Assembly (NCBI GenBank): GCA_964016885.1
Contig: OZ024742.1
Span: 46,996,001 to 47,060,000 of the forward strand
Length of the DNA stretch: 64,000 nucleotides
Reading direction: 5' to 3'
Source: Eledone cirrhosa
Taxonomy: Eukaryota
The notes under the pieces are model-generated. The model was not told the DNA's origin, ran no database searches, and saw only the letters and a program-made list of their open reading frames with translations. The translations under genes and the position numbers were made by a program. Positions 1-64,000 of this stretch are shown one piece after another. Numbering within the stretch: the first letter of the stretch is position 1; each line of letters begins with the position of its first letter.

Positions 1-131
1 CAGACCAACCTGGCACTCGTTGAGTGCTCCAACCAGCATACCAGGTGTCGGTAAACAGCCAACACATACAATTATATATATATATATATATATAATATAA
101 GATCAAAAGATGGTTAAAGGAGTTCCATATA

Positions 132-198
132 TTTTATTATGCGCATTTCAAAAACAAACATCATCAAGCAATAATATTTGTGTTTTCATCAGATAAAA
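132..198 (-). ncRNA. Type I hammerhead ribozyme
   Basis: Reverse complement of 1909-1975: UUUUAU-CUGAUGA-stemII-GAAA-UGCGCA-UA-AUAAAA. Confidence 0.8.
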
Positions 199-986
199 CA
201 GGAGAACATGATATGAAGGCTAAAAAACACTTGTTGATAGTGCAGTTTTAAATCAACATATGAAAAGTGGTTTTAGATTGATGTGTGATATTGGGAAAAA
301 TATTTTATTTAGAGAGGGGGGGGGGGGATGAAAAGGGAAGGAGATGAGAGGGAGAGATGGGTGATAGAGAGAAAGAGATAGTTTTTATAACTGAGAGGAG
401 ATATATTTTTTTACATAGAGGGGTTGAAAACCGTTGGAAGATACTGTATAAATTAAAAATTTTGAAAATTAACGAAGGGAGGATATGTGCGAGGAAAAAA
501 TATTTTATTTAGGGAGGGGGGGTGGAAAGGATGAAAAAAAGGGGGGAGGAGATGAGAGTGAAGGTGGAGAGGGAGAGATGGGTGATAGAGAGAAAGAGAT
601 AGTTTTTATAACTGAGAAAAAGATATATTGTTTTAATATAGAGAGGTTGGGAACCGTTGGAAGATAATGTATAAATTAAAGGAATTTGAAAATTAACGAA
701 GGGAAATTATGTATGAAGATAGAGAGAAAAAAATAATAATTGTGGGTGAATATTCTAACGTCAAAAGAAGAAATGTATGTATTGTGGCAATTTCAAAATT
801 AGCGAAGAGAAAAGTTGTTATGGTTTGTGTGTAGAAGGATTTGAGAAAAATAATGTGAAGTTAAAGTTTGTATATTGAATTGATATGTATTAATAATGAG
901 TTCGTTGATGGGGAGAAAAAAATAATAATAAATTAAGGATGAAATTGAGATTAAAAAGATTTATGATAGAGAGAAAAAATAATAAT

Positions 987-1172
987 TGTTTCTACTTTTG
1001 GCACAAGGCCAGTAATTACCCAGTGCATTACTGGTACTTTATTTTATCGACCCCGTAAGGATGAAAGGCAAAGTCAACCTCGGCGGGATTTGAACTCAGA
1101 TCGTAAAGGGACGTAACTATGCTGGAAAGCATGGCGTCCGACCCTCTACTGATGCTGCCAATCCACCACCCT
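987..1172 (-). mobile_element. tRNA-derived SINE (Meta/MESC-like core)
   Basis: A box TGGCAGCATCAGTAG, B box GAGTTCAAATCC, core GCCTTTCATCCTTACGGGGTCGATAAAATAAAGTACC. 16-bp TSD GAGAAAAAATAATAAT at 971-986 and 1173-1188. Confidence 0.9.
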
Positions 1173-1908
1173 GAGAAAAAATAATAATGATTGCGGATGA
1201 ATATTCAAAATGTCAAAAACAAATGTTATTATTTTACGAGAAGATAGAATGAGGGTAATGAGTAAACGAGTATTATAGAGTGTATAATGCCCTTTAAAGT
1301 AAGGTAAGGTAGATGGGTATATTTTAAAGAGGTGTATGTATATGTGCCTTTGAGAAAAGATTCTAAATTGATAAAGAATTGAATATTAACTGTATACTTT
1401 GTGAAAAGTTCTATGGAATTTATGCAGGCAGATAGAAAACAAATCTGAGCGTCTGTTTATTATAGAATCTAGGTTAGAGATAATGGTAAATTTTTCATTT
1501 AGGCAGAGATTACAGATTTTAGATAGAGAGCTGTTCAAGTATGAGGATGCAGAAGAAATCTTTTTCTAAAAGATGTTCTCCTGCATTTTTTTCTCAATAT
1601 TTTTTCCTCGCACATATCCTCCCTTCGTTAATTTTCAAAATTTTTAATTTATACAGTATCTTCCAACGGTTTTCAACCCCTCTATGTAAAAAAATATATC
1701 TCCTCTCAGTTATAAAAACTATCTCTTTCTCTCTATCACCCATCTCTCCCTCTCATCTCCTTCCCTTTTCATCCTTTTCCTCCCCCCCCCCTCTCTAAAT
1801 AAAATATTTTTCCCAATATCACACATCAATCTAAAACCACTTTTCATATGTTGATTTAAAACTGCACTATCAACAAGTGTTTTTTAGCCTTCATATCATG
1901 TTCTCCTG

Positions 1909-1975
1909 TTTTATCTGATGAAAACACAAATATTATTGCTTGATGATGTTTGTTTTTGAAATGCGCATAATAAAA
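1909..1975 (+). ncRNA. Type I hammerhead ribozyme
   Basis: Stem I TTTTAT/ATAAAA, core CTGATGA (1915-1921), GAAA (1958-1961), palindromic stem III ATGCGCAT, cleavage triplet AUA. Confidence 0.8.
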
Positions 1976-2098
1976 TATATGGAACTCCTTTAACCATCTT
2001 TTGATCTTATATTATGCATACTCCAGTCCCACAAACTGTAGAGTGCTTCTTATCCGATATCTGCATTGCTTTATTGTACTACAATAAAACTCACCTCC

Positions 2099-2187
<89 letters not shown>

Positions 2188-2361
2188 ATACAGAGAGAGC
2201 TTTAAGCGATACTCTGACCAACTCCACCTCACTCAACAAACATTAGGATATACCTAAGTATAATCCCAATTAAGTGTTTGGGCTGCTAACTATATAGTAT
2301 TCTGTGGATAATTGGTTGTATTATTTTATATGAGACATAATTAAATAAATCTCTCTTACTT

Positions 2362-2484
2362 TCCATACGATCGTTTCGTTGTAAGATTTCTACAAGTTGG
2401 GATAAATAATGTCCAAGTTATGTAGAATCTTGTATATAACCCATAGATATACACACAAGCGGGCCTTTATAACTCATCAGTGGA
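2362..2484 (-). ncRNA. Type I hammerhead ribozyme in a non-coding PLE terminal fragment (~2185-2720)
   Basis: Minus strand: TCCA-CTGATGA-GTTATAA...TTACAAC-GAAACGATCGTA-TGGA; palindromic stem III, GUA site. Confidence 0.8.
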
Positions 2485-2741
2485 TGCCCATGCATTATCG
2501 ATATAAACAATTACATCGCTATTAATAATCAGTGATGGTCTCCGTCAGTGCTAGAAAGACAGCTAAATTCGAAAAGCCAGTAGCCCTTCAAAAAGAAAAT
2601 TTACACTGTCCCCAAAAGGGAAAGGAGAGGTCATCGTAAAATATAAAATAATATACTCGCTGGTCATTAAAGCCTGTTAGGTATTTTAACCACGTGTTTA
2701 AGAACTCAATTGGATATTAAATATATATATATATATATAAA

Positions 2742-2786
<45 letters not shown>

Positions 2787-2789
<3 letters not shown>

Positions 2790-2980
2790 AAAATGTATGA
2801 CCCCCACAGCAGAGCTCAAGCCGTTTCGACGCTATTTCTGGACTCAGAAATAGCCGTCGAAACGGCTTGAGCTCTGCCGTCGGGATCATACATTTTCCTA
2901 TTACCCACTCTACTACCCTAAGTATTGAGTATTCTGGTGCGTTATGGTCCACCTGGTTCCTTACCACTCTACCTTCGTTA
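2787..2980. mobile_element. Family D hairpin mini-element in (TA)n
   Basis: ~55-bp near-perfect fold-back (TAGGAAAATGTATGA...TCATACATTTTCCTA) plus an ~80-bp extension ending CTTCGTTA. Homologs at 34966-35160, 45248-45352, 46424-46534. Confidence 0.75.
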
Positions 2981-3129
2981 TATATATATATAAACAGTGT
3001 TGTCTTTTTAATTTAACCCCAATGTAATTTGGAAGCTTAACGATATAATTGTTTCTACTTTTTGGCACAAGGCCAGCAAATACCCAGTACATTACTGGTA
3101 CTTAACGATATAATGATAACAAACACGTT

Positions 3130-4085
3130 ATCTTGCAGTTATGTATAGGGTCCCAATATTTTGGGATACATTCTTCTTCGCCGCCCACATATTTTGAAAT
3201 GGCTGTGGGTGAAGGGTCCTCAAATAATCCTTTCAGTGGGTCTTGTCAGACGCATTCACTTCTAATTGATTGGTTGGTTTCCCAAAGGGACCTTATGCCA
3301 CCCTGCTCCACATCAAGCAAGCCTCTTTCGCCCACAGCATTTAATAGTTGAAGCAAAAACTGTTGTGCTGAACAATTCTCACTCCATTTCAACGTCCTGA
3401 GATTGCTCAGGGAGATCTCACAATTTGGAAACAATAGTGTTTTCATACCTTGTTCTGACTTCCTTATCCACCAAGGCTTCATACTTTATCCTGTATGTCG
3501 ACCTGTACCTGCCAATATTTGGGTTTCTTTGGCTTTAGGTAGTCTCAAATATTGATCTCTCCCTGATTCTCCATATACCATGTAAATTTAAGGATGTCTT
3601 TGTGCTGGAAGAAGGTGTTCATAACAGAGAGTCCATTCCTAGAACTGTCTAATAGGGGAGAGCTGTTCTGATAGACAACGGGTTTAGGGTGGAGGAGAGC
3701 GATACAGCCACCAGATATTATCATTGGTTGCCATATAAGCAGGTAGCTGCCGGACAAATAAGCTGCCCCGGACCAACAGCGATACACTACTAGGGGATAC
3801 TAACAAGGCCCCGGCTGTCAGAATGTGTTATAGACTGAATAGCTGTAGGAGGGAGGATTTACTTCTTGAATCTTAGGCTGAAAGCTATGTCTCTGGGAGT
3901 GGTGCAAGTTTATGCACCAAATAAGGAATACAGATCCTTCCTTGAAGTCACTGAAGCGTTATTTGTACTTAGGACTGAGTCATATATCCTAATGGGAGAT
4001 TTCAATGCACATGTTGGCACTGATCATCTGATATGGAAAAGATGATTGAAACGCATGGTGATACCGATCTAAATATGAATGGAGG
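3130..4085. mobile_element. Decayed RTE-like LINE AP-endonuclease fragment with internal inversion
   Basis: Plus strand ~3860-4085: VVQVYAPN...ILMGDFNAHVG...DLNMNG. Minus strand ~3720-3545 continues the domain: NGLSVMNTFFQHKDILKFTWY. Confidence 0.7.
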
Positions 4086-4786
4086 AACAGAAGTACTAGT
4101 AGTAGAAGTGGTAGTAGTTGTTGTTGTTGTAGTATAAGTTGTAGTAGTAGTATAAGTCTTTGCGTGTTTAGAGTTGTACATTTTTGTCGTTCTTAATCTA
4201 ACATTCATTGACATTTCAATAATATGTGTATAATAATATATATTTGTAAGTGAGGACAAATATTTTAATAAATGTCTGTTTAATTTCCTAATCCTATTAA
4301 AACTTATATGCTAGTTTAAAAAATAATATATTTTTCTCAGCTTCGACTAAATAGTCAGACATAAATGTTGTTAAAAATAGGTCATTCCTCCTTCATCATA
4401 TTGTTTTGCACTATCTTCGAAAAAGTTAAATTTGCATATTTTCTCAGGAGATTTCATGATAGGTAAACACTGTCTGAAACATTATTGAAAATGTAGAAAA
4501 TAAAAACACCTTCAATGTCAAAATATGTTTTGTAATTATTAAAACTAGTAAAAGTGTAAGTGTTAGAAAAAAAAATATTCACATTGAAAATATATTTTTC
4601 GTTTTGTTTCTTGTTAACATCTAACATTTTACGTAAGAACGTGTCAATGTGACGATGAAATGTGTACGAACAGGATTACCTTAGAGATCTTAAAAGATGA
4701 TATATATATATGTAGTTTATCATCATTGCACTGATGTTACAGATATCTAGTTAGAATTAACTTATAAATGCATATGTTTCTATACG

Positions 4787-4979
<193 letters not shown>

Positions 4980-5029
4980 TGAGAGAAATAGAGAGAAATA
5001 GAGAGAGATAGAGATCATTTGAAGTGTAA

Positions 5030-6700
5030 GAAGTAGAAGACACCTTTTGTGAAGAAGTGGTACACACTGCCAAGAACATTTGCTTAAAAATACCGGGTGT
5101 CACTTCCACATTTTTGTATACCTTTCTTCTGTACGCTGGCTTCTTAGTCAAAGTGTATAATCTTGGAATATCAGCATATAACAGTATTTTTTTGCAAATG
5201 GATCACGATTGCAAAGAACCACAAATTTTGATAGAGTTATCCTTGCATATCATTCAATTTCACATCGATATTCTTATGAAAGATGATTTAACTCTGTTCA
5301 GGAAGGCAAATAGCAATCGGATTTCTTGTGTTAATTGTAAATATAATTATGGACTCAACTGCTGCAGTGAGCTCGATATACCTGTATGTCAGAGACTGTG
5401 AATTCGTCTCTTTTGTTCACTCCAATGATTGTTTGATAACTTCCTTTCATGCTATACTTTATCAGGTATTTAAATACATTATAAATGGGCATGTTTCTAT
5501 ATTCAGATAGCATTTGTATAGCCTCAGTAGCTGCGTAGGGACCACTGCGCTTAATAAAAGCCTATTGGGCATAATAAAAAAAAGACATACATTGAGAAGA
5601 TACAGTCCGACCATGTCATCATTCTTGAATTCTTTCAAATACTACCATTTCCAAAGACCATCTCCTGTACATTGGATATAAAATATCACCACACCTTATA
5701 TGCTCAATTAAGGACTCGAACTACCTCTTACTGCATGTAACATTTACTCAACACTGTCAGTTGTTGCAATATGGACCATGAATCATGAGAATTAATACCA
5801 ATTCATGTAGTTCTGGATTTTCACTTCCTCTGGTATTTCAGCTTGCACAAATCTATCATAATTTCGTGTTGTTGACTTTAACGCTTCATTGAGCCACAAT
5901 CAGTTCAAATGAGGCCGATTTGGTTTTGATATTTCACACTCAACATATATACGAGACACTTGCCAATATACCAACTGTTCACACACTGAATAGATAGGTT
6001 TTCTCATCAAACTGAACACTTTTGTAAATAAATCTGGTCGTTAATGTAGCTGTTGATGAAAACAAAACATCTGTTGCTTTTCTGGGCAGTTTGTATTGCA
6101 CGTAATCGTTATGGGAAATGAATTGTTTTCATACTTTCTTTTATATATCAGGGTTTGTTGAGACGATTAGATCATATATCTAGATCCACCGAAAACCGTA
6201 CATCAGCTATACAACTATATGTTTTTGATTTCAAGGTCGCGTAATTAATCTTTATGAATCTCAGCGTCTCAACGCTAATCTTCGTAGCCATATCGACCAA
6301 GTATGAGAAATGTATAATTTTTCTGCCTTAGCTACAGAGTTAAACAGAGTTCGTGACAGCGTGTTCTCAGCCTCTCTGTCTCACGTGGAACCCATTTATC
6401 CATCTGTTTCTTTCCAGTTGCCATCAAGTATCGAGTAATGATTGTCTTGGAATTTGTAATGTTTTGTACAAGTTTAACACACAAAACTTGAGGTTCTGCC
6501 TTTATGGCTTACCTAAATGTTTTGTCCTGTATATTTAATATAATCCAGACTTCAACCTACCGAATTATTTCGAACCAGCTCTACTACGAGCACCAAAGTA
6601 ACATTCACCAAAAGCGTTATTGATGTTTGCTGTAGCATCAGAAGCTGTTTTCTTCAGTTCGTACTCATAAACAAAACATCACCCCGAATTTGTTTATATT
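5030..6700 (-). mobile_element. Decayed Helitron Rep-domain region
   Basis: Minus-strand pieces with stops and frameshifts, in RepHel order: YLVDMATKISVETLRFIK, ITCN, MIHGP.C...CSKR...YPMYRR, LNIETC...KYLIKYSMKGS...DEI, LLYADIPRLYT...PGIFK. Confidence 0.8.
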
Positions 6701-6932
6701 CATGGTGTTATACGGCTATATTGATTAAACACTTACAAAAGCAAATAATCTGGAATATTTAGTTAACAAAGTTATAACCCAACAGAAAATTCATAGTATG
6801 GTGCATTTGAATTAAGAAATTTCGTGTTTTGTTGATTAATTGAATCTTGCGGAAATATGCCACAAGCTAATATGCACGAACGCACAGAAATACAGAAATA
6901 CACACACACATGCACGTACACACTCACACACA

Positions 6933-6997
<65 letters not shown>

Positions 6998-8059
6998 TTG
7001 TGTGTGACAACAGAAGATATGAAGTGAAAAGAAATAGAAAACGTACAGAAAATTATACATTTGAGTTTCCTTGATGATGGGTTGTTGCGGAGAGGGCACG
7101 CGCCTGCTTGCGTGATATTCAATAATAATAGAGAATGTGACATTAAGTGGTTTGCTTATTGCTGGTATTGGACTTAAATGTCTATTGGTTAAGATATTAT
7201 AAATCAAATATTGTCTGATACAGATATATCAGCGAACTGGTGGGTGGGAATACGAAAGTGGAAATGATTTAGCCACAAAGCAGGGATCTACAAATTTTAT
7301 GGTATTTATGCTTAGATACATATATAATAGGCAATACTATACAAGATAAATGTTTGTGCAGGATATCAATCCTAGATTAGGAACGCCACCCGTGCCACAT
7401 TTGCTCCGAAGCAGTATGTATATATTGTTCTCCAATGTCACACCCTTAAACAAAAAGACAAAAAATACCGAACTTACTCAAATGTGTAAACACAGATATA
7501 CAAATCATGACTCAACCACAAACCCGTATATGACCCCAGGACCGGGTAAGTTCTTGGTTACTATTATTTTCACACATACAACTACTCTTCATACACCCAA
7601 AAGAGAAAGCTCTGTACATAACCTGACATTTTGACACGAACGTTTGACACAATTGAACCAGACCTACATGCTCACACACGCCCAACAAAAATGCTGTCTG
7701 GACTATTATCATGAATAGCAAACTAATTTTCCATTTTAACCAGGTTAATTCAATTGAAAAATGACCGGTTGAGCCCCACTTCCACCTTCACCCCTTCTCA
7801 TTCATAAAGAACATATATATAAGAAAATGTTTTGACAACATTCTAACTGTTAACAGGATATGAGGACAAATATTTTTAAATAGTTGTTAAGATTTGTACG
7901 CTATTCAAAACCGGTAATATTTGACAAAATTGAAGTAAACTTAATGTAACAATTATGAAATTAATTATTCCGGTGGTGGATCAAAGAAGAAATTATCTTT
8001 ATATACTGTATACCTGTGTGCTTTTTCATTCTTACCTTTTACACCCGCACCACACTTAT

Positions 8060-8272
8060 ATATAGTCGATCGACTTTCGTCAAATCGGCCCGAGGAAACA
8101 ATGTTTCCATTGGCCTTTCTAATTGCTAATACTATCTATCGGTTGCAACTCCAGGTAGAAGACGCAATGTGAAATAAAATGTCTTGCTCAAGGACATAGC
8201 GCATCACCCGGTCCAGGAACCGAATTGACAAGCTCACGATTGCGAATCCAATTCTCAAACTACTCAGCTACG
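8060..8272 (-). mobile_element. Old tRNA-derived SINE of a second family
   Basis: TGTCTTGCTCAAGGACA...CCAGGAACCGAA motif typical of a reversed tRNA-head SINE; degraded. Confidence 0.45.
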
Positions 8273-8514
8273 CTATATTTATGCATATATATCTATATAT
8301 ATGTGTGTGTGTGTGAGTGAATGTATATATCATATCATATATATATATATATATATGATGTGTATTTATAACAATCTCTCTTACCCTCTTTCTGTATATA
8401 TATATATATATATAAAGCACCAGGAAGATTAAATTTTAATGAACAGGTTTTCTCACTTTTACGTCAGTAAATAACATACAAAAGGTTATTTTCCTTTTAT
8501 TATTGAAATATTGA

Positions 8515-8728
8515 GTCCGACCCTCTACCGATACTGCCAATCGGTGGATTGGCAGTATCGGTAGAGGGTCGGACGCCATGCTTTCCAGCATAGTTACGTC
8601 CCTTTACGATCTGAGTTCAAATCCCGCCGAGGTTGACTTTGCCTTTCATCCTTACGGGGTCGATAAAATAAAGTACCAGTAATGCACTGGGTAATTGCTG
8701 GCCTTGTGCCTAAAGTAGAAACAATTAT
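8515..8728 (+). mobile_element. tRNA-derived SINE with inverted duplication of its 5' end
   Basis: GTCCGACCCTCTACCGATACTGCCAATC mirrors GATTGGCAGTATCGGTAGAGGGTCGGAC; TSD TTATTGAAATATTGAGT on both sides. Confidence 0.85.
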
Positions 8729-9169
8729 TGAAATATTGAGTGAATATTTCATACTTCTCATACAAAAGAAAAGTTGGCTTCATTACTAAAATTACTTTCT
8801 TCATAATGTGTTATTGGATGTTGAAACTTTAATGTTCTTCTGTCGAGATTGTATTTTAAGAGTTAAGGTTACTTCGTCTTCTGAGTTTAAGTTGTCAACA
8901 TCTAAGAACGTTTATCTCTATTAAAATACACTGGCATATACACGTACATACACATTCATATTACAAATAGATTATAGTGCAGGACAGTGTCTGCATCAGC
9001 TGTCAACTGGAGAATAAATGTTTTGACAGCCTCGCTTGACATTAATGCCATCTCCAATTGTGTAAAGTAATGTTGATTTCATCATGGAATGCATGGCTTT
9101 CTGTTGCCCACGCTGTAATTAATTTAAATCAGTGTGACCATTCAACGATGATTTCTCTTTTATTTCTTC

Positions 9170-9310
9170 TTGATGGTCTATTTAGACGTCTGGGACTTAA
9201 AATCCCTGAAAATCTACCTAACAATATTAACTTAATAGATGTTACACTCAACCTTGAGAACGGACGCTTCTACACTTGCCGTAACCCGAAGGAAATATTA
9301 TACGACATCA
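9170..9310 (+). mobile_element. Old Hydra-type PLE RT fragment
   Basis: GLFRRLGLKI..NLPNNINLIDVTLNLENGRFYTCRNP resembles the NFLDATL.L...Y.P.HKP segment of the element at 32396-34876. Confidence 0.5.
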
Positions 9311-9662
9311 CTATTAAACGACCTGAGTGCTATTACAAAATATTTAAAATAAGTTGCATCATATTTGATCTTCAGTAAGATAGCAGGGTCAACTGTTCAC
9401 AATGATTTTGATAACATATACAAGTCCAGACAGATGGTGAATTAGTAGAGTCGTTAGAACGTCGAATTGAATGCTTTGTCATATATGTTGCAGCTCTCTG
9501 CGCTGAGTGTTTGTATTTTTTTTCACGCATGGCTATTTCAAGACCAAGATGAAACTATTGAATACATTACATTCCTTTAGTTTACTGTATATGTCTCTAA
9601 CCTCCTTTTGATCTAAAGGTTAGTCCTGATTAAGGAAACTCCCGATTAAATATATCCCAACC

Positions 9663-9777
9663 TGAGCATCTCGACGTTTTTTGATATTTTTCTGATGACA
9701 ACCTATTTCTCGTAATATTTTATAAGATGTGTCATCTCTTGCAGCGTTGTCGGACCAATGTAATATTGCTATGTGAC
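9663..9777 (-). other. Possible host exon (unassigned)
   Basis: tttactAG|...CAG|GTtggg; one open frame, HIAILHWSDNAARDDTSYKILREIGCHQKNIKKRRDAQ; no partner exons identified. Confidence 0.25.
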
Positions 9778-9841
9778 TAGTAAACATATAAATTAGTTTA
9801 TTTTTTATGATGCAAGTTATAAGTTGTTGTCTGTTTGTTAG

Positions 9842-9952
<111 letters not shown>

Positions 9953-11094
9953 ACTTCCCCTGATATATGCATGTAACCACCAAGGCAAGTTATAAATAAT
10001 CATCAATCACATCTGGAGACAACATATTTACAATTAAGAGCTGTTTAGTTGTTTTTCGCCCAGCTAGATTTAGGATCCACATCTAATTGAACCCACATCT
10101 TCTAGAATAAAAGAATTAATTAGTTGATGTAATTCTAAATACATGAGTCCAGAAAGGTCGCGAATTTGTAGAGACGTTATAACGTTAGTCGAACACTTAG
10201 CAGCATTAGTTGCAGCTCTCTGTACTGGAGTTTAAATCTTACCTTGCGTCCTTTCGAATTCGATAAAAATGTAAGAGACCATTACTGGGGCCCATTCTTT
10301 CTTTATATATACTTCATTTGTCTTAATCTATCCGTAGGTCTCCATAAGTTTTAAAACTTCCAAGACACGGCCGTATGTTACAACGGCGCTCCTAAAACTC
10401 CACTAGGTCCAAGACATAGCATAGCATGGAACTTGATTTGATATCAACATTTTAGAATTGAGATATATAACGAAATCCAACAACCACCTCAAAACACAAC
10501 CAACAGAAAAACCCCCCACATTTGTAAGAACATATACTGTTTACCCTTCACCTTCAATTTGTAGTTGCTTAGTTATCGGTTTCCATACTAGATTAGTATA
10601 GAGCAAAGGTTCTCAACGGGGGGGGGGGGGCATATGCACCCCAGGGGGCGTTTCGGAACTCCAGGGGGGCGGGGGCGTTTCGGAGCAAGGGGGAATTAGG
10701 GGGGAGTTTGGAGCTTTGGAGTGCATTGGAAGGCTCTTTACTTTGGTAAGTTTTATAAGCCATATTTGTATGTCTTTGACACAGCCAGTGTGAATGCATT
10801 TGAATAAGCATGCAGACAGCATAACTATGGTCTGACTGCAGCTGTGAGCAGGTGTGCAGGCGTGTTTAGACATTAACCGGTAAAGGAGATCCTAACAATG
10901 GAAAAATCCACAGTCAACTGGGTCAAGGACACTTCAAGCGCAGCCAGTTTGAATCTTGTCTTTCCTTCACCGATAACAATGTATTTCATGTCTGAAATTA
11001 TTGACTCAACCGTAACGAGTTAACACTATGTAGATCTATTTTATTTCCTATTGTATAAATAATATTACAAATAGAAAAAAAACAAAAACACAGA

Positions 11095-11497
11095 AGCGGG
11101 TAGCACACACATCTAGGACCACATACAACACATAAGCAGGAAATACACACATCTAGGACCACATACAACACATAAGCAGATAATACACACATCTAGGACC
11201 ACATGCAACACATAAGGAGGTAGCACACACATCTAGGACACATACAACACACAGGCAAGTAATACATACATTTAGGACCACATACAACACATAAGCAGGT
11301 AATACAAACATCTAGGCCCACATACAACACATAAGGAGGTAATACAAACATCTAGGACCACATACAACACCTAATCAGGTAATACAAACATCTAGGACCA
11401 CATACAACTCATAATCAGGTAATACATACATCTAGGACCACATGCAATACATAGGCAGGTAATACATACATCAAGGACCAAATACAACACACAAATA
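11095..11497. repeat. 40-bp minisatellite, ~10 copies
   Basis: CATCTAGGACCACATACAACACATAAGCAGGTAATACA recurs every ~40 bp (11111, 11151, 11191...). Confidence 0.95.
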
Positions 11498-12533
11498 CGG
11501 ACGACGCAAGAGCAATGGTCAGCCAACATAAGGGTTTCGTCACTCTTCTGAAGAGAGAAAATCTATCTGTATTTGTTGTTCATTGTGTCATTCATCGAAA
11601 ACACTTGGCTGTGAAGAAACTCAGCAAGCCACTGATCAAGTCCTTGCAGGTGGCCCCTGATGTCATCAATTTTATCAAACGGCATTCCGTCAATGAACGA
11701 ATTTTCCGGCAACTGTGCCAAGATAATGACGAAGAATTCGTCAAGTTGCTCCTTCATAATGAAGAGAGGTGGCTTTCAAAGGGCAAGTGCCTTACTCACT
11801 TCTTTGAACTGTTCGACTCTATCATTGTGTTTCTGTGAGGATGCAACACAGAACTGTACAAGAAAACCCTCGATGTGAGGCAAAACTGCGCTTACGTCAC
11901 CAACATCTTCGACAAATGCAATAGCGTCATTATGGCTTTGCAGGGGAAGAAGATCACCTTGCTTAAAGCAAGGAATGCTGTGAAAACATTCCTGGCCAAA
12001 TTGAATGTCATCGTAAGGAATCTTTGTTGACAGAAATTCTATAATTGTCCTAGTGTCGCCAATGTTCAAAACATTGTAAGCGATGACCAACTCCAAATTT
12101 ATACCACTCACTTCCGTGCACTACAAGACAACATGAGAGAACGGTTTGTCGACCTTTTGCCGATGGACATCCCAAGGTGGGTAGCAGATCCCTTCATAGC
12201 TAACGTCGATGATTTGGACGTTATATTTCAGGAAGAATTCATTTAACTTCAAGCAGATAACATGATTAAAATTAGATTTCCCAAAAAGGTGAACCCCTTT
12301 TTTGGATGCAAGAGGAAATTCAGCGTCAATTTCCACACCTACATGCAGAGGCTAAGCCTTTTCCAAGCTCATACTTAGTCAAAAGGAGGTTCGGTGCTGT
12401 TTCCAGACTGCTCAGTAAGGCTCGCAACTGCTACAATGTAATTACATGTGGAGATCTCCGGCTACATCTTACGAAAATCCAGCCTGACGTCAAAGAGTTA
12501 GCTAGACTCCATGAAGTTCAAGGGTCCCATTGA
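11497..12533 (+). pseudogene. hAT transposase C-terminal half, disrupted
   Basis: TDDARAM (TDGAxxM), HCVIHR (CxxH), RWLSKG, PFPSSYLVKRRF, GDLRLHLTKIQPD; stops and frameshifts. Confidence 0.9.
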
Positions 12534-13487
12534 AATGAGGTCAAAGTTAAAGTAAGTTGATTTATCCGAAAACCTAGATATGCTATTGTTACAAAGCAAA
12601 CTAACAATTTTTCTTTTATTTGTAGTTGCAGTCTGACTGGACTGGAAACCATCTACTACAATTCACTTACTCATTTGTTGTGTATATTTTACCATTTACT
12701 AATAAATATACCCTCCCGCGTGGTCATGAAAACCCTCTTCCGTGGTCTCTAAGCTCACAAAGCAGAGGGGACATCAAGTTAGATATCAACATTTATTCTG
12801 TCTGTTTCATTAAAGGGAAAATTGGAAAGCTTTGAAATGATATAATTGCCACTTTCTTCCAGATAAGAGCACTCTTTGGATAGAGTTGCTCTTGTATAAA
12901 TGTTCAAAATAGCTGGTATCGCCTGGTGGGAATATAACAAATTCAACTGGTCCTTATTCATAAAAAAGAACATTTATGTTCCTTTTTTTGAAATTTCTAT
13001 ATTTCCTTTCAAGGAATGTATTTATACTCTCAGCTGCCTGCAATGGTATCTTTGGAATATTGTTAATTAATTTTTTAGTAATCTGCAGATATCAAAATCA
13101 GTAGTATATTGAAAAATGGAAAAATAGGGTAGGGCGGCGTTTCGTGATTTCGACGGACAAAAGGGGGCGTTTGGACTAAATGGGTTGAGAACCTGTATAG
13201 AGGAACACAATTAACGAGTTTCAGAAACGTTACAATTTTCACCTACATGATGATTTAGGTAAAAATAGCTAACGGGCGACAAATAACAACAATCTTCTTA
13301 AGAAAACACAGAATAATAAAACTATACAAGAACAATACTAAGTCCCTTTGCTATTTATAGGATGGTTTGTTTATAGATTCCATGGTAATATATTTTTCTG
13401 ACACAATAAATGATAACAATGATATACATACTTCCATTTAACCAATGAGAAAATAACATACACCCAAATTATATATATATATATATA

Positions 13488-13760
13488 TGAATTTGCTTTG
13501 CAAGGTTTTTGATATGAGATCGTGTGTTGAAACAAATATTGTTATATTTGGAGAGGGTCATATTTTTATAATATTGCCAGAAATAATAATAAAACACACT
13601 CAATGTTTGGTATTGGTTTATTTTCGCTTCTGTATCTTTTATATCCCTATAGTTAATTTAGCTTGGATCAATGCTTATCATTGATTGACCAACGGTTAAA
13701 AATATATAGATAAATATATATATAGTCTATCAAAGTTATTTCCTCATACACCTGTGACAT
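13488..13760 (-). mobile_element. Family C PLE terminal fragment (Y end)
   Basis: Homologous to 14731-15000 and 27205-27650. Confidence 0.7.
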
Positions 13761-13789
13761 TAACATTGGTACTGTTTCCTGAAATGCAA

Positions 13790-14310
13790 GTCATCTGCCT
13801 CGCTCAGATTCTCAGCCCAACAGCGACGCGTGGCTCAATTCACTGCCATCCTCATCAACCGCTACCCTCTTGGAGTAGCCAAATACCTCGGCCCCCGCGT
13901 GTGTGAGCCACAGAAATGCCTTTGTGGGGAGGTTGTTGACACGTTCGGCCTGAACTCACTCTTTGCCGCCAGAGCGTAAGCCGGTTCCCTCGACACGCTG
14001 CTCTCAACGGCATACTGAGAAGGAACCTGGACGCAGCTGGCTTTCCATCACAACTGTAGCCAGCAGGCCTTGACCGCGAAGACGGATAGCGTCTCCCCAT
14101 TCGAAGGAGGTAGATCCTCATCTGCAACATCACTTGTTACGACACGTTCCTCTTCGCACCAAGCTCAGTAGCGAGTTCCTCCGCAAGGTCGGAACGTCGG
14201 TAGCCTGTTTGAGTAAGGAGCCCCACGAGGTGGAGTGACTGTTGCAGCGGGAGTTCCTGGCCATTGTCTACTGGAATGTTTTGGGGCAGCCTTTCCACCG
14301 CCGCGTTCTA
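13790..14310 (+). mobile_element. CRE-like non-LTR retrotransposon C-terminal fragment (Zn knuckle + restriction-like endonuclease)
   Basis: LGAPRVC/EPQKCLCGEVVDTFGL..CRQSV.RFPRHAALNGILRRNLDAAGFPSQL.PAGLDREDG...PFEGGR...ITCYDT, with frameshifts. Confidence 0.75.
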
Positions 14311-14730
14311 GGCCCTAAGCCCAATCATTCTTCCCCTCCTCATTCTCCTGAGACACTAGAGTTCTTGCCCTTCCCTCTTCTTCCCATTTTTCTTTCTTAT
14401 TTTCTTTTCACTCTTTTAAATTCCATTCTTCTCAATCAAAATTTTCTTTTTTTTTTAAAATAAACTGTCTTTATATGATATATTCCATAAATAAAATTTA
14501 TTCTTTTTCTGCTTTCACCCTCAAGTGGGATTTTCTGAAAGAGTTTCAGAAAATCCAGAGGATCCAGAAATTGTTTATTTAAACTTGTAATCTCTGCTAA
14601 TAATAACAATAGTAATAATAATGATAATAATAACATACATATATATAGAGAGAGAGATACATACGCATACCTACACACACACACGCACACACACGCATAC
14701 CCCCCCCCCCCCACACACACACATATATAG

Positions 14731-15999
14731 CAGTTTTGCGAGTTTTTTTTAATATGAAATCATATGTCGAAACAAATATTGTTATACTTGGGGAGGGTCA
14801 TATTTTAGTAATAATATTGCCAGAATTAATAACACAACACACTCACTGTTTGGTTGGTTTTCGCTTCTGTGTCTTTTATACCGGTTAATTTAATTTATTC
14901 GGTCCTCAATGTCACCATTGACTGACCAACGGTAAAAAATACAGATATAATATAGACACAAACACATATATATATAGTCTAACAAAGTTCTTTCGTTGCA
15001 CATCTGTGGTGCTATTATGTTTCCCCCTGTTGTATTGTATGCCTACGCCATCTTTATTTAGTCTGTTTATTTATTTATTTATTTATTTATTTTTGTCTTC
15101 TCTGCGCATGCGTTTGCGTGTGTGTATAGTTTTTGATGTGTGTTCGTGTTTGGGTGACTGTGTATTGGTTATTGTATTCTATCTTAGTTTACTAGTGTGT
15201 GTTTATATGTGTTTGTTGTTATTGTGCTTGTGTATGTATTTATTTATACTTCTCTTAGGTCAGTATTGTTTGTTTGGGTGTTGTTGTTATTCCATTCATT
15301 TTTTTCTGTTTAGCCTTGGCCTTCTAAGTTCTATTTCGCTGGCCTCTCAGATTTGCCTATCCGCTGGGTCATTTCTATGTTTAGAAATGACATAGAAATG
15401 ACCCAGCAGATAGGCAAATCAGAGAGGCCAGCGAAATAGAACTTAGAAGACCAAGGCTAAACAGAAAAAATGAATTGAATAACAACAACACCCAAACAAA
15501 CAATACTGACCTAAGAGAAGTATAAATAAATAAATAAATAAATACACAAGCACAATAACAACAAACACATATAAACACACACTAGTAAACTAAGATAGAA
15601 TACAATAACCAATACACAGTCACCCAAACACGAATACGCATCAAACACTATACACACACGCAAACGCATGCGCAGAGAAGACAAAAAAATACAAATAAAT
15701 ATAAACAGACTAAATAAAGATGGCGTAGGCATACAATACCACAGGAGGAAACATAATAGCACCACTGACGATGTTGCAGATGTGCAACGAAAGAACTTTG
15801 TTAGACTATATATATATGTGTTTGTGTCTATATTATATCTGTATTTTTGACCGTTGGTCAGTCAATGGTAACATTGAGGACCGAATAAATTAAATTAACC
15901 AATATAAAAGACACAGAAGCGAAAACCAACTAAATAGTGAGTGTGTTCTGTTATTAATTCCGGCAATATTACTACACAAATGTGAGCCTCCCCAAGTAT

Positions 16000-16006
<7 letters not shown>
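14731..16006. mobile_element. Family C PLE-derived 1.27-kb palindrome
   Basis: 14778-15380 is inverted at 15390-16006 with a 9-bp spacer; the left arm extends ~48 bp further; no ORF; contains an HHR. Confidence 0.85.
15757..15810 (+). ncRNA. Type I hammerhead ribozyme (family C)
   Basis: CTGACGA-T-GTTGCA-GATG-TGCAAC-GAAAGAACTT; homologs at 27547-27597 and 50571-50613. Confidence 0.7.
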
Positions 16007-16040
<34 letters not shown>

Positions 16041-17839
16041 AACCGTGTTAGGTCTTGTGTGAGTGCAATCTATATGATAAAGAAATATCGAACCTCTCAT
16101 TGTCTATTCTGATTACATCAGTGAGTGGACCACATTCTCTCATGTATAAACTTGAATACCTAAAACTCTACGTGGCTACAGATAAGTATCATGGATATAG
16201 ACATGTTACAATGATTAAATATGGAATGTCGACTGCTCAGATTGACAAGGTCAACTTTGCATTCTTCACTTCGAGGTTAATATAATAAAAATCATTAATC
16301 TACAGGGTTTCTTGCAATCAACCTTCACCTCAATGCAGATTATCATACATTAACTGTATACATCTGTCTATTGTAACACACGGACACACACGTATACACA
16401 AATACGCACACGCACACAAATATGTATAAGCTGTGAGGGTATTTTAGATTAACTCAGTGAAACATGTGTATTCAGAAAATGTAGGCACAGACGCACACAT
16501 ACATGTATGTATGTACGCATATATATATATATATATATATATATGCGTACATACATATATAAAATTCATTTAAATGATGTAGGAATCTCGAGAGTCGAAA
16601 ATAACTATAATAATAGCCGATTGCTAAAATAATAGCTTAGATAATCTGGTATTTGAAGGATACGGTGCCCAATACTTCTTAAACTATTCTAGGGGTATTT
16701 TATCAGGTTGGTTAAGCTATAATTTCGTACATTTTATCAATGAATTTCAAGAAATACACAGCCCTTCGATAACTTGTATAGTACATACACTTATAGATAT
16801 ATAGATAGATACATACACACAAACACATACATACATACATACATACATACAGGATGGCTGCAAACTCGTGTTCGAACATTGCTATCGCCTGATAAAATGC
16901 TCAAAAATGTGAGGCATGGATGTGGCTCTTTAAACCAGCCAAAGACTACATCCTCTTGCATACATGGCAACTGTAGACTCCTCCGGGACTTTCCATTCTA
17001 TTTTTTTTCCGACGAGTTTCATACGTACGTACATATATACATAAAACATATATAAACACAAACATAGATGCATGCACACATAAATACATACTAGCATACA
17101 TACATGCATACATAGTGGCTGCCAACTCGTTATCGAGTATGGCCACTACTCTATATCCATGTAGGAGAACCCCTACCGATGGGCTGAACGAGTGTGACTT
17201 TTTAGTCTAGCCTGTGACATAAAAACTCTGGTACAAACACTACACTTGTGACAATTATTGACACATAGTGCTGGGCCCATGGTACCATGTGAGGACAAGT
17301 GCAGAGAGATCTCCAGATATAAAGCAATGCCTGTGCCGTGAAGCTTTTATAGTGAGCAAAGGCACTGCACAAAGCCAGTCCCACTCTCTTAACCAAGATG
17401 ATATTTACCAAAAAGAAGAACAAGTCAACATCATTGGATACCATCAGGGTTGCAGGTTATATCAGAGTTTTCCTTCTCCTAGAATTCTGCCTTGACAAAG
17501 GCTAAGGGGTCATCTCTCCCGGTGATTTTGGATGGCCATTTACTCTTAAGAGCTCCTTTGCCCTTTGACAGGTTTTGTTTTTAGTCCTGCAGGATGTCCA
17601 AAGAAACCTTGGTGGGGCTGCCATTTTAGTCGCCAACGACCCGACCATGGGACAGGTTGTACTGGGATGCATGTTACCAGTAGCACCAACATAGACATAC
17701 ATATATCTATATACACACATACACACAGACATAGATGCCTGTCTACACACATACATACACATGTATATATATACATACATATACATATGGATGCCTACAC
17801 ACATACAATCAAATGATAATATTCCAATTACGGACTCAA

Positions 17840-18170
17840 TACATGGTGTCTCGTCGTTAGTAGTGGCAGCGGTGGTGGCAGGGTGTAGTGGTTGATGGTG
17901 GTGATGGAGTTGGCGTCTAGTAGTTAGTGGTGTTGATGGTGGCGATGGTTGGCTGCAGCTGTTGATGTTGGTGATGGTTGGCTGTAGTTGATGATGGCGG
18001 TGATGGTTGGCAGTGGTGCTCGTGGTTTATGGTGATGTTTGTTCTAGTTGATGATGGTAGTGCTTGTTGATGGTAGCAATGGTGGCGGCTGAGTGTTGTC
18101 GCTAACAGGAGTAGAGGTTAGTTGTTAATGATGGCGGTGGTGGTAGCGGTTAGTAATGGTTAGGTGTTAA
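17840..18170. repeat. Degenerate (GAT/GGT)n low-complexity tract
   Basis: Repeated GATGGT/GGTGGC. Confidence 0.7.
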
Positions 18171-18488
18171 ATGTGTTAATGACATGCATACATACAAACA
18201 TACATACATACATATATATGAGTATCCGTACTAAACACAGTATATAGGGTGAGAGTTTGCAACTTGATATTTGATGGAAAATTCACGTATTTTCTGATTA
18301 GAAAAACAGTTTCAAAGGCATTTTAAAAATATAATTGTTGATTCTTAAACAGTTTTAGTCGTTTAAAGCACATCTTTTACAATGTAATGTCTCTCTCGGT
18401 ATCATGACTTAATTAGCTTCGTGCTAAATAATTATTAATTACCATTGTTTCTTTCTGTCCTATTTATTTATCCATTAAATCTATCACA

Positions 18489-18560
<72 letters not shown>

Positions 18561-18593
18561 GCAAATACATACACCACAGACAGACACCCATAT

Positions 18594-18689
<96 letters not shown>

Positions 18690-18690
<1 letters not shown>

Positions 18691-19503
18691 TTACAATAAT
18701 CAAAATTCAATTTAAATCATTTATTTGCTTACAATTGTTTCCTCCAAACCGAGGTTTGGATTCTTCGGAGCAACTATTTAGTGATCTATAACATACTTGC
18801 CCACCTTTTCAACACAAGAGACATATAAAAACTTATGCACATATTGATCCACAGTGGGATGACATCCATCAAAATACTATATATAACAATGTCAGACTGG
18901 AACCGTCACCACCCCTAGCAATTAGCATCAGTAGCACACCTCACACCTCATCTCCACACCCATTTATATACTCTAAAGGTAATACTGGCAGCATTATAGC
19001 ACCATCTACCCTGGGGATACCCCCATGTACTTCTAATTCTGACATCTCAGCCGTGGATTACTTAAACTGCATTGCACAAATATATGATTAATGTAGACAC
19101 GGTATTGGTTGTGCTAACATAGTCCTGTGCATGGAGTGCCACCATGAGATAGATTGATGATTAAGTAAGTAATCTTATCATTATGTGACTATATATTCTA
19201 TACGATCAGTACAATGAATTATGCACAGGTGATACATCAGTTAGGAGTCTCTGTGTTGCTTGATGACCTGACTAGTATCTTTTGATGAGAGAACGGGTCC
19301 CCGGACCACCCTGGTGAACTTACCGGGAATGCAGTCATACAATGACCCGAAACTTGCCGGGAGTCTTGTATGATAATAAGACCATTATTAATAATAAGAC
19401 CCTTATTAGTAGTGAGACCCTTATAATTAATTTTGTAGTCTGACTCTTCTTATGGATTGTCCAGGTGTGGCACTCCATATTAGATTGTAATCATCAGGAT
19501 ATG
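18690..19503 (+). mobile_element. Family B PLE fragment: inverted terminal arm (18690-18870) + sense 3' UTR (18870-19503)
   Basis: 18690-18870 matches 30392-30575 directly; 18880-19500 matches ~31790-32400 inverted. Confidence 0.8.
18725..18773 (-). ncRNA. Type I hammerhead, CCGAAGA core (family B)
   Basis: TTGCT-CCGAAGA-A-TCCAAACC-TC-GGTTTGGA-G-GAAACAATTGTA-AGCAA. Confidence 0.75.
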
Positions 19504-21247
19504 AGCGTGGAGAACAATAGCACGCAAAGACAAAACCACGTAAATGGTATAGCAGAAGTCGTAGACTAAAATTCTAACTAGGAGACCGAATGAATCTCCG
19601 CTACAGAGTTAAGAACAAAGTAAATAAATACAATACAGAAGTATTAGAAATAAATAAATACATACACGCAAACAAATACGTACATACACAAGCATACGCA
19701 AAACAATTACCATAGGTATACAAAACCACGCACATATAAATATGTGTGTCTGTGTATGCGTGTATACAAATAAATAAATAATTATATAGACGTATATAGA
19801 TAAATAAATACGTATATAACAAGCGCACACACATACCTACATGTAAATACACGAATGTTCGGAGACTTATGTCAACCAAATCATGAAGTACACATATACA
19901 CACACCTATTCTGGAGTCTAAAAGACCACCACACCCAATATAAGTTACACTGGGAGATCCTAGCTAGGTCTAGATCGTATAACGGAAATAAAAGACCATG
20001 TGACCTCTGCGCCGCTGAGGCCCTGGAAATACTCTATGCCACAGACCACATCTTAAAGAAACATCTGAGGCAATTTCGCCTTGTAAACATAATTTGCACA
20101 AAACTTTCCTGTATTACAGCCCCACGTTATACCCTAACGGATAGTACGATCTATACGTGGATATTTTACGTCTTGATGTGGGAGCTAAGTATATGTTTTG
20201 TTTATACCATTACTTATTTGCATAGGTAAGTATATATTACCCGTATGTTTCGTGAAGGTACGTATACCTTCTAGTACGTATATTTGATTGTTTATATTAT
20301 GGCGTATAATTTTTTTATTTTTTATTCTGGTACATATGGTTTGGCTATGTGTATACGGGAGTTTTGCGTCTGTGTGAGTATGCAGGTTCGTACGTATGTA
20401 GGGTGTGTGTATATGTGTACTTCATGTTTTGGTTGACTTATGTCTCCGAACATTCGTGTATTTACATGTAGGTATGTGTGTGCGCTTGTTATATACGTAT
20501 TTATTTATTTATATACGTTTATATAATTATTTATTTATTTGTATACACGCATACACACACACACATATTTATATGTGCGTGGTTTTGTATACCTATGGTA
20601 ATTGTTTTGCGTATGCTTGTGTATGTACGTATTTGTTTGCGTGTATGTATTTATTTATTTCTAATACTTCTGTATTGTATTTATTTACTTTGTTCTTAAC
20701 TCTGTAGCGGAGATTCATTCGGTCTCATAGTTAGAATTTTAGTCTACGACTTCTGCTATACCATTTACGTGGTTTTGTCTTTGCGTGCTATTGTTCTCCA
20801 CGCTACACATATGACGTATTATCTTCGTTTTTTTTCGTTCATTGCCAGAGAACGTCTCTATGAACCACCTAAGAGAACATTAGTTTTCGACCTCTTTTAT
20901 ACCATAAACGTGGTTCTGTCTTTGCGCGTAATTGTTTTTCACCGCTCCTATTAATGACGTATTATATTCGTTTTTTACCGTTCTTTGCCAGCGAACGTTT
21001 CCACGAACCAAAGTATCGTCTTCCTGTCTTCCTTCGGTTGCAACGTTTTTTTGAAATATCCACTTCTGCGTTTACAGATTGACTTTGTTAGTTTCAGAAG
21101 ACCCCGTTAAGGGTGAAAGCAGCGATTCTTTGCTTAAACTTTAATCTGTTATTTTAATAAATATTTGCTCCACGGTTGTTATATATTTGATATATATTTA
21201 TCGTTATCGAGCCCTCTTTGGATTTTAGTCTTGATATTTATTATTAT

Positions 21248-21251
<4 letters not shown>
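19504..21251 (+). mobile_element. Family A Hydra-type PLE, 5'-truncated, with inverted arm
   Basis: GIY-YIG end WSLKDHHTQYKLHWEILARSRSYNGNKRPCDLCAAEALEILY at ~19907-20150. 19504-19906 is inverted at 20402-20804. 3' UTR homologous to 51412-52478. Confidence 0.9.
21090..21140 (+). ncRNA. Type I hammerhead-like, CAGAAGA core (family A)
   Basis: AGTTT-CAGAAGA-CCCC-GTTAA-GGGT-GAAAGCA...TGCTT-AAACT. Further copies: 35298-35348(-), 42627-42677(-), 46652-46702(-), 51522-51572(-), 53721-53771(+). Confidence 0.7.
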
Positions 21252-21326
<75 letters not shown>

Positions 21327-21863
21327 TGTATGTATGTATGAACTTAGGTTTTAAACACGTTTTCTCAAAAATAAATAATTACGTTCAATTATGAATTTAT
21401 CTATTCCAAACGTTACTTTGAGATTAATGTATTAAACACTCTATCTTGACACATGTTGGGCTTGAGAATATTCCATCATATTAATGAATGCGTTTATGTC
21501 AAAGCATCAGGTATTGTTAAACATTTCATCTTAGTATTTGAAATTCTTGTTTTTAAAACATTTCATTTATTATCTCTGTTAGATATTATATATGAGATGT
21601 AATGTTGTACTTTATACTCTCATGGGTGCCTAACATTTGACAGTACTTTATTAGGACATAGTTATAATAAAGTGAAACTAAATCAGGGTACTTTCCTAAA
21701 TTATTATAATCCTCGAATAAAAGAACGGTATCTCGTTTACTAAATTGAATATATATGTAAGGACCTCTAACTCTTGATGGCGTGTCTTGCGCATTTTAAA
21801 CTTTGCAGAAGCCATCTCCTCCCAAGGTGTGAGCAGACTGTTTTCTATATACACTATATATAC

Positions 21864-21966
<103 letters not shown>

Positions 21967-24909
21967 AATAATTACATCGAATATTGGATAATATTTTCTG
22001 TCTGCTTCTATTTTGATTATTTAAATAGAAGATCAATTCCTAAATTCGTTATCGATAAATGTAAAAACTGAAGCAAATGTCCCTTTGTGAGTGAAGAGAA
22101 AAGTGGACGCAGAGGAAGAGCTTTCTAAAGTTTTCCTTCATAAATGCAATGGAGGATTTCTTTTGATTAAACAGTTCATATGGGATAAATACTAAAGTCC
22201 ACTTTAGATACTTTTAGTCCTGTGAGATTGATTAGATCAAAGCTCAGCGTGAACAAATACAGATGAATATCTAGAGGAGAGACAACCGGAAGGGACAACC
22301 CCGAATTCTTATAGTAGAATCATCTCTATTAAAAACACAGGTAGAAATTTTAGATGGCCACTCAATGAAATACAGACTATTTTGTGCCTGGGGAAGATCT
22401 TTTACTCTGAATAGTTAGTTCCAACGCTCCAAAATCAATGTTTGAAGGGAGAACTCAATCAGATTGATACACCCAAATACTATCTTGGTTAAAAAGAATC
22501 GGTAACTTTGAATACGATAGTATAAATCAAAATCAATAGGAATAATATATTATATTGGTCTACTTCTGAAACGAACTGTGGAAAGATGGGCTATACCAGG
22601 TATAAATTGCCAAAGACACAGTATGTCAAGAAGGCACTTCTAAAAATGTATAAGGAGTTACGATCCTATACATACTATCTCTAATGGAATCACACACTAA
22701 AAATCCGCTCATCTCTGCATACAATTCCTCTATTCATTCATATGAAATAATGAGATATTTAATAAGATTTCACATAGATTGTTTATGCAATTACCCATAC
22801 ATTTTTTTAATATGTAGCCAGAGAACAATTAGCAGTGTAAATATGCATTCAATTTTACGTTCCTAGGGCTTAGTATGTTTTGATTTATTATAATTATCGT
22901 TTATTTTTCGCTTAAAAGAACTGCGAAAATTCCGCTTATAAAAATATATAATTATATCTAGATATCTTTTGTAAGTAATTAATTATTTATTGGAAATGTC
23001 TGCACTTTCTTCTTATTCTCTCCATCCCCCTCTAACTCTTTCACTATCGCTAAATCCCCTGTAGTTATAGTTTTTTGTTTGATAAAATTTTGCTTGAGAA
23101 AAAGGTCGTCATTTTAATTTATTTCCCCGTCATTCTGCTGGAGAAGAAAATCATAAATTTGGAGTTTGGAGTTAAAAATAATTTCTATGAATTACTGCAG
23201 GCAATAAGACTTGAAAATATTTCACATCGGCAAACACTGGTTCAATGGCACATGTCTTGTGCAATAATTTAATATGTTAACGAATCCAGACATTTTCAAT
23301 TTATGTGAATATTGTTTTAATCTTTTCTTTTCAACGTTAATCATTTCGATATTTACGGGTTTAGGACAGCACCTTTGTGTGACTTCAGATCACTTTATAA
23401 CTAATTTAGTCCATCACTTTCAAAATGTTTCACTTTTACTAAAAGTCTTAGAACTGAATTATTCTTATCTCTACGTTTTATAACTACAAACGATCGCTGT
23501 ATTAATAAAATACTATATACGTCTGAGTATTTAATGTGTTAAGTTTTATTTAAGGATACCATTATTTTCTTTTGTTTTACTTTTTATTCATAAATATTCC
23601 GTGAATGTGTAAGTCTAGGTTTGATGTACTAGCAAAAATGTTAATTGTAATGGCTGTACTATGGTGCATATATCTTACCCACAGAATATGCGCAATAAAA
23701 CAAAAATACGACTAGATAGTCAACCTCTACGTTTTTATGTTTTTATTCTCTAAATATAAATTGCATTTCATGGTTTTGTTGTGGCACTTATTCTTCAGCC
23801 TAGCGTTAGAAAATTAAGTAATGGTAGATTAGAAAATATAGGTACACTCTTCCCCACACGAATGTCATACATATGCTCAAATACGACTGCCCTTTTGCTA
23901 AATAACAAAAACAAAATTTTAATATGAAAGATCAGCTGTATATATTTAGCAACTATCACTATAATTCAATGAGTACGTAGCACAGTTGTTTGAACAAGTG
24001 AAATAATCCTTCTAGAAATTAAAGTAATATCTATTTACTCTAGTGACACCAACTGCGGGGTGAAATTGCGTTGCGGTCTTCTATTATGTATAGTTACATT
24101 CGGTATAAGCTGAAATATTTATGAAAATCATAGGATATCCAGTGCTTAATAATACCTTCCAGATCTAGTTGCAAATGTTTCCTCCAAATGCTTGAAGTGA
24201 ATAATTGTGCATAAAATTATGGTTTATTTATTTCAACTAGCAGCCATTTGCTTTGATTCCACACACTCTCAAATTTGTTTGAATTACACCCACATATATG
24301 AAATATTTAGTCGATTTGACATTTTATTTGAATCATTTGGAATCTAGTTTGGTCACTTTCTAAATTATTTATGAGTGCATTTGTGTTTCGGGTAAAAACA
24401 CCCACATAGACATAAGTGGTCACACACATTTACTACTACTCACACTTTCTTGTCCCTAGTTCATGAGTGTTACGCTATATGTAACACTCCAACGTTCCAG
24501 TTTCCATAGTCTCCTCAATCATATATATTTTTAAGTTTCGGTGAATATGACTACATCACGACATTATAACGTATTTTATACACCGTGCAACTATAATTAA
24601 ATAGTGGCAAATATAATATACTTAAGAATTAGAGAAGAGTGCTTCGATATAGTAGAATGTGTGTTATATGAAGTTCTCAAATGCCTTAAATTGTCAACAT
24701 TATAGTTGATCACATACAATTCTATCATAAAAGTCAATATCTCGTCGTTTCTGACAATCGACTGTACCTAGTATATTACGATACCAATGCACCTAATATG
24801 AGTATAGACTTTCTCGAACGATTAGGAAATTAGCTTCGCAACCTTTGTATACATAGTTTGATCACACAGATGTACACTGGCCAAATGATTTTTAGATTGC
24901 TTTCATGTA

Positions 24910-25845
24910 CGAGGCAGTGAATTGGCAGACTCGTTAGAACGTCAGATAAATTGCTTTGTGTCATTCGTTTCAGTTCCTTGCACTCTGAGTTCAAATCCCA
25001 CCGTGGTCAACTTTGCTTTCATCGATACAAGCTCGATAAAAAAAGTACTAGCCTAGTACTGGGATCGATTCTTCCGCTATCTCTTTCTTAACTCCATTCT
25101 CTCACTCTCTCTATCCTTCTCTGCTGAATTCAGATCTGGAGATGAGATGGGCTCTGCCAGGTTTTTAAAAGATGTCCTAGAAACGCCGTACATAAGACTC
25201 CACCAGGAGGGAGTTACGGGACAATACATACACATATTCAAGTTTGACAAAAATTAGGGAGACGAAAGCTCTGTAGAAGCCGGTCAATTAGATTGCTGCA
25301 ATTATTGAAAGTAGCAGACTTTTCCTGAAATGTATCTCTGTGATTCAATATGAAGATTACGTTAAACTTACAAGTGACAGCGAAATACTCAGCTACAGAC
25401 AACTAGGATATTCATCGCTGAAAGAGGTACATGGTCGATTTCCTATTGCAGCTTAGTTACGTCCCTTTATATTCTTAGTTCAAATCTCGCCGAGATTAGC
25501 TTTGCCTTTCATCCTTACGGGATTGATAAAATAAAGCACCAGCAATGCAATGGGTCGATTTGATCGACTTTCCCCTCCCCAAAATTGTTGGCCTTGTGCC
25601 TAAAGTAGAAACAATTATTTTACGGCCGGTGTATTAGCAGTAGTGGTAGAGCGTCGGACAACATGCTTCGCGGCATAGAGTTACCTCCCTTTACGTTCTG
25701 AGTTCAAATACCGCCGAGGTTAACATAGCCTTTCCTCCTTACGAGGTCGATAAATTAAAGTACCAGTAACACACTGGAGTAGATTTCATCGACTTTTTCC
25801 CTTCCCTTCATATTACTGGCTTTTTGCCAAATGTAGAAACTATTA
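24910..25845 (+). mobile_element. Cluster of three tRNA-SINE copies
   Basis: GTTCAAAT B-box plus TTTCATCC/GTCGATAAA core at ~24990, ~25480 and ~25700. Confidence 0.75.
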
Positions 25846-26643
25846 TTATCATTGTTGTTTTTGTTGTAATTATTATTCCTTTTGTTGGTGTTGGTGTTGC
25901 TGATATTGTTGCTGTTAGTGTTGTTACAGTGGCAACTATCATTGTTCTTGTTGCTGTCTCTGTGCTGTTGTTTCTGTTTTTGTTGTTTCGTCGTCATTGC
26001 TGTTAATTTTATTGGCCTTATTATATATTGTAAATTACTCCCATTAGAGGCGACAGTACTCTATAGATTGACTGTTTTTCAAAAGATTGCAAGGACATGA
26101 GACGAATTAATGCTTTTCCTCAGATTCACAAAATGTAACTAAATTCCATTGACAACTTCATTTCAAGAATACAGAGAACAAAGTATTATTTTGTTAATAG
26201 AATAAAATATATGCATTCAGTACTTCATGTGGTTAACCAAGTTATACAATGTAGACACACCTATTTAAAAAATAATTTCATTTGTCTCCAATATCAGCAG
26301 TGATACAAAAACCAGTAATATATCTTTACTTATATAGAAGCATGATAAAGTTAATGCATTACACCTCGTAACATTACAGTTGCTGTAATTTATCAGATTC
26401 TATTCATACCAACTAACCCGTGAATATAGAACTACAATTTCCATTTAATACACGTTTGACAATATATAAAGTGGAAGTGACATTCCTTTATATATTCTAA
26501 TCTATCCCGGAACGTATATCACAACAATAGATAAGATAGATGGAAGAGAAATCTAATGTATTGAACTAAGTACCTTCGCGATGTAATAAAATTTGGATTG
26601 ATTTCTCATAATAAAGTTGTAATGTGGAAAACCTACTGAATAC

Positions 26644-26694
<51 letters not shown>

Positions 26695-26736
26695 ACGCAC
26701 ACACACACACGCACACGCGCACACGCACACACGCAC

Positions 26737-26775
<39 letters not shown>

Positions 26776-27204
26776 TGTAATGATATTGGCAGCAGGTACA
26801 AACAAAATCCGTGGTCGTCAACTGTCGAAATGGACGTACACAGTTTCGCCCCTCACCGACAGTATATATATATATCATATTTATTTCATTATACCTATTT
26901 CAAGGACACCAAAGCAAATTATGGTGTGCTTCCATCAGATAAAATATAATATAGATCAGTTTTATAAACAAATATTGACATACCCTTAAAGAATGCAACC
27001 ATGTCGGTTGGAGGCTCCCGGATGGTGCCCTTGAACTATGTATAATGAAATAAATATGGTTTTATAAATATAGTTTCCATTTGTTAATATATTGTATTTT
27101 TACTCCAAAAATATGTTGAGTGCTTTATATCAGTTATAAAAATATTTGCTTGTTGTATCCCAACAAATTAAATATAACTTCTACATTTATATATATATAT
27201 ATAT

Positions 27205-27655
27205 ATATTTGTTTTGCAAGGATTTTTATATGAAATCGTGTGTCGAAACAAATATTGTTATACTTGGGGAGGGTCATATTGTTGTAATAATATTGCCAGA
27301 AATAATTGTTTCTACTTTTGGCACAAGGCCAGCACTTACTGGTGCATTACTGGTCCTTTATTTTATCGACCCCGTAAGGATGAAAGGCAAAGTCAACCTC
27401 GGCCAGAAATAATAACAGAACACACTCACTGTTTGGTTGGTTTTCGCTTCTGTGTCTTTCATATCTCCATAGTTAATTTATTTGGCAATCAATGGTTATC
27501 ATTGGCGGACCAACGATTAAAAATACAGATATAAATATATATATATGTAGTCTAACATAGTTCTTTCGTTACACATCTGCAACATCATCAGGACTACTAT
27601 TATAATGTTCCCCCCTATTGTAATGTTTACGCCATTTTTATTTAGACTATATATA
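27205..27655 (-). mobile_element. Family C PLE terminal fragment (Y end) with nested SINE piece (27303-27403) and HHR (27547-27597)
   Basis: HHR GTAGTC-CTGATGA-T-GTTGCA-GATG-TGTAAC-GAAAGAACTA-tgtta-GACTAC; SINE TSD GCCAGAAATAAT. Confidence 0.8.
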
Positions 27656-28699
27656 TTCACATGGAAGTACAGCATATTCGAAGCTCGAGCCGCAACTAAG
27701 CCGAAGAATGCATTCAGAAGTGCAGCCAAGCACTCGATAAGGTATAAAACCTTAGAGTAATAACATAGAGTTTAAAAGGCTTTGCAAATTGAAGATAGCG
27801 ACCGGTAATTCAGCCGCGTGTACCGTAGCAACGAAAAGACTGACTCACGAGAAATAATAATATACATATACAAATACATATATATGCGGTGCCCCAGCAT
27901 GGCCTCAGCCGGATGGCTGAAACAGGTAAAAGAGTAAAAGAGTATATATAAACGGAAAAAATGAGACGAAATTTCATTTCTCACTCTTTGTACGGCTGTT
28001 ACTTAAATATAAGTATGTATACGTACATATATATATGTATACAGACGTACAGTAGTATGTATATATATATACATACATGCACACACATATATATATATAT
28101 ATATATATGTACGTATGGATTTACCGAACATTTATTATAATGCTCGGTGTGTTTGTAAACAAACATCCCGAATTAAGCCGTACAGTGTTTAGCAACCATC
28201 GTTGCCCTTTTGTTCAACACTGACAAAGGAACGATGTACTAGTTTCAAGCGTATTAGCTATCGTCAGCACCGTATACCTTCCAGCCAGATGATTGAACGT
28301 CTGAAAGTATATATTTTCCTTATGCATATTAACGACTGAGCAGCCTAATTTGCATATCGAGTGAGTTAATCGGCCGGGCGGGCGCACCGAAAACGATAAA
28401 CGGAAAAAAATCAAACGCACATTTCTGTGGTGAAACGAACTAAATTCGTATCAGCAAGCTTATAGTTATAAGGTTAGTAATTTAAAACTCTACTTCATAG
28501 ATTTGATTCTGACTTAGTTTTTTTCTATTTAATTGCTAACCTGTAGGTATTGTTCTCCATACAGTAACGGTTAAACAGACATGTAATACATTTTTACACA
28601 CTTCTCACTGTGTAACACACTTCTCTATTTGTATTTGACCTCAGATGAAAATTCTCTGGTCTTATTCGAGCTAATATTAATATAAATGTGAACTGCGGA

Positions 28700-28997
<298 letters not shown>

Positions 28998-29471
28998 GAA
29001 TGTATTGTATATATAATAATATACTGTATGTTTATTTCAAAACATTTTGAATGCCATTCGTTATATACTTTAAGTTAGTTTCGGCAAAAAGCGAAGGGGA
29101 GTAATCGTCGCTAACCATTTCTCAATCGTAAGTGGTTGTCAAGACTGCATACCTCCTCGCTTTTGCCGAAAGCTATAGAAGCTGGATTCATAGAGAATTC
29201 CAGTTATGTTTATGAGCTGTTCAAAATCATTAACATATAGAGCGGTTGTGGGACCAATATAAATTAAAAATTAGTATTAGTGCTCTGATATAGCGATGTA
29301 TACATGAATGTACGTATTGTATATTTAATAACATACTGATATACTGTATATTTACTTTAAAACATTTTGAAGACAATTCGCTATGACTTTAAAGGTAGTG
29401 ACTAACGTCACATACCTAGTCTTGTACGTGGTTCTCAAGGCTACATACCGCATCGCTTTTGCTGAAAGCTA

Positions 29472-30145
<674 letters not shown>

Positions 30146-30294
30146 TATATACATATATATATATATATAATACATATATATATATATATATAATACATAT
30201 ATATATATATATATAATACATATATATATATATAATACACATATATATATATATATATATAATACATATATATATATATATATATATATAATAC

Positions 30295-30395
<101 letters not shown>

Positions 30396-30426
30396 CAATA
30401 ATCAAAGTTCAGTTTAAGTCATTTAT

Positions 30427-30475
30427 TTGCTTACAATTGTTTCCTCCAAACCGAGGTTTGGATTCTTCGGAGCAA
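30427..30475 (-). ncRNA. Type I hammerhead, CCGAAGA core (family B)
   Basis: Identical to 18725-18773. Confidence 0.75.
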
Positions 30476-32395
30476 CTATTTACTGATCTATAACATACTT
30501 GACCTCCTTTTCAACCCAAGAGAGACATAAAACATATGCGCATATTGATCAACAGTGGGGTGACATTCATCAAATGATATAGCATGGCAAATTACATATA
30601 AAGGTTACAGGATAAAAATAAAATAAAAACAAGAATGAAAATAAAGATAAACATGAAGCGTTGGCAGTCTATGAAGATAAAGCAAGAGGAAAGTTTAGAG
30701 TAGTCAGTGTATGAAACAGTCTCACGTGTAGCATGCACGCGTGTCTTATTTATACATGATTAGAGTGCGTCAGAATGATATTTGCAGGGTCAGGCAGTTG
30801 ATGCAGGCAATCGATCTTATTATGTGGACTGGATTATTAAGTCATTTATTCTCATACATCTGTATGATATACAGTCTCGGATGCAGGGAAACACCAAAAT
30901 ATCAAAAAATTTCCACATACTGTAAACCTTATTGTATCGTAGGCAAGGCCGTACCACTGTCCTTGATCACACCACCACTCACATAATCCATGAGACGCAA
31001 TATATATAGAGAACACTTGTCTATCGTATAATGCACGGTGGTTCAGCATATAATCAAGCTATAAACCGTATCCAGTCGGTTCTTAATTAATAGATCATGC
31101 TGTCCAGATTCCGGAAGTGTCTGAATGACTAAGGGAAATTAATGCGTAAGGGGAGGTAACTAGCTAGTTATCTTAGTTAAATTACTATCCTAAACTACAT
31201 TAATGGTGATTCAAATACGTGCCTATCATATGATGTTATAACTAATTTCTAGAGTATGTTTCTCAAGTATAGGTTAGAGAGTTGTCCATTAAGAAGTACA
31301 AGGGTGTATATATTAGGATGATTACCATCCATTAAGGGGTGTCATATCTGAACGTTCTATAAGAGGAGTCAGACTCTCAAGTCACTGTTCCATGCAAATG
31401 TAATATAACAGTAGGACCTGGTATGGTCCCGCTATTATATATGCCCCCCGGTAGGCTTCGGGTCATTGCATGTCTGAATCTCCGGTAAATCTTCGGTATG
31501 GTCCGGAGATCCAATTTCTCATATAAAGGCACTAGTCTGGTCATCAAGCAATAGACAACCCCCGTCTCATATATAAATCAATTAAGTATCACATCTACAA
31601 GTCAGAGTGGAGTCTATTAATAGGTACTAAAGGAGTTCACATCAAGATGATTACAATCTGGAGATTAAATCTCTCATACCAGGGCACCTGTCTGGCCACC
31701 AAGCAATACATAAACCCACGTCCCACATATAGATCAGGTATCCCATCCACAAGTTAGAGTGGAGTCCAGTAACAAGTACTAAAGGAGTTCGTATCATGAT
31801 GACTACAATCCAACATGGGGTGCCACACCCGGCCAATCCATAAGAAGAGTCAGACTACATAATTAACTACATGGGTCTCACTATCAGTAATGGTCTTATT
31901 ATCATACATGACTCCCGGCGAGATTCAGGTCGTAGTATGACTGCATCGCCGGTAAGTTCACCAGGGTGGTCCGGTGGCCGGTTCTTTCGTCAAAAGGTGC
32001 CGGTCAGGTCACCAGGCAACACAGATGCTCCTAACTCATGCATCTCCCGTGCATAGTTCATTGAACTGATCGTTTACAGTATATATTCACATAACAATAC
32101 GATTATCTATCTAATCATCAATCTATCTCTTGGTGGGAATCCATGCACAGGACTATGTTATAGCAACCAGTACCGTGTCCCCAGTTTATACTAATCTTAT
32201 ATTTGTGCAATGCAGAATAAGTAGTCCACGGTCGAGATATCAGAATTAGAGGTACAAGGGGGTATTCCCAGGGTAGGTGGTACTAAAATGCTGTCAGTAT
32301 TATCTTTAGAGTATAGAAATGGGTGTGGATGTGAGGTGTAAGGTGTGCTACTGATGTTAATTGCTAGGGGTGGTGCCGGTTCCAGTCTGACATTA

Positions 32396-34876
32396 TTATA
32401 TATAGGGTTTAAAGTTTTGGAACGAGTGTCGGAAGCGGTGTTGGCAAGTTGCGAACACTTCTGATTTTTTATTAAGGAGATTATGTTTAGAGAAGATGAT
32501 AGTATGGGTCTCTAGTAGACAGAGGTTACAAAATTTATTAGGTGGTTTGTACGATGTTGCACTACCTACCACTTCCCATTTAAGTGTATATATTTTATTT
32601 TTAGTTTTTAGATGGTGTATGTAGCTAGATAGTGAAGTGGAGTTGGCTAGACTGTGTTTTTTGAAAGAGTGGAGGTGCGAATTGTATCTAGTTTTGAAGC
32701 AGTTAGAAGTGGAGCCTATATAGGTTTCAGAAGAGCTGTTAGTTGTGACTGTACATTAGTATATGATATCCTTGGTTAAGCATTCTTTATCTAAAGGGCA
32801 GATTCTACTTGATCTACAGTTACAATTACTCTGGGTGCTAGTCTGCCGGTTACTATGCTGTGTAGAAGTTTGGATGTTAGCTATAGGGTTACGGTTATGT
32901 GGGTTGTGGTACGCAGCGTTAATGTTTACACTAGTGTTATTACTATTATTTCCATTGATATTACGGTTATTTGTTATAATGTTACTTTGACTGTTATTTT
33001 GAATGTTATTTTGAAGGTTTATCGACCGTTGTGATTTAGTTTGTTGGAAGTAAGAATTAATTTTTCTTTTATTTGTACTAGCTATGTGGTATGCTAAGTT
33101 AGGCGTAGTAGAGTATGAGATCTTAATAGTGTTTTTGTTTAAAAGGCCGTGGTACCTGTGGCCGGATGGGAAGTGTTTATCTAGTAGTGAGAAGAAAGCC
33201 CTAGGAAGGTTGGTAGAGACGTTTAAATTGAAAGGAGGGTTGAAAAATGTATTATTTCTTCTTCTATTTCTGTTTTTTATGTGTGGTGATTTGTTTCCTT
33301 TAATGTCCCTATGGTCATTTCTGTGGTGCGGGTTACTTTTGTTGTTACAATCCCTATTAGTGTGTGTGCAGTTGCTATTCCTATTATTAAATTTTCCCAT
33401 GGACATGTTGTGTGAAATGATGTAGCTATGTGTTTTTGTAGGTAGGAACTCTATCCCTGTATTATGGCCTGATCTAGCTAATGCCTGATTATAATACTGC
33501 GAGTTATTGTTAAATGTGTTTATGTCATAGGATTGATTAGAGATTCTATTAGATACTCCCTTAGAGATAGAGTTCAATATAGATTTAGGGTGGTTAGACT
33601 TGGTATCTACGTAGATGAGTTTTTCATTAGGTTTGTGGAAAGGTGCATATATCATTGAGTCTAAATAGAGTGTGGCGTCTAGGAAGTTGACGTTTTTGGT
33701 GTTTTTGTCCATGGTAATACTAAGGTTAAAGTTTTTGAATGTTTTGTGCAATAGTTTTCTAGTCCTTTCTATATTGAAAGTTTTATAGTCTATAAGTAGA
33801 AGTGCATCGTCGCGATACAAACCACCGCTGAGGTACGGAAGTTCCCTGTGGATTAGGTTAAGTAAGTATAGGCCAACTAAATCAGTGACCTGCGCCGAGT
33901 CACTAGACCCCATAGTAATGTCGAAGTTGTTTTGCGTATCCTTGCGGGTCCATAATTGGTCTTCAAAGGTGATTATTGTTTTACGGGCCGCAAGTATGAC
34001 ATCAATCTGGGGTCTAGTCAAGTCACTATTGTCCATGGCCATTATGAGTGCCTTATTTAGTAGGATAGGGGAAATAGAGGTGTAGTAAGAGTTGATATCA
34101 AATTGAATACATTTTTTATCCTTGTTATCTATGATATTTTTGAACCATTCAATCACTTCACCCGTATTTCCCCATTGTTTAAGGTAAATCTTGTGTTTAA
34201 TCTGTGGGATGATTTTGTCTAGGATTTTTTTACTGATAATGCCAATGTCAGACCTGGAGGGGCAGATTAGTCTAATCGAGGGGTTGCTAATGAAGTCTAC
34301 CTTATGGTCCTTCAGAGAGAATTTAGGGGGGTTTGGGGTGTAAGGTTGTGTATGTCTCTGGAGCCCTAGTTTGGATACTATATTATAGCCTTCCATATTA
34401 ATATCTTCCAAGTTTTTCATAGTGGTTTTCTTGTAGCTTTTATGTAGTTCATTATATATAAACTTTCTATACGTATTATAATCTAGGCTGTATATGTTAT
34501 TAGTTTTGTCGGCATGTACAAACATTTTACTACTAGTTTTGAAGTCATTAATAGAGGTGCTAAGTTTGTTTAAGAAGGTGTTGTTTTTATTATGGTGTTT
34601 TTTGTATTTAATGTTTTTAACTAGTTTAATTAGGTCGTTTTTGAAGTGGTTTAGTAGAGTGTTATGAGGGGGGCTTCTAAATGTTTTAAAGCCGAAGGAG
34701 TCAAATTTGTTGGTGTTATTATCCTTGCCAGATTTGTTTCTATCATAATGGAATGTCCTCCATATCACTCTATTGATAAAGGAGTTTACACTCTTGATCA
34801 ACAACTTTTCATATGTATTTTTGGTTGGTAAAGGTATGTTCTTGGTTGACATAGGGAGTTGGTCTTTGATCAGCAT
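32396..34876 (-). pseudogene. PLE reverse transcriptase-GIY-YIG endonuclease ORF (827 codons, one internal TAA at 32756-32758)
   Basis: RT motifs FDINSYY, MGSSDSAQVTDLVG, YRDD, NFLDATL; linker CNCRSSRICPL (CxCx5C). Past the TAA the same frame gives CTVTT..ETYIGST...FKTRYNSH...KWEV...FCNLCLLE...LLNKKSE...CQH. Confidence 0.92.
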
Positions 34877-34965
34877 GCTGGTAATTTATGGTATATCAGC
34901 TCAACAAAATGGAGCAGTTATTCAGCCGTCGGGGTCCTACTCGTTCCTATATATATATATATATA

Positions 34966-35156
34966 TAGGAACGAGTAGGACCCCGACGGCTGAACTCAAG
35001 CCGTTTCGACGGCTAATTCTGTCCATAATTACCCGTCGAAACGGCTTGAGCTCAGCCGTCGGGGTCCTACTCGTTCCTATTACCCACTCTACTACCCTAA
35101 GTATTGAGTATTTTGGTGCGTTATGGTCCATCTGGTTCCTTACCACATTTCCTTCG

Positions 35157-35160
<4 letters not shown>
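34966..35160. mobile_element. Family D hairpin mini-element
   Basis: TAGGAACGAGTAGGACCCCGACGGCTGA...TCAGCCGTCGGGGTCCTACTCGTTCCTA plus extension to CTTCGTTA. Confidence 0.75.
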
Positions 35161-35186
<26 letters not shown>

Positions 35187-35190
<4 letters not shown>

Positions 35191-35485
35191 ATAATAATAA
35201 ATTTGAAGACTAAAATCCAAAGAGGGCTCGATAAGGATAAATATATATAAAATATATAAGAACCGTAGAGTAAATATTTATTAAAATAACAGATTAAAGT
35301 TTAAGCAAAGAATCGCTGCTTTCACCCTTAACAGGATCTTCTGAAACTAAAAAAATAAATCTGTGAACGCAGAAGTAAATATTTCGAAAACGTCGCGAAA
35401 GAAGACAGGAAGACGATACTTTCGTTCGTGGAGATGTTCCCTGGCAAAGAACGGAAAAAATACGAAAATAATACGTCATTATTTG
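35187..35485 (-). mobile_element. Family A PLE 3' terminal fragment with HHR
   Basis: Homologous to 51412-51710. Confidence 0.85.
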
Positions 35486-35498
35486 GAGTGGTCTGAAC

Positions 35499-35571
<73 letters not shown>

Positions 35572-35577
<6 letters not shown>

Positions 35578-38271
35578 TAGTGAAAAATTGAACTGGAACA
35601 AAACAGAGAGGCAGTACGAACAAAGGTTTATTAGTTTCACGCTCTTGAGAGTGGGGTGGTGGTAGGGAACGACGTTTCAGGCATAAGCCCTTCTTCAGGC
35701 AAAAAGTGTGTGCGGGAGAGAGTTCCAAGGGTGTGTAGGGGGGTGGGGAGAGACATTTAGAAAAAAGGGGGTGAGAGGAAATGGTACAAATGAAAATAAA
35801 TATAAAAGCATAATAAAAATAAAAATAAACATGAAGTAAAACAAGTGGTGGAAGGGTGTGGGGTGTGTAGGGGTGTTGGCGGGTGGAGTGGGGAGAGGGA
35901 GTCGGGGTGTCCGAGTGGGGAGGGCTGAAGGTGGTGTGTGTGTGTAGGGGTACGTGTATGTTTGTGTGTGTGTATGTGAATGTGAGAGTTGGGGGAAGAA
36001 CGGGGTTGCATGTTCAGGAAAAGGTGTGTGTGGGGTGGGGTGTAAGTCGGTGTGTGTGTGAGTGTGTGGATGGAGAGGGGTCCTATGGGTGGGGAAGGGG
36101 GGGGGGAGGATTCCGGAGGCTGAGTGTGTAAATATGTGGTGGTACGCACGTGTGTGTGGTGTTTATACGTATTGTGGTTGTAGGTAGCGTGTGGGAAAAC
36201 AAATGTGTGTGAGTGTATGTCCGTGGGTAAGTTCCTAAGGTAGTTCCGTAGAGAATGTGGTGGAACGCTGGATAATTTCCTTGTGATGGAGTTGATTCGT
36301 GGGAGGGATGTCCAATGTGTGTAATCCGTGGTTGGGTTGGTCGGAAGAGGGGAGATGTGGGGTGCGCACGCAATAGGAAGTGGCCAAAGGGTCAATGCAG
36401 AAGGAGGGTTGTCTGTCTATGTGTGCGGAGAGGTGCGCAGAAATTCAGGTCATAGCAGAAGTAGGGGAGAATGGTAGGAGGAGAAAGTCGGTGTGTCAGT
36501 GTGTGCGGAGGTGCGGTGGACAGGGGATGGGATAGGTAGGTGTGAAAGGGTGAAGTGGGGAGGGTGTGTATTAGTAGGGTGTTAGTTGGATGTGTGTGTG
36601 TGTGTGTGTGTGTGAGAAGGGGTGTGGGTGGAGCGCGGAGAGGGAGGGGTCGATAACGGTGTGGGGGCCGGTGGAGGGAGTGTAGTGTACTTGTGTTTGT
36701 GTGCGTGTTTGGATGAGTGTGTGTGTGGTGAAGTATACTGGTGGTGGGGAAAGGGTTGAATGCGGGTGTTAGTGAGGGTCAGTGGTGGTAGGGTGTGTAG
36801 AGTGGGTGCTGTAAGTGGGTATGTGTGTTCGTGTGCGTGGGGTCGGGGGGATGTTAGTGGTATTAGTTGTAGGGTGGTGGGAGTGGATGTGTGGGTGAGG
36901 GTTAGTGGTGCTAGTAGGGTGTGTGGTTAGTGTGAGTGCGGGTATATATGTACCGGTGGGTGTGTGCGTGATAAGGGGAGGGGGGAGGGGAGAAGAAAGC
37001 ATGTTAGTATTGTTAGTTGGGGAAGGGTGGTCGGGTGTTGGGTGGGGTGTTAGTTGTGGGGTGGGCGGTGAAAAGGTGGGGTGTGTTAGTGGTGTTAGTG
37101 GGGATATTTGTGTGGGGGCGGTCGAAGGCTAAAGGAATAGGGGTGGGGAGTTCAGGCCGGGGGAGTGTGGGTCTGTAGGGTGAAGATGGTGCGTTATTCG
37201 ACCCTGAGGAGGGTGGCGGGTGTTCCGTGGCATTGGAGTAGGCCACAGACTGCGAGGTGGTGCGCGGAATGTCCAGGGGAGCCAAAGTCGCGGGCGATGG
37301 GGGAACTACCGCCGAGACGAATATCTCGGAGGTGTTCGGAAAAACGGTCCGCCAGGCGGCGTCCAGTCTGTCCGACGTAGGTTGCGCTGCACTTCGTGCA
37401 GCGAGGTCCATAGACTACGTTGGAGGAGGTGCAGCAGAAGGCATGCCGGACAGAGAGAGAATGGCGGTTGGGACCCTGGAAGGTGGTTGTGTTGGTGATG
37501 TGGGGACAGGTGTTGCAACGATACCTGGAACAGGGAAGGGAAACGGGGGGGGGGGGGCTGCGGACGAGGAGGGTGCGGAGATTGCGTGCGCGTTTGAAAG
37601 AGGGGAGTGGTGGGGCTGGGAAGATGTGGGAGGTGGAGGGGTCGGACTGGAGGCGTCGAAAGGGGGAGGAGGATGGTGCGTTGGAGGGGTAGGGTGGAGG
37701 GGTGGTAATTGATGGGGAAGGAGAAACGGTGGGTGGGTGGGCGGTGGCGTGGGGTGAGGGTGGTGGAGCGCTGGACAGCACGGGCGGGAGTGAGAACAGT
37801 GTGGACGAGAGAGGGGGGTAACCTCTGCGGATGAAATGGCTGAGTAGAAAAAGGCCCTGGCACTCAAAGTCAGCATCTCGGCTACAGAGGCGGCGGATCC
37901 TGAGGAGTTGGGAGTAGGGAATAGAGTGTTTAGTGTGTGTTAGGGTGGGAAGAAGTGAAGTCGAGGTAGGAGGGGGAGTCAGTGGGTTTGAAGAAGGCGG
38001 AGGTGACGAGGGAGTGGTGGGAGGGGTCGCAGGCGACGGAGATGTCTAGGAAGTGGACGTGGGTGGTGGAGATAGAGCTGGTGAAATGGAGGGAGGGGTG
38101 GAAGGAGCAAAAGAAGGAGGGAAAGGAGTCGAGCTGTTCTCGGGTAAGGGTCGTGGCTCCGATACAGTCGTCGATGTAACGACCGTACAGTTCGGGCGTG
38201 AGGCCGGTATACTGGGCAAAGATTTGGGCCTCAACATGGCCAACAAAATGGTTGGCATAGTTTGGGCCCAT
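35572..38271 (-). mobile_element. Neptune-type Penelope-like element, 5'-truncated, frameshifted
   Basis: MGPNYAN...RYIDD...FLDISV...FKPTDSPSYL (37930-38271); PCSRYRCNTCPHI...CTSSNVVY..RCTKCSATYVGQTGRRLADRFSEH (~37100-37600); CT-rich 3' UTR; HHR CTGAAGA-AGGGC-TTAT-GCCT-GAAACGTC at ~35666-35703. Confidence 0.85.
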
Positions 38272-38518
38272 TATATATATATATATTTATCATTTATTTT
38301 GTTTGACCTGTTTAGCTTGATTTGTTTTTTGGCTTAGGTGGTTAATGCCTTCTTAACCACTTTTTCAGTTTGTATGGCGATTTAACATATTGTTTAGCTC
38401 TGGTTTTTTAACTATTGAGCGGTTGCCAGCATTTCTACGATTTTGCGTTTCGTTTCGCTTTTTCTACCACCCGAAATACGATTCTCGCTGAATTATATTT
38501 GTATATATATATATATAT

Positions 38519-39129
38519 AGAAGAAAGAAGAATACTGCGTGGTTGCACATAGGTTACATATGATAAAAATAGTCCTACGTCAGAGATTTCTAACCATCAT
38601 TGGTATTTCATCGCATTAAAAATCATATACCTCAGGTTGGTGCGGGCAATAAATAAAAAAAGTTATTGGGACCAGTAAATCGCGTAAAACGAGGGGGACA
38701 CGTGAACAACATAGAAGGATAAAAGCAAACCAAAGAAAGGAAATAAACAAGCAACATGGTAGTCCTGGTCAGCATAAACTGGGTGGATTTCAATATCGAA
38801 AGGTACAGACGTCCGGCGTGAGTGGGATGTAAGCAAGAAGAGATCCACTGTAAGCCAAACGGGAGGAAGTGAGAAGGGGAGAAACAGAGAGTGAGTGAGT
38901 GGAAGTGCGAGGAAGCGGTCAGTCGAGAGAAAGTGTAACTGACAGAGAGTGCGAAAGAAGGTGAGAGAAACAGAGAGAACGGGGAAGCAGTAAGAGAGAA
39001 ACAGACAAACACAGCCGAGGTGAATATATATAAAAAACATGAGAAGAAAGAAGAATACTGCGTGGTTGCACATAGGTTACATATGATAAAAATAGCCCTT
39101 CGTCAGTGATTTTCCAGCCATCATTGGTA

Positions 39130-39132
<3 letters not shown>
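38519..39132. mobile_element. Non-coding insert with ~90-bp terminal direct repeat, in (TA)n
   Basis: 38519-38609 is repeated at 39042-39132. Confidence 0.65.
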
Positions 39133-39168
<36 letters not shown>

Positions 39169-39169
39169 T

Positions 39170-40470
39170 CTTTTTTTTTATAAAATGGAGACAGTAAACA
39201 GAAAACAAAAAAAAACTCGGAAGCGAAGAGGCAGTACAAATGTTATTATTAGTTTTACGCTTGAGAGTGGGCGGGTGGTTGACGACGTTTCGGGCATAAG
39301 CCCTTCATCAGGTGAAAAAGTGGGCAGAAAGAGGGTTCCGAGGGTGTGTGGGGAGTGGTGGAATGAGATAAAAAAGTGGGGGAGAGAAACGGAGGAAAAG
39401 GAATATTAGAGTAAAAAAATTAAAAATAAAAAGATACAAGTGGGGAAAGGGTGTGAGGCGTGTAGGGGTGGTGGTGGGTGGAGAAGGAGATGTGGGGGAG
39501 GGGGTCCGAGCGGGGAGGGCTGAAGGTGGTGTGTGTGTATGTGGGTAGGTGTACGTGTGTGTGTGTGTGTATGTGTGGATGTGAATGTGAGAGTTGGAGG
39601 AAGAACGAGGTACCATGCTCGGGTAATAGGGAAACCGGTGTGTACATGTGGTGGGGTGTAAGTCGGTGTGTTTGTGCGTGTGGATGGAGAGAGGGCGCGT
39701 GATGTCAGGAGGCTGAGTGTTTGTATGTGGGGATACGCACGTGTGTGTGTGTGTTTATATGTCGTGTGGATGTATGGTAGCGTGGTGCGAAAATAGTATA
39801 AGTGTTTGTGTGTGTGTGTGTGTTGCTGGGGTTTTTCCACTGACTGTGAGACCAGATGTTGGTGATTCTGAGTGTGGCAGGATGGATCCTGGTATGGTAG
39901 TGAGGAAGTGGAGAATTGTGGGGTGCGCGCGCAACAGGAAGTGGTCAGAGGGTCGAGGCAGGGCGAAGTAAGTGGGAGGGAGGAAATAGCAGCAGGGAGA
40001 TGACAGCAGGCTGTAGTGTGGGGGCTGACAGGTATGGAGAGGTCAGTATGTGGTGTGATATGTGTGAATGTGTGTGCGGAGGTGCGATGGTCAGGGGTGG
40101 AGATGGGTAGGTGTGAAAGGTGGAGGGAGAGGATGGTGGTGTGGGAAGTTGGTGTGTATATCAGTGGATGTGTTAGTGTGGAGCGAGGGGGGTAGAGCCG
40201 GGAGAGAGAAGGTGTTGGGGACGGTATGAGGGAGTAAAGTGTACTGGTGTGTGTGTGTGTGTGCGTGTAGAGTGGGTGTTGGTATTACTGGTGGTGAGGG
40301 AGGGGCTGAATGCAGGTGTGTGAGTGTTGGTTAGTGGTAGTAGTAGGGTGTGTGAATAGTGTGAGTACAGATGGGTGTGGGTGCACGGATGCTGGGGGAG
40401 GGGTGGCGATGTTAGTATTATTAGTAGTGGAGTGGGCCTGGGGGTGGGGGTGTTAGTATTGTTAGTTGTG
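39170..40470 (-). mobile_element. Second Neptune-type 3' UTR copy with HHR at 39279-39316
   Basis: Collinear with 35590-36880; TTCAC-CTGATGA-AGGGC-TTAT-GCCC-GAAACGTC-GTCAA. Confidence 0.8.
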
Positions 40471-40474
40471 ATAA

Positions 40475-40715
40475 ATAATTGTTTCTACTTTTGGCACAAG
40501 GCCAGCAATAATCCAGTGCATTACTGGTAACTATGCTGGAAAGCATGGCGTTCGACTTTGTACCGATACTGCTAATTCACTGCCCTTTCAGACAAATAAT
40601 TGTTTCTACTTTTGGCACAAGACAGCAAAGATTCCAGTGCATTACTGGTACTTTATTTTATTGACCCCGTAAGGATGAAAGGCAAAGTTAACCTCGGTGG
40701 GATTTGAACTCAGAT
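40475..40715 (-). mobile_element. Two partial tRNA-SINE copies
   Basis: AATAATTGTTTCTACTTTTGGCACAAG tails at 40475 and 40595. Confidence 0.8.
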
Positions 40716-40739
40716 AGATATTAAGTAGGCTGAGCAAAT

Positions 40740-41320
40740 GAAAAGGTACGTTATAATCATTGTTGTAAAAGTGATAGAGCGATAGTTTCCTTCTAGAACG
40801 TTGCTCACACCTTCGTCGTCAAAGTTAGAAAGGATTAGAAAGCTGCTGATGGGGATCTAAGGACAAACCCCATACATAAGATTCTAATACAATCAGATCG
40901 CATAAGTTAGTAAACAAAGTTCACAATTTAAGTTCACAGTTTAATCGATAAAAAACCAGTGGCATCGCAAACGACATTATGGTTCAGAATGCATCACCAG
41001 AAGAGTTGTCAATGAAGACATTCTATACACGTCTTATATGATGCGAAGAGGCCAATTTATGTCGCTAAAAGAAAATCATATGGTCAATGCAAAGCTTTCT
41101 GAATTAGATAAAACATGAAGAACCTGGCATTCTTTGCTTCTTTTCTAATGAGAAAAAAACTTTGATCAAGACCAAAAGGTAAACCAAAAGGGAACTATAT
41201 ATGGCTATAGAGAAACCCAAATGATGTTTCAACGGTCATGCACACAAACTTCCCAGCAACTGTAGTGGTTCTGTGTATCATCAACAACGAGGGAGATATC
41301 ATGCCGTCTCATCCCTTTTC
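40740..41320 (+). mobile_element. Tc1/mariner (maT/DD37D-like) transposase fragment, decayed
   Basis: EDILYTSYMMRRGQFMS...IKHEEPGILCFFSNEKK/FDQDQKVN...VMHTNFPATVVVLCIINNEGDIMPSH. Confidence 0.75.
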
Positions 41321-41660
41321 GCAGTCCAAATCCAGCCGAGGTCAGCTTTGCCTTCCATCCTTCCGAGGTCTATAAAATAAAGTGCCAATGACGCAGCAGA
41401 CTGGATTTAATTGACTTTCCACTCCGCCAAAATTTTTAGCTTTTGCCTATATCAGAAACCATTATTATTACGTGGATTGGCAGTATCGGTAGAGGGTCGG
41501 ACGCCATGCTTTGACGCATTGAGTTACGGCCCTTGCCATTCTGAGTTCAAATCCTGCCGAGCTTAACTTTGCCTTTCATCCTTACGGGTCGATAAAATAA
41601 AGTACCAGTAATGCACTGGGTATTTGCTCGCCTTGTGCCAAAAGTAGAAATAATAATTAT
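41320..41660 (+). mobile_element. Two tRNA-SINE copies
   Basis: Core CCTTCCATCCTTCCGAGGTC (41350) and a full copy at 41473-41660. Confidence 0.8.
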
Positions 41661-42604
41661 TATTTGTAGTAGTAGTAGTAGTATTTCTTGTTGCTGTTGA
41701 TGGTTAATCATAGAATAAGACTCATTAAGCAGACCCATATTCAAAAGCGTTCTAATCGTAGTCATTCTGCCTTTGTATAACTCAATGTTTTATTATGGGA
41801 TCTAGATTTATGGAATTTTAGTTGTTATTTCTTGCAAGCGGAGCTACTGGACAGAAGCTTTACCATTGGCTCGTTAATATGTAAATTATTGATACATGAA
41901 ACGGAGATGAAGGTGTCATCTTGAAATCACGTCGGTTTAACGTTATTGTTGTCAGTAGAATAGCTAGAAAAAAGACATTATAAAGTATGTAATTATTGCG
42001 TATGGCGAATATAAGCTTCTTTTCTCGTAATATAAAAACATTCGTTGGCATTACGGACGATAATTGTACAATTAAGGAAAGTAATGATTGTATTATGTAA
42101 ATTCTCATAAAACTGTTTTGAGTACGTCCACAGAGATAATGTATTTGGCGCGTTAAATTTACGTCTAATTGTCCATAGTAGCAAGCCAACGCATAAACCC
42201 ACCCACAGAAAATGATATGTAGCAGTCACATATGTGTGCTTTACTATTCGTGAAATTAGAGGCTGATGTCGAGACTGCTCAAATACAAAAGATATTGATT
42301 TAAAATATCGATACACTTGAGTGTAGACAGTCAATCTATCAGTGATTGTAATCACTGTGCTGCATAATAGATTTGGCTCTAGTGTATATCTTGTTGTGAA
42401 GATCGATCAACAAACAGTAGAATAACAAGAGGTAACTACACATTCATAACGATGTATGTATGTATATATATATATATTAATAAAGATATATATATATTCA
42501 TAAATAAGTATACATGTATATATATTGTTTATACTTTAGGCATTTATCTCAATCTCTATCTCTCTCTCTCTCTCTCTCTAATATATATATATATATATAT
42601 ATAT

Positions 42605-42983
42605 ATTTATTAAAATAACAGATTAAAGTTTAAGCAAAGAATCGCTGCTTTCACCCTTAACGGGATCTTCTGAAACTAACAAAGTCAATCTGTGAACACA
42701 GAAGTGAATATTTCAAAAAACGTTGCAACCGGAAGAAGACAGGAAGACGATACTTTGGTTCGTGGTTAGATTGTTTTCCTACTTGGTACGGGTATGTTCT
42801 TTGTAGACATATTCAGATGTTGTTTCTGCATGATGAATATAAGTCAATAGAGTGCTCAACCGAGGGAGCCAAATAGTAATAATAATAAATTTGAAGACTA
42901 AAATCCAAAGAGGGCTGAATAAGGATAAATATATATCAAATATATATGAACCGTAGAGCAAATATTTATTAAAATAACAGATT
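42605..42983 (-). mobile_element. Family A PLE terminal fragments (X-ended 42605-42765; Y-ended 42874-42983)
   Basis: Match 51500-51660 and 51412-51520. Confidence 0.75.
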
Positions 42984-43117
42984 CGAGAGGTCCGGCATTT
43001 GGGATGGGGGGACGAAGTGGAGGATAGATATATATGTAGATACCAATTTAAATAGGGGGCAACCGCAGTTAAAAAATGTACACAATACATTATAGAGTTT
43101 ACACATCATTATTAAAT

Positions 43118-43516
43118 AAAGGGCGGTGGATTGGCAGTATAGGTGGAGGGTTGGACGCCATGCTTTGATGCATAGAGTTACGGCCCTTGCCATTCTGAGT
43201 TCAAATCCTGCCGAGGTTACCTTTGCCTTTCATCCTTACGGGGTCGATAAAATAAAGTACCAGTAATGTACTGGGTAATTGCTGGCCTTGTGCCAAAAGT
43301 AGAAACAATTATTAAATACAGGGCGGTGGATTGGCAGTATCGGTGGAGGGTTGGACGCCATGCTTAGACGCATAGAGTTACGGTCCTTTATCGTCTGAGT
43401 TAAAATCCCGCCGAGGTTACCTTTGCTTTTCATCCTTACGGGGTCGATAAAATAAAGTACCAGTAATACACTGATATAATTGCTGGCCTTGTGCCAAAAG
43501 TAGGAACAATTATTAA
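43118..43516 (+). mobile_element. Head-to-tail dimer of full-length tRNA-SINE
   Basis: GGGCGGTGGATTGGCAGTAT...AAGTAG(A/G)AACAATTATT twice, period ~200 bp. Confidence 0.9.
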
Positions 43517-43849
43517 ATATAGAGATGGCTTCTACACGACTATGATTGTTTCGTTCGTATGAAATCATAAGGAATGCCGTATGTTGTAGAGAATTGTTGA
43601 CATTAGGTTTCGTAATGGTTGGGAATGGTAGTCGTGGTGGGGTCCTATTTTAAGGAGCAGATATCAAGTAGTGGATTAGAGGGGGAGGAGGGAAGGAGTG
43701 GGGTAGGAGGTTGTGTTGGGAGAGTGGGTAGAAAGGAACAAAACCGTTTTGAGTAGGAGGCGGAGAAGTATTTCAAAAGATATACATACATATAAACACA
43801 TATATACACACGCATTTCTTAACATTTTATATTTTGCTTTAAGCAACAT

Positions 43850-44275
43850 ATAATTTGGAAAGTGATGGTAAGATGAAGGTGACGAAAAAAGATAGTTACC
43901 TGGTAAACTTTGTGTTTCTTTTTCGTTGCTGTAGTTTCTTTCGTCCTAATATTTCGGGAGCTAAAATTCCTATATTCCGGTTTCTTCTTTATGGAATTAA
44001 ATTTAGATTTGATGATGGTTGCTTTGTTATTCACAAGAATATGGAGGATGACGTTAATTGCGGATTTAATATTTCATGGAATTAATTTTATTGTATGAGA
44101 TGTTTAGGCTGCGTGTGTGCGCATCGTATTGGTGTGTCATTTATCTTGACATAAAAAGGACACACTCACATCCACAATTTAAAATCCCGAAATATTAGGA
44201 CGAAAGAAACAACGGCAAAAAAACAACAAATGATTACCAGGTAACTAACTTATTCGTTACCGTCAACTTACCGTC
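43850..44275. repeat. Diverged inverted repeat
   Basis: TTTCTTTCGTCCTAATATTTCGGGA (43935) mirrors TCCCGAAATATTAGGACGAAAGAAA (44184); AGTTACCTGGTAA/TTACCAGGTAACT. Confidence 0.6.
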
Positions 44276-44383
44276 AATTTTGCATTGTTTAACCTTATAT
44301 CACTTATCACATTATACACACACACGCACCCGCACGCACGCACACACACACATATATATATATATATATACATATATATATAC

Positions 44384-44434
<51 letters not shown>

Positions 44435-44508
44435 CGTGCGTGTGCGTGCGGGTACGTGTGTGTGTATAATGTGATAAGTGATATAAGGTTAAACAATGCA
44501 AAATTGAT
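44274..44508. repeat. Palindrome centred on (TA)n
   Basis: TCAATTTTGCATTGTTTAACCTTATATCACTTATCACATTATACAC is mirrored exactly at 44460-44508. Confidence 0.9.
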
Positions 44509-44514
44509 GGAAGT

Positions 44515-44742
<228 letters not shown>

Positions 44743-45163
44743 ATATACATAGCCATATATATGGTTGAGAGATAGAGTCCTATCAAAGGCCAGTTGCTAA
44801 TAGCTTTACCGTGTCAATCGTCACAAACAGTCATGGCCGGCATAGACTGGTCTTAGGATTCTGTCGATCGATGGGTTATTGATTAGGCGATACCTGCTGA
44901 TAAAGCTGCATAAGCCGATTGTGCATTGTTGCATAATATATGCAGACAGATGGTGCAGTGCACCTTACTGCTGCATTAGTGCGGCAGAAACTAGAATCTG
45001 GAAACCTTATAGGCACCCGTTTTACGTGTGTTGTGTTGAAGCAAATAACTTTGTGTATACTCTGGTAATGTATCTTACATTGCCCATAGAGTGCGCTGAG
45101 ATACAACCGGTACTGTCATTGATAAATATGCTGGGTCCGTCAACCCTTATTATTATTATATAT

Positions 45164-45247
<84 letters not shown>

Positions 45248-45249
<2 letters not shown>

Positions 45250-45348
45250 ACGAAGGAAAAGTGGTAAGGAACCAGGTGGACCATAACATACCAAAGTACT
45301 CAATACTTAGAGTAGTAGAGTGGGTAATAGGAACTTGTCTCACTTGTT

Positions 45349-45352
<4 letters not shown>
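45248..45352. mobile_element. Minimal family D element
   Basis: Y end TAACGAAGG... and a 7-bp fold-back TAGGAAC/GTTCCTA at the X end. Confidence 0.75.
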
Positions 45353-45400
<48 letters not shown>

Positions 45401-45425
45401 CACACACACGCACACACACACACAA

Positions 45426-45456
<31 letters not shown>

Positions 45457-45469
45457 ACGGCGATGAATT

Positions 45470-45642
45470 GTCTATATTATATCTGTATTTTTGACCGTTG
45501 GTCAGTCAATGGTAACATTGAGGACCGAATAAATTAAATTAACCGATATAAAAGACACAGAAGCGAAACCCAACCAAACAGTGAGTGTGTTCTGTTATTA
45601 ATTCTGGCAATATTATTACACAAATATGACCCTCCCAAGTAC
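45470..45642 (+). mobile_element. Family C arm ending near X
   Basis: Matches 15825-16000. Confidence 0.8.
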
Positions 45643-45809
45643 ATATATATATATATATATATATATTGTAAGACTTTGCCAGGTGGAGCTATTAAGTTAG
45701 ACATGGCCTGGGCTAATACTGGCCAAAACCTATCAAAGTGATCAATGTTTATATATATAAAATTGTTCCTACTTTTGGCAAAAGACCAGCAATTATCTCA
45801 GTGCATTAA

Positions 45810-46400
45810 TATTTAAAATATGTTTAGACGAAAATTTGATGTTATTAAAGAATAATGCTAATGTTAAAATCGAAAGAGAATAACATTTTAGGATAAATGT
45901 GTTAGTGAGAAATACCAATCTTATTTAAAACATAAGGAATTTAGATCTATAACAAGAAATTAAATTAATTGATAGGTATACTTATAGGGATAAATTTATA
46001 TTAATTCATATGGATGTGATAAATAAGAATTAAATGTTATTATAAACGAAGGAAATAAAATTTTGGGATAAATGTAGTAGTGAGAAATACCAATCTTATA
46101 TAGACTACAAGGAATCTAGATTCATAACAGGAAATTAAATTAATTTATATGTATACTTATAGGTATTAATTTTAGGAAAAGATAGCTGTAGAAGGGAAAT
46201 AAAATTATGAAGTTCTCAGTAGTAACATACTAATTATAGGTTAACTAAATTTAAAAAAAACTAATTATAATAATTTGTAAAATATAAGTGTATATTAATT
46301 AGGTTTATAATATTTGAAAGTTCTTCTAATTCTATGATTGCACGATATAATTAATTCTTGTCGCTTATTTAATAGGATATCCTTAGATTTCATTATTTCA
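45810..46400 (-). mobile_element. Hydra-type PLE extreme C-terminus + AT-rich UTR
   Basis: 46400-46295 reads EIMKSKDILLNKRQELIISCNHRIRRTFKYYKPN*; ~175-bp internal duplication. Confidence 0.65.
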
Positions 46401-46423
46401 TATCTGTTATATATATATATATA

Positions 46424-46530
46424 TAACGAAGGAAAAGTGGTAAGGAACCAGATGGACCATAACGCACCAAAGTACTCAATACTTAGGGGAGTAGAGTGGG
46501 TAATAGGAACGAGTAGGACCCCTACTTGTT

Positions 46531-46534
<4 letters not shown>
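46424..46534. mobile_element. Minimal family D element
   Basis: TAGGAACGAGTAGG-ACC-CCTACTTGTTCCTA fold-back. Confidence 0.75.
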
Positions 46535-46575
<41 letters not shown>

Positions 46576-46589
46576 GTACAGTTGTGTGA

Positions 46590-46629
<40 letters not shown>

Positions 46630-46635
<6 letters not shown>

Positions 46636-46745
46636 TAAAATAACAGATTAAAGTTTAAGCAAAGAATCGCTGCTTTCACCCTTAACGGGATCTTCTGAAA
46701 CTTATCGAGCCCTCTTTGGATTTTAGTCTTCAAATTTATTATTAT

Positions 46746-46750
<5 letters not shown>
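46630..46750. mobile_element. 120-bp family A twin-armed insert (HHR arm + Y arm)
   Basis: 46630-46702 is the reverse of [HHR..X]; 46702-46750 is the sense end TTATCGAGCCC...TTATTAC. Confidence 0.8.
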
Positions 46751-46781
<31 letters not shown>

Positions 46782-47486
46782 TCATATGCATATATATATA
46801 AAGAATCCCATCCTTTGAAATTCTTCTCCACCTACTCAAAGATTTTTCTTCCCATTTTCTATACCCTATGTAGTGTTCAGTCGTCTACTTTAGAATTGTC
46901 TATGCCTTTTGATGAAAAGTCTTCAATCTTTACGTCAACTGAATTCCTAGTTGTGAAAGTAAAGTAAAAGCAGTTGCATATTTCCCAGACACTTGTACTT
47001 TTAAAGTAATTCTTAGTCCGAATGAACTTTAAACTGTGTGCCAAGGCGGAATCTTCAAATTACAGATATAATCTTGAGAGAGTCAACAAAAGGCAATAAC
47101 TAAGATGAATCGACAGCAATGCTTTACATATTCTGGCAATTAAGCGCCTTGTATGGGGCCTGTGTGGTATACCGCCATCGTTCTTGATAACCAATATTCC
47201 ACCTGTTTCAACAATGAAGCAACTTGTTCAAGAAATTAATGTGCAGGTGGCTGAACATTCCACATACACGTGCACGTTAGTATAGATTTCAGGGAGATTT
47301 TGCATGAGTAGAATGGAGGAACGTGAATTAAAGTATCTTGCACATGTATACAATGCTCCACCCGGAATCAAACACTACAAACACCTTCACCCTTAAGCCA
47401 GGCACCTTCACAACCGCATCCATTCATCCATACACACATACATGTAATAATACATACATAGATATACGCACACATACACACGCACA

Positions 47487-47639
<153 letters not shown>

Positions 47640-48279
47640 TATAATGTTATAAGGTAAAGACTTTTGCCCACGATGCCCCGGGGACCTAATGGCATGTTAA
47701 GCAAACGTTTTAATTACTCAGAAATGCCTGCGTCCCGATAGGTTTATATTCTATCTATGGTTAGAGGATTTCAATTTTATCTAATTAAAATACGTTATAT
47801 ACTTAATATATTAATAAATAGGAGTTTTTACATAATTAAATTAAGCATCTATTTGATCTAAGCAGGAACATATATTCAGTTAGGTTAATCTTTGTGTAGT
47901 AGTACAAGAGAATGTGAATATGTTTACATCCGTTTACAACATAAGGGTTTCGTATTTAGGCACAAGGCCAGTATTTGACCGGTAATTTATATTATCGACA
48001 TTCGAAGGATGGAAGGCAAAATAGACGTCTGTTGGATGGTAGGGTTGGAATTCAGAACGTAAAGATCCAGAACTAGTGTGACAATGGCGATTTGCCCCCC
48101 CGACGCTCTAACGATCTTGCTAACATCCCACCCTCAAATAATGTTTACTCATTTTGGAATAAGACTAACAAGAAATGTAAAATTGAACCGGATTTGAACT
48201 TAGAAGGTAGAGGATTGGACAGAATAACGCAAAGCATTTGCTCGGACGCTTTAATGATTCTGCTACCTCACCACTATCT

Positions 48280-49110
48280 GTGTACAAAATAATGTTTTTA
48301 TAGTGGATTGAGAAGTTTTTCCATAGTGTATACGGTCCAGGGCCTGGAAATAAGAGCAAGAGAGGAAGATGCTAGAGTGTAATAAACGAGATAAAACTTG
48401 TTTAAAATGGTATATGTATTGTGTTTTATTGTTCGTTGAGATAAAGGAAGACTGTAGACTTATATAGAAAGCTGAGTTTGTGAAATCTAAAATTAGAGTT
48501 AGGGTTAGAGTTAGAATTAAGAGCAGAATTAGTATTAGTATTATTGTTAGAATAGTTACTATGAACGGTTACATTGCTACAGCCTACTAGCTTTGTTGTT
48601 GGTTTAGTGTTGTTCACTTGATCGTGAGCGCTTTCGGATTTTATAGTCTTTCTTCAGACTACGTTAATCTAATTCCTGGTTTTGGCAAATCCTTTACCCG
48701 TCTAAGTACGTGTATATGTGTTTCCATGCGTCCACGTCCCTCCAACGGTTCAGGGTAAGCACCCACTTCCTAATGAAATGGGACTCCGCTATTCTGAGGT
48801 CGATGGTAATTATTCTAACAGTAATAGTAATACTAAATCTAATCCTAATTATAACTCTAGCTCTGACCCTAATTTTAGATCTCACACTATCACATTTCTA
48901 CATCTTTCTATACCTCTTCCCTCACCTAAATGAACATTAAAACACAAAACCTATATCATTTTTAAACAAGTTTTATCTCGTTTATTGTATTTTATTACAT
49001 TCTAGATTGTCCCTCTCCACTCTCTATAGCTCACCCTTCTTACCTTGACCTAAACCGCACGTACAACTGAAAAACTACACTATCCACTTTACATACAAAT
49101 ACGTTGCTTG
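48280..49110. mobile_element. Old two-armed PLE-like remnant with degenerate HHR (48621-48662, minus)
   Basis: AATAAACGAGATAAAACTTGTTTAAAA mirrored at 48958-48986; AGT-CTGAAGA...GAAAGCGCTC-AC. Confidence 0.55.
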
Positions 49111-49127
49111 AGATACACCAATGTAAA

Positions 49128-49319
49128 ATAATTGTTTCTACTTTAGGCACAAGGCCAGCAATTACCCAGTGCATTACTGGTACTTTATTTTATCGACCCC
49201 GTAAGGATGAAAGGCAAAGTCAACCTCGGCGGGATTTGAACTCAGATCGTAAAGGGACGTAACTATGCTGGAAAGCATGGCGGATCCGTCCCTCTACCGA
49301 TACTGCCAATCCACCGGCC
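49128..49319 (-). mobile_element. Full-length tRNA-SINE
   Basis: Near-identical to 987-1172; TSD TGTAAAATAAT. Confidence 0.9.
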
Positions 49320-50297
49320 TGTAAAATAATCCACACCAATGTAAAATAATGTTTGACAAAAGGAACTGCCCTCAGATTGAATTCACTCAATATTACTTCG
49401 ATTTCGTTTTAGTGGTTAGTTTTATTTATGGATGATTTATGTAAACATTGGTATAAACGTATGCACAAATAAGTAATAGAGCTTATACTACTTCAGTGTG
49501 TGAAAATATTAATATTTATATCTATAAAAGTTGTTTGACCAAAGGAATTACTGCGAAAATGAATTTATTCAATATTACAACGGTTTCTTTTTCACGGTTG
49601 GTTTTATTGGCGTTTGATTTGTGTTTGAGATTATTCCGTCTAAGTGATAAAATTTAAAGATAAATGATGCAGAATGTGTAAATCTTCTATCGGTTTTACT
49701 ATTTTGTGTATAAACTGGAACATTGAGCGTCTGTAATAACCTTTGTATGTAAGATAGCTGCAACAGATTTTAAATATATAATTTCGGCCGTTATTTAGCG
49801 ATCACAGTGAAAATACATCAGAAATGATTTCTACATAAGTTATGTGGTCGTGAGTAAAACCACTTGTCATAAGAGATTTTATTTTCTATTTATTTTTAAC
49901 AATTGGAAATTTATTTTGTAAACAGTGTCTAATATTAGAGTCATAATTTGTCTTTAAAAAAAAGTTAAATGTTAGGTCTTAATGTGAGGTGTTGAATTTC
50001 TTTCTTACTTCTCCGGCGATATTCGTGATAACTGTGACACTCTTTTCAAACATGTTTTCTATTTATTTCTGTTTTCTTTCTCTTTTTTCTGAATCAATAT
50101 AACATATTTCAAATTTGGTCAATGTGACTGATACAGTTTCTTCTAATCAATGTATTTTATTTATTTTATATTTATTATATCCGTCTGGCGATTATTTCTA
50201 TATTTGTTTGATGCTTTCCTTCAAATGCGAACTGTATAAGTGTAAATATAACCACTATAACTACTATAACCACTATAACTACTATAACTACTATAAC

Positions 50298-51258
<961 letters not shown>

Positions 51259-51318
51259 TCCTTATCGTGCCTTCTTCGGATTTTAGTCTTCATATTTGTT
51301 ATTATTAATATATATATA

Positions 51319-51411
<93 letters not shown>

Positions 51412-51415
<4 letters not shown>

Positions 51416-53787
51416 ATAATAATAAAATTGAAGACTAAAATCCAAAGAGGGCTTGATAAGGAAAATATATATCAAATATATAAGAACCGTAGAGAAAATA
51501 TTTATTAAAATTACAGATTAAAGTTTAAGCAAAGAATCGCTGCTTTCACCCTTAACGGGATCTTCTGAAACTAACAAAGTCAATCTGTAAACGCAGAACT
51601 GGATATTTCAAAAAACGTTGCAACCGGAGGAAGACAGGAAGACGATACTTTGGTTCATGCTAACGTTCGGTGGCAAAGAACGGGAAAAAACGAATAATAC
51701 GTCATTAATAGGAGCGGTGAAAAACAATTACGCGCAAAGACAGAACCACGTTTATGGTATAAAAGAGGTCGTAGACTAATGTTCTCTTAGGTGGTGCATA
51801 GAGACGTTCTCTGGCAATGAACGAAAAAACGAAGATAATAAGTCATATGTGGAGCGTGGAGATCAATAGCACGCAAAGACAAAACCACGTAAATGGTATA
51901 GCAGAAGTCGTAGACTAAAATTAATCTCCGCTACAGAGTTAAGAACAAAGTAAATAAATACAATACAGAAGTAATAGAAACAAATAAATACATACATGCA
52001 AACAGATACGTACATACACAAGCATACGCAAAACCTTACCGTAGGTATACAAAACCACGCACATATAAATATGTGTGTGTGTGTGTATGTTTGTGTACAA
52101 ATAAATAAATAATTATATAAACGTATATAAGTAAATAAATACGTATATAACAAGCGCACACGCATACCTACATATAAATACACGAATGTTCGGAGACGTA
52201 AGTCAACTAAAACAAGAAGTACACATATACACACACCCACCATACGTACGAACCTGCATACTCACGCAGACGCAAAACTCCCGTATACACATAGCCAAAC
52301 CCTAAATACCAGACTATGTAAAAATTATACGCCATAACAGTCAAATATACGTACTAGAAAGTATACATACCTTCACAAAACATACGGGTAATATATACTT
52401 ACCTATGCAAATAAGTAAAGGAATAAACTTATACTTAGCTCCCACATCTAGACGTAACATATCCACGTATAGGTCGTGCTATCCGTTAGGGTATAACGTG
52501 GGGCTGTAATACAGGAAAGTTTTGTGCAATTTATGTTTACAAGCCGCAATTGCCTCAGATTTTTTGTTTAAGATGTGGTCTGTGGCGTAGAGTATTTCCA
52601 GGGCCTCAGCGGCGCAGAGGTCACGTGGTCTTTTATTTCCGTTATACGATCTAGCCCTAGCTAGGATCTCCCAGTGTAACTTATATTGGGTGTGGTTATC
52701 TTTTAGACTCCAGATATAAGCTGAAAGTGACGTAAAATTCCTTCTTAGAGGGTAGCGAAAATAATGGGTATGCGTGTAGAGACGCTGCTTGAAACTATTG
52801 GCGGTTAACCCTATGTAGGCCCTATGGGACGTGGGTGTTACAACCTTACATTTGTAGACAATGTTACTAGAGAGGCATTTCCCGGATAGGGGGCAATCGG
52901 CCCGATTCCTACAATTAAAGTTAGTACTAACTACAGGGTTGCACGTGTTCCTACGGCTAGGTAGTTTAGCTAAATTTGAAGCTGTGATGTTATGTGCAAG
53001 GTTAGGAGTCGTAGAGTAAGAAATTTTAATAGTATTTCTATTAAAAGTTTTACTATATTTATGTGTAGGGGGAAAATGCTTCGTAATAAGGGAAACAAAG
53101 ATCTTAGCTAATGGTGTGGCCACCTCCATATTATATGGTGGGTTAAACCAACAAATGCGACGGGATCTATTTCTTCTAGGTCTATTTTCGTACTCTGTAT
53201 ATGCTACCTTATCGACAAATCCACTTCGAGCAAGAGCTTCATTGTAATAAGTGGAACGGTCGTTGAAAATGCGCTCGTTGGTGGAAAGACGGGAAAGCCT
53301 CAACGAAACGTTTCTTACCAGGTTCTTGGTTATGCTGGCAGGATGGTTGGAATGCTTACTTATTATAATTAAGCGTATCATTCGGCTTTCTATACGGGTA
53401 ATACAACCCATTCAATAAATTGAGGGTAACGTCGAGGTAATTAACGACCGAGAGATTGGCCTCAACCTGTATAGAGAGGTTGAAGCCTTTAAAGAAGGCT
53501 GTGAGTTCTTTTCTGAACCTGTCGCAAGCACGAGGTCCGCACTTAGTCATGGTCAAAAGACCATCGTCACGGTACAAACCACCGCCCGCGTTGGGGAATT
53601 CGTCCTTGATAGAGAAAAGAAGGAAAAGGCCAATAAGATCAGTATCCTCCGCAGAGTCACTGGCGCCTATACTCACGTTTTTTGAAATATCCAGTTCTGC
53701 GTTTACAGATTGACTTTGTTAGTTTCAGAAGATCCCGTTAATGGTGAAAGCAGCGATTCTTTGCTTAAACTTTAATCTGTTATTTTA

Positions 53788-53795
<8 letters not shown>
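51412..53795 (-). mobile_element. Family A Hydra-type PLE, truncated in RT, with inverted 5' arm
   Basis: YRDD frame 53356-53672 frameshifts into 52479-53411 (FNCRNRADCPL, AYIGLTANSFKQR, LNKKSE..ACKH); 53675-53795 is the inverse of ~51500-51617. Confidence 0.92.
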
Positions 53796-53877
<82 letters not shown>

Positions 53878-53917
53878 AAAAAAAGAGAATCAGTGTTGCG
53901 ATGAATGGAATTTATTG

Positions 53918-54012
53918 GACATTTACAATCGTTTCTCTGGTGACCAGCTCGAGGCACGATCATTGTGATGATCAAACATGACTCTGAAAATCGCAAGGTC
54001 CTCAGATACGTC
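53918..54012 (-). ncRNA. Type I hammerhead candidate in a short insert (53875-54118)
   Basis: GACGTAT-CTGAGGA...GAAACGATTGTA-AATGTC, followed by AATAAA. Confidence 0.55.
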
Positions 54013-54136
54013 TTGATTCTACGAACCAGATTTTTGTGATATCATACTCTGCTCTATGAGAGCATCGAGTGCTCAAACGGCCTACCGCATACGGACGCAA
54101 TAATCATCCAACATCAATTATATATATATATATATA

Positions 54137-55446
54137 TTATAAAGAAAGAAGAAACATTAGATATACCATACCCAAATTTCCTTATAACTCCTCGACTACG
54201 TAGTTTCGTGGCATATTATGCAAAAACACTACATCACAGATATACAGTATTTTTGTGAGGTTTGCCGTCTTATCAACAGGATACTTCATTTAGAGTTTCA
54301 AAACACACCCGCAGGACGCTAGATAGAATCCCGAAAGGCGGAGGGGGAGTCACTCACGTGATACAACGGTCAAAAAACAAAGCTAAGCCCCTTACATCCA
54401 AGAAAAAATACCACAAAAGGCGGAGGGGGTATTTATATCAAAGCCGCAGAAGAGATGGCTAGGATGGCGAGAAGTTTGAGTAATGAAAGCTATCCAGCAG
54501 TCACTACACTACAGTGGTTACTCTACCGTAGGGAGTTATAAACAATATAAAGAAATACACAGATACATGCGAACACATACATATACATGGATATATCCAC
54601 ATATATCCCTGAATTTGTGGTGCCAAACTTAACCGTTGTTGCTCTATGAATAACAGGGACAAAATAATCCAAATGGGTTAGATTGATTCAGTATCAGAGC
54701 TATATAATACATTATAAAGAAAGAAGAAACATTAGATATAATTAATAAGATATACCATACCCAAATTTTCTAATTACTCCTCGACTACGTAGTTTCGTGG
54801 CTTATTATGCAAAAACACTACACCACAGAGATACAGTATTTTTGTCAGGTTTGCCGACTTATCAAGAGGATACCTCATTTAGAGTTTCAAAACACATCCA
54901 TACGACGCGAGATAGAATCTCGAAAGGCGGAGAGGGAGTCAATCACGAGATACAGCGGTCAAAAATACTGTATCTCTGTGGTGTAGGGTTTTTGCATAAT
55001 AAGCCACGAAACTACGTAGTCGAGGAGTAATTAGAAAATTTGGGTATGGTATATCTTATTAATTATATCTAATGTTTCTTCTTTCTTTATAATGTATTAT
55101 ATAGTTCTGATACTGAATCAATCTAATCCATTTGGATTATTTTGTCCCAGTTATTCATAGAGAAACAACGGTTAAGTTTGGCACCACAAATTCAGGGATA
55201 TATGTGGATATATCCATGTATATGTATGTGTTCGCATGTATCTGTGTATTTCTTTATATTGTTTATAACTCCCTATGGTAGAGTAACCACTGAAGTGTAG
55301 TGACTGCTGGATAGCTTTCATTACTCAAACTTCTCGCCATCCTAGCCATCTCTTTTGCGGCTTTGATATAAATACCCCCTCCGCCTTTTGTGGTATTTTT
55401 TTCTGGATGTAAGAGGCTTAGCTATGTTTCTTGACCGCTGTATCAC
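54137..55446. mobile_element. Non-coding tandem HHR repeat (retrozyme-like), ~575-589-bp unit, partly inverted
   Basis: Unit starts at 54137 and 54712; 54960-55446 is the inverted continuation; HHRs at 54189-54281 and 54778-54870 (minus). Confidence 0.75.
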
Positions 55447-55539
55447 ATATTGGGGTCGATTTAATCGACTTTTCCCTCCCCCAAAATTGCTAGCCTTGTG
55501 CCTATATAAAAAAGCATTATTTGTTACTTCTAACTTCAG

Positions 55540-55748
55540 GTCATTGGCAATTAGAAGAGGAGAGATATCTCTGCATCCAGTTATATACCCATTAAATTTT
55601 GTGAGCAGAGATGTTAGGAGGTTAATGGAGAAAAAAGCAACACCTGAAAATGTTATCACCCTGCAGGATGCATGTTTAGGTGCTGTATGTTATCATACTG
55701 AATTGCTTTTCATCAATTATAAGAAGCAACGTCGAGTACCACGTGTTG
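55540..55748 (+). other. Exon-like open frame (host exon or decayed transposase)
   Basis: ttctaacttcAG|G...TTG|GTGAGT; frame SLAIRRGEISLHPVIYPLNFVSRDVRRLMEKKATPENVITLQDACLGAVCYHTELLFINYKKQRRVPRV. Confidence 0.35.
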
Positions 55749-56154
55749 GTGAGTTGTTACATAAAACTAACAGAAGTTATTAGAGTTTGGCTAGCTGAAA
55801 ACTCCTGATAATCTACCCATGTATAATGATGAATGCCTTCTGGTAGTGTAGCCACATTACAACTAAGTTGCCGTAGTTAATCTCTGTTTTTTCTACATAA
55901 TTTTTTAAATTATCTGCTATTATATATAGCTCAAGAATTCCATCTTTTCCCCAGTTTGTGCAAGCTAGGGAGGGCAATGATATATTAACGATTGTGTAAG
56001 CAAATCTACGAAGCTGCAAGGTTTGATGGAAATATTAATGTAAATCCCTCCAATATACGCGCTAAGCTTCAAACAATAAGTAGCTTCAGAGTGGATGAAT
56101 TAGTTCTGGATATACTGCCGGAAAATAAAATGAGATGTTTATGACTGAAGTACT

Positions 56155-56660
56155 TTTAGAGCGTTAGACACCATGCTTTTCAGCATAGGGTTATAGCCCT
56201 TTATGTTCTGAGTTTAAATCCCGTCGAGGTTAACTTTGCCTTTCATCCTTACGGAGTCGATACAAATAAAAGCACCAGTAATCCACTGGAATAATTCCTG
56301 GCCTTGTGCCAAAAGTAGAAACAATTATAGTCCTGCTTGAACATAGCTAACCAACTGGATCCTAAAGAATAAAATCCAGAACAAGTGTGATATATTCATG
56401 CTGGTATAAATTTAGTAGTAATCGGCATATGGTATGATATTAATAATAATGATTTCTAATTTAGGCACAAGGCCAACAGTTTGTGGCAGTTGGGAAAGGT
56501 CATTACATCGACCTCTGTATGTGACTGGTACTTTATTTTATCGACCCCCAAAAGGATGCAAAGCAAAGTAGACATTGGCGGGATTTGAACTCAGGACGTA
56601 AAGATCAGGAATAAATACTGCAAAGCATTTTCACCGGTACTCTAACGATTTTGGCATTAA
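56155..56660. mobile_element. Two tRNA-SINE copies (+ 56155-56328; - 56450-56660)
   Basis: Core and tail motifs as in the other copies. Confidence 0.75.
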
Positions 56661-57489
56661 CAATAATATTCATATCACATTTACAAAATCTAATTTGTAA
56701 ATTAGTAACATCATTCTCACATTTTCTCAAACATAATATCTCTTTTATATATTTTTATTTTTAAAACGGTAAGTGTGACTTTGAGTAGATGGGGCTGATA
56801 TATCGAGAAGCGAGAACAACCACGGAAGAGATTTCATTGTAGGTATCCGTGTAACTATTGTTGTTATATACTCGATTCTCATCCATTACTCGGAACTCAT
56901 CGATGACTCGGATCTAGCTCATCTATTATAAAAGCTGCTCCTGTAATGACAATCTAGTCATTTTGTTTGACATAGTATATATGGTTCAATATCTTTAAGA
57001 CAGCAATGACTGATTTGACGAATATTTGAGTGCTATCTCGAGTAAATCGAGTGATCACGTAGTATCTAAATCCTTGTAGGTTTGTTGATGCTATAGTTGT
57101 CGTTATTATCATAAGCATCGGCAATGTTTCGTCTCTGCTACAGTTTCTGGAACACTTATTTGTGTTGTTATTGTTGTATCTGCAATCATTTTCATGAACG
57201 AAAGGCACAGAAAATATTGAATCATAAGCATTGGTAGTATATTTTCTGCCTTTTGCTATTTCCTTTCATTTTAATGCAGTTTATGTTAAGAATTGGAACG
57301 ACTCCAAAATATTCAACAAGAATGTTCAAGTAGAATCTACATTACACTGCAATACCGCGATGTATTTTAAGCATACCACGAATCTCTCACCTCATTAACG
57401 ATCTTAGTTTTGCATTCATACATTTTTGCTTCTGTCTATATCTCTCTATATACGTATAAATTCTAGACACACGCTCGCAGATGTATATA

Positions 57490-57612
<123 letters not shown>

Positions 57613-58336
57613 TTATATATACAGATAAAGATATATATATATATATTAGAATATTTATTATATGTGTGTGTGTGTGTGTGTGAATGTGTGTGTGCGCACG
57701 TGGGTGTTTGTGTGTGCATATATATATATATATATACGTATATGTAACGTTATATCGGTATATACACAGATGGGTGGGGATAACAGTAACTGCGCCATTG
57801 TATATATAAACATACATATTTTTGATGTATAGGCTTGTAAACATGACGGAAATATGAATTTCCTTCTAAATAGAATGATAAACATCTTTACTCGATTTTC
57901 AAACCTAGTTAGTTCTTTATCAGAAGTTGTGTCATCTAAACAACCGCAAAGAAACACGTATTGCAAAAATATTGACTCATAATTGTATTCTTAAATGCAC
58001 ATACCAATTTGCATATAATCGGTGCATGTGTTGGTAGTTAATTAAGATATATATTAAGGAGTGCGCAAATCAGCCAAAGTGTTCAATAATGGTATATCTC
58101 TATATATGCAGAAGCAGGTAATTGACTCTGCAGTAATGTATATATAATATAGAGATATATTTAACATATAGTCATGTAAAGATGCCAGAAATACGAATTT
58201 CCTGTAAATCAAAAAATATAAGCATCGGCGCAGTCTCGGTTACCCACTCTATATATGTACAGATATTGATCTATCGTCCACTTCGGTTGCTTTGCGTGCT
58301 TCTTAATGTCTTATCATATATATACACATACACACA

Positions 58337-58402
<66 letters not shown>

Positions 58403-58436
58403 ATATAAAGGTTTACATATACATAAACTAGACAGA

Positions 58437-58477
<41 letters not shown>

Positions 58478-58481
<4 letters not shown>

Positions 58482-59146
58482 GTTTTTGGCAACCATTCAC
58501 GGTGTGGCTCAATGACGATTTAATTAATTATACAATCAACAATCAGAGCAATATAAAAGAAAGTAAGTCCATAGAATCATTTGATAAAATATATACAGTA
58601 TTTCTACTCCCAATCAGCATAATCAACCACATAAAAAATCAATTAAACGAGGCTATAAGTTTAAAATGTACCTATGAGCAAACGATAGCTATTTTATCCG
58701 CGATCTACAGCCACAGAATATTTACCCAGTATTTCTAATAGCCCGTAGAAATGGACTAGACATATAGCTAACGATATACAATTAAGTACAAAATCAAAGT
58801 TAGAAAAAAAAATGTAAATAAACATACCAAAAACATGGTTCTACCCCCTGAGGTTTCATTCGCTTGTTGGAAATATCCGATCATGGATAAATCAACGAGT
58901 TTCGAAATCATCAAGAAACAAACTCAATTGGACAAAGATTTTTCTTAAATGATCCCCGCCAGAAACGAATTCAAAATGGCTAAGAATTGTCACATGGCCA
59001 GTGGTCAAGTCAGAAAGCTTGTGATTGGTGCCTGACGGCGAGTATGCTGGTTGTATGAAAGCGCAGCTGAATACTGCCTAAAGTGTTACTCAACCTTACG
59101 GGAGTATATAAAATATAGAGATTTACATATACATAAACTAGACAGA

Positions 59147-59152
<6 letters not shown>
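58478..59152. mobile_element. Family H two-ended insert
   Basis: 58482-58648 matches 61617-61805 directly; 59095-59152 matches 61812-61870 inverted. Confidence 0.55.
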
Positions 59153-59196
<44 letters not shown>

Positions 59197-59200
<4 letters not shown>

Positions 59201-61462
59201 AGGAAGCAGAACATTGTTTATTGTGATCCAGTTCGTGGTTACGAAAGCCAGTTTCATGTACGGGTTCAACGTACGGATAGGGGTAACTCCAAAAGTTTGT
59301 AAAAATTCCGTTCAGTCTTGGAGTATAAAGTATAAAAGAGAAAACACAGGTAAGCATTAAGAGAAGGATTTTATCCAGGTATTTACGACCGTTTCATTGG
59401 TAAGTGCAACCTTATATTGCTATACAGCAAATAGCAGCCACTCATTTATAATTGTTGTTCACGTCCAAATTTTCAAAATAGTGAGTAAGTTACTCTTGAA
59501 ATAGTTCTTAATATATAGAGAAACACATTTTTTTGGAATTGTATTTACTAGTATAGAGAGAGAGGAAGAGGAATTAGAAAGTGAGGAGACAAACGGAATA
59601 GTATAGAGAGAGAGAAAGGGGGAGTAGAGTTAGGAAGTAGAGTGACAAACTGAGATGGAGGGAGGGGTAGAGGTGGAAAGATTCCTTGATCAGTTTTGAT
59701 ACGTAGACTTCATGCCGTCTATTGTAGTGAGTTAAAGAGAATTAAATTGATCATAGTGGGAGGGATGGAGAGTGAGAGTGAGGGGGCGGGAGATATAAAG
59801 AGATAAATATATATATAAAAAATAAAGATAAAAATAATAATGATAACAATAAAAGTAAAGAAGGGGGAGAAAGAAGAAAAGAAAAGATAGCCAAAAAGGG
59901 GAGGGAAGAAAGGAAGAAAACGAAGAAATAGAAGAGGAATGAAGGAGAAGGGAGGGATATAGGTATTGGTTTCTGTGGGTAATTAAAGGGGTTAGATACA
60001 ATAAGAGGGTATAAAGTCTAGGTATATGCAGTTTGTCAGTTGGTAGTAAGAGGTTAAGGGTTCGATTTACCCTTGTAGTGCGAAAAGTTTTCTTTGAGTC
60101 TATGGCTACAATAAATTGATCTTTCGATTTTATTGTTGAGTAACTTATTCTTCGAACTCAAAATGTGGAACAGCTCAAGGTCACATAATCGACAGCTTCT
60201 CATACCACTCCGATATGGAGGCGCGTTCGATAATTTTTTCCACTTCAGGGTGTATTGATGGTTACTTTCCCTCAGGTCTTGTTTGCAAGGGTAGTTACAT
60301 AACGATGCTGGGAATATTTCATTGCGTAACGGTTTCATATACCAATGGGCTTTAAATGTATTCCCAGTCGCACCGATATAATACCATTTCTGGTTGTCTG
60401 GTTCCACTGTGCATTGGTAAACCAGGTTAGACTGCATACATTCATTATGCAATGGACAGGTTTCAGGTAGGTGGCAGTTACAATTCTTGTCATGGGCAAC
60501 TTTGGCATTATTGGTGGGCTGCGATGCCTGTACAAGTGTGTTACGTTTTGTTTGCCTATTATTAGGTGGTTGTGTATTAGATATTCTGTTGTCTTCAATG
60601 GTGATTGTATTGTTATTGTTATAAAATTGTGTTCTGGTGTTGTTATGTATCTTTTTAGCGTTAAGTACCTTAATGTGTGCCTCTATATTTGGTGCTGTGG
60701 AGTAAGATAGTCTAATAGATTAGTGTTAATGATTTTGCTGTATCTATGTGAATCTGGAAAGTGCTTATTTATTATTCTAAAGAAGGTAGAGGGTAGGTTA
60801 GTACCAATAGAGGTGTTAAATATGTGGTTATACCAAATATATTTTCGGCTGCGTGACTTGTTTGATTTCGATGTTGTATTTCTATTTACCGTATAATTTG
60901 TAGTTCTATGCGTAAATGCGTGTGTGCGTGCGTTTCTCGAGTTTGTGTTATGCGTGTTCGTGTGCGCTTTGCGGAGGCTTTCATCTATATATTCTACTCT
61001 ATCTAAGTGGCCTGCCTTGTCTAATGCGGTATTGTAGTATTCTGCATGTTCCTCAAAGATTTGTCGGTTAGACGAGAGTCGGGAGATCCTAAGGGATATG
61101 CTGCGTGGAATGGATTTAATTATGGATAGTGGGTGGTTGAGTTACAGTTGATGTATGCTAAGTTTTCATTAATCTTGTGAAAAGGTCTTATAAGTCCCGT
61201 ATTTAGGTTAAGTGTTGCGTCTAGAAAGTTAACTGTTTTAGTGCTATACTCATACGTTATGCTAAGGGCTAGTTTCCCGAGAGTCTTTCTAATATTCTTA
61301 CGGGGTCTTTCTATGCTCTGGTTATTTAGGGTCTTAACTAGGAGAAGGGCTTCGTCTCTGTAGATTCCACCGTGAAGATCGCTAAACTGACTCTGTAAAC
61401 TATGGGCTATGTAAATACCTACTAAATCTGTGACTTGAGCCGAGTCGTTATCCCCCATCGTG
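59197..61462 (-). mobile_element. Hydra-type PLE (family G), truncated in RT, frameshifted
   Basis: MGDNDSAQVTDLVG..GGIYRDE..NFLDATLNL (61120-61460); NLVYQCTV..YYIGATGNTFK..KWKK..CRLCDLE..LLNNKIE..CSH (60054-60452). Confidence 0.9.
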
Positions 61463-61476
61463 AATGGTTGCCAAAA

Positions 61477-61621
<145 letters not shown>

Positions 61622-64000
61622 TGGCAACCATTCACGGTGTGGCTCAATGACGAATTAATTAATTAAACAATCAACAATCACAGCAATATATAAGTAAGTA
61701 AGTCCATAGAATCATTTGCTAAAATATATACAGTATTTCTTTGATAAAATATATACACTATTTCTGCTGCCAATTAGCATAATCAACCATATAAACAATC
61801 AATTATATATCTATGGCTCTGTCTAGTTTATGTATATCTAAACCTCTATATTTTATATACTCCCGTAAGTTTGAACCTTAGTTGAGCGTTTTGTTCTTGA
61901 CACCAAAAACATCAAAAAGATGCGTGATGTAGTTTTCTTTTAGACTGAAAAAATACTGTTCAAGCAGAGATCCACGAGGAAGACTGTTTCAAACCTGCTC
62001 AATGCGTCTAATATATCTGCGTTGTGTATGTGTATGTATGTTGTGGTGGTATTTATATTTGCCTAGGGGTACACTGTTCAACTTTCCAGATCCCCTTTGA
62101 AGCATGTGGTGTGTGCTGTAAAGGGGATCAAATTGATATTTGAAGTAGTTCCCGCATAAAGGTATATTTCTTGATTCTATATGAAAGGTTTTTAATGATA
62201 TTAACGTTATTTAAACCTTGTTCAGCTTTACTCGAATAGATGTATGCTCAAAGTCCGTTGTCAAATCTCATTTTATATAGCTTCAAGTACCTCCTTACTT
62301 TTCTTTTATTTAAAGACAGTAAAGGCTGATTTGATAGGTATGGAGCCACAATGTCTGACTGGACGTATGCCTTATTAAAGATAGTATAGTTATTGTGTAA
62401 CACTAGGTAAGCTAAGATCGATGTCGACTATGGTCAAAAGCATTTCAACCCTGACCATCTCTGTTTTTTCAGACCATTCAGATCTTGATCAATGTGTCCT
62501 CCCCTTTTTGTTCATGGTGAGTTATGATACTGCAATTTCTATCATTTTATCCCTAGTAGTCCTTTAATGTTTACTTTTAAGGATTATGAGGAGAGCGGTG
62601 GATTAGAAGAGACGTTAGAGTATCGGTAGATTACATTTGGCTATACCTACTGGCTGTCTGCGTTCTGTGTTCTATTATCGCTGAGGTAACTTTACCTTTC
62701 ATTCTTCCGAGGGCGATATAATCAGCTTCTTCAGTTCTCTTAGCATGCTAGGTTGTTAGAAATATTTCATAAACATTTTTATTCTAACGAATTCGTTTGT
62801 CAATTAATTATCTCTTGTTGTTTATGTTTCTGCCGGTTTGGAAAACGATATTGTGTAACTGATGTCGCTTCCTGCTAACACAGTTGGAACAGATATGCGA
62901 CATCTGTTAGGCTTCAATTTTTTTATTACTCTTTCTATTAATATATGACTAGTCCATTCACTTAATTAGTGTTTTTCATAAAGATGACCTCTCTACGTAT
63001 TCAACTTTACATGTTTAAAGAGTCCTGCCTATTGTTTTATTTATTCGTTTGCATTTGTCACTGCTCTTGTTATTTGTGTTCGTCGCTTATATTAATTGCC
63101 TGTGTCACTTATGTTATTTTCATGTCGTGTTGTATGATTGATATTTGTGTTATTTATCCAGTAAGCCAGTGGATTTTAAGAAAAGTAGCACAATATTGTT
63201 ATTTTCTTGACCAATATAGATCAGACATATAATCAAAACCATTCCACAAGATAGTGTCTCATGAACTACTCATCCGTTGTATACATAATTAAAAAATCAG
63301 TGTGGTTTGAACGATAATTGGCTATTATTTCTAGCAAGTTGAGCGATCGTATAGAGAATTTGTCGTTGCTACGCGTCAGCAATAAAACATCTGTAGAAAC
63401 TGACATTTATTGTTCCGAACACTTTTGGAAGAACTCACTCAGTATTACTTCATTTTCATAAAAATGTAAAACTAATTACTTCTACTGCGATTTATTCTCG
63501 ATATTTTCTGCTACTTAATGTTACCTTTGAAGAAATCAACAAGTAGTTAAAATGCAAAATATATTAAAGCAATGATTATAACAAAAACAACTTAGGCCCC
63601 CGATTGCAAGATTTTAAGAGAGGGCCAATAACACAAAAAAGTGTGTGCTATTTAGAGCGGTCAATGATGAACCTATATAGAAAAGGAAACGGAAAAGGAA
63701 AATAAAATATTATAACATTTCCCGACAAAGCTTTCCATGCCGGTTTCTAATTTAGGCACAAAGTAAGCAAATTGTGGGGGAGAGAATGTCGATTAGATAG
63801 ATTCCAGAACCAGAATTGGAGTGGCGCATTATTTTATGGACATCTAATAAAATCTGCAAATCCTAGCAAGAATATTCTGTGTTAGGTAGATATAAATTGT
63901 ATTGCTTTTACATGTATTGCTTACTCATTTACGTGTTCCAGTCATGTTATAAAATGTGGGCTAGTTGGGGTTGCGTTTGCAGCGCTCCAATCAATAAGAT

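Follow-up and report, generated by a model that had tools for sequence, protein, structure and literature searches.

In a 64,000-nucleotide stretch of DNA from Eledone cirrhosa (the window), a full-length Hydra-clade-like Penelope-like retrotransposon (PLE; family B) has its 5' end joined to an inverted copy of the sequence lying at the other side of a (TA)10 tract. Positions 34921-34994 constitute a perfect palindrome of 74 bp (37-bp half), whose arms comprise 27 bp each, the right one being situated at 34968-34994. The palindrome shows an insertion that forms an inverted repeat with DNA adjoining the putative break, around a self-pairing central sequence, and its likeliest cause is fold-back synthesis from a self-pairing TA end, completed by microhomology joining and coupled to the insertion of family B; we consider this explanation probable (the likelihoods given here and below are judgements rather than computed values). 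A perfect mirror at this place had been announced by the original prediction and is borne out, and the span given for it (34921..34995) starts correctly and ends one base too far, since the palindrome stops at 34994. The mirrored “target” is, as judged from sequence, the end of an earlier insertion of family D, i.e., a repeat end and no unique host DNA. The features under discussion are collected in Table 1.

Table 1. Position, strand and main traits of the features discussed in the text (window coordinates).
Feature	Position	Strand	Remarks
Mirror 6 of 6	16506-16557		13-bp low-complexity mirror (at 16519) around (AT)13; no PLE nearby
(TA)n(GA)n tract at the 3' end of family B	30049-30392		Other half of the putative target
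Family B, full-length Hydra-clade-like PLE	30393-34920	-	4528 bp; ends match the unit boundary in the relative L008
Hammerhead-like motif near the 3' end of family B	30434-30470	-	Descriptor scan: CCGAAGA, 8-bp stem, GAAAC, palindromic loop, GTA
Mirror arm	34921-34947		Inverted copy of 34968-34994; far side without TA tract; fused to the 5' start of family B
(TA)10 tract	34948-34967		Palindrome centre; putative break site and fold-back primer
Family D insertion	34968-35157		Two opposed 5'-truncated PLE 3' ends
Family D, tail-less arm	34968-35024		
Family D, second arm	35025-35079		
Family D, tail	35080-35157		78 nt
Double mirror (mirrors 3 and 4 of 6)	44436-44534		Between two TA blocks; no PLE cDNA
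Mirror 5 of 6	51253-51307		Piece of family C tail; TA on both sides
Family F, Hydra-like PLE	59197-61461	-	5'-truncated inside RT; tblastn
Second mirror at a PLE 5' end	61459-61637		21-nt arm and (CA)27, then (TA)26, (TG)17 and flank; joined to family F

Family B comprises a 44-nt leader, an ORF of 826 codons on the minus strand (from 34876 to about 32396, with a single in-frame stop at 32756-32758) and a 2-kb 3' region. Its start at 34920 precedes the ATG by 44 nt, and identical spacing is found at the unit start of the sister family C, where tail, TA, 44 nt and ATG follow one another at a tandem junction (42766-42983) in the register of B. The C copy in question (42607-42983), in which tail, TA, 44-nt leader and ORF start are fused to an internally deleted 3' end, provides through its tandem junction the definition of the C unit boundary. 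The leader motif GCTCC...GTTGAGC is common to B, C and outside relatives. Because both ends of B fit a unit boundary, the mirror arm is no part of B, whose natural start it adjoins, and comparison of the arm with the B 3' region gave no match; in this sense, the joining of the mirror to the 5' end of B, also claimed beforehand, holds, with position 34920 directly abutting the left arm at the unit-start spacing of C. The element is inserted in (TA)n, with TA tracts at both its ends, and the loss of a TSD cannot be judged here because TA flanks both sides.

The single ORF encodes RT followed by a C-terminal GIY-YIG endonuclease, and the RT motif reads YRDD. The endonuclease was matched to PF01541 with an E-value of 5e-4 and 20.6 bits, slightly below the cut-off of 22.6, and the Pfam search on five stretches other than the endonuclease returned no RT family match. 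Several motifs described for the Hydra clade in section 11 of PMC8557442 (DKT, CxCX5C, absence of CCHH, CxxC plus CxH) were recognized: B carries DKT in place of DKG (ADKTN at residue 125), the linker CxCX5C is present (CNCRSSRIC), the GIY-YIG domain is devoid of an internal CCHH (a single Cys between IIY and YIG), and CNLC (CxxC) and CQH (CxH) occur near the end. Besides, B reads IWR at the RWK position (among the relatives, R in 116/120, W in 117/120 and K in 93/120) and GFKT at the GxKF/Y position. By these motifs, rather than by placement in an RT tree, B would be Hydra-clade-like, and “Hydra” in the original prediction is best read as this PLE clade. The 4528 bp of the element exceed the <3 kb general for the clade, a length that PMC8557442 treats as a tendency and no rule. 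The hammerhead-like motif near its 3' end shows CCGA in place of CTGA, falls below Rfam detection and recurs at 18768, in a partial B-like copy (18691-19503) with an internal inversion, whose inverted arm starts almost at the B stop codon and which directly abuts, at 19504, a C copy to which it is fused. The motif GCTCC...GAGC(A/G)CT was observed in leaders and tails across distant hosts (34860-34920 here; L002, L003, L005, L008-L011 and L013 outside); tail and leader of this PLE group look duplicated, and the motif may represent a protein-binding or RT-start signal.

The two arms of the adjoining family D insertion are identical at 49/51 positions, and other D copies in the window (2788-2978, 45250-45350 and 46426-46532) show the same build with differing arm lengths. 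The D tail carries the family motif GAG(C/T)(A/C)(C/T)T, and a GAAAC-hairpin-GTC stretch resembles the 3' half of a hammerhead, the stem after GAAA being able to fold; D may bear a hammerhead, with no Rfam hammerhead match. In fact, the Rfam scan of the whole window produced sub-threshold hairpin matches only and no hammerhead, and the palindrome itself scored 65 bits against a miRNA model with a cut-off of 70. Such a build is known as the inverted PLE structure (PMC8557442, section 6) and agrees with what was shown for an anole PLE, in which RT starts at two sites and both strands are cut (PMC11167929). D was also considered as a MITE, a candidate ruled out by its varying arm length, its one-sided tail and ends that fit PLE anatomy. 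In 4/4 clear D insertions a tail arm is present and TA lies on either side; the mirror arm has neither.

An exact 27-mer match has a probability of about 2e-18 under a base-composition null, which is unsuitable for a mirrored flank that is itself a repeat end, the proper null being given by the other tract ends in the window. The mirror arm matches the adjoining inner D arm at 28/28 positions (one tract A included) and the copy D4 at 19/20; compared with the tail-bearing partner of that inner arm, it shows a single difference, at the last base (base 28). The identity of 27/27 between the arms is weak evidence for local origin because D subfamily copies are about 95% alike. The base at 34921, once taken as proof of local copying, was dropped in that role, as it could be a TA remnant; since this is the sole discriminating base, the palindrome site alone cannot prove local copying. 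Fold-back priming, as put forward in the original prediction, is nonetheless the best explanation, backed by the mirror at family F and the double mirror at 44264-44741, and unproven by the B site alone.

Inverted identity between flanks was scored for every TA-containing microsatellite block in the window (58 blocks), with a threshold of 12. Mirrored flanks were found at 6 of the 58 TA blocks (cognate end pairs), against 43 of 6612 non-cognate pairs scoring ≥12; the latter predict 0.38 mirrored blocks (binomial p 2e-6). This null is lenient because ends of the same family gather at single tracts (family C does so at 51253, and family H near 58403-61874). None of the 81 non-TA microsatellite blocks was mirrored (Fisher p 0.0045 against 6/58; 0.011 once the insertion at 51253-51307 is removed), and among random spacers 2/3000 were, both being known self-inverted insertions. 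The window supports local copying at TA blocks. Two of the six mirrors call for a separate reading. The piece at 51253-51307 was tried as a fold-back product and rejected, as its similarity to its neighbor does not exceed that to 4 other C tails, and TA flanks it left and right; by these similarities it is to be taken as an independent insertion. The mirror at 16519 is counted among the six and is doubtful, similar scores being reached by non-cognate pairs; it may be another fold-back scar or chance. In other places, tail and tail-less ends are co-directional rather than facing (C near 42607-42983, at 42984-42990; H near 61619-61874, at 61806-61874).

The double mirror consists of the inverted left flank (44264-44345) fused head-to-head with the inverted right flank (44722-44741), with a 2-nt TG overlap at the fusion point. 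Its left part matches the left flank in 77/82 columns, whereas the left flank and its own distal twin are only 81% alike; its right part matches the right flank at 20/20 positions, and this flank has no other copy in the window. Since cDNA is absent there, at least one of the two arms must start from a TA end. The double mirror favors fold-back in its own right, and suggests repair by the host. At family F, the mirror arm matches its neighbor at 20/21 positions and another H copy likewise at 20/21; (TG)n is found only in the neighboring H end, the one other comparable H end being devoid of it. The ACG at the F junction is a Thr codon conserved in 111/120 relatives, and probably represents microhomology.

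Concerning the order of events, D would have been inserted first, by two-ended priming, and B later, in the TA tract left of D. The B endonuclease would cut this tract, the left end priming the cDNA from 30393 to 34920, and the right end would fail to take the customary PLE route of RNA priming, which leads to a self-inverted arm. The 3' strand of the right end, presumably the primer strand, would be exposed by resection and pair with its own TA repeats; the snapped-back end would then be extended by 27 nt along D, unwind, and be connected through microhomology end joining with the completed cDNA. The strand that resection would lay bare on the right is the one with its 3' end in TA, which fits fold-back. 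The microhomology at the rejoining points amounts to at most 1 visible nt at B, to the presumed ACG at F and to TG at the double mirror.

A host repair polymerase is favored for the extension because the same scar is present without PLE cDNA. The telomerase-related PLE RT itself may instead copy the flank from a TA hairpin primer and jump onto the cDNA, as a regular second 5'-joining route, an alternative to which we assign a limited weight. At 8515-8574, a SINE-like repeat is headed by 28 bp that repeat its own 5' end in inverted orientation without mismatch (28/28), with no central TA tract; this self-inversion resembles cDNA snap-back and, like the double mirror, points towards fold-back and host repair.

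A separate family D insertion had been named by the original prediction as one of the findings that would speak against it, and a same-family insertion of this kind does occur in the window for family C (51253-51307). For D, it would mean that the second end, or a later break, was primed on D RNA, leaving an independent or trans-primed 27-nt fragment, which we regard as rather unlikely. The arm begins exactly at the normal tail-less start of D, and tiny independent insertions occur (C at 51253-51307; H at 58403-58439); furthermore, a PLE protein is described as able to nick inside its own pLTR (PMC11167929), and L1 insertions can combine cDNAs of two RNAs (PMC11702581, section 7). Nevertheless, such an origin requires a D piece without tail partner (0/4 clear D insertions), the absence of a far-side TA tract and an end falling exactly at the natural start of B, and it leaves the double mirror and the shared (CA)n at F unexplained.

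An identical product would be yielded by other forms of local copying, in which the cDNA 3' end invades the flank and is extended back to the TA tract, or a hairpin-capped TA end is nicked off-centre and unfolds; the chances of this explanation appear slim. The opening of a hairpin would be expected to leave arms shorter than the 20-80 nt seen here, which counts against the hairpin-cap variant. This variant fits the cleavage of TA cruciforms reported in cells (PMC13645644), and the invasion has a parallel in R2, whose cDNA 3' end seems to prime infrequently on rDNA close by (PMC11371274). On the other hand, the double mirror, with its arm started from a TA end, opposes cDNA invasion, which would also need a strand that resection should remove.

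Two further explanations are very improbable. The mirror could predate B, through fold-back repair of a TA break followed by insertion of B beside it and loss of the outer sequence; mirrors free of PLE cDNA exist (44436-44534; possibly 16506-16557), but the second event must end exactly at the arm, and this at two sites (B and F). Similarly remote is the idea that D is the own 3' end of B, the arm being an ordinary self-inverted 5' arm and the 2-kb post-ORF region a separate element: the D tail has the family motif and the other copy of the 2-kb region starts near the B stop codon, yet the B 3' end contains a sense hammerhead-like motif and terminates in TATTGTAAT, the B start reads TAACTGCTCC and the L008 unit boundary TATTGTAATGCTCC, and no similarity was found between D and the B 3' region. 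Lastly, an assembly or library artefact at the TA palindrome is hardly credible, as the other mirrors show diverged arms and unequal microsatellite lengths, and the arms are short and continue into a coherent PLE start.

With regard to the generality of the mirror, the window contains 7 ORF-bearing PLE segments, 6 of them with resolvable 5' junctions (the ends of the ORF fragment 9178-9303 are not resolvable, and it was excluded from the count). Two junctions are mirrors (B and F), three are self-inversions (near 1500, 19900 and 53700) and one is a direct TA join (38271). The last one belongs to a GC-rich, 5'-truncated PLE of another type (35574-38271, minus strand), which bears at 35698 a hammerhead-like motif (CTGAAGA...GAAAC) and of which a diverged copy is found at 39169-40470. 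Outside the window, 13 loci (L001-L013) were covered, 7 of which contain 20 TA blocks, at a TA threshold of 4 units versus 5 in the window; none of the 20 was mirrored, a result compatible with the window rate (p 0.11-0.16) that gives it no support. The extension of the mirror to PLE 5' junctions in general, as originally predicted, goes too far: it holds for two window junctions, the other 4/6 and the 20 outside TA blocks being built otherwise; the mirror is neither PLE-specific nor the usual 5' outcome. Among the outside relatives, the full-length L008 has a direct TA join, and L013 bears a 26-nt inverted arm of its own at its ORF-bearing 5' end, which shows that an arm of this type can be the element's own. 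These 13 loci come from bacterial genome records; they encode PLE proteins of animal type in surroundings rich in TA microsatellites and inverted repeats, and are probably host-animal contigs binned into MAGs. In the window, the region 28882-39170 holds many PLE-like insertions of several families with TA tracts alone between them, and is apparently one target hit repeatedly. Other repeats include a 40-bp minisatellite (10 copies, 11087-11494) and a tandem 200-bp SINE-like pair (43108-43519).

The making of PLE 5' junctions and second strands is described as an open question (PMC8557442, section 15; PMC11167929). Flank mirrors are readable where (TA)n hides TSDs, and would score the fate of the second DNA end: RNA priming (self-inversion), fold-back (mirror) or direct join. 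They would likewise flag TA breaks that have been repaired, and annotators should be warned that such palindromes can mimic MITE ends or microRNA hairpins. If the PLE RT produced them regularly, the inverted target duplication would become a countable signature of PLE cutting, abortive cuts included, and this route, if true, would have seeded thousands of short palindromes in TA-rich genomes. Among the matches listed in a literature search of openly accessible papers, no flank mirrors at PLE or TA-target junctions were found, and the consulted portions of a paper on Octopus vulgaris repeats (PMC13282606) and of a retrozyme preprint make no mention of them.

The underlying chemistry has already been described; what is new is its setting at TA-targeted PLE sites, possibly at a high rate, and no new principle. 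Inverted duplications of about 5-34 bp have been reported from fold-back at double-strand breaks (PMC11724301), snap-back SD-MMEJ includes TA/AT primers (PMC5728401), Pol theta is reported to extend stem-loops (PMC11292364), MMEJ takes place at breaks in TA repeats (PMC13645644), and a PLE protein was found to cut both strands (PMC11167929). As in snap-back SD-MMEJ and fold-back in these reports, a short inverted duplication is primed here by an inverted repeat at the end and joined to the other end, and the arms, with 20-27 nt, fall within the published 5-34 bp, one arm here reaching about 80 nt. Unlike them, the primer would be here a long (TA)n, the partner is a retroelement cDNA, and an assembled animal genome carries the scars in fixed form. 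In L1, the non-primer target end is likewise rearranged or copied before cDNA ligation (PMC11702581, sections 7 and 13; 3 + 3 cases); those cases are reported as rare and without self-complementary target, whereas here 2/6 resolvable ORF-bearing junctions are concerned, a very small sample. R2/PRINT snap-back, as described in PMC11371274, likewise leaves an opposite-strand copy at the 5' junction, made from cDNA or from target close by; its proposed primer is the cDNA 3' end, while the target TA end is favored here. Finally, ordinary PLEs combine inverted 5'-junction sequence and (TA)n targeting, as observed here (PMC8557442, sections 6, 11 and 15; PMC11167929), and the two RT start sites flanking the tail given in these two sources account for family D; but the inverted piece of an ordinary PLE corresponds to its own 3' end, whereas the arm of family B corresponds to its neighbor across the TA tract.
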